Assembly: GCF_000091665.1 (NCBI RefSeq)
Contig: NC_000909.1
Location: 122,871-154,870, forward strand
DNA length: 32,000 bases
Source: Methanocaldococcus jannaschii DSM 2661
GTDB taxonomy: Archaea > AGJL01 > Methanococci > Methanococcales > Methanocaldococcaceae
Reading direction: 5' to 3'
Shown here: positions 1 through 32,000 of the stretch, piece by piece
How the letters are laid out: every line of letters starts with the position of its first letter
How positions within the stretch are numbered: the first letter of the stretch is position 1
Program-made: the position numbers and the translations under genes
The notes under the pieces: generated by a model
Told to the model about the DNA's origin: nothing
The model's input: the letters and a program-made list of their open reading frames with translations, nothing else
The model's database searches: none

Positions 1-14
1 ATAGTAGTCAGGGA

Positions 15-119
15 TTATTGATATTCTTTAAAGTTAATGTATTTCTTTCCATCCTCCCATCCAATTTCTTGAAGTTTTTCTTTTATATTCTCAACATCTA
101 AATATTCTTCTCTTATCAT
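15..119 (-). CDS. Small hypothetical ORF, 34 aa (MIREEYLDVENIKEKLQEIGWEDGKKYINFKEYQ)
   Basis: Hand-translated. ATG at 119-117 has GGGGAT (SD-like) 4 nt upstream; stop at 17-15. Shorter than the ORF-track cut-off. No family recognised. Confidence 0.2.
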   Translation of the reverse strand: MIREEYLDVENIKEKLQEIGWEDGKKYINFKEYQ

Positions 120-156
120 AATAATCCCCACATTAGAATAATCAAAGAATCAATAT

Positions 157-507
157 TTATTTTTCTTCAAGGTCTTTTATAATCTTTTCAAACTCTTTCT
201 TTATCTCTGGAATTTCATATTTTGCAGTTTCCCAAACTGTTAAATAATCTACACCAAAATATTGGTGGATTAATTTATCCCTCATTCCAGCCAATTCTTT
301 AAATGGGATGTGTGGATATTTTTCTCTAATATCCTTTGGTATCTTTTTAACTGCCTCTCCAATAACTTCTAAGCATCTAATAACTGCGTATTTTATTGCT
401 TTATTGTTTATAAACTCCTCATAATCCATATCTTTAGTGAAGTTAATTATATCATCCATGTAGGATAAAATATCATATAAAAATGCCTTTATATCTCTCT
501 TCGGCAT
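157..507 (-). CDS. hepT: HepT-type HEPN toxin (DUF86), pair A
   Basis: 116 aa. RX4HXY HEPN motif within MRDKLIHQYF. Lies 10 nt downstream of an MNT gene on the same strand. Paralogous to 798..1163. Confidence 0.85.
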   Translation of the reverse strand: MPKRDIKAFLYDILSYMDDIINFTKDMDYEEFINNKAIKYAVIRCLEVIGEAVKKIPKDIREKYPHIPFKELAGMRDKLIHQYFGVDYLTVWETAKYEIPEIKKEFEKIIKDLEEK

Positions 508-517
508 TTAACCACCA

Positions 518-826
518 TTAAATATAAATTAAATCTTCTTCAATGGATTTTTTTACATAAGGGTTGTGAATAGAGTTTTTTGTAATTAAATCAACTTTAA
601 TTTCCAATAAATCTGATAGATAATTCTCCAACTCTATCAATTTTAATAAACTTATTGGCTCATAGTAGTCAATTAATATGTCTATGTCTGAGGTTTCAGT
701 TTGTTCATTTCTTGCATAAGAGCCAAATATGGCTATAGATTTAACTTTATATTTTTCTTTTAATTCTTTTTTATGTTTCCTTAAGATTTCTTTTATTTCA
801 GATAGAGTTTTCATCCTCTCCCTCAA
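518..826 (-). CDS. mntA: MntA-type minimal nucleotidyltransferase antitoxin, pair A
   Basis: GSYARNEQTETSDIDIL matches the GSxxR...SDxD minimal NTase motif. The true start is probably ATG 814 (MKTLSEIK...), which aligns with the paralogue at 1470. Overlaps the 3' end of the upstream HEPN gene. Confidence 0.85.
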   Translation of the reverse strand: MRERMKTLSEIKEILRKHKKELKEKYKVKSIAIFGSYARNEQTETSDIDILIDYYEPISLLKLIELENYLSDLLEIKVDLITKNSIHNPYVKKSIEEDLIYI

Positions 827-1163
827 TGTCTTTTATAATTTCCTCTATTTCTTTTATATCGTTTGGAACTTTATTAATTACAATATCCCAAATAATCTCA
901 TAATTTATTCCAAAATAATGATGAATTAACTTATCTCTTAACCTTGCCATGCCTTTCCACGGAACTTGTGGATATTTATTTATAAAATCTTCTGGAAGAT
1001 TTTTAACTGCCTCACCAATAACTTCTAAACTTCTAATCACTGCTTTTTGTGTCTTTTTATCTTTTAAAAACTCATCAAATGTCATATCATTTGTGAAATC
1101 GATGATATCTTTCATATTCTCTAAGATGTCATATAAAAATGCTCTAACATCTTTTTTAGGCAT
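798..1163 (-). CDS. hepT: HepT-type HEPN toxin (DUF86), pair B
   Basis: 121 aa. RX4HXY motif within LRDKLIHHYF. Lies 10 nt downstream of MNT 1174..1470. Confidence 0.85.
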   Translation of the reverse strand: MPKKDVRAFLYDILENMKDIIDFTNDMTFDEFLKDKKTQKAVIRSLEVIGEAVKNLPEDFINKYPQVPWKGMARLRDKLIHHYFGINYEIIWDIVINKVPNDIKEIEEIIKDIEGEDENSI

Positions 1164-1173
1164 TTAATCACCA

Positions 1174-1470
1174 CTATACATAAATTAAATCCTCTTCAAT
1201 AGATTTTTTAATATAAGGATTTTTTATCGCTCCTTTAATAACTAAATCTACTTTAATTCCTAATAAATCTGATAGATAATCCTCCAACTCAAAGAATTTG
1301 AGATAGTCAGGAGTTTCATAAAATTCCACTAAAATGTCTATATCGCTTTTTTCTGTCTGTTCATTTCTTGCATAACTTCCAAATATAGCAATAGATTTGA
1401 CTTTATATTTTTCTTTGAGTATTTTTTTATGCTTTCTTAGGATATCTTTTATTTCAGAGATGGTTTTCAT
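1174..1470 (-). CDS. mntA: MntA-type minimal nucleotidyltransferase antitoxin, pair B
   Basis: GSYARNEQTEKSDIDIL motif. The N-terminal about 45 aa are nearly identical to 518..826. Confidence 0.85.
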   Translation of the reverse strand: MKTISEIKDILRKHKKILKEKYKVKSIAIFGSYARNEQTEKSDIDILVEFYETPDYLKFFELEDYLSDLLGIKVDLVIKGAIKNPYIKKSIEEDLIYV

Positions 1471-1615
1471 AGTTTCACCAAATTTTTATTAATAATAAAA
1501 TTTTATTTTAAGAATTTAAGTTTTTCCTTGTTTTCCAACTTTAACAATTAGAGAAAAATTTTAAATATTATGTAGTAATTAACTTAAAATAAAGTTTCTT
1601 TATATAAATGGTGCT

Positions 1616-2128
1616 ATGTTATCTTTTGTTGTTATGTCATTCTTAATTTTTGTGATAGTTATGGTTAATGAACATAAAGCTCATCTTTCAGTGATTCAAA
1701 AGATGATATTGGCAGTTGTAAATGGTAGTATTACCATTATACTATCGATAATTGTATTTTATATCTTCTACCCGCAAAATATTAGCTTATTTCTTATTAC
1801 TGCTGGGATTTTAACGGTTTTTGTATTTTTGTATGGTTTGCTTCTATTTTTATTTGGATTTACTCATAGAGAGCTGTCTTATCTATCAAAATATGATAAA
1901 TACAAATTTTTATGTAAATTCACAATTGAAATGTTTTCATCTTTAACAAATCATGCATTTTTAACAATATCCGCAATTGTTTTATACCAAATACAACATC
2001 CAAAGCCTACAATTGATTTTATAGTTATGATTGGAATGATAACAATCTCAGTAATTGTTGTTATGTTGTTATTTCTAAAAACTTACTCTATTATAATAAA
2101 ACAACTTAAAAAATTAGAAAATAATTAA
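1616..2128 (+). CDS. Hypothetical polytopic membrane protein (170 aa)
   Basis: Four to five long hydrophobic segments. GGTG SD 3 nt upstream of ATG 1616. No family recognised. Confidence 0.55.
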   Translation: MLSFVVMSFLIFVIVMVNEHKAHLSVIQKMILAVVNGSITIILSIIVFYIFYPQNISLFLITAGILTVFVFLYGLLLFLFGFTHRELSYLSKYDKYKFLCKFTIEMFSSLTNHAFLTISAIVLYQIQHPKPTIDFIVMIGMITISVIVVMLLFLKTYSIIIKQLKKLENN

Positions 2129-2241
2129 CTTACCTCCTTTTCTATCTTACTGACATTATAGTAAAAAAGAACTGCCACACTAATCATAATAATCCCAATT
2201 GCTATAACTCCAACAACAAATGGATTTAATTCCATAGTCAT
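2125..2241 (-). CDS. Small single-TM protein, 38 aa (MTMELNPFVVGVIAIGIIMISVAVLFYYNVSKIEKEVS)
   Basis: Hand-translated. GAGGT SD directly upstream. One clear hydrophobic helix. Stop overlaps the convergent stop of 1616..2128. Below the ORF-track cut-off. Confidence 0.35.
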   Translation of the reverse strand: MTMELNPFVVGVIAIGIIMISVAVLFYYNVSKIEKEVS

Positions 2242-2307
2242 CAACCTCTTTTTTGTTATCATTAATTATGTTAAGTTATGGTTTTATATATTGTGGTTGA
2301 TTAAAAT

Positions 2308-3584
2308 CTAAGTTTTTACTCTAACTTTTCCAGTTAATAATAACTCCATAATTTTCTTTTTCATTCTTTGTAGTTTTTCTTTCTTTTGTTTTTTCAATTC
2401 TATGCTTTTATCTACTGAACTTAATATTTTAGCTATTTGTTTTTGCTCTTCTAAAGGAGGGAGAGGGATTTTAAAGTTTTCAAGCATAGATTTTGATAAT
2501 TCTTTAAAAGTGCTTCCCCCACTTAGATTTTCAAGTAAATTTTTTTTAAACTTTAAATAATAAGCATAAAATTCAGTATTAACCGAATCGTTATTTTTTG
2601 GAATAATCCCTTGCAACCTTGATTAAATGTAGATTCTACAGTTAAAACTGCAACATACCCAACTGGTGCTCTTGTTGATATAATAATTGAACCTTTTGGA
2701 ATTAAATTTAAGTTACACTTTTCTAATGCTATTTTTGTTACTTTTCTTTCACTACTTCCAATATAGATTTTTTCATTTAACCTGCTTAAATCCAATGGTG
2801 TTATCCAATTTATTTCTCCATTTTCCCAATATTCTGATTTTTTAGTTGATGGGGTAGTTCCCGTTTTTACTTCAAATATATCTTTAATCTCAAAAACTTC
2901 CCAATCCTCTGGAATCTCCCCAATCTCAGATTTTTTAAATCTACTATGCCCTATTCCCTTAGTTAATAATTTATGCATTAAACCCTTTTTAATCCTCTCC
3001 AATTTATTAATTGATTTCTCAATAATCTCAATACCTTCATCAATTTTAGTTAAAATTTTAGCTATTTGTTTTTGCTCTTCTAATGGAGGGAGAGGGATTT
3101 TAAAACTTTTTACTATTTGAGCATTCAAATTTTTCTGTGTTGTTTGCATTCCTAACTTAGAGTAATAATTTTTATTTTTAGCTAAAATATAATACAAAAA
3201 TTCACTTTCTAAAATATTATCTTTTGGTATTATCCCTAAAATTGCTTGATTTGTGGCTACTTCTATTTTATTTATTGCTGTTTCTCCAATACTTCCATAC
3301 ATAGCAAATAATACAGAATTTTTCGGAACTATCCACGCATTGGAATTATTTAAACCTTCTTCAGTTATTTTTATTTTTGTATTGGTTAAATATTTATTTG
3401 AATTGGTTATATCTTCAATTTTAACAAATGGAATAGTCCCATTTTTATAATATTCTTCTACACTGGTTTTTGGTGTTCCTCCTGCTTTTATTTTTTTACA
3501 AACATCCTTTAGCTCAACAATCTCCCAATCCTCTGGAATCTCTCCAATCTCTGTTTTTTTAAAATTCTCTTCTTTATAGAACAT
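2308..3584 (-). pseudogene. hsdS: Type I R-M specificity subunit HsdS, split by a 1-nt frameshift near 2611-2622 (as sequenced)
   Basis: Two target-recognition domains. The conserved spacer [18 protein letters not shown] occurs twice (about 50-bp direct repeat, 2427-2480 and 3056-3109). ORF 2553..3584 ends ...[10 protein letters not shown] in the wrong frame. ORF 2308..2616 resumes with QGIIPKNN, which parallels [12 protein letters not shown] of TRD1. Adding one T to GGTT would give [12 protein letters not shown] in frame. Confidence 0.85.
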
Positions 3585-3599
3585 AAAAATCCCTCCAAA

Positions 3600-3911
3600 T
3601 TAAATAATTTGAGGAGTATCATTATTTCCAGATAATTTTAAACCAAAAAGCAAACCTATCCATGACGGAACGGTTGTTTGAACTACTAAATAACTCCACT
3701 CAACAACGAAATTACTAAGTAAATTAGCAAATAAATTAACATCCGGATTTTCAAAAATTGTTGGAAAATATCCCGTATATTTCAAATATAATGCCAAAAA
3801 TGGCATTGTCCCCCAAATAAATGCAATAACTCTTCCTATTTTTGTAGTGCTAAGAAATACCCAAATCATAAATTGAATGATAAATATAGTCCAAAATATT
3901 ACACCAGGCAT
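3600..3911 (-). CDS. Hypothetical small membrane protein (103 aa) between hsdM and hsdS
   Basis: Three to four hydrophobic segments. Same strand as the flanking R-M genes, with gaps of 26 nt and 15 nt, so it is probably co-transcribed. Confidence 0.5.
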   Translation of the reverse strand: MPGVIFWTIFIIQFMIWVFLSTTKIGRVIAFIWGTMPFLALYLKYTGYFPTIFENPDVNLFANLLSNFVVEWSYLVVQTTVPSWIGLLFGLKLSGNNDTPQII

Positions 3912-3937
3912 ATTTTCACCAAAAAATAAATTTTTAA

Positions 3938-5681
3938 TTAACTTCCAGCCCTTAAAATTCCCTCAACATATCCAATAACTTCATCTAAAACCTCTTTCTC
4001 CTTCTTCTCAATCTCCTTAAACTCCTCTAACTCCTTCCTTAAATCAATATCCTCCTTCTCCTCAACTGGAAAGACATACAAGCTAACATTCAGATTATAA
4101 TCATTCTTTCTAATCTCCTCTAAATCAACAACTCTGCTAAACCCTTCAATATCCTCCCAATTCTCATAGACATCAACAATCTTATCAATATTCTCCTCCC
4201 CCAATCTATTCAATCTCCTAACCTCTGGATGCTTCTCAAACTCCAAAGATGCATTTATAAATAAAATCTTCCCCTTCCTCTCCTCTGGCTTATTTTTATT
4301 TAAAATCATCACAATTCCTGGAGCTGTAACATTATAAAACAACTTCTCTGGCAATAAAATAATAGCCTCAATTAAATCCTTCTCAACAATCTCCTTCCTT
4401 ATCTTCTTCTCCTTCCCTCCTCTAAATAATGCCCCTGAATCTAAAACAATTCCCACTTTTTTCCTCGCAAAATACAACATCAATTGAACCCATGCCCAAT
4501 CTGCTGACTGCTTAGGAGGATAACCACCTCTAACAAAAGTGTTATAAATCCTCCTAACATCTGGATTTTCCTTTAAAACATCTTCATTATATCCATCCAA
4601 GTTCCATGGTGGATTGGCAATGGTATAATCAACCTCTCCAAATTTTGGGATTTTTTAAGCTATCTCCAATATAAATCTCATACTCCTCACTATCAACTCC
4701 ATGTAATATCAAATTCAACTTTGCCAAAATTGCCATAATCTCATTTCTCTCCTGCCCATAGAGATAAATCTCCCCCCCATAGTTATCTTTAACATACCTA
4801 TAAGATTCAATCAGCATAGTTCCGCTACCACAGGCAGGGTCTAAAACCTCACTATCTTTTTCAATATCCAACAAATTCACTATCAACCTAACAACCTCTA
4901 CTGGAGTATAGACCTCCCCCTCTTTACATTTTTGAGGGGCAAAGTATGACAAAATCCATTGATATGCATCACCAATAGCATCATAATCAATCTCTGAAAA
5001 GTCCATCTCATTATAAACTCTAACCAATTCCTCCAAAATATGCATGTTATCCTCATTAATAAACCCAATAAGCCCCAAAACCTCAACCAATTTAGATAAA
5101 TCTTTTAAATTATCATTAAGATTTGCTATCTTGTTTAATGCATTTGCCAACTCCATTATTGTCTCTCTACTTTTAACAATTTCATGCCAAACATACAACT
5201 TTCCTTCATCTTCATCATAGAGCGTTAAATAACTCCTATTTGCCATTAGATAAGCCTGTGTTTTAGAATATCCCTCACTAACGAATTTCTCAACTAATGC
5301 CAGATATTTATCACTAATTGCCTTATAAAATAAAAATACCAATAACACTTTGTAATCAACACTCGTTCTAATTAAATCTGCACAATATTTTAGATTTCTT
5401 ATTAAATTATCTTTTGTTGGTTTCTTTGCTGATTTAACAAATTGATATAACCTTTTTCTTTTATCCTTAGGGTCTTTCTTTGCTATAATTATTTCCTTTC
5501 TTCTTAAAATAGATAAAAGCTCTTTTGTATTCTCTGCTTCAATTCCTTCTTCTTTTAAAGCTTTATCTGCCTCTTCTAAGGTAAATGGTTCATATTTAAA
5601 CTTTTTAAATAAAATACTTCCTCTTTTTTTAACCCAATTGTCTAAATCTGCAAACTCTAATAGCATTGTATCACCATACAA
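3938..5681 (-). pseudogene. hsdM: Type I R-M N6-adenine methyltransferase HsdM, split by a 1-nt frameshift at the run 4643-4646 (as sequenced)
   Basis: SAM motif I, LDPACGSGTMLI, lies in ORF 4629..5681. The catalytic motif IV, DYTIANPPWN, lies between the two track ORFs in the frame of 3938..4600. Removing one A from CCCAAAATTT gives a continuous GDSLKNPKFGEVDYTIANPPWNLDGYNEDV. The probable true start is ATG 5666, with a GGTGA SD 4 nt upstream. Confidence 0.88.
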
Positions 5682-5684
5682 AAT

Positions 5685-5714
5685 TAGGTAGATAATTTTA
5701 ATTTAATCTACCTA
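5685..5714. promoter_or_regulatory. Perfect 9-bp inverted repeat TAGGTAGAT-N12-ATCTACCTA between a TATA-like box and the hsdM start
   Basis: Read directly from the sequence. On the minus strand the order is TATATATAA (about 5720-5728), the palindrome, GGTGA, then ATG 5666. It could equally be the terminator hairpin of the upstream endonuclease IV-like gene, since a T-run follows it. Confidence 0.3.
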
Positions 5715-5733
5715 TCTCTTATATATACTTTAT

Positions 5734-6555
5734 CTACAACTCATTATAACACTTCATCAACAAAACAGCGTCATACTCCAACATAGGACTTTCACATATA
5801 ACAGTTCCAGAGGCATCAAAATCCTTCAAAGCTTTTAAAACATCTCTATAGTTAAAGTTAGATTCATTTAAAGGCAAATGTCTCCTTTCTCCTCCTTTTC
5901 CATATTCTATTCCAGATAAATGAATATGCATATCTTTTATAGCCTCTTTTCCTAAAACATTCTCAACTTTTTCAAGAATTTTATAAAAAGAGTTGTAATC
6001 GTTTATAACTCCCCTACTTCTTGCATAAATATGGGAGAAATCAATACATGGTAAAATATTCAGCTCAAAGCATAATTTTAGTGTCTCATCAATATCTCCA
6101 AATTGAGTAGTTTTTCCAGTAGTTTCAGGCCTTAGCATAACATTTAAATTTAAAGCCTCTAACTTATCCAAAATTCTCTGAATATTTGATTTTATTCTAT
6201 TGTAGGTTACTTCTTTACTTCTTTTCAAATAATATCCAGGATGAAAAACTAAATTTTTTCCACAATTATTCAAAACCTTAGCAGTTTTAATTATTCTCCT
6301 TATGCTATTCTCTACTTTTTCCTCCTCATTTGCATTAAGATTTATATAGTGAGGGGCATGGGCTGAGAAAATAATATCTTCTCCATACTCTTTCAACTTT
6401 TTAGCATAATCTTCTTTCATATAAACTCCTTTAACAAATTCCAACTCCATAGCTCCTAAATTTAATTTTCTTAAGACATCTACAGCTTTAAATTCATCCT
6501 CTGCAGATATTGGAACTCCAGCAGTGCCAAATATCAACATAATTTCCCTATTCAT
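5734..6555 (-). CDS. Endonuclease IV-like protein (AP endonuclease family 2, xylose-isomerase-like TIM barrel)
   Basis: 273 aa. Metal-ligand-like blocks SAHAPHYINL, VFHPGYY, RPETTGK, IDFSHIY and MHIHLSG follow the family layout. Confidence 0.6.
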   Translation of the reverse strand: MNREIMLIFGTAGVPISAEDEFKAVDVLRKLNLGAMELEFVKGVYMKEDYAKKLKEYGEDIIFSAHAPHYINLNANEEEKVENSIRRIIKTAKVLNNCGKNLVFHPGYYLKRSKEVTYNRIKSNIQRILDKLEALNLNVMLRPETTGKTTQFGDIDETLKLCFELNILPCIDFSHIYARSRGVINDYNSFYKILEKVENVLGKEAIKDMHIHLSGIEYGKGGERRHLPLNESNFNYRDVLKALKDFDASGTVICESPMLEYDAVLLMKCYNEL

Positions 6556-6631
6556 TTTCTTTCTTATCCTCTTTTTCTTCTTTATCTAAAGGCTTAGGGG
6601 GGACTCTTGCAACCGTTATATATCCAGCCAT
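6548..6631 (-). pseudogene. Displaced duplicate of the trmI 3' coding end (reads MAGYITVARVPPKPLDKEEKEDKKENE*)
   Basis: Hand-translated. Aligns codon for codon with the trmI C-terminus GYITVARVPPEPLDREEEKE. Its stop, TAG 6548-6550, overlaps the start of the downstream gene (ATG 6555-6553). Confidence 0.7.
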
Positions 6632-6684
6632 AGGGAAACCCTATTGGGATACCCTAACACCTCCTCGCTTACGCTCGGAGGTGT
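6630..6684. repeat. GC-rich bipartite palindromic element, copy A (possibly one of the published M. jannaschii MJRE palindromic repeats)
   Basis: Hairpin 1 is ATAGGG-AAA-CCCTAT (6630-6644). The linker is TGGGATACCC. Hairpin 2 is ACACCTCC (6657-6664), loop TCGCTTACGCTC, GGAGGTGT (6677-6684). Related copies are at 12177-12237 and, in part, 8332-8358. Confidence 0.75.
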
Positions 6685-6693
6685 AAATTATTT

Positions 6694-7542
6694 TTATTCT
6701 TTCTCTTCTTCTCTATCTAAAGGCTCTGGTGGAACTCTCGCGACAGTTATGTATCCAGTATGTCCAATCATCCTTGTTGATGGCCTAACACCTTTTTCAG
6801 AGATTTCAATCTCTCTCTCAATAATCTCATAGGTGTGGATATCCCAAAATCCTTCCTCTTTAAGCTTCTCTACAGTTTTTTTAACTTGCTCTATGTATGG
6901 GAGATAAGTAACTATTCTCCCCCTCTTTTTGTTTAAAGCCTTTTTTGCATTCTCTACAACATTCCAGGGGTCTGGTAAATCTAAGACAATAACATCAACA
7001 TCCTTCTCATCTATCTTCTCCCTAACATCTCCAATTTTTTGTATGACATTGAATAATCCATCTTCAATTTCAATCTCATCCTCATCATCAAACTCTTCAT
7101 CTAAACCAATAATTTTTTGCCCTTTTTTAATAGCTCCAACTCTCAACAGATTTTTCCTTGCAACTTTGGCAAATTCTGGCCTTATATCATAAGTAATAAC
7201 TTTCCCTGTCTTACCAACAGCATTTGATAGATACATAGTTAAAGCTCCAGAGCCAGTTCCAGCTTCAACTACTGTCTCTCCCTCTCTAATTCCAGCTCTT
7301 GCTATAATAAACCCAATATCTTTTGGTAATAGGGTTGTTACTGTCCTCTTCATTCTCTTTAAGATATCAAACATTGTAGGTTCAACCAAATAGAAAGTAT
7401 GTCCTTTGTGGGATTTTAACTCAACTCCTTCCTCAATATCCTTCATATCTACAATTCCCAAATCTGTTCCAAACTTCTCAACATTCTTTTTTAACAAATA
7501 TCTCTTCCCTCTCTCATCCACTAACAATTTATAAGCAAACAT
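6694..7542 (-). CDS. trmI: tRNA (adenine-N1)-methyltransferase TrmI/Gcd14 family
   Basis: 282 aa. SAM motif VVEAGTGSGALTMYL, DLPDPW catalytic-region motif, and an acidic insertion DEEFDDEDEIEIED. Confidence 0.8.
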   Translation of the reverse strand: MFAYKLLVDERGKRYLLKKNVEKFGTDLGIVDMKDIEEGVELKSHKGHTFYLVEPTMFDILKRMKRTVTTLLPKDIGFIIARAGIREGETVVEAGTGSGALTMYLSNAVGKTGKVITYDIRPEFAKVARKNLLRVGAIKKGQKIIGLDEEFDDEDEIEIEDGLFNVIQKIGDVREKIDEKDVDVIVLDLPDPWNVVENAKKALNKKRGRIVTYLPYIEQVKKTVEKLKEEGFWDIHTYEIIEREIEISEKGVRPSTRMIGHTGYITVARVPPEPLDREEEKE

Positions 7543-7546
7543 AATA

Positions 7547-8239
7547 TCACTCTATAATTAGCTTTGTCTGTTTTGATTTATCCAATATCCTTTTACATGT
7601 TTTCCAGTGAGTTCTTGCAATATCAGGAAGTTTTTTATGCTTTTTAAAGTAATCTTCAAGAAACTTTATAGTTTTTGGGTCTGATGGATAACCGCTCCCA
7701 ATATCTCCATAAATTTTTTTGTAGTAGTCTATTATCTCATCCCGTTCTGCCTTTGCTATTATTGAGGCAGCTGAAACAACAGGATACTTAGCATCTGCCT
7801 TATGTTCAGCTATAATTTTTATGTTTAAATTTCTTTCTTTAATTATATCCTCTATCTTATCTTTAAAACTATCCTCAAATTTTTTAGTGTTTGTACTGCA
7901 TGCATCAATATAAATTTCAATTTCATCATCCCTTATATTCAACTTTTCTATCAAATTTTTAGCAACCTTGGAAAAGGCGTTAATTTCAATATCATTTAAG
8001 TTTATTGAGTTCATTAATTGGTTTATTTCCTCTGCTTCTAAGATACGTTTTTCTACATAACCCAAATTTTCAAGTAACTTTTTTAGATAAGCCCTTTTAT
8101 TTTTAGTTAGCTCCTTACTATCTTTAACTCCCAATTTCTTTAATTCCTCTTCTCTCTCTTTTTCAATTGCAAAAGCACAAACAACCATTGGACCCAAAAC
8201 AGGCCCTCTTCCAGCTTCATCAATACCAATAATTATCAT
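7547..8239 (-). CDS. rnhB: Ribonuclease HII
   Basis: 230 aa. IIGIDEAGRGPVLGPMVV N-terminal active-site block, VSAASIIAK, and GSGYPSDP. Confidence 0.9.
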   Translation of the reverse strand: MIIIGIDEAGRGPVLGPMVVCAFAIEKEREEELKKLGVKDSKELTKNKRAYLKKLLENLGYVEKRILEAEEINQLMNSINLNDIEINAFSKVAKNLIEKLNIRDDEIEIYIDACSTNTKKFEDSFKDKIEDIIKERNLNIKIIAEHKADAKYPVVSAASIIAKAERDEIIDYYKKIYGDIGSGYPSDPKTIKFLEDYFKKHKKLPDIARTHWKTCKRILDKSKQTKLIIE

Positions 8240-8290
8240 AATTGCACCTCTTTTTTAAAACGAAATCTAAAAGTATTACATAGCTAAATT

Positions 8291-8358
8291 GGACATTAAT
8301 TGGGGCTGAAAGCCCCAACTTAATGGACGTCGGGTATCCCAATAGGGCGGAGCCCTAT
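8291..8358. repeat. GC-rich palindromic element, copy B (inverted relative to copies A and C, with a different second hairpin)
   Basis: Extended hairpin CATTAATTGGGGC-TGAAA-GCCCCAACTTAATG (8294-8325), then GGGTATCCCA, then ATAGGGC-GGA-GCCCTAT (8342-8358). Positions 8291-8322 are an exact inverted copy of 20803-20834. Confidence 0.75.
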
Positions 8359-8473
8359 GGATAGGAAATGCATTTCTGCTCATAAGTTTATCTCTATATA
8401 ATAATTTCTACTTAGTTTAAGCAGTAAGCATTTTATATGCTTTTTTAAAGAATATTAAAATACTACAAAAACC

Positions 8474-8582
8474 TATAGTTTTTTGCAAAAGTCATTAAAA
8501 TTCATAATGAAAATTTGAACGCCTTCCTTTGGAAGGCGTTCATTAATGCCTTATCCATCTTAAATATTTGCAAAAAACTATA
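8474..8582. repeat. Long-stem palindromic element: 16-bp outer inverted repeat plus a central 11-bp GC hairpin
   Basis: TATAGTTTTTTGCAAA (8474-8489) pairs with TTTGCAAAAAACTATA (8567-8582). The centre is GAACGCCTTCC-TTT-GGAAGGCGTTC (8517-8541). It ends 2 nt before the purP SD AGGTGA. Confidence 0.7.
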
Positions 8583-8596
8583 ATTAGGTGAAATAA

Positions 8597-9682
8597 ATGA
8601 TTTCAAAAGATGAGATTTTAGAGATTTTTGATAAATACAACAAAGATGAGATAACAATAGCAACATTAGGAAGCCATACCTCTTTGCATATTTTAAAAGG
8701 AGCTAAATTAGAAGGCTTTTCTACTGTTTGTATAACTATGAAGGGAAGAGATGTTCCATACAAGAGATTTAAAGTTGCTGATAAATTTATATATGTTGAT
8801 AACTTTTCTGACATAAAAAATGAAGAGATTCAAGAGAAATTGAGAGAGTTAAATTCTATTGTAGTTCCACACGGCTCTTTTATTGCATACTGTGGTTTAG
8901 ACAATGTGGAAAATAGTTTTTTAGTCCCAATGTTTGGGAATAGGAGAATATTAAGATGGGAATCAGAGAGAAGCTTAGAAGGAAAGCTGTTGAGAGAAGC
9001 TGGATTAAGAGTTCCTAAGAAGTATGAAAGCCCAGAAGACATTGATGGAACAGTTATAGTCAAATTCCCAGGGGCAAGAGGTGGAAGAGGTTACTTTATA
9101 GCTTCATCAACAGAGGAATTTTATAAAAAAGCTGAGGATTTAAAGAAAAGAGGAATATTGACTGATGAAGACATAGCCAACGCACATATAGAAGAGTATG
9201 TTGTTGGAACTAACTTCTGCATACATTATTTCTACTCTCCATTGAAGGATGAAGTTGAGTTATTGGGAATGGACAAGAGATATGAAAGTAATATAGATGG
9301 TTTAGTTAGAATTCCAGCAAAAGACCAATTAGAGATGAATATAAATCCAAGCTATGTGATTACTGGAAATATTCCAGTTGTTATTAGGGAGAGTTTATTA
9401 CCTCAAGTCTTTGAGATGGGGGATAAGTTAGTTGCTAAGGCTAAAGAGCTTGTTCCACCAGGAATGATTGGACCTTTCTGTTTGCAGAGTTTATGTAATG
9501 AGAATCTTGAATTAGTTGTCTTTGAAATGAGTGCAAGAGTTGATGGTGGAACAAACAGCTTTATGAATGGTGGCCCTTACTCTTTCCTATACAATGGAGA
9601 GCCATTGAGTATGGGGCAGAGAATTGCAAGAGAGATAAAGATGGCTCTACAATTAGATATGATTGATAAGATTATTTCATAA
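8597..9682 (+). CDS. purP: 5-formaminoimidazole-4-carboxamide ribonucleotide (FAICAR) synthetase PurP, ATP-grasp
   Basis: 361 aa. IATLGSHTSLHILKGAKLEGF N-terminus and the ATP-grasp core are typical of archaeal PurP. AGGTGA SD is upstream. Confidence 0.85.
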   Translation: MISKDEILEIFDKYNKDEITIATLGSHTSLHILKGAKLEGFSTVCITMKGRDVPYKRFKVADKFIYVDNFSDIKNEEIQEKLRELNSIVVPHGSFIAYCGLDNVENSFLVPMFGNRRILRWESERSLEGKLLREAGLRVPKKYESPEDIDGTVIVKFPGARGGRGYFIASSTEEFYKKAEDLKKRGILTDEDIANAHIEEYVVGTNFCIHYFYSPLKDEVELLGMDKRYESNIDGLVRIPAKDQLEMNINPSYVITGNIPVVIRESLLPQVFEMGDKLVAKAKELVPPGMIGPFCLQSLCNENLELVVFEMSARVDGGTNSFMNGGPYSFLYNGEPLSMGQRIAREIKMALQLDMIDKIIS

Positions 9683-10051
9683 GTTAGTATCTTGTGAAAA
9701 ATTTAATATTGCTTAGCTTTATTTCTTTAAAACTTTATTCGTTTATTTAGAGGTTTTAAATTTAATTTCTAAGGGTTTGCTGGTTTGATTGTTTAGAATA
9801 TTTAACTTAATCAAATTATTCAGATTTTTGAAAATTAAGATTAATTAGGCAAGTAAATAAAATTTCTCTAACTAATAAGTTAAATTTTTGGATTTAAAAA
9901 GATAAGAATGCTCTGTTTTATTAAAGGGAGAAAATTTTAAATATTAAAAGGTTTATATTATGGAGTAGTTACTTACCCTTAGAAAAATATGGTATAGAAA
10001 AGCTTAAATATTAAGAGTGATGAAGTATATTATGTTGTGAATGATTGCCCT
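9683..10051 (+). promoter_or_regulatory. CRISPR leader (AT-rich, about 370 bp) with a candidate TATA box TTTATATTA at 9952-9960
   Basis: It lies on the side of the array carrying the intact consensus repeats; degenerate repeats are at the far end. It contains no ORF. The TATA-like motif is about 90 nt upstream of repeat 1. Confidence 0.6.
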
Positions 10052-11130
10052 ATTAAAATCAGACCGTTTCGGAATGGAAATCAGGGAGGTAGGAGGGAGG
10101 TTCTCCTTGGATTTCTATTAAAATCAGACCGTTTCGGAATGGAAATCTATTAAGTCCCATGCAGACCTACCAATACGTTCATAGTAAGGCCTAATTAAAA
10201 TCAGACCGTTTCGGAATGGAAATTATGTTACAAAAGTTGGAGAGGAAGATTTAAAACTTGATTAAAATCAGACCGTTTCGGAATGGAAATTTAATTCTAA
10301 TGCCTTGTTTTTTACATCTTCTGGAAATTAAAATCAGACCGTTTCGGAATGGAAATGTCTTTAATTTCATCTCTATAGCTTCTTCTATTGCTTTAAATTA
10401 AAATCAGACCGTTTCGGAATGGAAATAATGTAAATTTAAAAATATAACGTTGCAAATAAGGAATTAAAATCAGACCGTTTCGGAATGGAAATCAGTAGTT
10501 AAAACTTAAAGCACAAAACACCTTCATTCCATTAAAATCAGACCGTTTCGGAATGGAAATGAAGTATTTTTATCTTTTGCGATATTTTCTATAATCTCAT
10601 CAATTAAAATCAGACCGTTTCGGAATGGAAATTATTTTTGTTGTTTAAATCTATTGTGTATAATGTGGTAATTAAAATCAGACCGTTTCGGAATGGAAAC
10701 TTTTTGCTTCATTTTCATTTAAATTAACTATAAAACAGTAATTAAAATCAGACCGTTTCGGAATGGAAACATGGAGCAAAACAACATATTGTTTTAATAG
10801 TGGATGATTTTTAATTAAAATCAGACCGTTTCGGAATGGAAACGCATTACAGAATTTATATTATTTATATACTGTTTATGATTAAAATCAGACCGTTTCG
10901 GAATGGAAACAAAACACCACCTTCAATAAACTTATCAATTTGATATTTATTAAAATCAGACCGATTCGGAATGGAAATTGTATTAATTCCAGTTGTAATA
11001 TTTGATAATGAGACATTAAAATCAGATTAAAATCAGACCGTTTCGGAATGGAAACTTTATCTAATTTAACCCGCTTATGGTTTTAGATGAACCCCGCTCC
11101 ATTAAAATCAGACCGATTCGGAATGTGAAA
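10052..11130 (+). CRISPR. CRISPR array: 16 repeats of 30 bp and 15 spacers of 35-47 bp
   Basis: Repeat starts: 10052, 10117, 10194, 10261, 10327, 10397, 10463, 10531, 10603, 10671, 10741, 10814, 10881, 10949, 11026, 11101. Consensus ATTAAAATCAGACCGTTTCGGAATGGAAAT. Repeats 10-13 and 15 end in C. Repeats 14 and 16 carry CCGATTC. Repeat 16 is further degenerate (GAATGTGAAA). All spacers are unique. Confidence 0.97.
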
Positions 11131-11243
11131 ATCCCTTAGCTTTTTTTATATTGTCTTATTAATAGGATAGAAATCTGTAAAAATAGAGTTATTTAGATTT
11201 AATGATAATTGCAACATAAAAAAGTATAATGTAATTAATTATT

Positions 11244-12104
11244 CTATTTAGCCCCATTCTCCTGTTTTACTGGATATGGCATAAATTCAACTGTTCCCCT
11301 TTGTCTTACTGGTTGCTTATACAATTCCATTAATGTATAAACCTCTTCAGGAACATTCGTATCTACATCTAAACCAAGTTCTTTAGCTTCTTCAACAGTT
11401 ATTGGATAGTCATGAGTCCATCTTCCTTCTGTTAATATCTTAGACAATTCTTTGGCTTTTTCTTCTCCATACTTATCCTTCAATAAATTATATACAAAAT
11501 TTTGAACTTGATTTATTGCTTTTTTAGCAATATCTGCCAATATTAATGTTTGGTCGTCTGCTTTATCAGCCCCTTTCTGCTCTACAGCTTTAACTATACT
11601 TGGAGCAGGATATTGCCCAAGTTGTGGGTCTACAGGTCCCAAAACTGCATTTTCATCCATGATTATTTTATCTGCAGCTAAAGCTATTAAAGTTCCTCCA
11701 CTCATTGCATAGTGTGGAACTATAACTCTCGTCTCTGCTGGATGAGCTTTTAATGCCTTTGCTATTTGAGTAGCTGCCAAGACTAAACCTCCTGGTGTGT
11801 GTATAATTAAATCTATAGGTTTATCTTTTGGAGCTGCCCTTATGGCCCTCAAAATCTCCTCACTATCTTCAATTGTTATAAATTTATAAACTGGAATTCC
11901 AAACAAGCCAATACTCTCCTGCCTATGTATCATAGTTATTACTGTTGAATTTCTTTTATTTGATAGCTCTCTAAGTATTTTTAATCTTGCAAGTTGTAAT
12001 TGCTTATACTGTATTTGAGGAGCCATAATTAAATAAAAGAACAAAAGCCACCAAATTAATGAGCTAATAAAACCACTTAATGGGTCCATTTTCTCCCCCC
12101 ACAT
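11244..12104 (-). CDS. Membrane-anchored ClpP-class serine protease (SDH / SppA-like family)
   Basis: 286 aa. N-terminal TM helix, then IHTPGGLV and MSGGTLIALAADK blocks of the ClpP/crotonase-fold peptidases. The likely start is ATG 12089, preceded by GGGGGGAG. Confidence 0.65.
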   Translation of the reverse strand: MWGEKMDPLSGFISSLIWWLLFFYLIMAPQIQYKQLQLARLKILRELSNKRNSTVITMIHRQESIGLFGIPVYKFITIEDSEEILRAIRAAPKDKPIDLIIHTPGGLVLAATQIAKALKAHPAETRVIVPHYAMSGGTLIALAADKIIMDENAVLGPVDPQLGQYPAPSIVKAVEQKGADKADDQTLILADIAKKAINQVQNFVYNLLKDKYGEEKAKELSKILTEGRWTHDYPITVEEAKELGLDVDTNVPEEVYTLMELYKQPVRQRGTVEFMPYPVKQENGAK

Positions 12105-12123
12105 AAATAAAATGAAAGTTCTT

Positions 12124-12172
12124 TTAGATTATCTTTCTCATCCAATTATCTAACCTCTCTAAAAAGTTATCT
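12124..12172 (-). pseudogene. Displaced original 3' end of the CobQ-like gene (reads ...[15 protein letters not shown])
   Basis: Positions 12139-12172 are 34/34 identical to 12267-12300, inside the intact gene. Hand-translation continues in frame to a stop at 12124-12126. Confidence 0.7.
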
Positions 12173-12266
12173 CCCCATAGGGCTATCGCCCTATTGGTAT
12201 ACCCGGGATGCATTGCCTCGCTTACGCTCGGCAATGCCTCTTAAATTAATATTTATTAATATTTTC
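12173..12266. repeat. GC-rich bipartite palindromic element, copy C (94-bp insert bounded by 34-bp direct repeats)
   Basis: Hairpin 1 is ATAGGGC-TATC-GCCCTAT (12177-12194). The linker is TGGTATACCC. Hairpin 2 is GCATTGCC (12210-12217), loop TCGCTTACGCTC, GGCAATGC (12230-12237). The AT-rich tail 12246-12266 encodes the C-terminus now in use, ENINKY*. Confidence 0.8.
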
Positions 12267-13694
12267 CATCCAATTATCTAACCTCTCTAAAAAGTTATCT
12301 TCCTCATCCTTTATATGATTATTTATTTCAACCTCTGGGATTTCTATTTCTAAATCAACATTAAAGGCATTTCTGCAGAAGCTTTCATAATCAATCTCTA
12401 CTTCTGGAATTAGTCCCCTACTCTCATTAGCTATTTTTCCAACTCCATAGAGCTTTATGTTATGTTTTTCAGCCAAACTTTTTAATTTATTGAAAGAGTT
12501 CCAATCATAGACTTTATTTAAAATTACTCCTTCAACTTTAATCCCAATATCTTTGAGTAGGCTGTAATAAGCCATTGCCTCTACAAAAGCTCCCTCTATC
12601 CCACTTATATTGCAAGCACTTACTATATAAACTGGAAATCCAAGCTTTTTGGCTATTTGATAAGAGGAAATATTTTTTAATGCTGCAGTAAAAGCTCCCA
12701 TAACCCCTTCAACAATTATGTAATCATAATCTGACTTTTTTATATAATCTAAAAATTTAGAAACATCAACCCATCCTCTCTCTCCAATCTTTATGCTGTT
12801 GTATTTTGTCATCTTCTCTCTCAATAAATAAAGAGCTGGCACTATATCCCTAACATCCCCGCCAATCTTAGCAACAAAAACTCTTCCATTTAATTTTGAT
12901 GATAAAGCAGTTGTTAAAAACGTCTTTCCACTGTTTGATGATGTTGCCAATAAAATAATCCCTCTTTTTTTATTAACATCTTTTTTATTATTCTCTTTTA
13001 GTAATTTTGGGTTTAATCTATATTTTAAAGCCCTCTTTTTTAATTCATCTTTTATAATCTTATTTTTTTCAAATATTTCCTCTTTCTCATCCTCTGTAAC
13101 TCCCAAATGTTTTAAAAAATTGTCTCTGACAAATTCATTATCTAAGAAGTTATGAACCATTGTTCCAAACACTTTTCCTTTAAAAGCTCCAGAGATAATT
13201 TCTTTTTCAGCTCCAAGTTTATAATTTAGCTTTTTTACTTTTGAAACTGTTAGAATTTTAGTTTCTTTATCAACTACCTCAATATTTCCATAAGTATGGC
13301 AGTGAAACCCTTCTCCCTTTCCCTCTCCAAATATTGATTTTTTTACTTCAAATTCTACTCTATCTGTGCAAACTAATGGAGAAAACTCAACATCCAACAA
13401 ACCTAAGCCCTCTTTAATTATTGGAACGCTGCTTTTTCTTCCAATGTCTATCTTTTTAGCTAATATCTGAAAACCACTGCAAATGCCAATTATATACCCA
13501 TTAAAGTTAATTATTTCTTTTTTTAAATCATCATTTAATGATTTACTTTCAATTAAACTTCCTCCAGGTATTATCAAAGCATCTAAATCTTTAATTTCTT
13601 TATAATTATTTTCAGTTATAATCTTTGTTGGTAGATTGCCGAAATCTTCAAATAATGGAAGAGACCCCTTAATATCCAAAATACCAATTTCCAT
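12246..13694 (-). CDS. CobQ/CobB-like glutamine amidotransferase with permuted domain order (GATase N-terminal, DTBS/CobQ-type P-loop C-terminal)
   Basis: 482 aa. The N-terminal half has IIPGGS, GICSGFQ (nucleophile Cys) and HNFLDNE, as in the CobB/CobQ GATase domain. The C-terminal half has ATSSNSGKT (P-loop) and VEGVMG. Confidence 0.6.
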
Positions 13695-13743
13695 TGGATA
13701 TCACCAAAAATATTTGTTATAAAAATTTCAAATTGGGATATAA

Positions 13744-14373
13744 ATGAACTTAAAAGATAGGCGGTTAAAGAAAATAATGGAAGTATTGAGTTTAATTTTT
13801 ACATTTGAGATAGTCGCTTCTTTCATTCTCTCAACATATAATCCACCGTATCAAGACTTACTAATAAAGTTAGATTATATCTCTATTATGTTCTTTACAT
13901 TTGAGTTTATATACAATTTTTATTATGTTGAAGACAAGGCAAAGTTTTTTAAAGACATTTACAATATTGTTGATGCCATAGTTGTTATTGCTTTCTTACT
14001 GTATTCTTTACAGGTATTTTATTCAAAGGCATTCTTAGGACTTAGGGTTATAAACCTACTAAGAATTTTAGTTTTACTTAGAATAATTAAGTTAAGAAAG
14101 TTAGAAGAAAATCAGGCATTAATAAACTTTCTAACATTATTAACAATTTGCTTTATTGCTTCCTGCTTAATATGGATTGTCGAATCAGGTGTAAATCCAG
14201 CAATAAACAATTTCTTTGATGCTTTTTATTTCACAACAATATCAATAACAACGGTTGGTTATGGAGATATAACACCAAAAACAGATGCTGGGAAGCTAAT
14301 AATAATATTCTCAGTCCTATTCTTTATATCTGGTTTAATAACCTCTTTACAAAAGGCATTAAAGGGAGATTAA
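13744..14373 (+). CDS. Six-TM voltage-sensor-type K+ channel (MVP-like)
   Basis: 209 aa. S4-like LRVINLLRILVLLRIIKLRKL with basic residues at every third position. Selectivity filter TTVGYGD. Confidence 0.85.
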   Translation: MNLKDRRLKKIMEVLSLIFTFEIVASFILSTYNPPYQDLLIKLDYISIMFFTFEFIYNFYYVEDKAKFFKDIYNIVDAIVVIAFLLYSLQVFYSKAFLGLRVINLLRILVLLRIIKLRKLEENQALINFLTLLTICFIASCLIWIVESGVNPAINNFFDAFYFTTISITTVGYGDITPKTDAGKLIIIFSVLFFISGLITSLQKALKGD

Positions 14374-15375
14374 ATGGAAACTTATGAGAAGATAGAGCTT
14401 GGTATAATAGTTATCATCTTACTCATCTTAATTGAATCAGTAATATTAATGACAGTTGAAGGCTGGGACTTTTTCACAGCCTTTTATACTGCTGTTGTTA
14501 CAATATCAACAGTTGGTTATGGAGATTACACTCCACAAACATTTCTTGGAAAACTTTCAGTTATAATTTACATATTTGCAGGTGTTGGAGCAGTTGCATA
14601 TACTATGGGAAACATTGCAAGTTTTTTCATTGAAGGGCATTTTAGAAAATACTTCAGGTTGAGAAAGATGATGGACAGAATTAAAAAACTAAATAACCAT
14701 TATATCATCTGCGGTTATGGAAGATTAGGAAAAGTAATAGCTGAAGAGTTTAAAAAATGTAATATTCCATTTGTTATCATTGATTCAGATGAAAAATTAT
14801 TAGAAGAAGCTCTTGAGAAAGACCCAAATCTTATCTGCATTGTTGGAGATGCAACATCAGACGATATTTTAAAAAAGGCAAAGATTGAAAAAGCTAAAGG
14901 ATTGATTTCAGTAGTTTCATCAGATGCTGAAAACGTTTTCATAACCTTATCAGCAAAAAAGTTAAATCCAAACATCTACATAGTCGCAAAAGCAGAAAAG
15001 CCATCAACGTTGGATAAACTAATAAAAGCAGGAGCTGATAGGGCGGTTTGCCCCTATATAGTTGGAGGAATGGAAATTGCAAGAATAGCTATAAATCCCG
15101 ATATTGTTGAATTTATCCATTCCTTAGTGGCTACAGAAGAGGATATGGAAGTTAGAAGATACATTGTAAAAAATAAAGAACTTGATAACAAACTTTTAAA
15201 GGATTCTGGCATTAGGGAAAAAACTGGAGCCACAATTTTAGCAGTTAAAAAAGGAGATAAAACAATTACAAGTCCTCCTCCTGACACAGTAATTAATATT
15301 GGAGACATCATTTATGCCTTTGGGACTAAAGAACAGCTTGAGAAGTTAAAAAGATATGTTGAGGGAGTAGAATAA
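14374..15375 (+). CDS. Two-TM K+ channel with a C-terminal RCK/TrkA-N domain (MthK/MjK-like)
   Basis: 333 aa. Filter STVGYGD. Rossmann motif ICGYGRLG plus a TrkA-C-like tail. ATG immediately follows the stop of the upstream channel gene (TAAATG). Confidence 0.85.
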   Translation: METYEKIELGIIVIILLILIESVILMTVEGWDFFTAFYTAVVTISTVGYGDYTPQTFLGKLSVIIYIFAGVGAVAYTMGNIASFFIEGHFRKYFRLRKMMDRIKKLNNHYIICGYGRLGKVIAEEFKKCNIPFVIIDSDEKLLEEALEKDPNLICIVGDATSDDILKKAKIEKAKGLISVVSSDAENVFITLSAKKLNPNIYIVAKAEKPSTLDKLIKAGADRAVCPYIVGGMEIARIAINPDIVEFIHSLVATEEDMEVRRYIVKNKELDNKLLKDSGIREKTGATILAVKKGDKTITSPPPDTVINIGDIIYAFGTKEQLEKLKRYVEGVE

Positions 15376-15409
15376 ACTAAAAATAGAAAATGGGGCTCGG
15401 GAGATACAA

Positions 15410-15434
15410 ATGAAACTTTTAGAAAAAGTTTCAT
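15410..15434 (+). terminator. Perfect 11-bp stem hairpin ATGAAACTTTT-AGA-AAAAGTTTCAT downstream of the K+ channel operon
   Basis: Read directly from the sequence, 35 nt after the stop at 15375. Function is inferred from position alone. Confidence 0.25.
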
Positions 15435-15473
15435 CAAAATGGAATGGGTATTCAGAAAAAGGTCTAAAATTAT

Positions 15474-15549
15474 TGGTGGGCTCGGCGGGATTCGAACCCG
15501 CGACCACCGCCTTGTGAGGGCGGCGTCATAGCCACTAGACCACGAGCCC
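15474..15549 (-). tRNA. tRNA-Val (anticodon CAC), CCA encoded
   Basis: Folded by hand as a 76-nt cloverleaf. Acceptor GGGCTCG/CGAGCCC; anticodon stem CCGCC/GGCGG; loop CTCACAA; T arm GCGGG-TTCGAAT-CCCGC; 3' ACCA. Confidence 0.93.
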
Positions 15550-15600
15550 ATCTAATAAGTTTTAACTGATGTTTGAATATAAAATTTTTATGGTATTGTA

Positions 15601-15962
15601 AGAGATTGTCAAGTTAGTGATTTCACCCAATTATAGAACATCATGAAGCTTTTTATCCAACTAACAACCGTATCGAATTTACTATTACTTGGAAATCTAT
15701 TTAAAACCTCTTTAATCTTGTGATAATAAATTCTAACCGATTCGTGGCTTATGTCTTCGAATTGGGAAAGGAATAAACTTACCTTCCTTAACGATAACCC
15801 GAGGTAGTATAAAAGCCCTGCTAAGATTTTAACCTCTATCGATTTCCTATTCCTTTTAAAAAGCTTCCTCTCTACGATTCTCTCCTTTATAACTTCTATC
15901 GTGAGCCTCATAGTTTATTATTTTTTATCAATATTTAATAAAAACTTAACTTGACAGTCCCT
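15601..15962 (-). mobile_element. Internally deleted IS6-family element (ISAMJ1-like remnant) with 18-bp imperfect terminal inverted repeats
   Basis: Left IR AGAGATTGTCAAGTTAGT (15601-15618) against the reverse complement of 15945-15962, AGGGACTGTCAAGTTAAG: 14/18 match. About 360 bp, too short for an autonomous IS. Confidence 0.65.
15609..15911 (-). pseudogene. Truncated IS6-family transposase (HTH N-terminus joined to the C-terminal tail; DDE core missing)
   Basis: [34 protein letters not shown] resembles the IS6/IS240-type N-terminal HTH (YYLRxxLSxRDISxxL...HxTVxRW). At 100 aa it has no room for a catalytic domain. Confidence 0.55.
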
Positions 15963-16049
15963 ATAATAAGTTTTAAAATTCACTTGTTCTAACTCTAATA
16001 TAATATTCACTATATCTAATAAATACTTTCTAACTATGGGAGGGATAAT

Positions 16050-16670
16050 TTGCTTCCTATTTTGTTATCTTTTGAAGGAAAGAAAGTGGCAGTATTTGGT
16101 TGTGGAAGTGTAGGAAAAAGGAGAGCTAAGAAAATATTAAAAAGTGGAGGGATTGTTGATATATACTCTAAAGAATTTGATGAAGAAATAAAAAAATTAA
16201 AAGAAAGCAATAAAAATCTAAATTTAATTGAAATTGATATTAATCAGTTAAGTGATGAAGAGCTAAAAAATATTATAATGAAGTATGATTTTATAGTAAC
16301 AGCTATCAACGATGAAATTAATAAGAGAATTGTTAAATTAGCTAAAGAGCTAAACAAATTTGTAAATTCTTCAACAAAGACAGAAGGAGTTAATTTTATC
16401 ATCCCTGCTTATACAGAGGTTGATGAAGTAATATTCAGCATATACACAAAAGGAAAAAGTCCTTTAATAGCTAAGCATATAAGAATTTTTGTTGAAAACT
16501 ATCTAAAATCAACTGACATAAATATGATAGCCTATATAAGAGAGTTTTTAAAAGAGACAATTCCTAAACAGAAAGATAGGGAAAAAATATTAAAAAAGAT
16601 TTTTGAAAATGAAAAATTTAGAGAAGAATTAAAAAAATTAATAGAGAAGTGGGAAAATGGAAATCATTGA
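16050..16670 (+). CDS. Precorrin-2 dehydrogenase / sirohydrochlorin ferrochelatase-like (SirC / CysG N-terminal domain family)
   Basis: 206 aa. N-terminal Rossmann motif KVAVFGCGSVGKRRAKKIL. TTG start preceded by GGGAGGGA. Confidence 0.7.
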   Translation: MLPILLSFEGKKVAVFGCGSVGKRRAKKILKSGGIVDIYSKEFDEEIKKLKESNKNLNLIEIDINQLSDEELKNIIMKYDFIVTAINDEINKRIVKLAKELNKFVNSSTKTEGVNFIIPAYTEVDEVIFSIYTKGKSPLIAKHIRIFVENYLKSTDINMIAYIREFLKETIPKQKDREKILKKIFENEKFREELKKLIEKWENGNH

Positions 16671-16956
16671 AATTATAAAGGAGTTTAAAAAGGATATATC
16701 AACCATTTTAAAAGATAAATTAGACAGAGTTATTTTATTTGGAAGTTATGCAAGAGGAGATTATGATGAAGAGAGCGATGTTGATGTTTTAATTTTAGTT
16801 AAAGAAATGCCTACTCTTAAAGAAAAACAAAAAATTATTAAAATTGCCTCAAGATACTCATTAAAATATGATATTCTAATTAGCCCAATAATTTACAAAA
16901 AAACTATAAAAACGTCTTTTATTGATGAGGTTGAAAATTATGGAGTTGAGGTATAA
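16657..16956 (+). CDS. Minimal nucleotidyltransferase (MNT), antitoxin-like
   Basis: 99 aa. LFGSYARGDYDEESDVDVLIL motif. ATG overlaps the 3' end of the upstream gene by 14 nt. Confidence 0.85.
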   Translation: MEIIEIIKEFKKDISTILKDKLDRVILFGSYARGDYDEESDVDVLILVKEMPTLKEKQKIIKIASRYSLKYDILISPIIYKKTIKTSFIDEVENYGVEV

Positions 16957-17368
16957 AAGAGAGCTTGAAAAATTAATAGAAAAAGCAGAAAAATCATTAG
17001 AAGCATCAGAAAATCTTTATAATAGCGAATTTTATGATTTTGCTGTTTCAAGAATATACTACTCAATGTTTTATTGTGTTAAGGCTTTATTATTAACAAA
17101 AGAAATTAATCCTAAAAAACACAGTGGAGTTTTAAAAATGTTTGCAAAGGAATTTATAAAAACTAATGAGTTAGATGTTGAATTATTTGAATATATAAAT
17201 GAAGCATACAATTATAGGCAAACAGCTGATTATGACGCAACCATTGAAATAAAAAAGGAAGAGGCTGAATATTTACTTCACAAAGGGCATATATTCTTAA
17301 ATAAAACTAAAAAATACTTAATATCAAAAAATATACTAAAGGGAGAGAATGATAATACTAAAAGCTGA
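16922..17368 (+). CDS. HEPN-domain protein (classical HEPN family), partner of the MNT
   Basis: All-helical, about 140 aa, with a conserved-looking YNYRQTADYD block. The likely start is ATG 16940, preceded by GAGGT. Overlaps both the MNT stop and the hemA start. Confidence 0.75.
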   Translation: MMRLKIMELRYKRELEKLIEKAEKSLEASENLYNSEFYDFAVSRIYYSMFYCVKALLLTKEINPKKHSGVLKMFAKEFIKTNELDVELFEYINEAYNYRQTADYDATIEIKKEEAEYLLHKGHIFLNKTKKYLISKNILKGENDNTKS

Positions 17369-18527
17369 TTATAAAAAATACAACGTCTCTGAATTAGAAA
17401 AGCTCAGAATGGATGAAGAAAAATTTTATGAGACATTTGATAATGCCATATTATTACAAACATGCAACAGAGTTGAGATAATCTTTGATGCAGATAGCTT
17501 AGAAGAAATTAAAGGAATCGAAAATATAGATTTAGAAAAATTTGATATTCTATTTGGAGATAAAGCAATAGAACATCTTTTTAGAGTTGCATGTGGTTTA
17601 GAGTCCATGATTGTTGGAGAAGACCAAATACTTGGGCAGTTAAAAAATGCCTATCTAAAAGCAAAAGAAAAAGGCAGAATATCCAAAAAATTGGAGAAAA
17701 TTATTTTAAAGGCAATACATACTGGACAAAGGGCAAGAGTAGAGACAAAGATAAATGAGGGCGGGGTTTCAATTGGCTCTGCGGCAGTTGAATTGGCAGA
17801 AAAAATTTTTGGATTAGAAGGGAAAAATGTCTTATTAATTGGAGCTGGAGAGATGGCAAATTTAGTTATAAAGGCATTGAAGGAAAAAAACATTAAAGCA
17901 ATTATCGTAGCAAATAGGACTTATGAAAAAGCTGAAAAATTAGCTAAAGAACTTGGAGGAATGGCTATAAAGTTTGATAAATTGGAAGAGGCTTTAAGAT
18001 ATGCCGATATAGTTATATCAGCAACAGGGGCTCCACATCCAATTTTAAATAAGGAGAGGTTAAAAAATGCTGGAAAGACAATTATTATAGATATTGCCAA
18101 TCCAAGAGACACAACTGATGACATTAGAGAACTGCCAGATATTTTTTTATTCACAATTGATGATTTAAGATTAGTGGCTGAAGAAAATTTAAAGAAGAGA
18201 AAAGAAGAAATCCCAAAGGTTGAGATGATTATTTGTGAAGAATTAGAGAGGTTAAAAGAATTTCTTGATAAAATGAGATTTGAAACAGCAATAAAAGAAC
18301 TTGGGCAATATATTGAAAATGTGAGAAAGAAGGAGGTTGAAAAAGCAAAAAAGATATTGAAGAATAAAAATAAGCCAGTTGAGGAAGTTTTAGAAGATTT
18401 TTCAAAGGCATTGTGTAAGAGAATAATTTACGATATAATAAAGATATTTGAGAATGTGGAAGATAAAGAAGTTTTTGAGTGTTTAGCCAAAGAATTTAAA
18501 AAACTTGGCAATAAAAATAAAAATTAA
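17349..18527 (+). CDS. hemA: Glutamyl-tRNA reductase
   Basis: 392 aa. LQTCNRVEI (catalytic Cys), ESMIVGEDQILGQLK, and NAD(P) motif LLIGAGEMA. Confidence 0.9.
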   Translation: MIILKADYKKYNVSELEKLRMDEEKFYETFDNAILLQTCNRVEIIFDADSLEEIKGIENIDLEKFDILFGDKAIEHLFRVACGLESMIVGEDQILGQLKNAYLKAKEKGRISKKLEKIILKAIHTGQRARVETKINEGGVSIGSAAVELAEKIFGLEGKNVLLIGAGEMANLVIKALKEKNIKAIIVANRTYEKAEKLAKELGGMAIKFDKLEEALRYADIVISATGAPHPILNKERLKNAGKTIIIDIANPRDTTDDIRELPDIFLFTIDDLRLVAEENLKKRKEEIPKVEMIICEELERLKEFLDKMRFETAIKELGQYIENVRKKEVEKAKKILKNKNKPVEEVLEDFSKALCKRIIYDIIKIFENVEDKEVFECLAKEFKKLGNKNKN

Positions 18528-19300
18528 ATATTCTCTTTATTTAACTCTTTTATCCATTCAACATTACCTTTTAAAATAGTCCTTGCAACAGATACAAAAT
18601 CAGAGTATTTTAACATTTCCTTAGCTTTTTCTATTGAATCAATTGAGTTATTTCCAATTATTATCTTATCGTTAAATTCTTCTGCCAAAATTTTTAATGA
18701 ATCCATATCTGCATAAGGTTTTCCTGGATAAAAGCAATCAACATGTAATCCATCAAAATAATCTCTCACATAGTTTAAATTATCTATTAGCTCTTTTAGT
18801 GGGATGCAATTTAATCTTATCTTTAAAAAAATTGGTTTATTTAACTCTTTCATTTTAGTTAAAAATTCTTTTAAAAGATTTTTATTTTTCATTAGCTCTT
18901 GCCCTATACCTAAAGAAGTTATCTCTGGCTGTCTGCAATGGCAGTTAAGTTCAATGATATCAGCATGTTTGGCAATAGTCAATAGTTTGTCATAAGCTTC
19001 ATCTATATCAACAAATCTAACATTAACTGAAACTAAGGCATTACTTTCTCTTGCCTTTTTTATTTGCTCAATTATATAGCTATTAAATTCTTCTAAATTT
19101 ATAGAAAATTCTTTCCTTCCCCTTTTCTCTATATCTCTACTTGCTTTATAGGTTGCAGAATCTAAGTTGTAGCCACCAATGGTAACAATGGCAAACAAAT
19201 CCTTAAATTTTCTGCAGAAATCCCCATCCGTAATGCCTGCCATTGGTGCTAAGACAACTTTTTTATCTAATTTATTTAATTCTTCTATTTTTTTGTTCAT
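18524..19300 (-). CDS. Dus/NifR3-like TIM-barrel protein (function uncertain)
   Basis: 258 aa. The N-terminal VVLAPMAGITDGDFCRKF resembles the dihydrouridine synthase LAPMAGxTD block. Its stop overlaps the hemA stop in convergent orientation (TTAA). Confidence 0.5.
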   Translation of the reverse strand: MNKKIEELNKLDKKVVLAPMAGITDGDFCRKFKDLFAIVTIGGYNLDSATYKASRDIEKRGRKEFSINLEEFNSYIIEQIKKARESNALVSVNVRFVDIDEAYDKLLTIAKHADIIELNCHCRQPEITSLGIGQELMKNKNLLKEFLTKMKELNKPIFLKIRLNCIPLKELIDNLNYVRDYFDGLHVDCFYPGKPYADMDSLKILAEEFNDKIIIGNNSIDSIEKAKEMLKYSDFVSVARTILKGNVEWIKELNKENI

Positions 19301-19312
19301 CTATAAAATCAC

Positions 19313-20119
19313 CTAAAACTGTGGATGGTATATTTTTCCCATACCCATTTTTGATTCTAAGAAGTCATCCTGCTTTAAAGTGCATACATTCTTATCAACT
19401 AACTTTCCTCTAATTTTTTCTAAACCAATATCTGCTAAGTTTGAGGCATCTTCAGCAGTTCTTCCTATTCCAATTCCTGCTTTTAGCTCAATCTTATACT
19501 TTTTATTGATTCTGTTGAAAATATCTAAGAAATCTTCTTCACTCATTCCGTTTGATGGAGCCATGAAGTTATCTCCACCTATGAAAAACAACAGAGCGTT
19601 ATATTTTAAAAGCTCTTCCATTAAAGCCAATTTAACCTTATTCACATTTAAATAAGTGTCATAGGCACTCACAATGTCAGTAAGAGTCCCAGTAATGTTG
19701 TTTATATCTATATGAGCGATTTGAACATAGCCATCAACAACCAATTCATTGGCAACATCTAAAACTTCCTTTCTATTCTCATCCTGAGCACTTCCATACT
19801 CTTGAAGTGTTTCAGTGGCTAATTTTTGAGCTTCATAAGGTGTTTCAGCTGAAGCAATAACCATACTAACAGTGAAAGGATATCTATTCCTTATACTCTC
19901 CTGAATTCTTTTGTGTGTAATTAAATCAATACCATTTGTTATAGCTATTAAATTATCAAATCTTGTGTAAAACACCAGTCCCTTATGAGCCCCAAACATC
20001 AAATTTAAGTCAGCGTATAATCTGCTCTGCAGAGCTTGTAAATCGCTCTCTCTTCTTGGATTTGGTGTAACTGTCCAAGGTCCGTAATTATCTATCTGAA
20101 TTACTGTTATTTGAATCAT
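19313..20119 (-). CDS. gch3: GTP cyclohydrolase III
   Basis: 268 aa. N-terminus [28 protein letters not shown], recognised from memory as the archaeal GCH III family (MJ0145 type). Confidence 0.8.
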
Positions 20120-20251
20120 TTTCCCATCTCTTCCACTAATTTATAAAGTATGTAGTATAGTAAATAATTAACTTCAGTATGGTTTTATTTATTATTATCC
20201 ATTAAAAAGTTTATGTAGTAGGTATTAAAAAAATTAATTACTCTTCTATTG

Positions 20252-20349
20252 AATAGAACTTTCGCAGTTTTATACTACTAATTAAGGAACATTGATGCCA
20301 AAAGGCATCTTTGTGCAATAATAAATTTTATTCCTGCGAAAGTTCTATT
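20252..20349. repeat. Long-stem palindromic element; one arm is the last codons of the ferredoxin gene
   Basis: AATAGAACTTTCGCAG (20252-20267) pairs perfectly with CTGCGAAAGTTCTATT (20334-20349). The central hairpin is GATGCC-AAAA-GGCATC (20294-20309). Confidence 0.65.
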
Positions 20350-20537
20350 GATATAGCTTGGTCTGGGCATTGTAATATACAGAGATTGCACTTTGTGCAT
20401 TTTTCAGGATTTACTGGGATTGGTGGGTAGATACCTTTTTTATTCAACTTTTTTGATTTCTCAAATACTCCTCTTGGACATACTACAATACATATATCAC
20501 ATCCCTTACAGAAGTTTTCATTTATTTCTATCTTCAT
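20328..20537 (-). CDS. 2x[4Fe-4S] ferredoxin
   Basis: 69 aa. Motifs CKGCDICIVVCP and CTKCNLCILQCP. Confidence 0.85.
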   Translation of the reverse strand: MKIEINENFCKGCDICIVVCPRGVFEKSKKLNKKGIYPPIPVNPEKCTKCNLCILQCPDQAISIELSQE

Positions 20538-20566
20538 TATTATCCCTCCAAGTAGTTTTTGATGTG

Positions 20567-20620
20567 TTATAACACTCTTTTTATAGCATTCCAGATTAAA
20601 AAACTCTGTGGTTTTAAAAG
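20567..20620 (-). pseudogene. Displaced duplicate of the ATPase 3' coding end (reads ...[17 protein letters not shown])
   Basis: Hand-translated. Aligns with the C-terminus in use, [20 protein letters not shown]. Differences are mostly synonymous, including TCA versus AGT for Ser. Confidence 0.65.
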
Positions 20621-20640
20621 AAACTTTTAGTAAAAGTTGA

Positions 20641-20699
20641 ACAAAAACTCTTCGAGTTTTTGTAGCCCGAAGCTAACGCTTCGGTTTCATCAAAACTCG
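20641..20699. repeat. Nested palindromes: ACAAAAACTC-TTC-GAGTTTTTGT, CCGAAGC-TAAC-GCTTCGG, and an outer CGAGTTTT...AAAACTCG
   Basis: Read directly from the sequence: 10-bp stem at 20641-20663; 7-bp stem at 20667-20684; an 8-bp outer pairing of 20653-20660 with 20692-20699. Confidence 0.6.
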
Positions 20700-20705
20700 T
20701 CCATT

Positions 20706-20802
20706 TAACCAATTATCAAAGTTTTTAATTAAATAAGGCACATATAGAAGCCCTTTGGGCTTCTAAATTCCATAGTAAATAATATCCTTTGATAATTGGT
20801 TA
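20706..20802. repeat. Long-stem palindromic element: 16-bp outer inverted repeat plus a central 8-bp GC hairpin
   Basis: TAACCAATTATCAAAG (20706-20721) pairs with CTTTGATAATTGGTTA (20787-20802). The centre is AGAAGCCC-TTT-GGGCTTCT (20746-20764). The interior resembles 8490-8566 in reverse orientation (shared TGCCTTAT, ATG-AATTT-GAA). Confidence 0.7.
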
Positions 20803-20834
20803 TAAGTTGGGGCTTTCAGCCCCAATTAATGTCC
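20803..20834. repeat. GGGGC-hairpin repeat, an exact inverted copy of 8291-8322; supplies the last two codons and stop of the ATPase gene
   Basis: TAAGTTGGGGCTTTCAGCCCCAATTAATGTCC is identical over 32 nt to the reverse complement of 8291-8322. On the minus strand, GGA CAT TAA gives G H stop. Confidence 0.8.
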
Positions 20835-21941
20835 ATTCAGTAATTTCTTTATAGCATTCCAGATTAAAAATGATTGTGGTTTTAAAATTCCTTCAATAGG
20901 ATTTAGGAATAAAATATTTTTCTTAACTAAATAAATATAAACTGGTTCTGGTATATCATCATCACTAACTTCATAATTTTCTTTAAATAATTTTAACGCA
21001 TTTATAATATCATCCTTTTTAATCTCAATGATTTCATCTTTAAGTTCTACTTTTGGTTTTATATAATCCAACTCCTTTAAAAAATACTTTAGTTTTTGAG
21101 TTTCTTCTTTAAGCATTAAATTTAGAATATCTTCTAACTTCCTATACCTCATCTCATCAATCACACTGTAGATATATACCGGTTTTCCTCCTACATAGTT
21201 ATAGATTAACTCTTTATCTTCATCAGAGAGTTTTTTATTTAAAATCTCTTTAGCCAAGAAATCCATAAATTTTAAAGCTGTCTCTTTATCAAAGTCATCC
21301 ACTAAGAGGTATTTGGCTCTACCTTCCAACTCTCCAGCACTATAAACATATTCAATAAATAAGCTATCAGAACTTAGACAAAAAACATGGCATAGATGTT
21401 GTTCTTTAGTTAAAGAAACTAAAAACTGAAACAACTCTTTTAACAAGTATTTTTGCCAATTTAAAACTACATCTTTAATCATCTGAAGTTCATCAAGTAT
21501 TAACACTGGCTGTTTTCCACTCTTTTTAACCTCTAATAGTATAGAGTTTAAGTATTGGAAGGCATCATTTATTTTCTCTTCAAATAATTTATCAAACTCT
21601 ACTTCAGGTATTGGAATACCAGTTAAAATCTTAGCCCCTTTTGTTATCAAATTTAAAACTTCTGATTTATCTTTTATTTTTTCAAAGAAATCATCTTTTT
21701 TAGTGGTAAAGATAGCTTCAATAAATTCCCTCTTTTCTGAAATTAAATAAGTCCTAAAATTAATATAAAAAACCTTATAATCATCACTTAGTTTGTTTTC
21801 AATGATGTGTTTTATTAGAGCAGTTTTACCAGAATTTAAAGGGCCGTAGATGAAATAAATTATATTTGGTTCTCCCTCTAAGATTGATAGAATTTCATGA
21901 ATTTCTTTTTCTCTATTGAAGAATTTCATTTGAATCACCAT
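20826..21941 (-). CDS. Archaeal ATPase family protein (P-loop NTPase, Arch_ATPase/DUF234-type)
   Basis: Walker [12 protein letters not shown] and Walker B LILDELQ. The likely start is ATG 21929 ([10 protein letters not shown]), with GGTGA 5 nt upstream. Confidence 0.75.
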
Positions 21942-21947
21942 TTCAAT

Positions 21948-22958
21948 TTACTTCTTCCTCTTCCACATCCTTGGATAAGTCCCTCTATCCATATAAACTC
22001 TCTCAACATCAACAGCAACTCCTTTATCTGCATTTAAAATCTCTTTTGTGTTCATTAAAGCCTTTCCTACAGCTACAGCTTCCCCTTTCAAAGTCTCAAC
22101 TAAGACAGTCTCTCCTTTACCAATGCCTTTACTCAACTTAGCTATTCCTCTAACATAGACATCTGCTCCATGGCAGATAGCATCAACAGCACTATCCTTA
22201 ACAACAACCTTCTTCAAATGCCTTAACCCATACTCCATTGGCTTTATAACTCTCCTTAACTCTTCTTCATCCCCATCCTCCTTCCAAAATACATAAGCAT
22301 CAAGCAAATCTTGTAAATAAACAGCATCCTTCTCCTCAAAACATCCACTTTTAGTCCTTCTTAGCTCTTGCATGTGGGCAGATGTTCCTAACGCTTCCCC
22401 AATATCTTCACACAATTTCCTTATATAAGTCCCAGATTGACATTTAACCCTAAATAAAACATCCTTACCATCTTTGTCTAATAACTCTAATTCATGAATC
22501 TTCCTAATTCTCAATCTTCTTTTAACAGCTGCTTTTAATGGAGGTCTCTGATAAATCCTTCCAGTAAATTCTTTAAAAACTCTCAATATATCTTCTTCAG
22601 ACGCATCTCTATGTAGATGCATCAAACAAACATACTCCTTAGGTGGAATGTGCCACATTGGTATTGTTTTTGTAGCTCTCTCTAAAGCCACTGGCAAAAC
22701 ACCAGTAACCTTTGGGTCTAATGTCCCACCATGTCCAGCTTTATCTAAATTTAAAATCTTTTTAACCCATGTTGAAACCTCATGAGACGTTGGACCTCTT
22801 GGTTTATCAACTACAACAACACCGTACTTTATCAAATCCTCTATCTTTCTTTCATAAGGGTTGCAGCCATAATCCCAATTTGTTTCAACCTCTTCCTTAA
22901 CTATAAGCTCCTCTTTGTCATTTATCTTTTTTTCCTGTGTTTTTTCCAATAAAATCAC
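21948..22958 (-). CDS. truB: tRNA/rRNA pseudouridine synthase Cbf5 (TruB family) with a C-terminal PUA domain
   Basis: 336 aa. VVVDKPRGPTSHEV and GHGGTLDPKVTG (catalytic Asp) motifs. GTG start. Confidence 0.9.
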   Translation of the reverse strand: MILLEKTQEKKINDKEELIVKEEVETNWDYGCNPYERKIEDLIKYGVVVVDKPRGPTSHEVSTWVKKILNLDKAGHGGTLDPKVTGVLPVALERATKTIPMWHIPPKEYVCLMHLHRDASEEDILRVFKEFTGRIYQRPPLKAAVKRRLRIRKIHELELLDKDGKDVLFRVKCQSGTYIRKLCEDIGEALGTSAHMQELRRTKSGCFEEKDAVYLQDLLDAYVFWKEDGDEEELRRVIKPMEYGLRHLKKVVVKDSAVDAICHGADVYVRGIAKLSKGIGKGETVLVETLKGEAVAVGKALMNTKEILNADKGVAVDVERVYMDRGTYPRMWKRKK

Positions 22959-23131
22959 CTTTTTTCATAATCTTTAATCATTTTAAATAACCTTCCAAAT
23001 GCACAAAAAATGCCTAATAACAAAAATACAACTATCCATAAATTGTTATCTGTGTATTCTGCTATGATATAACCAATAAAAATACCCAAGGCAATCATTA
23101 TAAAAAATTCAAATGCGATATCTCTAAGCAT
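22955..23131 (-). CDS. Small two-TM protein, 58 aa (MLRDIAFEFFIMIALGIFIGYIIAEYTDNNLWIVVFLLLGIFCAFGRLFKMIKDYEKR)
   Basis: Hand-translated. Two hydrophobic helices. Its stop TGA overlaps the cbf5 GTG start (GTGA), suggesting translational coupling. Below the ORF-track cut-off. Confidence 0.45.
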   Translation of the reverse strand: MLRDIAFEFFIMIALGIFIGYIIAEYTDNNLWIVVFLLLGIFCAFGRLFKMIKDYEKR

Positions 23132-23196
23132 GGTATCAGAATAAACAAGCTTTATTAATGAATAATCCTACATTTGTTATATAAATCTTTGACTGT

Positions 23197-23718
23197 ATGG
23201 GGGATGTTAAAATGGATAAAGAGCTTTTACATAAAAAAATTAAAAAAGATATTGAGGATTTAATAAACAACCATCCTCCAGAAAGAACGTTAGGGAATTT
23301 AATACCCTTATCTATATTTCAAGCAGTAAGAATAGGAGTTTTAACTGCTGGATGTGGCATTGAAGCAATAATTTACAATATTGGAAAAGATATTGGTAGA
23401 GAAGTAATTTCAAGATACGTCGATAGGGACAATTTACTCGAAAGCTTTGCAGAAATATTAAAGAAGGCAAAAATTGGCATTTTAGAAGTAAAAAAAGTTG
23501 AAGAAAATGAGATGATTCTAATTTTAAAAGACTGCATATCTTGCCATAATGTTCCAAATGTTGGAACTACCCTCTGTCATTTTGAGGCTGGACTAATAGC
23601 TGGAACTTTGGAAAAAAAGCTAAGAAGAAAAGTCAATGCTGTTGAAACAAAATGTTGTGGAAAGGGTGATGAGTACTGCGAATTTTTAGTAAAAATTGAA
23701 GATAAATTGTATTGGTGA
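23197..23718 (+). CDS. V4R (4-vinyl reductase) domain protein
   Basis: The C-terminal part has a Cys-rich block (CISCH...CHFEAGLIAG...CCGKGDEYCEF) typical of V4R small-molecule-binding domains. The likely start is ATG 23212, preceded by GGGGGAT. Confidence 0.6.
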   Translation: MGDVKMDKELLHKKIKKDIEDLINNHPPERTLGNLIPLSIFQAVRIGVLTAGCGIEAIIYNIGKDIGREVISRYVDRDNLLESFAEILKKAKIGILEVKKVEENEMILILKDCISCHNVPNVGTTLCHFEAGLIAGTLEKKLRRKVNAVETKCCGKGDEYCEFLVKIEDKLYW

Positions 23719-23722
23719 TTAA

Positions 23723-24169
23723 ATGCTTGATAGAATTGATTTAAAAATTCTAAGAATTTTAAATGGAAATGCCAGAAAATCATTTAGAGAAATTGGGAGA
23801 GAATTGGGTATTAGTGAGGGGACTGTAAGGAATAGAGTAAAAAGATTAACTGAAAAAGGAATCATAACAGGTTTTCATGCATCTATAAATCCAAAAAATT
23901 TGGGATTTGAAGTAGTTGCCATATTAGGTTTATATATTAAACCATCTAAGGTTGAAGAAACCCTCAATAAATTAAAAGAGCTTGATGAAATAGTTGAACT
24001 CTATCAAACTACTGGAGAATATGATGCCGTTTGTATAGCAATTTTAAAGGATATAGAAAGCTTAGGAAAATTTTTAGCAGAGAAGATATATCCATTAGTT
24101 AATGTTAATGGATGTAAAGTAACTCTTGTTTTGAGAACATTTAAAGATGGTAGTAAGATGCCAATATAA
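23723..24169 (+). CDS. Lrp/AsnC-family transcriptional regulator (likely the protein studied as Ptr1)
   Basis: 148 aa. DRIDLKILRILNGNARKSFREIGRELGISEGTVRNRVKRL HTH plus a C-terminal RAM domain. GGTGA SD upstream. Confidence 0.88.
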   Translation: MLDRIDLKILRILNGNARKSFREIGRELGISEGTVRNRVKRLTEKGIITGFHASINPKNLGFEVVAILGLYIKPSKVEETLNKLKELDEIVELYQTTGEYDAVCIAILKDIESLGKFLAEKIYPLVNVNGCKVTLVLRTFKDGSKMPI

Positions 24170-24368
24170 AATTTTATTACTAAATAATAAACAAAAAAAT
24201 CAGATATTACTAAAAAAATCAAATAGAAACATTTAAAAAAGCCCTATTTTTTATTTTGCAAGTCATAGAAATTTTTAATTAATGCTTAGGTTTGTGCTAT
24301 TTTTACCATGGATATTAAAATCTTTAATAAGTTATTTGTATTAAATTTTTCGCAATGCGTAACCACTA

Positions 24369-24375
24369 TTATATA
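24369..24375 (+). promoter_or_regulatory. Candidate TATA box (TTATATA) for the long ACS gene
   Basis: An AT-rich box about 80 nt upstream of the SD-preceded ATG 24453. Based on position and motif only. Confidence 0.3.
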
Positions 24376-24425
24376 GTAATGCATAAACTTAAAATTAGAC
24401 TACTGTATATGGTAAATTCGAATAT

Positions 24426-26672
24426 TTGAAAATTCGTTTATATGGTGAAACGATGGTCGTGGGCAATATAATAGAAGGAGGGAAAACAGTTCTAAATTTA
24501 ACAAAAGAAATCTTAGAGAAAGAAGATGAGAACCTAAAAGTATCTTATCCTGGAACAAATTACAACCTACCAATTATATACGGTCTTTTAGGTAAAAAGA
24601 TAGAGACAGTCAAAGACTTAAAAGAATTAATTAACTCACTTGAGATAAAAGATGAAGAAACGTTAGAAAATGCGTTAGATGCTGGAGTTGTAACATTAAT
24701 ATGTGCTGAAGCGATTGAGGCTTTAAAATATGCAAAGAGTGAAAAACCTTACAAAGAGCCATATGTTGGCTTTATTCCTGATGAAATTTTGAGAGGTTTA
24801 GGAGTTCCTCTCGTAGAAGGAAAAATCCCTGCAATTTTAGTAGTTATTGGAAAAGTTGGAGATAAAGAGAAGCTAAAAAAACTCATAGATGACATAAAAA
24901 AGAGAAATATTTTGGCGTTATTAGTTGGAGATATAGTTAAAGAGATGGATGAAGCTGACATTGAGTATGGTTTAGACAAACTCCTTGTTCCAGTTGGAAA
25001 TGAAATAACCTCAGCAATACACGCTGCAAACTTGGCTATAAGAGCTCCATTAATATTTGGAGGAATTGAGCCTGGAAAAACAGAAGAAATTATAGACTAT
25101 CTAAAAAACAGAGTTCCAGCTGTTGTTGTAGCTTTGGGAGAGTTGGATAACATAACCTTAGCCGCTGGAGCTGGATGTATAAAAGCTGGAGTCCCAGTTA
25201 TAACCAACAATGAGGTTCCAGTTATTAAAGGAGCTTTAGAGAGTTCAGACATTGATAATATAGTAGAAAATGCCCTAAAAATGAAAGGCGTTAAGGTTAA
25301 GGTAGTTGAATTTGACATCCCTGTCTCTGTTGGGCCGATGAATGAGGGGGAGAGAGTTAGGGGCCCTGATATGTATGTTGAACTTGCAGGGCCGAAGAGT
25401 TATGGTTTTGAGTTGGTAAAAGTTGTAAATAAAGCAGAGGATAAGGTTGAAATTATAGGAAAAGATATTGATGAGATGGAAGAGGGTAGTAGAAACCCAT
25501 TCGCTATAATTGTTGAAGTTAGTGGAAGTAATTTGGAGGAAGATTTAGAAGGAGTTTTAGAAAGAAGAATCCATGAGTTTTTAAATTACATAGAAGGAGT
25601 AATGCACCTAAACCAAAGAGACCAAGTATGGATAAGAATAAATAAAAACTCGTTTAACAAAGGTTTAAGACTAAAACACATTGGTGAAGTTGTAAAACAA
25701 CTCTTTAAAGAACATTTCCCAATTGTTGAGAAGTGTAATGTAATTATTATAACAGACCCAGATAAGGTTAAAGAAGAGTTAGAGAAAGCCAAAGAGATTT
25801 ACAAAAAGAGAGATGAAAAAACAAAATCCATAAGAGAGGAAGATGTTGATGTATTCTACGGCTGTGTAATGTGTCAGAGTTTTGCTCCAACTCATGTATG
25901 TATTATAACACCAGACAGACCTTCCCTCTGTGGAAGTATAAACTACTTAGATGCAAGGGCTGCTGCTAAAATAGACCCTAACGGACCGATATTCGAAATA
26001 CCAAAAGGAGAATGCTTAGATGAAAAGTTAGGAATCTACACAGGTGTGAATGAGGTTGTTAGGGAGAGGTCTCAAGGAAGTGTTGAAGAGATGGCATTAC
26101 ATAGTGCTTTAACAAACCCATGCACATCTTGCGGATGCTTTGAGGCTATTGTCTTCTACATCCCAGAAGTTGATGGATTTGGAGTAGCCCATAGAAACTT
26201 TAGAGGAGAGACACCGTTTGGTTTGCCATTCTCTACTTTAGCTGGGCAGTGTAGTGGTGGAAAGCAGGTTCCTGGGTTCGTTGGTATTTCAATATCTTAT
26301 ATGAAATCCCCTAAGTTCTTACAGGGAGACGGTGGTTGGGAGAGGGTTGTTTGGTTACCGAAAGAGTTAAAAGAGAGAGTTAAAGATGCGATACCAGAAG
26401 AGTTGTATGATAAGATAGCTACAGAAGAAGACGTTAAAACAACTGATGAATTAATCAAGTTCCTAAAAGAAAAAGGACATCCAATAGTTAAAAAGACAGA
26501 GGAAGAAGTTGTTGAAGAAGTCGAAGAAGAGAAAGAAGAGGTTAAAGCTACTGAAGAGGAAAAAGAAGGCATTGAAGTTGGTGAGTTAATAACCAAGTTA
26601 GCAAAAGAGGGAGGAATCCAAATTATTATGAAGAACGTCAAGATTGTGATAAATCTCAATGTGAAAAGATAA
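24426..26672 (+). CDS. Long-form acetyl-CoA synthase (A-cluster subunit, CdhC/AcsB) with a bacterial AcsB-like N-terminal domain
   Basis: The C-terminal about 450 aa are paralogous to cdhC at 30200..31609 (CVMCQSFAPTHVC, CTSCGCFE). The N-terminal about 300 aa contain SYPGTNYNLPIIYG and AEAIEALKYAK, which resemble the AcsB N-terminal blocks YPDTAYYLPVI and AAEIIEALRYLKY as recalled from memory. The probable true start is ATG 24453, with GGTGA 4 nt upstream. Confidence 0.8.
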   Translation: MKIRLYGETMVVGNIIEGGKTVLNLTKEILEKEDENLKVSYPGTNYNLPIIYGLLGKKIETVKDLKELINSLEIKDEETLENALDAGVVTLICAEAIEALKYAKSEKPYKEPYVGFIPDEILRGLGVPLVEGKIPAILVVIGKVGDKEKLKKLIDDIKKRNILALLVGDIVKEMDEADIEYGLDKLLVPVGNEITSAIHAANLAIRAPLIFGGIEPGKTEEIIDYLKNRVPAVVVALGELDNITLAAGAGCIKAGVPVITNNEVPVIKGALESSDIDNIVENALKMKGVKVKVVEFDIPVSVGPMNEGERVRGPDMYVELAGPKSYGFELVKVVNKAEDKVEIIGKDIDEMEEGSRNPFAIIVEVSGSNLEEDLEGVLERRIHEFLNYIEGVMHLNQRDQVWIRINKNSFNKGLRLKHIGEVVKQLFKEHFPIVEKCNVIIITDPDKVKEELEKAKEIYKKRDEKTKSIREEDVDVFYGCVMCQSFAPTHVCIITPDRPSLCGSINYLDARAAAKIDPNGPIFEIPKGECLDEKLGIYTGVNEVVRERSQGSVEEMALHSALTNPCTSCGCFEAIVFYIPEVDGFGVAHRNFRGETPFGLPFSTLAGQCSGGKQVPGFVGISISYMKSPKFLQGDGGWERVVWLPKELKERVKDAIPEELYDKIATEEDVKTTDELIKFLKEKGHPIVKKTEEEVVEEVEEEKEEVKATEEEKEGIEVGELITKLAKEGGIQIIMKNVKIVINLNVKR

Positions 26673-26846
26673 ATGCCCTATCATAAACTTTATATTTTAT
26701 GCCAACACTAATTTATTTTTTTAAATTAATAGATACTCATTTTTAAAAATCCCTACAAAACAATTTTTAAAATGCGTAATTTTTTTGTTAAAAGAAAAAT
26801 TCAGTCCTTATTTTCATACCAAACTTGGCTTTAGTCATAACAAACT

Positions 26847-26856
26847 TTATATATTA
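26847..26856 (+). promoter_or_regulatory. Candidate TATA box (TTTATATATT) for the cdhA operon
   Basis: Matches the methanogen TTTATATA consensus. It lies about 60-70 nt upstream of the cdhA start candidates. Confidence 0.35.
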
Positions 26857-26908
26857 AAGTTTTAAAAACTAACCTTAAATTATAATGATTAATCATGACA
26901 ATTAAGAA

Positions 26909-29236
26909 GTGATGGTTATGGGGAATAACGTAGAAATGGACATTAAAAAACTCCTTACACCATTAGTTAAGATGAAAAACGCAAACATATCCATGAGTAT
27001 AAAGTTTGGAGAAGAAGAGGAAGAAGAATGGGAACCAATGGGACCTACTCCAATGCCAAAAATCCCTACATTAAGACACTGGGACTTTAAGCTCTTAGAG
27101 AGATATCCTCCATTCTATATGCCAATCTGTGATTTATGCTGTCTCTGTACTTTTGGAAAGTGTGATTTAAGCAGAGGGAAGAAAGGAGCTTGTGGTTTAA
27201 ATATCAAAGCTCAACAGGCAAGAATTGTTTTAATTGCCTGCTGTATTGGAGCGGCATGTCATGCTGGACATAGTAGGCATTTAGTTCATCACCTAATTGA
27301 GACGTTGGGAAGAGATTATCCAATAGATTTGGGTAATGAAATAGAGGTTGAGGCACCAATAGCAAGGACAGTAACTGGTATTAAACCAAAAACACTTGGA
27401 GATTTAGAGAAAATCTTAGATTACTGTGAAGAGCAGATAACTCATTTATTATCAGCGGCACATACTGGGCAGGAAGGGGATTACTTAGATTTTGAGAGTA
27501 AAGCGTTACATGCAGGAATGATTGATGATTTAGCAAGAGAAGCAGGAGATTTGGCCCAAATAGTTGCCTACAACATGCCAAAAGGAGATGAAGATGCTCC
27601 TTTAATAGAATTAGGGTTTGGTTGCATAGACAAGAGTAAGCCAGTTATCTTGTGTATTGGGCATAACGTAGTCCCAGGTAGCTACATATTAGAGTATTTA
27701 GAAGAAAACAGTATGGAGGATGAAGTAGAGGTCTGCGGTATCTGTTGTACAGCTATAGACATCACAAGGGTTTCAGATAAACCAAAGGTTGTAGGGCCTT
27801 TATCAAGGCAGTTGATGTTTGTAAGAAGTGGGGTTGCTGATGTTGTAATTGTAGATGAGCAGTGTATTAGAACAGATATCTTAGAGGAGGTTTTAAAAAC
27901 TGGAGCTGTCTTGATAGCAACAAATGAGAAGATGTGTTTGGGATTAGAGGATGTTTCCCACATGGATGAGGATGAAATTATAGGCTATTTATTGAGAAAT
28001 AGGGCAGCTTTACTCTTAGATGAGAAGAAAGTTGGAAAAGTTGCTGTTGAAGTTGCTAAAATAGTTGCTAAGGAGAGAAAGGATAGAAAAACCCTACCAG
28101 ATTTAAATGAAGTTGTTGAGTTGGCAAAACAATGCACTGAATGTGGATGGTGCAACAGAAACTGTCCAAATGCATTTAAAGTTAAGGAAGCAATGGCTTT
28201 AGCAAAACAGGGTAATTTTAAAGGATTCATTGATTTGTATAAGAGATGTTATGGCTGTGGAAGATGTGAAGCTATCTGTCCAAGGAATTTGCCAATAGTT
28301 AGCATGACTACAAAGGTTGGAGAGGCATACTATAAAGACTTAAAGTTCAAGATGAGGGCTGGAAGAGGGCCTATAAAAGATGTTGAAATTAGAAGTGTTG
28401 GAGCTCCAATTGTATTTGGAGATATTCCTGGAGTTGTTGCTTTAGTTGGATGTTCAAACCATCCAAATGGTGAGGAAGAAGTAGCGATGATTGCAAAGGA
28501 GTTCTTGGAGAGGAAGTATATAGTTGTAGCAACTGGTTGTGCAGCAATGGCAATTGGAATGTGGAAAGATAAAGATGGAAAAACATTATATGAGAAGTAT
28601 CCAGGTGAATTTAGGGCTGGAGGTCTTGTAAATTGTGGTTCTTGTCTCTCAAACTGCCACATTACTGGAGCTGCTATAAAAATTGCCAACATCTTTGCCA
28701 AAGTTCCGTTGAGAGGAAACTATGCTGAAGTTGCAGATTACATACTAAACAAAGTTGGAGCTGTTGGTGTTGCATGGGGTGCTATGAGTCAAAAGGCTGC
28801 TGCAATTGCTACTGGAGTCAATAGATGGGGAATCCCTGTTATTTTAGGCCCTCATGGAGCTAAGTATAGAAGGCTGTATTTAAGCAATGGAGAGAAATTC
28901 AAAGTTAAAGATAAAAAAACAGGAGAAATTTTGGAGATAGAGCCAGCTCCAGAGCATTTGATTGTAACTGCTGAGAATGTTAAAGAATGCATCTGCATGA
29001 TTCCAAAGCTATGTATGAGGCCAAACGATACTCCAAAAGGTAGAGCCAATAAGATTTACCACTACGTTGATGTCTATGAAAAATACTTTGGAAGAATGCC
29101 TCCAGATTTAGAGAAATTCGTTAGAACTGAAAAAGACATCCCATTTATGATGAAAGATAAGATAATGGCATACTTAGAAGAAAAAGGATGGAAGCCATTG
29201 GAGAAATATCCACAAGACCCAACAATATTGTATTAA
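26909..29236 (+). CDS. cdhA: CO dehydrogenase/acetyl-CoA synthase alpha subunit (CODH catalytic subunit)
   Basis: 775 aa. N-terminal Cys clusters [14 protein letters not shown] and GACG. Internal ferredoxin insert [12 protein letters not shown] and [13 protein letters not shown]-cluster region GCSNH...GSCLSNCH. The likely start is ATG 26918. Confidence 0.9.
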
Positions 29237-29267
29237 CTCCTAATTCTTTTACTTTAAATTTCTGAAG

Positions 29268-29720
29268 TTGGTGATAGTAATGGATGAGAGATTTATTGCC
29301 TATATCCCAACAGCTGGGAGCAATGTAGCACATGCTGAAATAACATCTCCAACACTTGTTAAGATGATGATTAGAAGGGCTAAAAAACCAATCTTAATAT
29401 TGGGAGAGAATTTGGAGGAAAATGAGAAAGAGCTAATCAGCAAATTAATTGAGAAATTTAACTTAAAAACAATAAAAACACCGGAAGAAATGAATTTAAT
29501 GGCTATAATGAAATATTTGGCAAGTAGTGATTATGATTTAGCCCTATTCACTGGAATAACTTACTATTACTTAGCTCAGGCAGCAACTCATCTAAAACAG
29601 TTCTCAAATGTGGTAACAATATCAATAGACAAATATTATCAGCCAAATACCCTTTATTCATTCCCAAATCTCAGCAAGGAAGAATATTTAGACTATTTGA
29701 GGAAGTTATTGGAGGGGTAG
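29268..29720 (+). CDS. cdhB: CODH/ACS epsilon subunit
   Basis: About 146 aa, directly downstream of cdhA. The size and position are characteristic of archaeal cdh operons. The likely start is ATG 29280, preceded by the GGTGAT SD. Confidence 0.75.
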   Translation: MVIVMDERFIAYIPTAGSNVAHAEITSPTLVKMMIRRAKKPILILGENLEENEKELISKLIEKFNLKTIKTPEEMNLMAIMKYLASSDYDLALFTGITYYYLAQAATHLKQFSNVVTISIDKYYQPNTLYSFPNLSKEEYLDYLRKLLEG

Positions 29721-29721
29721 A

Positions 29722-30177
29722 ATGAACCCAAAAATTATCGTCTTAAATCCAGAAAAATGCACCAAATGCTATGACTGTATAAACATCTGTAAAGAGATTC
29801 ATGGAGAGAGTAGAGTAAGGAAGGTTGATGGCATTCCAATATTTTGCATGCAGTGTGAAAACGCTCCCTGTAAAGAGATTTGTCCTGTTGATGCAATCTA
29901 TCTAAAAGATGGCATTCCAATTGTAGATAAGGAGAGATGTATTGCTTGTGGAATGTGTGCAATTGCCTGCCCAATAGGAGCAATATTTATAAAAAACAGG
30001 GTTGCTCATAAATGCACCCTCTGCTTGGATGTTGATAGAATAACTCCAGCCTGTGTAGAGGCTTGTAAGGACAAAGCCCTCTTATTAGTATCAGAAGAAA
30101 CACTTGACATGATGAAAGAAGAGAAAAGAAAAAAAATACTTAAAATTTTGAGAGAAGAAGCTAAAGAAAACCTATAA
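29722..30177 (+). CDS. CooF-like multi-[4Fe-4S] iron-sulfur protein
   Basis: 151 aa. Four Cys clusters: CTKCYDCINIC, CMQCENAPCKEICP, CIACGMCAIACP and CTLC...CVEAC. GGAGGGG SD upstream. Confidence 0.8.
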   Translation: MNPKIIVLNPEKCTKCYDCINICKEIHGESRVRKVDGIPIFCMQCENAPCKEICPVDAIYLKDGIPIVDKERCIACGMCAIACPIGAIFIKNRVAHKCTLCLDVDRITPACVEACKDKALLLVSEETLDMMKEEKRKKILKILREEAKENL

Positions 30178-30199
30178 AAACACTTAAAGGTGAGAAAGC

Positions 30200-31609
30200 A
30201 TGTTTGATGATATCCCTGTCTCTGTTGGGCCGATGAATGAGGGGGAGAGAGTTAGGGGCCCTGATATGTATGTTGAACTTGCAGGGCCGAAGAGTTATGG
30301 TTTTGAGTTGGTAAAAGTTGTAAATAAAGCAGAGGATAAGGTTGAAATTATAGGAAAAGATATTGATGAGATGGAAGAGGGTAGTAGAAACCCATTCGCT
30401 ATAATTGTTGAAGTTAGTGGAAGTAATTTGGAGGAAGATTTAGAAGGAGTTTTAGAAAGAAGAATCCATGAGTTTTTAAATTACATAGAAGGAGTAATGC
30501 ACCTAAACCAAAGAGACCAAGTATGGATAAGAATAAATAAGGATTCTTTTAATAAGGGATTGAGATTAAAGCATATTGGAAAAGTCGTTCAAAGATTGTT
30601 TAAGGCAGAGTTTCCGTTTATAGAAAAATGTGATGTAACCATCATAACAGACCCAGAAAAAGTTAAAGAAGAGTTAGAAAAGGCAAGAGAAATTTACAAC
30701 AAAAGAGATGAGAAAACTAAGGCACTGCATGAAGAGGATGTTGATGTATTCTATGGTTGTGTGATGTGTCAAAGTTTCGCTCCAACACACGTGTGTGTTA
30801 TAACTCCAGACAGACCAGCGTTGTGTGGAGGTATAAACTACTTAGATGCAAGGGCTGCTGCTAAAATAGACCCTAACGGACCGATATTTGAAATACCTAA
30901 AGGAGAATGCTTGGATGAAAAGTTAGGAATTTACTCTGGAGTAAATGAAGTTGTTAGAGAAAGGTCTCAAGGAACTGTTGAAGAGGTAACCCTACATAGT
31001 GCATTAGAAAAACCTTGCACATCTTGCGGATGCTTTGAGGCTATTGTCTTCTACATCCCAGAGGTTGATGGATTTGGTATAGCACATAGGGGATATAAAG
31101 GAGAAACTCCAATGGGAATTCCATTCTCTACTTTAGCTGGGCAGTGTAGTGGTGGAAAGCAGGTTCCTGGGTTCGTTGGTATTTCAATATCTTATATGAA
31201 ATCCCCTAAGTTCTTACAGGGAGACGGTGGTTGGGAGAGGGTTGTTTGGTTACCGAAAGAGTTAAAAGAGAGAGTTAAAGATGCGATACCAGAAGAGTTG
31301 TATGATAAGATAGCTACAGAAGAAGACGTTAAAACAACTGATGAATTAATCAAGTTCCTAAAAGAAAAAGGACACCCATGTGCTGAAAGAATAGGTGCTG
31401 AAGTTGAAGAAGAGGCAATTGAAGAGGAAGAAGTAGAAGAAGAGATGGAAGAAGTTGAAGGAATTGAAGTACCAACTATGACTCTTCCAGGAACATTTGC
31501 TGGGCTTCCACCAGGAATAAAAATAGTCTTATACAATGCAGTAATTAAAGCAGAAAAAATAATTATTACAAAAGAAGAGCCAGAAAAGAAGAAGAAAAAG
31601 AAGAAGTAA
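30200..31609 (+). CDS. cdhC: CODH/ACS beta subunit (acetyl-CoA synthase, A-cluster), short archaeal form
   Basis: 469 aa. CVMCQSFAPTHVC...LCG [4Fe-4S] ligands and the CTSCGCFE Ni-binding Cys-Gly-Cys. An acidic region, then a poly-Lys tail. GGTGA SD upstream. Confidence 0.9.
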   Translation: MFDDIPVSVGPMNEGERVRGPDMYVELAGPKSYGFELVKVVNKAEDKVEIIGKDIDEMEEGSRNPFAIIVEVSGSNLEEDLEGVLERRIHEFLNYIEGVMHLNQRDQVWIRINKDSFNKGLRLKHIGKVVQRLFKAEFPFIEKCDVTIITDPEKVKEELEKAREIYNKRDEKTKALHEEDVDVFYGCVMCQSFAPTHVCVITPDRPALCGGINYLDARAAAKIDPNGPIFEIPKGECLDEKLGIYSGVNEVVRERSQGTVEEVTLHSALEKPCTSCGCFEAIVFYIPEVDGFGIAHRGYKGETPMGIPFSTLAGQCSGGKQVPGFVGISISYMKSPKFLQGDGGWERVVWLPKELKERVKDAIPEELYDKIATEEDVKTTDELIKFLKEKGHPCAERIGAEVEEEAIEEEEVEEEMEEVEGIEVPTMTLPGTFAGLPPGIKIVLYNAVIKAEKIIITKEEPEKKKKKKK

Positions 31610-31774
31610 TTTTTATCTCTTTTACAAAATTTTATTTTCAGTTTTATTTGTATATTTAAATTTATTGATATAATGTGATAAAATAAAATAATAACTATAC
31701 ACCCATATAACCCATTCAAGAATTTCCATTCCTTTTTTTGGGCCATGCATAGGCTTCCACATCCGCTTAGTGTC

Positions 31775-32000
31775 TGGATACCCTGCCGGGCCCTTGGGCG
31801 ATTAGTACCGGCGGGCTGAACGCCTCGGGCAAAGCCCTCGGCGCTTACACCCCCGGCCTATCAACCTCCTCTTATAGGAGAGCCCTCGTCCCCGAAGGAC
31901 TGGCCGCCTATTTTCGGGGAGGGTTTCGGGCTTAGATGCCTTCAGCCCTTATCCCTTAGCGCGTAGCTGCCCGGCAATGCCCTGTCGGACAACCGGTAGA
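31775..32000 (-). rRNA. 23S rRNA, 3'-terminal part (the gene continues beyond the window end)
   Basis: The plus strand reads ATTAGTACCGG...GCGCTTACACCCCCGGCCTATCAACC...GGGCTTAGATGCCTTCAGC. This is the reverse complement of the universally conserved 3' domain of 23S rRNA. There is an abrupt shift to high GC. The 3' boundary is approximate (about +/-20 nt). GC-rich 31741-31774 probably belongs to the processing stem. Confidence 0.9.

Follow-up and report, generated by a model that had tools for sequence, protein, structure and literature searches.

Why does the 3' end of trmI occur twice in Methanocaldococcus jannaschii, with a GC-rich palindromic element between the copies, and why do these copies differ almost only at synonymous sites? 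Positions given here count from the start of the window, by which we mean the whole stretch of 32,000 nt that was analysed; trmI, the features on its nfo side, the element and the two copies of the gene end (A, the end in use; B, the displaced one) all lie on its minus strand (Table 1).

Table 1. Positions of the gene ends, elements and relics in the window.
Feature	Position	Strand	Remarks
trmI (tRNA m1A57/58 methyltransferase, MJ0134-type)	6694..7542	-	282 aa; ORF, homologues, names
Copy A, in-use trmI 3' end (..TGYITVARVPPEPLDREEEKE, stop), including stop codon and 6 nt	6688..6761	-	direct repeat, codon comparison, alignment
GC-rich two-hairpin element at trmI	about 6628-6687	-	fold, family alignment
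Copy B, displaced relic of the trmI 3' end (GYITVARVPPKPLDKEEKEDKKENE, stop)	6548..6627	-	direct repeat, codon comparison
Endonuclease IV-like gene (AP_endonuc_2), downstream of trmI	5734..6540	-	start conserved in orthologues
Case 2, copy A, in-use 3' end of cobQ/cobB-like gene (CDS 12246-13694)	12259..12303	-	tail ENINKY, stop
Case 2, element: hairpin GCATTGCC-GAGCGTAAGCGA-GGCAATGC and terminal hairpin ending in CCCTATGG	12176..12258	-	
Case 2, copy B, relic with ancestral tail ..DNWMRKII, stop	12131..12175	-	followed by protease gene (11244-12104)
Case 3, copy A, in-use 3' end of archaeal ATPase gene (CDS 20826-21941)	20848..20887	-	
Case 3, element: cluster of several hairpin modules	20620..20847	-	
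Case 3, copy B, relic with ancestral tail ..KRVL, stop	20580..20619	-	followed by RBS and ferredoxin-like gene (20328-20537)
Same-family element between the divergent gene starts of rnhB and purP	8290..8365	+	no flanking duplication

The trmI stop codon, TAA, lies at 6696-6694; the M. jannaschii protein among the homologues has the length and tail of this ORF, and the trmI orthologues match Pfam GCD14. Copy A abuts the left end of the element directly. The element consists of a first hairpin, CACCTCC-GAGCGTAAGCGA-GGAGGTG (6658-6683), and a terminal one, GGGTATCCCAATAGGG-TTT-CCCTATGG (6628-6654), with a fold energy of -30.6 kcal/mol (z = -4.3 relative to shuffles), and its fixed terminus, CCCTATGG, adjoins copy B, which runs on into the ancestral tail, a stop of its own (6550-6548), a spacer and then the downstream gene. 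The direct repeat extends over 71 nt (6557-6627 versus 6688-6758; 76% identical, spacing 131), with a core of 53 nt at 83%. Relics at the same junction, CCCTATGG followed at once by ACTGG, are present at the orthologous loci of M. bathoardescens, M. fervens, sp. 10A, L001 and L164. Whether element-free sites also exist was a question raised by the sequence-only reading of this locus; they do, in sp. 16A, FS406-22, M. lauensis, L207 and L208, where a single trmI end of the relic kind stands directly before nfo.

The same reading had found the trmI 3'-end duplicate, and the duplicate is real. Over 17 aligned codons, nine differ exactly as it had listed: seven are synonymous third-position changes (TAC/TAT, ACT/ACG, GTC/GTT, GCG/GCA, GTT/GTC, CCA/CCC and CCA/CCT) and two are conservative replacements (E/K and R/K). 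It had also taken the stop of the relic to overlap the ATG of the endonuclease IV-like gene in the manner of operon coupling, an argument that is wrong because this gene starts at 6540 (ATG, conserved ATGTTGATATTTGGC in all orthologues; 268 aa, as annotated in FS406-22) and not at the ATG at 6555-6553. At least seven third-position differences among nine has a probability of 0.008 under a uniform expectation of 1/3 (binomial). If a neutrally decaying relic is instead compared with a copy A that accepts only synonymous change, about half of the differences are expected at third positions and P is about 0.09, so that the trmI locus alone is only suggestive.

A family of elements at gene ends

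The window holds three gene-end duplications flanking such elements, at trmI and at the genes ending at 12246 and 20826. At least four element copies or clusters occur in these 32 kb of an AT-rich Methanocaldococcus genome, and dozens occur in related loci. Each gene-end copy is an insert of 60-230 bp without coding capacity or integrase, lying in constant orientation at the stop codon or a few bases beyond, with 25-80 nt of the host-gene 3' end (its last 10-25 codons) duplicated directly around it and the invariant terminus CCCTATGG on the downstream side. This terminus stands beside unrelated flanks in at least six copies, and the terminal stem is invariant in the family alignment. The left ends have the consensus AAT/TTACACCTC, with TAAGAG/GCATTGCC and GGACATTAATTG as others, and the left junctions sit in varied AT-rich sequence.

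In the cobQ-like gene, A and B share an identical 34-nt core. All orthologues end in ..DNW(I/M)(K/R)(K/R)II, the tail type of the relic, and the in-use tail is unique; the site is element-free in FS406-22 and M. fervens. In the ATPase gene the last codons and stop (..NGH) come from the left arm of the element, GGACATTAA, a 33-nt sequence that recurs at 8290-8322, and the sole difference between the copies is CAA TCA in B versus CAG AGT in A, both encoding Gln Ser.

We then drew on the window, its orthologous loci and vent metagenome contigs to examine how general this arrangement is. At about 18 of 26 element termini a flanking repeat begins 0-7 nt past the terminus, with scores of 20-48 compared with a shuffled maximum of no more than 15. 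An orientation-blind scan of 252 kb likewise recovered such repeats around GC-rich inserts, the remaining repeats being only CRISPR arrays, internal gene repeats and low-complexity sequence. Without exception, the 16 gene-3'-end loci have a long ORF ending in A, with the fixed terminus pointing downstream. The pattern scan of the metagenome was too unspecific when used alone, since most of its 120 matches came from unrelated organisms; filtering at GC < 0.36 left 29 contigs, approximately 21 of them with family elements and the rest from unrelated low-GC organisms. Neither microhomology between the terminus and the sequence before p, the left limit of the duplication, nor a fixed codon phase of p was consistent across loci. 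The gene-end duplication beside the element is thus an architecture of the whole family, with no peculiarity of trmI, and genes for a HypF-like protein and an SMC-like ATPase are among its other hosts.

These elements are probably the MJRE palindromic repeats of 2005, an identification made without comparison to the published consensus. Suyama, Lathe and Bork (FEBS Lett 2005) are said to have described MJRE1-3 as short, GC-rich palindromes that recur many times in M. jannaschii, reportedly for the most part immediately outside genes, with some extending into coding sequence; that work is not known to have reported flanking gene-3'-end duplications or allelic synonymous divergence. The elements of the window are likewise multi-copy, GC-rich, palindromic and near genes. 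The existence and topic of the MJRE paper are attested by citations (PMC2229807, PMC2996958), and we found no account of flanking gene-end duplications in a literature search that did not cover it. No Rfam family matched the element at its gathering score or at E <= 1, and a scan restricted to bacterial-type signals revealed no terminator-like site and no promoter-like excess.

MITEs, REP/BIME, Correia and other miniature repeats are also small, non-coding, structured and multi-copy, and lie at gene ends (PMC2229807). MITE-type repeats, however, have terminal inverted repeats and short target duplications of fixed length, and the kinds linked to IS200/IS605 or RAYT have no target duplication, whereas the elements described here have dissimilar ends and long allelic duplications of variable length. 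Both classical MITE tests fail: the left ends and the right terminus CCCTATGG do not form inverted repeats, and the duplications vary in length over 25-80 nt. The IS200/IS605 or REP/RAYT pattern, with no target duplication and a fixed tetra- or pentanucleotide, is not met either, long duplications being the rule. No autonomous insertion sequence with element-like ends was seen in the window.

Divergence between in-use and relic copies

Pooled over 16 independent loci, the differences between A and B fall at codon positions 1/2/3 in a ratio of 13/7/50 (P = 8e-11 against 1/3), comprising 43 synonymous and 19 non-synonymous codon differences, with pS of 0.43, pN of 0.054, pN/pS of 0.13 and no frameshifts in the aligned cores. 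Orthologues compared between Methanocaldococcus species have pS of 0.39-0.64 and ratios of 0.03-0.11. Unlike that of trmI alone, the third-position bias of the pooled set is decisive. The sequence-only reading had proposed that codon positions be tabulated across such duplicates and had inferred that both ends diverged under protein-level selection; the tabulation yields the third-position bias that this inference needs, and the pooled values, being like those of interspecies orthologues, bear it out.

For each copy, moreover, some other genome carries a working counterpart. Between L164-A and the functional end of L208 there are 2 differences in 54 nt, and the M. jannaschii trmI copy A is nearest to the functional end of L207, with 7/54 differences as against 9/54 to its own partner B. 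The codons GCG AGA GTT of this copy A are common to most element-adjacent in-use copies in other genomes. Relics, when compared between genomes, also differ mainly at third positions. Selection on a translated relic is unlikely: 14 of 20 relic frames have an upstream stop 3-21 nt away and lack an in-frame start codon. These comparisons show that A and B did not diverge in place but were, until recently, two gene-end alleles, each in a working gene of a different lineage. That the copies differ in the way interspecies alleles do suggests that the element spread between lineages by recombination with the gene end.

One alternative is a long target-site duplication, in which the transposing element would cut the target in a wide stagger of 25-80 nt and fill-in would produce identical copies, A then accepting only synonymous changes while B decays neutrally. 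It predicts the arrangement [p..q]-element-[p..q] with its sharp terminus, as observed, and some pairs are indeed identical or nearly so (cobQ-like 34/34, L158 26/26, L137 28/30); this process was probably the route by which each locus was first colonised. As an account of the divergence we nevertheless consider it unlikely. It predicts no more than about half of the differences at third positions and a pN/pS near 0.5, whereas 71% (50/70; P = 2e-4 against 0.5) and 0.13 were observed, and neither the intact frames of the aligned cores nor the third-position differences between relics of different genomes are in its favour. IS1634-type insertion sequences produce direct repeats of variable length, from tens to hundreds of base pairs; they are autonomous, carry a transposase and leave duplications that are identical at birth. 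They thus share the long, variable target duplications, but leave the synonymous divergence and the mosaics described below unexplained.

Mosaic copies and a proposed route between lineages

Genomes with and without the element at trmI can be compared as before-and-after pairs. The flanks of the element-free sp. 16A and of sp. 10A are only 0.05-0.08 apart at third positions, and 10A-B differs from the single functional end of 16A at 4 of 54 nt, with the same tail and spacer; relative to that end it carries two first-position replacements (Pro to Ser and Asp to Tyr). The first two codons of 10A-B (ACT GGA), however, are of donor type, and 10A-A in turn begins as 16A does (GGT) and is then of M. 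lauensis type. The element-free M. lauensis and L001 display the same reciprocal mosaic. In two further cases only copy A can be tested: that of sp. 28A equals 16A in codons 1-6 and is divergent beyond, and that of L016 equals the element-free L207 up to codon 10 and is divergent beyond, with flanks 0.03-0.07 apart. The number of pairs is therefore small. In general form, A combines a resident left part with a foreign right part, and B a foreign left with a resident right. In addition, the contigs L086 and L148 are 97.5% identical and have a patch in the middle of the repeat swapped between A and B, and the close relatives 16A, 10A and 28A present three different states at the trmI site. Target-site duplication leaves unexplained the match of 10A-B to the 16A end, the lauensis-type 10A-A, the reciprocal pattern of first codons and this patch swap.

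The sequence-only reading had proposed that one end came from a diverged homologue by recombination, with the element at the junction, and the lauensis-type 10A-A beside the 16A-like 10A-B agrees with this. It had further held the relic to be ancestral and the in-use end with the element to be the newcomer. The near identity of 10A-B to the 16A end and the cobQ-like tail support that polarity, and judged by these sequence comparisons the downstream copy B is the resident end; what does not stand is the clean division into old and new, given that each copy is a mosaic. For M. jannaschii trmI itself the polarity rests on analogy and on the nearest neighbour, because no close element-free relative is in the data.

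From these mosaics we consider it rather probable that a unit of gene end plus element integrates by single-crossover (Campbell or ends-in) homologous recombination between lineages. The unit that moves between lineages may be a small circle that arises in the donor when A recombines with B, or an ends-in linear fragment with the same effect, and it would enter the resident gene end through one homologous crossover. In the product, A would be made of the resident left part, the donor right part and the element, and B of the donor left and resident right parts. Recombination between A and B would remove the unit again and leave an element-free chimeric end, and gain and loss would both be fast relative to neutral divergence, so that relics would always be fresh. 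The sequence of 10A-A, which joins the left part of L001-B to the right part of L001-A, is the chimera that a circle would carry after excision from a donor of lauensis type, and provides indirect evidence for such a unit.

In Campbell-type integration the region of homology is duplicated directly, the copies are reciprocal chimeras, and the reaction is reversible between them. These loci show such a duplication on both sides of the insert and such reciprocal chimeras (16A versus 10A and M. lauensis versus L001, albeit in few pairs), and the proposed reaction would likewise be reversible. Most of what is known of Campbell-type integration comes from plasmids and from gene targeting in the laboratory, with homology of hundreds of base pairs, whereas the homologous stretch at these loci spans 25-80 nt with divergence of up to about 20%, and the unit is about 104-139 bp, natural and multi-copy. 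Circles of 104-139 bp are very small for duplex DNA.

Several features do not follow from this proposal. Excision is simply integration run backwards, which leaves the direction of an event ambiguous, and a gain in 10A and a loss in 16A fit equally well. In L001 the crossover lies at codon 6/7 in A but at codon 9/10 in B, which means that a single clean crossover is too simple or that conversion followed. The right parts of A and B are alike within the genomes of M. jannaschii, L001, M. bathoardescens and L164, so that gene conversion or repeated events are also needed. L001 is a metagenome-assembled contig at approximately 2x coverage, in which assembly chimerism at repeated elements is not excluded. 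Its nfo is 10A/16A-like and its trmI lauensis-like; phylogenetic incongruence between trmI and nfo, considered as a sign of a breakpoint at the element, is given little weight because it is strong only for this low-coverage contig. The identical 34-nt core at the cobQ-like gene resembles an ordinary, if long, target duplication and counts against the mechanism. Finally, homologous recombination does not account for the element's first arrival at a new gene, its invariant terminus or its fixed orientation; the first arrival, with the exact end at CCCTATGG, was probably an element-specific process. The mechanism is inferred by reading mosaics in a handful of genomes, without experimental evidence for circles, excision or transfer.

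One-sided homology-facilitated illegitimate recombination, or template switching, would make A wholly donor and B wholly resident. It would account for a terminus and an orientation that are both fixed, for the varying left limit p and for A and B being different alleles, and could also act on self DNA to create new insertions. We judge it quite unlikely at these loci, as it predicts neither the donor-type codons at the left end of B (ACT GGA in 10A-B; codons 1-9 of L001-B) nor the resident-type codons at the left end of A. Inspection of the locus sequences revealed no recurrent microhomology at the terminus/p junctions, and the trmI limit p is identical in six genomes, which an inherited junction fits better than repeated illegitimate joins.

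The closest known analogue of our loci is the e14 prophage (and phage 21) at icd/icdC of Escherichia coli K-12. The e14 insert supplies the in-use 3' end of icd, the original C-terminal fragment being displaced to the other side of the insert as a pseudogene. Several synonymous changes and a few conservative ones separate the two ends, and excision joins them into a functional chimera (PMC13626634; Hill et al. 1989 therein). A replacement end in use, a displaced resident end and mainly synonymous differences between them all recur here. However, e14 is about 15 kb long and has its own integrase and one attachment site, whereas our inserts are non-coding hairpins at 18 or more different genes, and the points of exchange differ from case to case inside the repeat, which is expected of homologous and not of site-specific recombination.

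This likeness (PMC13626634) supports reading the elements as scars of a larger integrase-bearing virus or plasmid that brought a replacement 3' end and whose interior was deleted, leaving the hairpins; in addition, archaeal integrases can catalyse low-specificity recombination with an outcome like that of homologous recombination (PMC8371274). Such scars nonetheless seem distinctly improbable with three sites in the 32-kb window and about 18 distinct ones overall, all holding only 60-230 bp of hairpins and no coding remnant, and with gene ends that differ between loci, beyond the recognition of a site-specific integrase. The sole locus with extra DNA, that of sp. 28A (L004), which lacks nfo downstream, had been a candidate for a large integrated element, and the extra DNA proved to be an insertion sequence and a rearrangement.

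That the relic is still functional, whether by translation from a start at the terminus, ribosome hopping, removal of A and the element from the mRNA or frequent DNA excision in polyploid cells, is highly doubtful: although B copies show coding-type conservation between genomes, excision would restore function to the right part of B, and a 1-nt loss at the M. jannaschii junction puts the ATG of CCCTATGG in frame to give a 27-aa ORF (6548-6631, MAGYITVARVPPKPLDKEEKEDKKENE), the relic frames are mostly closed, the terminus ATG is out of frame in L001, L164, M. bathoardescens and others, the two replacements in 10A-B are those expected of incipient decay, and no complementarity suited to splicing recurs between loci. 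Relic translation was rejected as a candidate, the in-frame ATG being specific to M. jannaschii. A splicing-type motif, in which the element would pair with the start of the repeat, was likewise rejected: such pairing occurs at trmI only and is absent from other loci.

Tandem duplication by slippage would require that nothing foreign lie between the copies, and a family element always does. An in-register 15-nt match between the element (6648-6662) and trmI coding sequence (6779-6793) had pointed to a 131-nt tandem duplication; we treat this match as chance because GGTGTTAGG belongs to the conserved sequence of the element family, the intervening segments show no relationship, and in L164 the match is shifted out of register by 4 nt.

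Consequences for Methanocaldococcus genomes

Taken further than the loci themselves, single-crossover exchange of gene ends leads to a broader proposal, which remains tentative and which we hold with less than even conviction. The elements may be mobile DNA without integration machinery of their own, using the last 25-80 nt of a host gene as a homology arm, leaving as a tiny circle and entering other genomes or species by a single crossover that displaces the resident end as a fresh relic. This would add homology-guided spread of miniature non-coding elements to the transposase- and integrase-based modes, and would account for the location of the repeats at gene ends.

For annotation, the relics yield spurious small ORFs, here that at 6548-6631, and misplaced start codons. 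For the proteins, element traffic remodels conserved archaeal C-terminal tails, including those of trmI, the cobQ-like synthase, the HypF-like protein, the SMC-like ATPase and others; if the proposal is true, the tails of many housekeeping proteins have been repeatedly swapped by a non-coding parasite. Each relic preserves the allele that occupied the site when the element came in. On the broader proposal the relics would form a dated, genome-wide record of DNA exchange between lineages of hyperthermophilic methanogens; taken together they offer a direct measure of the rate and the lineages of such exchange in Methanocaldococcus, which is otherwise hard to obtain in organisms that grow at 85 C.

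The duplicated trmI end and its counterparts in the window

The minus strand carries all features of interest at the trmI locus, where the gene is followed by a GC-rich stretch, a second trmI end and an endonuclease IV-like gene (nfo). The trmI product is M. jannaschii MJ0134 and is identical in length and tail to P0059. A repeat finder detected a 71-nt direct repeat (6557-6627 versus 6688-6758; 76% identity, spacing 131), and the 60 nt separating the copies form two hairpins (-30.6 kcal/mol, z = -4.3). We call the upstream, in-use copy A and the displaced downstream copy, or relic, B. Codon comparison confirmed the sequence-only reading that a diverged second end lies beyond a palindromic element: 9 of 17 codons differ, seven by third-position synonymous changes and two conservatively (E/K, R/K). 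This third-position bias has P = 0.008 against a uniform spread and P ~0.09 under neutral decay of the relic with a working copy changing only synonymously, so that the single locus by itself is suggestive.

The ATG overlapped by the relic stop had been read as a sign of operon coupling, which does not hold, as the downstream gene starts instead at a conserved ATGTTGATATTTGGC (window 6540). The terminus (the element's fixed, downstream end) reads CCCTATGG and is followed by CTGG in M. jannaschii versus ACTGG in the metagenome contig L001, L164, M. bathoardescens and sp. 10A. The loss of one A puts the terminus ATG in frame with the relic, giving a 27-aa ORF (6548-6631) that gene callers may annotate; this in-frame ATG at 6631 is peculiar to M. 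jannaschii. We also note that the first hairpin's 3' arm (6648-6662) agrees at 13 of 15 nt with trmI coding sequence (6779-6793), exactly at the repeat spacing of 131. Though unusual, this match was judged to be chance, since elements of the family conserve its motif GGTGTTAGG, which in L164 is out of register.

Two more genes in the window share the trmI layout, and their coordinates are collected in the table. The ATPase copies differ solely by CAA TCA versus CAG AGT, Gln-Ser either way.

Genes of the window at which gene ends are duplicated, with the neighbouring rnhB
Feature	Position	Strand	Details
rnhB	8239-7547	minus	
trmI	7542-6694	minus	TAA stop 6696-6694
cobQ/cobB-like gene	12246-13694	minus	copies 12259-12303 and 12131-12175, element 12176-12258
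archaeal ATPase gene	20826-21941	minus	copies 20848-20887 and 20580-20619, 228-nt element cluster between

Elsewhere in the window, exact repeats 4895 nt apart (25313-25612 versus 30208-30507, 300 nt; 26239-26360 versus 31134-31255, 122 nt) imply that a multi-kb gene region was recently duplicated or homogenised. Internal repeats at 167-1491 and 2399-3563, upstream of methylase genes (periods 656 and ~625 nt, 70-96% identity), resemble type I restriction specificity genes, as either paralogues or duplicated halves.

Flanking duplications across the element family

An Rfam search with the elements returned no family match; we take them to be, probably, the MJRE palindromic repeats (Suyama et al. 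2005). Their design is modular: a variable first hairpin, of several classes with differing but individually self-complementary stems, precedes a terminal hairpin (..CCAATAGGG-loop-CCCTATGG) with a stem that does not vary among 11 copies, and the flank always starts immediately after its last base.

For a wider sample, comprising orthologous trmI loci, vent metagenome contigs with the terminal hairpin and genomes found through the protein collection, we compared by alignment the first 100 nt beyond each terminus with the 700 nt that precede the element. Of 26 genuine termini, ~18 are followed within 0-7 nt by the start of a 25-63 nt direct repeat, with scores of 20-48 against <=15 for shuffled flanks, and a 252-kb scan blind to orientation found these cases again. 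At all 16 independent gene-3'-end loci copy A, far from the terminus, closes a long ORF, and copy B, beside it, continues into the original downstream sequence; the duplicated segment mostly runs a few bases past the stop codon. These observations establish the architecture, its polarity and its generality. In two other cases (L159 3804-3957 and L186 4863-5020) the duplication comprises the RBS, start codon and first 5-8 codons of an opposite-strand gene, so the architecture is not strictly confined to gene 3' ends.

The third-position bias holds when codon positions are tabulated over these gene-end duplicates, a sample rather than the whole genome. The 179 duplicated codons at 16 loci contain 13/7/50 differences at positions 1/2/3 (P = 8e-11 versus 1/3; 2e-4 versus 0.5), or 43 synonymous versus 19 non-synonymous codon differences. 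Nei-Gojobori estimates for A versus B (pS 0.43, pN 0.054, ratio 0.13) stand alongside those for trmI and nfo orthologues between species (pS 0.39-0.64, ratios 0.03-0.11). The copies thus differ in degree and manner like working alleles of different species, in line with the proposal that both ends diverged while functional, and their divergence is of the coding type. A relic decaying in place for that long would be expected to show changes at all positions and frameshifts, and no frameshifts were seen in the aligned A/B cores. Nor is the relic maintained by translation: in 14 of 20 cases a stop 3-21 nt upstream closes its reading frame, and no in-frame start codon is present.

Copy B is the resident end, as the sequence-only reading had supposed. 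Comparison with orthologues revealed single-copy trmI ends without an element, immediately before nfo, in sp. 16A, FS406-22, M. lauensis, L207 and L208. The cobQ-like site lacks the element in FS406-22 and M. fervens; orthologues end in ..DNW[IM][KR][KR]II, with which the relic tail ..DNWMRKII* agrees, whereas the in-use tail ENINKY* is unique.

Several further observations concern the elements and trmI tails themselves. At L159 ~5700 (minus-strand copy) the first hairpin's inner segment reads CTCGCTTCGCTCG, the inverse of the GAGCGAAGCGAG in other GCATTGCC-class elements, with the outer stem unchanged; the same segment is common to two classes with different outer stems. Elements also nest, one within another's first hairpin (L001 3005-3140, L004 6838-6935, L206 2347-2450). 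Here TTTACACCTCCGAGCG is broken off and recurs as TTTACACCTCTGCC.., so the nested insert is flanked by a short host-element duplication, and insertion of element into element seems to obey the same duplication rule. In three metagenome contigs (L190 ~6001, L191 ~2075, L186 ~10998) the terminus adjoins a CRISPR repeat short of its initial 4 nt (AAATCAGACCGTTTCGGTATGGAAAT), and complete repeats lie upstream; these junctions suggest that CRISPR arrays or leader junctions are entered by the elements, one repeat acting as the duplicated segment. The CRISPR array of the window (10025-11131; 18 repeats, Rfam CRISPR-DR13) has no element at either end. In the orthologous contig L003 an N run (1287-1385) falls exactly across the trmI end and first element, leaving copy A and part of the cluster unreadable. 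Finally, the close relatives L207 (2330-2364) and L016 (848-875) use different reading frames for the same tail nucleotides, AGAAGCCAATGAATAA; frameshifts are therefore tolerated in the acidic C-terminal tail of TrmI, which is probably dispensable.

Before-and-after pairs and mosaic copies

The close relatives sp. 16A, 10A and 28A (third-position distances 0.05-0.08 in trmI; 0.07 in nfo, 16A versus 10A only) display three different states at the trmI site. Sp. 16A has a single end and no element. The sp. 10A relic differs from that end at 4 of 54 nt and shares its long tail and spacer; among the differences are Pro to Ser and Asp to Tyr replacements at first positions, as expected for a sequence only just starting to decay. 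Its codons 1-2 are ACT GGA, as in other genomes' relics, and the in-use copy carries the 16A-type GGT at its start and is M. lauensis-like afterwards. Sp. 28A lacks nfo at this locus; a DDE-type transposase gene immediately follows its trmI element cluster, and nearby lies a 41-nt direct repeat (90%, 535 nt apart), in a rearranged region (L004 7064-7636 and 7924-8499).

The trmI of L001 is lauensis-like (0.10 apart), and M. lauensis has no element. Copy A of L001 is lauensis-type over codons 1-6 and foreign from codon 7; copy B of L001 is foreign over codons 1-9 and lauensis-like after. Only copy A could be tested in two further pairs: that of 28A is identical to 16A over six codons and that of L016 to element-free L207 over ten (flanks 0.03-0.07 apart), both diverging beyond. 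Copy A of 10A equals the left of L001-B joined to the right of L001-A, the chimeric sequence that a circle released from a lauensis-type donor by A x B recombination should carry. Between the 97.5% identical contigs L086 and L148, A and B have traded the middle patch of the repeat. The majority of copies lie nearer to another genome's end than to their own partner, in agreement with this picture; M. jannaschii A is nearest the functional end of L207 (7/54, versus 9/54 to B). These alignments show that both copies are mosaic and that turnover among close relatives is high.

We note that L001 (a MAG, 2x coverage; 2162-4119) has lauensis-like rnhB and trmI (0.10 at third positions) and nfo like that of sp. 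10A/16A (0.08-0.10, versus 0.32 to M. lauensis). Two readings fit: natural recombination with a breakpoint close to the element cluster, or chimeric assembly across the repeats.

A proposed crossover model and known systems

We infer that a unit of gene end plus element would integrate through one homologous crossover, of the Campbell or ends-in type, and exit by the reverse of that reaction, its donors often being other species. The L086/L148 swap would result if an excised unit went back in at another crossover point. The before-and-after comparison rests on few pairs, L001 is a low-coverage contig that may be chimeric, and whether each event was gain or loss remains ambiguous. The crossover points of A and B in L001 do not coincide, and the right parts of A and B are alike within genomes, which points to additional gene conversion. 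The crossover model does not explain how the elements first reach a new gene, or why the terminus is invariant and the orientation fixed; the cobQ-like case, with its identical 34-nt core, looks like a young first-arrival event.

The closest documented case is e14 at icd/icdC of E. coli, in which the element provides the working 3' end and displaces the resident fragment, the differences are mainly synonymous and excision yields a chimera (PMC13626634). The Methanocaldococcus elements differ from it in inserting only 60-230 bp without an integrase, in their number of target genes and in their variable exchange points, and they fail the defining tests of classical MITEs and of IS200/IS605- or RAYT-type hairpin repeats. 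No description of flanking allelic duplications was found in the searchable literature (the 2005 MJRE paper lay outside that search). With corrections, the earlier interpretation is supported, and the trmI duplicate is one member of an apparently undescribed, family-wide pattern.

Follow-up and report, generated by a model that had tools for sequence, protein, structure and literature searches.

What are the palindromic elements that occur three times within a 32,000-nt stretch of the Methanocaldococcus jannaschii DSM 2661 chromosome (NC_000909.1, positions 122,871 to 154,870; referred to as the window), and why are two of them found at the end of a gene? The original prediction had described a family of hairpins in which a stem covaries around an invariant loop. 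We built a covariance model from 20 units, which gives 110 matches in 517 kb of related DNA and exactly three units in the window, named A, B and C, confirming that a repeat family exists. The results presented below make it probable that all three copies are mobile palindromic repeats, small and non-coding, which are confined to the Methanocaldococcaceae and belong to the kind published as MJRE.

Results and Discussion

Architecture of the three copies

The two-hairpin layout described earlier for A and C can be read directly from the sequence at both places. Together with copy B, the units are composed as follows.

Copy A, 6628-6690, minus strand: 63-nt unit, covariance-model match with 62.7 bits, E=1.6e-13.
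Copy A, module 1 on the plus strand: CCATAGGG (6628-6635), AAA, CCCTAT (6639-6644), TGGGATACCC (6645-6654), then TA.
Copy A, hairpin 2 on the plus strand: ACACCTCC (6657-6664), TCGCTTACGCTC (6665-6676), GGAGGTGT (6677-6684).
Copy A in gene-sense (minus-strand) order: aaataattt, hairpin 2 (ACACCTCC GAGCGTAAGCGA GGAGGTGT, plus coordinates 6657-6684), ta, module 1 (GGGTATCCCAATAGGG TTT CCCTATGG, plus coordinates 6628-6654).
Copy B, 8286-8360, plus strand: architecture as in A and C, covariance-model match with 44.2 bits, E=3.9e-09.
Copy B, hairpin 2: GACATTAA-TTGGGGC TGAAA GCCCCAA-CTTAATGGAC.
Copy B, module 1, 8332-8360: GGGTATCCCAATAGGGCGGAGCCCTATGG, orientation opposite to A and C.
Copy C, 12175-12262, minus strand: 88-nt insert, covariance-model match at 12175-12244 with 89.4 bits, E=7e-20.
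Copy C, module 1 on the plus strand: CCATAGGG (12175-12182), CTATCG, CCCTAT (12189-12194), TGGTATACCC (12195-12204), then GGGAT.
Copy C, hairpin 2 on the plus strand: GCATTGCC (12210-12217), TCGCTTACGCTC (12218-12229), GGCAATGC (12230-12237).
Copy C in minus-strand order: A+T-rich segment 12245-12262 (codons ENINKY and stop), TAAGAG, hairpin 2 (GCATTGCC GAGCGTAAGCGA GGCAATGC, plus coordinates 12210-12237), ATCCC, module 1 (plus coordinates 12175-12204).

Copies A and C thus exist where they had been placed, with the minor correction that their starts had been set 1-2 nt too late. The linker motif CCCTATTGGKATACCC is present three times in the window compared to 0.24 expected occurrences, and none of 100 shuffles reaches three. 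Two exact occurrences of the 12-mer TCGCTTACGCTC were found in the window; the stretch that is identical between A and C is longer than this 12-mer and comprises the 16 nt CCTCGCTTACGCTCGG, so that the outer six pairs contain all four differences between the two hairpin 2 stems, each of which is compensated, as had been noted. The covariance-model match also establishes copy B as a member of the family with a different second hairpin. Its neighbours on the two sides are the RNase HII and PurP genes, which are divergent, and it is not bracketed by a repeat; at the same intergenic place strain FS406-22 carries an element of another subtype (locus L123, 2213-2282).

Distribution and structure of the repeat family

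Counting one genome per species, at least 120 genome loci match the pattern CCCTATTGGNATACCC, which has 15 specified bases over 16 nt. Among these at least 120 listed loci, 22 come from a few Methanocaldococcaceae assemblies and the others are single chance matches in unrelated bacteria. With a longer and more specific pattern we retrieved 56 loci, all of them on metagenome contigs without a taxonomic label, and the inspected ones carry the same element modules along with Methanocaldococcus-type CRISPR repeats. Using a regular expression for module 1 we obtained 72 unique copies. The sample is biased, as the loci were gathered via exact module 1 matches, and some of the metagenome contigs represent one locus in different strains; the thresholds for the detection of repeats were our own choice. 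A search of the units against Rfam gave no match at the gathering threshold, the best sub-threshold match being GA-cis with 15.7 bits against a threshold of 34.7 (E=0.84, chance level).

The common unit has a size of approximately 66 nt, with inserts of mostly 63-71 nt, and reads on the gene-sense strand (T)TAAGAG or AAATTT, hairpin 2, ATCCC or TA, and finally GGGTATMCCAATAGGG-loop-CCCTATGG. Units of this size, A and C included, have module 1 at one end only; in longer copies (L032, L050, L110 and L178) an A+T-rich spacer and another module 1 in inverted orientation are added, which makes them similar to miniature inverted-repeat elements. Composite arrays of units also occur among the collected loci. 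About ten copies are located in CRISPR arrays, in each case within the degenerate repeat that closes the array on one side and always at the same position of this repeat; their half-repeat is of the CTCTTGGAGG type even if the array is built from CGTTTCGG-type repeats. In 15 copies the gene end lies on the other side of the unit.

Conserved pairing in hairpin 2

The pairing of hairpin 2 is conserved through many sequence changes, with a few G.A mismatches being fixed. In the 20 units 11 of 12 pairs have changed on both sides, which is reached by none of 500 shuffles and bears out the original prediction that this hairpin is kept by compensatory change; 97% of its cells are paired compared to 29-50% in slid controls, and RNAalifold predicts the same helix. 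For 89 distinct model-aligned units, an alignment that leans towards the model, the corresponding values are 16 of 18 pairs and 97.7% of the cells. The stems of 59 copies, with 30 different 5' arms, add up to 590 pairs, only 11 of which are non-Watson-Crick if one fixed T.C mismatch is left aside. This mismatch is a G.A on the gene-sense strand and is found at the base of the GCATTGCC class (23 copies). Wobble pairs show no clear strand bias (3 vs 4). Both strands of A and C fold well beyond shuffled sequences (z between -4.4 and -5.6), the gene-sense strand reaching -30.4 kcal/mol in A (z=-5.55; other strand -27.3) and -32.7 kcal/mol in C (z=-4.76; other strand -30.7).

A different picture emerged for the loop, which had been described as invariant and 12 nt long. 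The apex varies across the family, with a different one already in the M. bathoardescens orthologue of copy A, and on the gene-sense strand the 12 nt of A and C read as the pairs G.A, A.G, G-C and C-G with a GUAA tetraloop, continuing the helix instead of forming an unpaired loop. Terminal loop variants are GAA, GUA, GUAA, GUUA and GUUUA, and in other subclasses the whole apex is replaced by TTCC-NNNN-GGAA or GCC-NNN-GGC, or a plain stem carries a loop of 3-4 nt. Within the apex subclass of A and C the conservation of the GA..GA and of both inner pairs reaches at least 90%, and an inner pair covaries from G-C to A-U in L105.

At site A, M. bathoardescens has kept the ACACCTCC stem and carries the apex GCC-GTA-GGC, and since the lower stem is retained under another apex, stems and apexes are shuffled as modules. 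M. fervens shows GTGGGGC-TGAACGTAGTGAA-GCCCCGC at this site and sp. 28A is different again. Reverse-complement loops are present on identical stems (GTTA in L003 vs TAAC in L019), as are TTC and GAA on the stem of the TTGGGGC class, and we regard the flips in L003 vs L019, L088 and L105 as real. An apparent flipping of the apex in the ACACCTCC class (L163 and L178 vs A) turned out to be an artefact of the retained end of a full-length element. Furthermore, L166 contains a chimeric hairpin and L133, L174 and L178 contain mosaic repeat copies. As apexes vary, loops are flipped, chimeras occur and copies at the same site swap apexes and stems, the differences between A and C represent module shuffling between family members and not a stepwise compensation around a fixed loop, as they had been read before.

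Insertion at gene ends

Copy A follows the TrmI gene (6694-7542, minus strand, MJ0134 protein; stop codon 6694-6696), and the protein encoded at 6697-7542 is identical to AAB98115.1 / Q57598. Copy C follows a CobB/CobQ-like gene (12246-13694, minus strand). Both copies had been described as beginning a few nt after the stop codon of a minus-strand gene. This holds for A, 9 nt past the TrmI stop; for C the stop codon in use (12246-12248) belongs to the insert itself, at a distance of 8 nt from the stem. The original prediction had also missed that A and C are flanked by direct repeats, which correspond to the last codons of the preceding gene.

DR1 of copy A, 6691-6758, minus strand: working 3' end of the TrmI gene including its stop codon 6694-6696.
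DR2 of copy A, 6561-6627, minus strand: second, now non-coding TrmI tail with frame and stop kept.
DR1 of copy C, 12263-12300, minus strand: part of the working 3' end of the CobB/CobQ-like gene.
DR2 of copy C, 12134-12172, minus strand: duplicate of these 34-38 nt, followed by the ancestral ending ...DNWMRKII*.

The repeats of copy A have lengths of 67/68 nt and an identity of 76-83%, and the TAG of DR2 shares bases with the start codon (ATG, 6555) of the following gene, which is what the ancestral junction should look like. Those of copy C (34-39 nt) are nearly perfect. All orthologues of the CobB/CobQ-like protein end with DNW[IM][KR][KR]II*, like the downstream copy, and therefore the upstream copy together with the insert created the new M. 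jannaschii ending ENINKY*. While A and B are extragenic, C thereby supplies the last six codons and the stop of its host gene.

Strain FS406-22 is empty at both sites: its TrmI gene ends with the start of the next gene 17 nt on, and its CobQ-like gene ends with ...DNWIKKII* 12 nt before the next gene. Site A is also empty in sp. 16A, where a single tail abuts the same downstream gene, and it is filled in M. bathoardescens, M. fervens and sp. 28A, each having a different hairpin 2. The original opposition between a selected structure and a repeat is consequently a false one, as the units are mobile repeats with empty sites in sister strains and with target duplications.

Altogether, 26 non-CRISPR copies are flanked by direct repeats of 20-73 bp abutting CCCTATGG. 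The repeat follows CCCTATGG either directly or after up to approximately 7 nt resembling a diverged extension of the repeat; these 0-7 nt had been considered as filler and proved to be such extensions. The other end of the insert, without module 1, is ragged and A+T-rich, with microhomology at the junction in L097 (TAAGAG vs TAAAAG), L127 (TCTAAGAG vs TTTAAGAG) and L055 (15 nt). In all 16 independent loci a long gene of 163-1174 codons runs towards the hairpin 2 end, with no case of the opposite orientation, and the stop codon lies between -21 and +10 nt from the insert junction, mostly 0-5 nt before it. Genes that receive a unit at their end keep an intact or slightly altered C-terminus. Inspection of the 4-6 nt in front of the duplication showed no common motif in 17 loci, and an IS200/IS605-like target rule was rejected. 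Our first reading of the insert sizes as a broad 5' truncation series was dropped, because most inserts have the modal size of 63-71 nt, which also weakens the argument for a LINE-like copying. Variable duplications of 20-73 bp fit no standard transposase, which counts against our explanation.

Coding-like spare gene tails

On comparing the two repeat copies of 17 gene-end insertions we counted 76 positions at which the downstream, non-coding one departs from the coding one; they are distributed over codon positions 1, 2 and 3 as 13, 8 and 55 (P=4e-12 vs equal thirds). This corresponds to 52 synonymous and 19 non-synonymous codon changes, with one stop-to-stop and one nonsense change in addition. 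The spare tails at the TrmI site of three species all contain GYITVARVPP in frame and a stop codon. The TrmI coding copies share a GCG, whereas GCA stands at this place in the spare copies and in the element-free alleles. At one locus seen in three strains the identity between the two repeat copies amounts to 84%, 88% and 100%, their halves being mosaic, and in L180 the same 20-nt repeat is present three times with two different units in between.

Since the non-coding tail looks constrained like coding DNA, which would not be predicted from an insertion that simply decays afterwards, recombination with element-free alleles has to be added to insertion. We infer that the spare tails have repeatedly been replaced from functional alleles or were part of them until lately, or that the unit travels with a donor tail. 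The replacement would proceed by homologous recombination with element-free genomes and by conversion of one copy by the other. Different units share one set of duplication boundaries at the TrmI site in three species, as do the two units of L180, and such recurrence fits an inherited or recombined ready-made cassette at least as well as fresh insertions. We dropped the idea of a mini-ORF starting at the ATG of CCCTATGG, as this ATG shares the frame of the spare tail in A but neither in C nor in the M. bathoardescens orthologue.

Proposed mechanism and alternatives

In order to find a candidate for the mobilizing enzyme we analyzed the reading frames in approximately 490 kb of element flanks. 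No transposase, reverse transcriptase or HUH nuclease was present among the multi-copy frames, and the all-against-all comparison of flank reading frames returned only CRISPR pseudo-frames, housekeeping orthologues and an ATPase_2/MJ1010-like family. The latter (PF01637 and PF21690) is the sole multi-copy family near the elements, having 12 members in the approximately 490 kb, and PADLOC gave only weak AAA-type matches for the MJ1010-like ATPase. At four loci a conserved CTCTTAATATGTAAAAGGTGAAAC-ATG, which is kept between paralogues, joins hairpin 2 to the start of the ATPase gene, and in the window the hairpin seen in copy B stands directly after the ATPase gene at 20829-21947. We know of no reverse transcriptase in M. 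jannaschii.

From the footprint we propose that a folded single strand of the unit is recognised by a host- or element-encoded enzyme during propagation, which would leave the hairpins intact while the sequence drifts. The gene-sense strand is the likelier substrate because the purine-purine mismatches are found there and its fold is slightly more stable. Points against our reading are that no mover was seen in the flanks, that the two strands differ little in folding, and that wobble pairs favour neither strand clearly. Insertion might be strand-specific and one-ended, with the constant end being joined precisely, while priming or annealing within the A+T-rich stretch immediately after the stop codon would resolve the other end; such a resolution would lead to a long and variable duplication. 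Later homologous recombination and gene conversion, involving element-free alleles and other copies, would then swap repeats and hairpin modules. We infer these steps with decreasing confidence from the folded single strand to the one-ended strand-specific insertion and finally to the reshuffling of cassettes.

Taken further, the unit together with 20-73 bp of gene tail might constitute a cassette that is target-primed and spread by homology, a strand-specific route new to prokaryotic repeats. We put this forward as a tentative and rather doubtful idea. Such a cassette would be made by one-ended target-primed insertion and could then move between alleles, strains and CRISPR repeats, with the folded gene-sense strand and its conserved G.A pairs as the recognition signal for the enzyme. 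This would explain the coding-like spare tail, the recurring boundaries with different units and the fixed orientation.

It is unlikely that the family is mainly a host-selected RNA element, whose hairpins at the mRNA 3' end would protect the transcript against 3' exonucleases, mark a site of processing or termination, or bind a protein. The strand with the purine-purine mismatches and the GNRA-type loop is the mRNA strand in all 16 gene-end insertions, this strand folds slightly better at A and C, a few one-sided changes still pair as G.U on it, and covariation is strong. However, many copies lie away from gene 3' ends (copy B at divergent gene starts, about ten at CRISPR arrays and the 15 with the gene end on the other side), loops are present in both orientations on identical stems, and the stems are almost purely Watson-Crick without strand-biased wobble. 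Both sites are free of the element in sister strains, the hairpins are not followed by a T-run, no Rfam family is matched, and the target duplications indicate an insertion and not a locally evolved signal. A scan for hairpins with a T-run between 6000 and 13000 found no site at A or C, and a bacterial-type terminator was rejected as there is no T-run and module 1 is followed by the duplicated gene tail. We therefore regard the two stable hairpins predicted at the mRNA 3' end as a side effect or a secondary use and not as the reason for the family. Also very unlikely are duplex or cruciform DNA sites for a host protein such as the MJ1010-like ATPase, acting in chromosome organisation or regulation in a REP/BIME-like manner. 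This ATPase is the only multi-copy family near the elements, its junction with hairpin 2 via CTCTTAATATGTAAAAGGTGAAAC-ATG is conserved between paralogues at four loci and the composite arrays resemble BIMEs, but this proximity may simply stem from variable regions in common or from co-duplication, the gene is missing from the vicinity of most units, and the conserved mismatches are understandable in a folded single strand but not in duplex DNA.

An even lower probability is assigned to a retroelement-like target-primed copying with a fixed-end template, a far junction formed by microhomology and a variable second nick. One constant and one ragged end, the varying length of the duplication, the A+T-rich microhomology at the ragged junction and the strict orientation would all be in agreement with it, whereas no reverse transcriptase was found in the flanks, most inserts have a modal size of 63-71 nt without a spread of truncations, an A-tail is missing, and identical duplication boundaries recur, which argues against repeated independent nicking. 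Finally, that the copies are chance similarities or remnants of local duplications, with neither a family nor a structure, is hardly conceivable: only the low complexity of an A+T-rich genome speaks for it, and it is refuted by motif counts far above those of shuffles, by the 110 matches of the covariance model and by a covariation beyond every control.

Relation to known repeats and mobile elements

Palindromic repeats of M. jannaschii have been in the literature since 2005, so neither is the object itself new nor does it represent a new regulatory RNA. MJRE1-3 of this organism were reportedly described by Suyama, Lathe and Bork in FEBS Lett in 2005. The earlier guess that A, B and C correspond to MJRE is most likely correct, the three copies being repeated, palindromic and mostly extragenic units of M. 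jannaschii. Passages of PMC2229807 and PMC2996958 cite MJRE1-3 as palindromic repetitive elements of M. jannaschii. MJRE and our units share the same genome and are short, palindromic, multi-copy and mostly extragenic, and some of them enter coding regions harmlessly. To our knowledge, accounts of MJRE mention neither the duplications of 20-73 bp and the fixed orientation at gene ends nor the G.A apex and the copies at CRISPR ends. The insertion footprint may be new, even if the repeat family as an object is already known.

As to behaviour, REP/REPIN elements and gene-invading MITEs come closest to the units. Like REP, REPIN and BIME (RAYT, IS200-like Y1) they are short imperfect palindromes with conserved mismatches and covarying stems, exist as single units, inverted pairs and mosaics, and are common just after genes; for REP/REPIN as well as for our units recognition of a folded single strand has been proposed. 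Unlike REP, the archaeal units have no GTAG-type 5' tetranucleotide, and no gene for a cognate RAYT-like Y1 transposase was seen in the approximately 490 kb of flanks. We are not aware of reports of long target duplications for REP insertions. With MITEs (Correia, ERIC and RUP as well as the Rickettsia palindromic elements) they have in common that they are small, non-coding and multi-copy, that inverted terminal modules are present in the full-length copies, though not in the common unit of approximately 66 nt, that they can extend or alter reading frames and that they form mRNA hairpins if transcribed. MITEs show a short fixed duplication, e.g. TA, or none, in contrast to the variable 20-73 bp in the 26 copies described here, and we know of no parent insertion sequence for these units.

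There is also a likeness to the attC sites of integrons, which are imperfect palindromes at the 3' ends of reading frames in one fixed orientation, conserve their structure and a few unpaired bases over sequence and work as folded single strands. However, the units have no R/L core sites (GTTRRRY), integrase, attI or cassette array, their ends are CCATAGGG/CCCTATGG and TAAGAG, and the duplication of the gene end has no counterpart in attC; an integrase-like multi-copy or adjacent reading frame was not noticed in the flanks. The variable duplication with one exact end and microhomology at the other is reminiscent of the target-primed footprint of LINEs and SINEs, which differ by their reverse transcriptase, their A-tail, an insert size that is mostly uniform only in our units, and the host being a prokaryote here.

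Conclusion

The units raise the question of how such elements move in an archaeon when no matching transposase was seen in the element flanks. What we can offer is their footprint, consisting of long and variable duplications of gene ends, a fixed orientation, coding-like spare tails and conserved G.A mismatches. If it is true that this footprint reflects a distinct route of insertion or homing, it would be a new way by which small DNA spreads in compact genomes while leaving genes unbroken.

CRISPR arrays as sites of the repeat units

Many Methanocaldococcus CRISPR arrays carry units of the mobile palindromic repeat family inside the degenerate repeat that closes the array on one side. Such embedded units were found at ten loci outside the window (L046, L056, L088, L135, L136, L139, L149, L150, L172 and L181) and consist of module 1, one of the two parts of the repeat, together with either the TTGGGGC hairpin or the TTTAACCAATTATCAAAG element. 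The position within the CRISPR repeat is constant in all of them (GGTCTGA(A/T)TT/CCATAGGG, the slash marking this position). The window itself carries one array, with the PurP-side genes on one side of it and the protease gene (11244-12104) on the other, and its final repeat is degenerate as well.

CRISPR array and example of an embedded unit
10025-11131 (window): CRISPR array, 16-17 repeats of ATTAAAATCAGACCGTTTCGGAATGGAAAT, Rfam CRISPR-DR13
L136, around 362-402: CRISPR-embedded unit

At L180, a locus with direct repeats of a gene end, units occur in tandem: positions 3466-3660 read direct repeat, unit of the ACACCTCC class, direct repeat, unit of the GCATTG class, direct repeat, so that the 20-nt gene tail GGAGAAAGATGATGAAATAA is present there in three identical copies.

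Other palindromes, extra DNA and further features of the window

A strong palindrome followed by a T-rich run lies close upstream of the PurP start and is among the terminator-like sites of the minus strand. Behind the CobQ-like gene, M. jannaschii possesses about 21 extra nt (aagaactttcattttatttat) that are absent from the sister strain FS406-22 (window 12103-12133 versus 3941-3952 of its locus L125); they lie in the interval separating this gene's ancestral stop from the next gene's ribosome-binding site. Diverged direct repeats follow each other in series at 167-3563 with a spacing of about 624-656 nt, suggesting that paralogous gene segments are arranged in tandem upstream of the N6 methylase-like gene (4629-5681). 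Two stretches of at least 300 nt (25313-25612 and 30208-30507), 4.9 kb apart, are 100% identical.

Further features of the window
167-466/823-1122, 660-835/1316-1491, 2399-2480/3028-3109, 2864-2939/3488-3563: pairs of diverged direct repeats
8516-8542 (region 8495-8563): palindrome TGAACGCCTTCC-AAA-GGAAGGCGTTCA
15477-15549, minus strand: tRNA gene
31782-32000: 3' end of a large-subunit rRNA gene, at the window edge

Association with ATPase_2 genes

The archaeal ATPase_2/MJ1010-like genes (PF01637 and PF21690) form a multi-copy family that adjoins repeat units far above expectation, with members in the window (20829-21947) and at L010, L032, L050, L070, L097, L111, L142, L160 and L176. Two further palindromic modules, joined into a composite, follow immediately 3' of the stop of the window gene.

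20706-20835: composite palindromic element

Its first module reads TTTAACCAATTATCAAAG...CTTTGATAATTGGTTA and encloses the hairpin AGAAGCCCTTTGGGCTTCT; after it comes the second, TAAGTTGGGGCTTTCAGCCCCAATTAATGTCCA, whose 33 nt match perfectly, in inverted orientation, the hairpin at 8290-8322 that adjoins repeat copy B. L050, L070 and L111 share a conserved junction between hairpin 2, the other part of the repeat, and the start codon of the ATPase gene; in L032 the conservation is looser.

Follow-up and report, generated by a model that had tools for sequence, protein, structure and literature searches.

Throughout its family, a tiny archaeal hairpin element inserts with a long, variable and polar duplication of its target, and the structure of its hairpins is under selection. 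Long target duplications of variable length are a rare footprint of transposition, and here they are systematic in a tiny non-coding element. At the 3' end of a CobQ/CbiA-like gene, an insert of 94 bp is most probably the product of a recent, lineage-specific insertion by this small, non-autonomous mobile element, which integrates with such a duplication.

The window, by which we mean the whole stretch of 32,000 nucleotides that was analysed, is M. jannaschii-like: it contains a CRISPR-DR13 array (10052-11131), the end of a 23S rRNA gene and the gene order trmI / RNase HII / purP-like. All genes around the CobQ-like site are carried on the minus strand. The site is made up of the following parts.

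11244-12089, minus strand: gene for an SDH-type serine protease, downstream of the CobQ-like gene.
12124-12138, minus strand: displaced original last four codons and stop of the CobQ-like gene, AGAAAGATAATCTAA, which read RKII*.
12139-12172, minus strand: distal copy of the 34-bp repeat, the displaced and now non-coding 3' end, which adjoins hairpin 1.
12173-12204, plus strand: sharply defined left end of the insert, with CC junction bases, hairpin 1 (CCATAGGGC-TATC-GCCCTATTGG) and then (T)ATACCC; the hairpin 1 part is 12175-12204.
12205-12243, plus strand: GGGAT linker, hairpin 2 and the conserved right end CTCTTA (12238-12243).
12244-12266, plus strand: AT-rich tail of the insert, 23 nt, whose minus strand encodes ENINKY and a new stop (TTA at 12246-12248).
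12267-12300, minus strand: gene-proximal copy of the 34-bp repeat, functional codons of the CobQ/CbiA-like gene.
12246-13694, minus strand: the CobQ/CbiA-like gene, with domains GATase_3, CbiA and AAA_26, its 3' end struck by the insertion.

The 34-mer CATCCAATTATCTAACCTCTCTAAAAAGTTATCT occurs exactly twice, at 12139-12172 and 12267-12300, and the copies are identical at 34/34 positions. None is expected by chance, and 100 dinucleotide shuffles contained 0 matches to it, which bears out the original prediction of a perfect direct repeat around the insert. The repeat lengthens to 45 nt at 91% identity once mismatches are allowed. Between the two copies lie 94 bp (12173-12266). The distal copy and the 15 nt at 12124-12138 together read ...DNWMRKII*, the displaced end of the gene, and the C-termini of seven close orthologues take the form DNW(I/M)K(K/R)II.

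DNA alignment revealed an empty site, where the segment occurs once and the insert is missing, in Methanocaldococcus sp. FS406-22 and in one metagenome contig. At the empty site the CobQ-like gene ends in KKII* and the protease gene follows after 12–14 nt; in FS406-22 the protease ATG lies 12 nt beyond the CobQ-like stop. A second metagenome contig is identical to the window at this site. Compared with the empty site the window has exactly 128 bp extra, the 94-bp insert plus one 34-bp copy, and therefore the insertion is real and lineage-specific. Because the flanking repeat is perfect, the insertion is also recent. It exchanged RKII* for ENINKY*, that is, four codons and a stop for six codons and a stop. 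The orthologue ends and the empty sites concur with the earlier claims that an insert had replaced the C-terminus and stop of this gene, that its AT-rich end supplies the last six codons and the new stop, and that relatives would preserve the site in its empty form. The interpretation that had been given to the site is thus supported as essentially right. A scan of 11900-12500 for promoters and terminators, with bacterial-type models that are unsuited to archaea, gave nothing above shuffles.

The insert had been described as a single palindromic element of 94 bp. The length was correct, but the structure consists of two hairpins and a tail rather than one palindrome. Hairpin 2 (12210-12237) has an 8-bp outer stem, GCATTGCC/GGCAATGC, around a conserved inner TCGCTTACGCTC. 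The covariance model matches 12175-12243 with 91 bits, and DNA folding of the insert on either strand gave z = -4.8 and -5.2 against shuffles. Under gathering and E-value thresholds Rfam contained no family for it, the only match being to GA-cis at chance level (21 bits against a gathering threshold of 34.7), and a tRNA search of the element found none.

Terminal inverted repeats are absent: the left end (CCATAGGG...) bears no relation to the right end (...CTCTTA plus tail), and inverted repeats are confined to the two internal hairpins. Only the left end has a sharp boundary; the right end is loosely defined. Across the family the right end is CTCTTA, GTAAATT or AATTAATGTCC, followed by an AT/T-rich tail of 0–40 nt that differs between copies even inside one subfamily. 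The absence of terminal inverted repeats and the fuzzy right end are atypical of transposase substrates. The tail at the CobQ-like gene opens with AAATTAA, 7 nt that other copies also have after CCTCTTA, and its remainder is unique. Its last 10 nt resemble the target to the left of the repeat, a likeness that is absent in other recent events and was taken as chance.

Alignment of the 22 copies that carry hairpin 2 indicated that its stem sequence varies freely with complementarity kept. Compensatory double changes occur at 9/9 hairpin-2 stem pairs, with a single G-U in about 198 cells. The variants of hairpin 1 are matched as well (GGG/CCC, GGGG/CCCC, GGAGG/CCTCC). Because the stem changes are compensatory or matched, hairpin structure is selected in whatever lineage spawns new copies. 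The scarcity of wobble pairs in the stems fits DNA better than RNA.

The distribution of the family was examined by scanning one genome per species, 185,579 species in all, for the hairpin-1 pattern. The pattern matched 62 loci, exclusively in Methanocaldococcaceae. The hairpin-1 copies number 79 in 66 loci; all are from Methanocaldococcaceae and are sited between genes. No copies of the element were found by blastn in the plasmid collection or by pattern scan in viral contigs. For every copy, the 200 nt left of hairpin 1 were aligned against the 350 nt to the right; a direct repeat with its left copy ending 0–6 nt from CCATAGGG turned up in about half of them. The 95th percentile of mismatched flank pairs served as the null of the anchored test. 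An abutting flanking repeat above this level was present in 37/67 testable copies. Approximately 45% of copies are without a repeat; these lie mostly in mosaic clusters, and a composite in FS406-22 also has none.

Orthologous duplicates were then removed, as were apparent repeats that consist of CRISPR repeats or other modules. The 23 events that remained are independent: the genome scan and the window account for 22, metagenome contigs for 1. Their repeats are 24–84 nt long (median 43) and 80–100% identical. The sequence of the repeat is different at every locus and equals the local target. Inserts measure 43–257 nt (roughly 45–260 bp) across the family, the elements are full length at 23/23 sites, and composites with another left hairpin (TGAAACTTTAATAAAGTTTCA) likewise carry long flanking repeats. 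The mismatches between repeat copies across the 3'-end events are 71% transitions with no excess at adenines, as expected of ordinary drift. A metagenome scan yielded three contigs: the L037 site a second time in one of them, and a single additional event flanked by repeats in the other two. The association of gene-end elements with a duplicated host 3' end, proposed from three of three cases in the window (the CobQ-like gene, trmI and an ATPase gene), therefore holds for all three and extends to 23 independent events in other Methanocaldococcus genomes. With a clear polarity, many dated examples from a 34/34 repeat down to one of 76% identity, explicit junction rules and confinement to one genus, the family is a tractable entry point to this footprint. 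Genetic tools now exist for Methanocaldococcus.

The two junctions of the element are different. The left copy of the repeat lies 0–6 nt from CCATAGGG in all events, and the right copy comes after the tail of 0–40 nt. Hairpin 1 is joined with microhomology of at most 0–3 nt, which is not beyond chance, and the bases that flank it have no consensus (CCAT, CAAC, GAAA, TTGC, CTTC and ATCT among others). At the tail-side target boundary, a motif resembling the element end, CT[CT]TTA (the reverse of TAA(A/G)AG), is present in 7/22 events, compared with rates of 4% for random windows and about 9% for gene ends (p ~0.002).

The position relative to genes is polar as well. The gene overlapped by the duplicated segment is the tail-side one in 18 events and the hairpin-1-side one in 3 (binomial p = 0.0015). 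Fourteen events are at gene 3' ends, with the genes antisense to the element, and locus L070 is a possible fifteenth by eye. In 10/14 of these the native stop is 0–10 nt inside the tail-side boundary of the segment, which leaves the gene with its own end. The remaining four, among them the CobQ-like gene and L030, have the boundary a few codons before the stop, and a new stop is provided by the tail or the element end. The proposal that such insertions are tolerated because the element brings its own stop is correct for the CobQ-like gene, but it describes only this minority. Six events are at gene 5' ends, where the ribosome-binding site and ATG are inside the segment and the element is in the sense orientation. 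The geometry is unchanged whether the element is sense, at a 5' end, or antisense, at a 3' end. A single mechanistic asymmetry accounts for this shared geometry more simply than two selective stories. Selection could contribute part of the gene-side asymmetry, with the AT-rich tail serving as a substitute promoter or T-runs as orientation-dependent terminators.

The simplest route to the duplication would be a pair of single-strand breaks 24–84 nt apart (34 bp at the CobQ-like site) followed by fill-in. The hairpin-1 end would be joined flush to one target copy inside a gene, without sequence preference, and the tail end would be joined in the AT-rich boundary beside a stop or start codon. Because the tail end would be joined at an AT-rich gene boundary, the duplicated stretch would run into the tail-side gene. 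Since the spacers in this genome are only about 10–30 bp, a long duplication may be what spares both neighbours: the struck gene would keep or nearly keep its end, and the next gene would keep its upstream sequence. A very compact genome could in this way absorb insertions at gene boundaries, with the end of the struck gene restored by the duplication and the upstream sequence of the next gene left in place. Occasionally a C-terminus is rewritten, as in the CobQ-like gene. The repeats are long enough for clean loss and may provide a route to precise removal of the element. For annotation, such insertions account for odd species-specific C-termini and for pseudo-starts and pseudo-ends beside GC-rich hairpins in Methanocaldococcus.

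A target-primed, SINE-like copy-in is a specific version of this explanation and not its opposite. A nick in the AT-rich boundary would act as primer, with the tail of a single-stranded copy (RNA or DNA) as the template; synthesis would run off at the 5' end, which is hairpin 1, and a second nick 24–84 nt away would yield the duplication. We regard this as possible but unlikely. In polarity SINEs and LINEs are the closest known match to the hairpin family, as they share the sharp 5' end, the variable A/T-rich 3' tail, duplications of variable length and an AT-rich site for the first nick; copy-in would also cover the element-end-like motifs at the tail-side junction. The tail at locus L040 includes part of the target segment in diverged form, as would be compatible with a donor flank that was carried along. 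Unlike SINEs and LINEs, however, the hairpin family has DNA-like perfect stems, where the near absence of G-U (1 of about 198 cells) favours DNA over RNA. T-runs are not consistent at the tail ends, no 5'-truncated copies were identified and no reverse transcriptase was seen in the window. Nor was a donor with a matching tail found: each tail sequence was searched across all retrieved loci without revealing a donor flank, and a search of metagenomes by exact right end and tail produced neither donor nor sibling. That the elements spread by polar target-primed copy-in with a host polymerase, without any transposase encoded by an element, is a somewhat more doubtful proposition. If true, it would give SINEs a counterpart among prokaryotes, in a hyperthermophilic archaeon and possibly templated by DNA, with the duplication as built-in gene sparing and a means of precise excision.

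Several searches bear on the enzymes that might move the element. No transposase, integrase or reverse transcriptase was detected among the window ORFs that were domain-scanned, and no coding element bounded by hairpins was seen in 480 kb of related loci. Inverted pairs of hairpin 1 spaced 0.4–4 kb apart were sought as a sign of an autonomous element. They occurred in the window and in three other loci, and the pair in the window brackets only ordinary housekeeping genes, trmI and RNase HII.

Duplication might also arise without any dedicated enzyme, by template switching of the MMBIR or fork-stalling type, in which a stalled strand copies an element elsewhere and re-anneals behind its start point. 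This is improbable. It would explain the variable length of repeats and tails, hairpins are able to stall forks, and a third of events have the element-end-like motif at their tail-side boundary. Template switching predicts scattered ends on both sides, yet hairpin 1 is joined at an identical nucleotide in nearly all events, with microhomology at chance level. Furthermore, full-length elements at 23/23 sites argue against it.

Three further readings were rejected on the mismatch spectrum, the locus-specific repeats and the spread of duplication length. Very little can be said for the repeats being attL/attR-like cores of a site-specific integrative element that brought a replacement 3' end, with the 94 bp as a remnant of internal deletion. 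Integrative elements do duplicate gene 3' ends, and the repeat at the CobQ-like gene covers one, so that here, as in diversity-generating retroelements (DGRs), a gene 3' end is present twice with structured DNA between. The repeat nevertheless differs at each of 23 sites and always reproduces the local target, duplication also affects gene 5' ends, sequence resembling CRISPR repeats and other elements, the insert is a conserved family member of 45–95 bp rather than a random remnant, and no integrase was found in the window. Off-target integration by Cas1-Cas2 during CRISPR adaptation, duplicating a repeat-length stretch of about 30 bp, is just as hard to credit. An array with 30-nt repeats lies 1 kb from the insert, 34 bp is near 30, and the members at L009, L019 and L055 sit in CRISPR-repeat-like sequence; against this, duplications spread over 24–84 bp without a ruler, and the inserts are conserved family members, not spacers of 35–45 bp. 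A DGR-like pair, with a variable repeat at the gene end, a template repeat downstream and a hairpin between, resembles the site only superficially in its layout (a gene 3' end, GC-rich hairpins and a second copy) and can be practically dismissed, for the two 34-bp copies do not differ, duplication extends to gene 5' ends, no reverse transcriptase domain is present in the window ORFs scanned, and with 71% transitions and 18/58 mismatches at an adenine in the non-coding copy (41% A) over 599 aligned repeat positions there are no adenine-specific differences.

Insertion of a mobile hairpin element with a long polar duplication, the preferred reading, can be compared with known systems. MJRE1-3 are palindromic repetitive elements of Methanocaldococcus jannaschii (Suyama, Lathe and Bork, FEBS Lett 2005, as cited in PMC2229807). 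The hairpin family probably corresponds to these MJRE repeats (Suyama et al. 2005), as judged from their description. Both are short, GC-rich palindromic repeats from the same genus, mostly intergenic, in several groups and with some members fused to coding regions. The family studied here likewise consists of short, palindromic, GC-rich multi-copy repeats in extragenic regions of Methanocaldococcus. The 2005 abstract reportedly describes 141 copies in three groups, of old age and with coding potential, and is said to make no mention of long flanking duplications, polarity or empty sites. Nothing describing the long repeats was found in the literature searched on MITEs, long target duplication and Methanocaldococcus, which covered the original MJRE work through a review.

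The hairpin element is similar to MITEs, which are less than 200 bp long, non-coding, multi-copy, located between genes or at gene ends, capable of frame fusion and presumably mobilised in trans (PMC2229807). In contrast, MITEs end in terminal inverted repeats and duplicate a short target of fixed length, often TA; the hairpin element does neither, its duplications are 24–84 bp and it has one sharp and one fuzzy end. The closest match in footprint is with IS1634/IS1549, whose long, variable direct repeats of 8–514 bp have no mechanistic model and which are the only such insertion sequences noted in the review (PMC2266710). The original prediction considered 34 bp to be far longer than normal transposase duplications, and this is true of ordinary ones; IS1634/IS1549, however, provide a precedent. 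The IS1634 family is described as remarkably diverse in archaea (PMC2266710), and most members make repeats of 5–6 bp. The likeness lies in long repeats of variable length (24–84 nt in the hairpin family). The difference is that IS1634/IS1549 are 1.5–2 kb long, encode a DDE transposase and end in inverted repeats, and no such gene was found near the hairpin elements. For the hairpin mosaic the closest match is with REP/BIME/REPIN sequences, which also have hairpin modules, compensatory stem changes, mosaic clusters and positions just after genes. REPs are tied to RAYT transposases, which are IS200/IS605-like and leave no target duplication. The hairpin family differs from REP/REPIN-RAYT and IS200/IS605 in having long duplications and in lacking a conserved tetranucleotide at the sharp end.

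Three other copies are present in the window.

6557-6758, plus strand: event at the 3' end of trmI (GCD14); the element, 6628-6687, consists of hairpin 1 and an ACACCTCC-type hairpin 2.
8290-8360, minus strand: third hairpin-1 copy, with a different second hairpin (GGGGCTTTCAGCCCC), upstream of RNase HII and without a clear long repeat.
20580-20887, plus strand: composite multi-hairpin element at an ATPase gene; the element is 20620-20835, with a tail to 20847.

The trmI repeats (6557-6627 and 6688-6758) are 71 nt long and 76% identical. The event is common to the window, M. bathoardescens and the more distant MAG M10, with the same junctions. FS406-22, which groups with the window and M. bathoardescens, has a clean empty trmI site. 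The repeats have diverged to about the extent seen at synonymous sites between these species. The most parsimonious account is an old insertion followed by precise loss in FS406-22; allele replacement or a hot spot would be an alternative. An imported foreign 3' end as the source of the diverged repeat was rejected, as its divergence matches the synonymous divergence of the species.

At the ATPase gene, which is MJ1010-like, the repeats (20580-20619 and 20848-20887) are 40 nt long and match at 36/40 positions, and the stop of the gene (20826-20828) falls within the right end of the composite element. Upstream of RNase HII, two species carry different variants at a single shared junction, and the site is empty in a third. 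Because two variants share this junction, module exchange or hot spots have had a part in these loci as well. The window contains in addition a MITE-like insert at 8474-8582, which is missing from two relatives. Since its duplication is only TA/TAG-sized, the long repeats are a property of the hairpin family and not a repair habit of the host.

Variants of the hairpin element, a small mobile repeat of Methanocaldococcaceae, lie 5' of the RNase HII gene in the window and in FS406-22. The site is listed here for the window and for family loci fetched from other Methanocaldococcus genomes (L-numbers):

Window 8290-8360, (-) strand: element 5' of RNase HII
Locus L066, 1713-1781: site 5' of RNase HII
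Locus L067, about 1780: site 5' of RNase HII

The window and FS406-22 variants differ in the second hairpin and the tail, yet their left junction (TTCCTAT|CCATAGGG) is exactly identical. The site is empty in M. bathoardescens, and no clear long repeat was found at the RNase HII-upstream element. Since different variants occupy one left junction, the sequences point to a hot spot or to exchange of modules between copies.

Nested and multi-copy arrangements were observed in two other genomes.

L040 (MAG L_MetaBat.10), rc position 7703: element flanked by an 84-nt repeat (82/84 identical)
L010 (Methanocaldococcus sp. 28A), 6177-6400: one family member inside another

The tail of the L040 element holds a third, more diverged partial copy (54 nt) of the flanking target segment, together with half of the AT-rich palindromic module described below. 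The third copy could reflect a two-step event or a donor flank that was carried along. In L010 the nested element has the 36-nt second hairpin on each side. The differences between these two hairpin copies are paired and preserve the stem, a hint that hairpin arms may be corrected against each other.

A short AT-rich palindromic module resembling GAAACTTTTAGAAAAAGTTTC was found at three places.

Window 15412-15439: GAAACTTTTAGAAAAAGTTTC-like module
Window 20621-20647: GAAACTTTTAGAAAAAGTTTC-like module
Window 23681-23706: GAAACTTTTAGAAAAAGTTTC-like module

One of these copies adjoins a tRNA-Val gene. In other genomes this module also makes up the left end of two repeat-flanked composites, L020 and L024. 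The hairpin-element variant with the GGGGCTTTCAGCCCC hairpin often abuts CRISPR repeats or degenerate repeat-like sequence in other Methanocaldococcus genomes (L009, L013, L017, L019, L032 and L055). Its junction at CRISPR-like sequence reads ...GGTCTGAATT|CCATAGGG, and 19-41 nt of CRISPR-repeat or repeat-like sequence lie on both sides.

A different kind of insert is also present.

Window 8474-8582: inserted palindrome, about 107 bp, bounded by terminal inverted repeats (TAGTTTTTTGCAAA... / ...TTTGCAAAAAACTA)

Unlike members of the hairpin family, this insert looks like a classical MITE, with well-matched terminal inverted repeats and a duplication of just TA/TAG size. The orthologous place lacks it in FS406-22 and M. 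bathoardescens.

The window has 22 additional bases at about 12102-12123 (gene-sense sequence AAGAACTTTCATTTTATTTATG) that FS406-22 and one metagenome relative lack. They separate the CobQ-like gene's displaced former stop from the ribosome-binding site of the protease gene.

Other genes in the window are duplicated or split.

Window 157-1470, (-) strand: tandemly duplicated HepT-like RNase and nucleotidyltransferase genes (toxin-antitoxin type; 656-bp unit, 70-77% identity)
Window 16657-17368: additional nucleotidyltransferase-HEPN pair
Window 3938-4600 and 4629-5681, (-) strand: type I restriction-modification methylase (N6_Mtase) split into two ORFs

The methylase ORFs span profile positions 149-311 and 3-119, respectively; a frameshift, an insertion or decay to a pseudogene may explain the split. 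The adjoining specificity subunit (2553-3584) has the usual internal repeat. The CdhC (acetyl-CoA synthase beta) paralogues at 25313-26538 and 30208-31433 share 89% identity over 1.2 kb. Their first 300 nt are 100% identical, suggesting recent gene conversion.

Follow-up and report, generated by a model that had tools for sequence, protein, structure and literature searches.

In the window that we analysed, a stretch of 32,000 nucleotides of the Methanocaldococcus jannaschii DSM 2661 chromosome (NC_000909.1), the 3'-end of an ATPase gene is present twice, on either side of a strongly folded block of palindromic units. The same arrangement, that is, a gene end, a hairpin block and then the gene end again, recurs at other genes, and this layout is general in Methanocaldococcus. 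The explanation that we favour, and which we regard as moderately probable, is the insertion of a hairpin element with a long target duplication, followed by an exchange of the resulting cassette between ATPase paralogues by homologous recombination.

The duplicated ATPase end and the block between its copies

The genes of the region lie on the minus strand in the order Cbf5 (21948-22958), ATPase (20826-21941), ferredoxin (20328-20537, 69 aa, 3' of the ATPase gene), GTP cyclohydrolase III and a Dus-like gene, as assigned by a Pfam scan. The ATPase in use has 371 aa, with the Pfam domain ATPase_2 and an MJ1010-like C-terminal domain, and its family is known in tandem paralogues in relatives (contigs L011 and L003). 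Across the ATPase region the JGI contig L001 is identical to the window, which also contains a CRISPR array (10052-11131) and, at 31782, the end of a 23S rRNA gene.

As the initial annotation had described, translations included, the ATPase 3'-end stands on both sides of the palindromic block. Its two copies share a 40-nt direct repeat (20580-20619 and 20848-20887, 36/40 identical, spacing 268; blastn E = 2e-9 within 700 nt). Copy 1, the end in use, occupies 20838-20888 (minus strand, with the 40-nt core at 20848-20887) and is followed by the codons N-G-H-stop at 20826-20837 (minus strand), the C-terminal tail of the protein being KKLLNGH* and the tail DNA of this copy AAGAAATTACTG. Copy 2, the displaced end, lies at 20567-20620 (minus strand), has its stop at 20567-20569 and ends in KRVL*. 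The ribosome-binding site of the ferredoxin gene (20543-20549, minus strand) begins 18 nt past this displaced stop. A spacing of 217 bp had been given for the block, and the distance that we measured from the stop in use (20826) to the start of the displaced copy (20620) is 205 nt. The 205-nt insert contains no ORF. Among the paralogues of other Methanocaldococcus genomes all 16 ends have the canonical form ...WNAIKxxL* and stop three codons earlier than the gene in use; therefore, it is the copy in use that has been altered, whereas the displaced one has kept the canonical length.

The codon differences caa/cag, tca/agt, aag/aaa and ctg/tta that had been noted are all seen between the copies. 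Beyond these there are three more, att/ctt (I/L), aaa/aga (K/R) and tta/gtg (L/V), and every amino-acid replacement between copy 1 and copy 2 is conservative. A Nei-Gojobori comparison over 17 codons gave Sd 5.8 and Nd 5.2, with pS 0.57 and pN 0.13. Regarding their distribution, all four mismatches of the 40-nt core are adjacent (CAA-TCA against CAG-AGT), a 23-nt core, TTTTTAATCTGGAATGCTATAAA, is identical in both ends, and the tails mismatch at 6-7 of 12 nt.

The block itself spans 20621-20825 and is a strongly folded mosaic of repeated hairpin modules. The 225-nt stretch that contains it (20616-20840) folds at -76 kcal/mol, compared with -42 in shuffles (z = -8.0). Its right edge was placed at 20621 because unitig starts mark the branch where two copies of the block within a single genome diverge: all four k=31 unitigs start exactly 30 nt ahead of the boundary between block and copy 2, and the block copies at the ATPase and alaS loci part company at AAAAGTTTC, with T following at the one and G at the other. 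The palindromic units proposed between the copies proved to be real by repeat search and folding, at 20643-20705, 20706-20802 and 20803-20835, and we found a fifth small hairpin, AACTTTTACTAAAAGTT, at 20622-20638 (minus strand), which was absent from the initial list. A search of Rfam 15 with a permissive threshold gave no credible family, the best scores being 14-21 bits against thresholds of 37-130.

The unit next to the gene in use, u3 (20803-20835, minus strand, 33 bp), forms the hairpin TTGGGGCT-GAA-AGCCCCAA at 20807-20825, with the stem 20807-20814 / 20818-20825. A second copy of u3 lies at 8290-8362 on the plus strand, in the spacer that separates the genes for RNase HII and PurP, where a perfect 33-bp match (8290-8322) is followed by a GGGTATCCCAATAGGG hairpin. 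Since the 33-bp unit, including TGGACATTAA, recurs perfectly there, the codons G-H-stop of the ATPase are element sequence, in agreement with the earlier proposal that the last unit supplies them. The module u1 (20643-20705, minus strand) is a nested hairpin of the form GAGUUUUGAUGAAA - CCGAAGC GUUA GCUUCGG - GCUACAAAAACUC and overlaps the palindrome AAAAACTCGAAGAGTTTTT. Between u1 and u3 there is a MITE-like unit of 97 bp (20706-20802, no strand assigned) with 16-bp terminal inverted repeats TAACCAATTATCAAAG that are perfect (16/16) and 33-nt arms that are 79% complementary, and inside it a further hairpin at 20745-20765.

Homologues of the block were found in FS406-22 (L014), 3' of a permease gene and about 85% identical, in M. 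bathoardescens (L021), 88% identical, and on contig L040 between alaS and a C5-methylase gene, 98.6% identical. Tandem modules of the u1 type are present in L021 and in L002/L003, and across loci the modules are reused in varied orders and orientations. The 97-bp unit is missing in a variant on L044, a short metagenome contig, and in the 8290 copy, the empty site being CCCCAACTTAATGGA; it is because of these two copies without it that we take the unit to be a true insertion into the composite. At its junctions a TA or TTA duplication is possible, with a 1-nt discrepancy. All four filled copies (the window, L040, L014 and L021) carry the unit at the same position of the same composite, and no further copy of its terminal-repeat pattern (up to 2 mismatches) was found in the roughly 242 kb searched. 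Furthermore, we found no transposase carrying these terminal repeats in about 340 kb of Methanocaldococcus DNA. On viral contigs one hairpin motif gave 9 chance matches without a complementary arm and the other motif none. At the alaS/methylase copy a long duplication is unsupported, there being only an 11-nt flanking repeat, GGTGAGAATAT, beyond which similarity is at shuffle level. A misassembly across the repeat is possible in L039, L040 and L044, all of them short metagenome contigs, and their sequence is safe only within about one k-mer of each junction, a span that covers the shared tail of paralogue Y (on L039, see below).

The same layout at other genes

The initial annotation had linked the duplicated end to the palindromic elements, and the recurrence of the arrangement at other genes upholds this link: a gene end, a hairpin block and a gene end follow one another at no fewer than six additional loci from five genomes, with duplications of about 23-70 nt. 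When the collected sequence was compared with itself, five direct-repeat pairs of 28-120 nt were found to flank a strongly folded insert, and more cases were found by inspection. Among GC-hairpin clusters, 5 of 30 had flank repeats above the 99th percentile of random controls. At each locus (ATPase, methyltransferase, CobQ-like, TrpB, K channel) the duplicated sequence is the end of that very gene, and most inserts are a double hairpin of about 60 nt.

Two of the loci lie in the window, both on the minus strand. The tRNA methyltransferase end is duplicated over 71 nt (6557-6627 / 6688-6758, 76% identical) with a 60-nt double-hairpin element between its copies; at a CobQ-like gene 45 nt of the end are duplicated (12131-12175 / 12259-12303, 91% identical, with a core of 33/33), again around a double-hairpin element. 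In other genomes we found a 48-nt duplication at the CobQ-like gene of Methanocaldococcus sp. 28A (98%, 47/48), one of about 70 nt at the M. bathoardescens methyltransferase, one at an M. fervens gene (L015:546-1148; 32 nt at 84% by blastn, about 42 nt by eye), one of about 38 nt at TrpB on L018, and one of 23 nt around a block of about 300 nt in the K-channel operon of 28A. Orthologous sites free of the element also exist: in FS406-22 both the CobQ and the methyltransferase sites lack it, and in M. jannaschii the K-channel genes abut directly with no element. At CobQ the element-free end of FS406-22, KKII*, resembles the displaced RKII* of M. jannaschii and not the ENINKY* in use. Orthologous inserts preserve their pairing through compensatory changes.

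These loci also show how the two copies of an end differ. Pooled over six loci, and with the strongly diverged tails excluded as not alignable, pN/pS between copies is 0.12 (21.8 synonymous and 10.2 non-synonymous differences). A plain target duplication, after which point mutations accumulated in place under selection on copy 1 and drift on copy 2, would agree with the near-perfect duplications seen elsewhere (47/48 at the 28A CobQ-like gene, 33/33 in the core of the M. jannaschii one), which indicate that fresh ones arise. Nevertheless, the pooled counts depart from such a model (P = 3.6e-5 against neutral drift of copy 2). At the ATPase itself in-place divergence would have to produce four adjacent substitutions, CAATCA to CAGAGT, that give exactly the alternative state of the paralogues while the rest of the 40-mer stays identical, as well as a tail that differs at 6-7 of 12 nt yet matches the tail of another paralogue fully. 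We therefore consider this explanation rather unlikely.

The low pN/pS over six loci could also mean that the displaced copies still serve as expressed coding sequence, the element being removed or bypassed in RNA or translation, and kept under selection at the protein level. Two further observations are in line with this: the displaced methyltransferase copies of M. jannaschii and M. bathoardescens differ mostly at third codon positions, and the hairpins keep their pairing by compensatory changes. However, no known mechanism applies, neither a bulge-helix-bulge (folds inspected by eye) nor an Rfam match was found, the numbers are small, and import from functional alleles explains the pattern equally well, so that we give this reading scarcely any credence. 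A bulge-helix-bulge intron was also considered on its own and set aside: by eye the folds lack this motif, and two direct repeats are unable to pair with one another. Another idea was that the displaced copy is kept because it contains the TATA box of the ferredoxin gene, GCTATAAAAAG; this is unsupported, and the distance to the start codon seems, by eye, to be different in L017, L025 and M. jannaschii.

Relatives, paralogues and the origin of the differences

The close relative L017 is collinear with the window at 86-91% nucleotide identity and has no ATPase gene, window positions 20552-21941 being replaced by 112 unrelated bases. In L025 the order is Cbf5, a cupin gene, a decayed ATPase 3'-remnant and the ferredoxin gene. 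The single ATPase end of L025 gave a mixed picture when related strains were compared. Its upstream part is like copy 1 (89.8% over 88 nt, with CAATCA, the best match of all paralogues), and orthology with it extends to the 45 nt upstream of copy 1, yet downstream it has the GTG-type tail and the flank of the displaced copy, AAA GTG CTA TAG ... ATCAAAAA ... GAGGGATAATAATG. Past the L025 stop there is a GGACATT that resembles the left end of the element. L025 may be a deletion chimera of two former copies and not a clean ancestral state.

Regarding the paralogues, the one that we call Y (363 aa, on contig L039) has 69% nucleotide identity to the M. jannaschii gene and is identical to it from TGGAATGC through AAGAAATTACTGAATGGACATTAA into the element. 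In the M. jannaschii gene the 5' half has its nearest relatives in L002/L003a (81-89%) and the 3' part in L004/L003d (79-84% versus 57-70%), and both Gln-Ser codon states, CAATCA and CAGAGT, are present among the paralogues. Judging from these alignments, the ATPase family is a recombining mosaic. Since L025 mixes both ends and the KKLLNGH* tail is identical in Y, each copy looks chimeric; thus, the relatives suggest that copies 1 and 2 are both chimeras, whose differences probably arose by ectopic recombination between paralogues. The initial annotation had counted ectopic conversion between paralogues as something that would weaken its own model. A scan of genome contigs for a donor paralogue gave matches only in other species, one metagenome scan with the shared 23-mer gave no new contig, neither DNA nor protein searches of plasmids gave a match, and among the sequences compared no paralogue had a displaced copy carrying CAGAGT.

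The same evidence bears on the origin that had first been proposed, namely that the two ends come from long-diverged functional homologues. This holds only in part, since a patchwise exchange between paralogues is what the evidence favours: such homologues did contribute, as the presence of both codon states among the paralogues indicates, whereas the replacement of a whole end is not supported, given L025 and Y. In its strict form the proposal has the element bring a whole 3'-end from a long-diverged homologue, in the manner of a prophage, and displace the original one. The synonymous bias of the copy differences, the terminal codons derived from the element, and a displaced copy that is canonical in length and collinear with the ferredoxin flank would all fit. 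However, Pfam scans detected no integrase or recombinase near the block (the neighbours are Cbf5, ferredoxin, GTP cyclohydrolase III and Dus), the insert is just 205 nt long, the end on the ferredoxin side in L025 shares CAATCA with the copy in use, where the displaced one has CAGAGT, and the orthology with L025 continues into the 45 nt upstream of copy 1. Furthermore, unrelated genes each duplicate their own end, which argues for repeats derived from the target and not for a site-specific attachment site. Strict replacement is therefore decidedly improbable in our view.

In prophage-type replacement of 3'-ends, known from e14 and phage 21 at icd of E. coli and from integration at tRNA genes, the end in use comes partly from the insert and the native end is displaced downstream with mostly synonymous differences, as at the ATPase. 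The differences are that here there is no integrase, that inserts measure 60-300 nt and not kilobases, that each locus duplicates its own end, and that the exchange appears to use the homologous recombination of the host.

A displaced end next to the ferredoxin gene might also be what is left of a deleted tandem ATPase paralogue, unconnected with the hairpin block. Tandem ATPase paralogues do occur in relatives (L011 and L003) and the site is a hotspot of gene turnover, with no ATPase in L017 and a cupin gene plus a remnant in L025. Nevertheless, the L025 end by the ferredoxin gene runs upstream into an orthologue of the gene in use and not into a second gene, the displaced homology begins exactly at the block boundary and covers the same stretch of about 50 nt as copy 1, and the layout is also found at single-copy genes. 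We attach little credence to a tandem remnant.

We thus return to insertion followed by exchange between paralogues. The ATPase end is considered to be duplicated by insertion because some 50 nt of the 3'-end stand as a direct duplication on either side of the mosaic of hairpin modules. The layout would be the usual footprint of hairpin-element insertion in the tightly packed Methanocaldococcus genomes, where neighbouring genes of this region are typically 12-16 nt apart; the recurrence of the layout is observed, whereas the chemistry of insertion is what we infer from it. Insertion would create a long target duplication whose length varies (11-70 nt over the loci), and with a long duplication the stop of the upstream gene and the start signals of the downstream gene stay intact.

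The cassette formed by the repeat, the element and the second repeat would afterwards have been swapped between ATPase paralogues, with crossovers in the 23-nt core that both ends share. Copy 1 would then combine a left part that was already resident (CAATCA) with a tail that was imported, its canonical stop being lost and the reading frame running through N-G-H-stop into the element, and copy 2 of an imported left part (CAGAGT) with the resident tail KRVL* and flank. In the donor the tail AAGAAATTACTGAATGGACATTAA would have led into the block, with a displaced copy that starts TTTTAAAACCACAGAGT on its far side. That copies 1 and 2 differ only synonymously or conservatively would follow from both contributors having been functional genes, as judged from the relatives. 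At single-copy genes the synonymous bias would stem from exchange between alleles of different strains.

A wider generalisation, for which we see a modest chance, is that double hairpins of about 60 nt and the larger mosaics alike make long variable duplications and spread, transposase-free, as half-repeat cassettes by homologous recombination of the host; a bolder version adds selection on the displaced copies at the protein level. If this is true, it implies chimeric gene ends whose copies differ mainly at synonymous sites.

Known repeat systems and the meaning of the footprint

The palindromic repetitive elements of M. jannaschii known as MJRE have been on record since the 2005 paper of Suyama, Lathe and Bork (FEBS Lett), which reportedly divides them into three groups (MJRE1-3). 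To our knowledge, that account contains neither long gene-end duplications flanking the elements nor chimeric copies. The elements described here resemble MJRE, compared by description only, in that they belong to the same organism group and are small palindromic repeats, mostly intergenic, of which some lend codons to host genes, as with the three codons and the stop of the ATPase that are element-derived. MJRE elements are cited in passages of PMC2229807 and PMC2996958.

The block is also similar to the REP/BIME elements, being a mosaic of short GC-rich extragenic palindromes located just 3' of genes, with modules that are reused. It differs from them in being archaeal, and in that BIMEs are not known to be tied to duplications of 20-70 nt of the upstream gene end. 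In bacteria REP/BIME elements are associated with a RAYT transposase of the IS200/IS605 type. On the other hand, the 97-bp unit is like a MITE in its perfect 16-bp terminal inverted repeats, its lack of an ORF, its TA-rich insertion point and its presence or absence between contigs. It is unlike one in that the filled copies are all at one composite position, which does not support independent transposition, and in that no partner transposase is known; moreover, the other modules of the block are without terminal inverted repeats. A precedent for long target duplications that vary in length is offered by IS1634 and IS1549, whose direct repeats of 8-514 bp have no accepted mechanism (PMC2266710). 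These are autonomous insertion sequences with a DDE transposase and terminal repeats, whereas no transposase is tied to the hairpin elements here.

The finding extends what is known of the biology of palindromic repeats and MITEs. The footprint is reproducible, with duplicated gene ends, orthologous sites free of the element and chimeric copies, and thus it gives a handle on the movement of the palindromic repeats of M. jannaschii. Furthermore, the elements remodel the C-termini of genes, as in the ATPase, which owes three additional residues and its present stop to the element. As portable homology, the repeat blocks appear to shuffle the expanded ATPase family, and possibly neighbouring genes too. 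Regarding annotation, short orphan fragments of gene ends that lie by GC-rich hairpins in AT-rich archaeal genomes are to be read as insertion footprints and not as decayed genes.

Gene turnover between the Cbf5 and ferredoxin genes

The slot between the Cbf5 and ferredoxin genes is a hotspot of gene turnover. In the window (20552-21941) it is filled by the full ATPase gene, in the close relative L017 it is empty (2057-2168), and another relative, L025, carries a cupin gene together with an ATPase remnant (6012-6670). We also found that the genes following Cbf5 are quite different in strains FS406-22 and 16A.

Regarding Cbf5 itself, the gene is called at 308 aa in the JGI contig L001 and at 336 aa in the window (21948-22958), to which L001 is otherwise identical. 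The match in L001 (1165-2164) is broken over two reading frames, covering residues 1-288 and 290-336, a pattern that would fit either an indel of a single base or an error in sequencing.

Duplicated gene ends and other repeats

Two other genes of the window, both on the minus strand, have their 3'-end duplicated around a double-hairpin element of about 60 nt: the tRNA m1A methyltransferase gene (6557-6758) and a CobQ-like gene (12131-12303). Over the first 10 codons of the methyltransferase end, the comparison of the two copies shows 7 synonymous changes and no non-synonymous ones.

Other types of repeats are also present. Near the beginning of the window, at 157-1491 and 2308-3584, there are long diverged direct repeats with a spacing of around 625-656 nt (70% identity over 300 nt, 77% over 176 nt, and 79-84% over 82 and 76 nt), and they indicate that small genes were duplicated in tandem there. 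Downstream of the PurP gene lies a CRISPR array of around 16-18 repeats (10052-11131; Rfam CRISPR-DR13), the last of which are degenerate.

Hairpin modules at other loci

A near-identical copy of the block has alaS on one side and a C5 DNA methylase gene on the other (short metagenome contigs, L040:2549-2976; L044:1-100), and it is bordered at both ends by the 11-nt repeat GGTGAGAATAT. In L040, 140 nt from the start of the methylase gene run into the final 11 nt of the displaced ATPase end, after which comes the ferredoxin gene; this join reflects a rearrangement or else an artefact of the assembly.

In strain 28A, a cluster of around 300 nt (L016:8998-9325), made up of six or more hairpin modules that lie in both orientations, splits a pair of K-channel genes that abut in M. 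jannaschii. On either side of this cluster there is a 23-nt duplication, which includes the stop codon of the first gene and the ribosome-binding site of the second.

Candidate RNA motifs

The module GUUUUGAUGAAA-[hairpin]-GCUA(C/U)(A/G)AAAAC, found at 20653-20699 of the window, in M. bathoardescens (L021:4237-4420) and in two further contigs (L002, around 2090; L003, around 510), contains a box-C-like UGAUGA. In the double-hairpin elements, hairpin A has a GUAA loop with tandem G.A mismatches around it. Both the UGAUGA module and these mismatches look like possible K-turn motifs, that is, candidates for L7Ae binding. If true, they would hint at a role at the RNA level.
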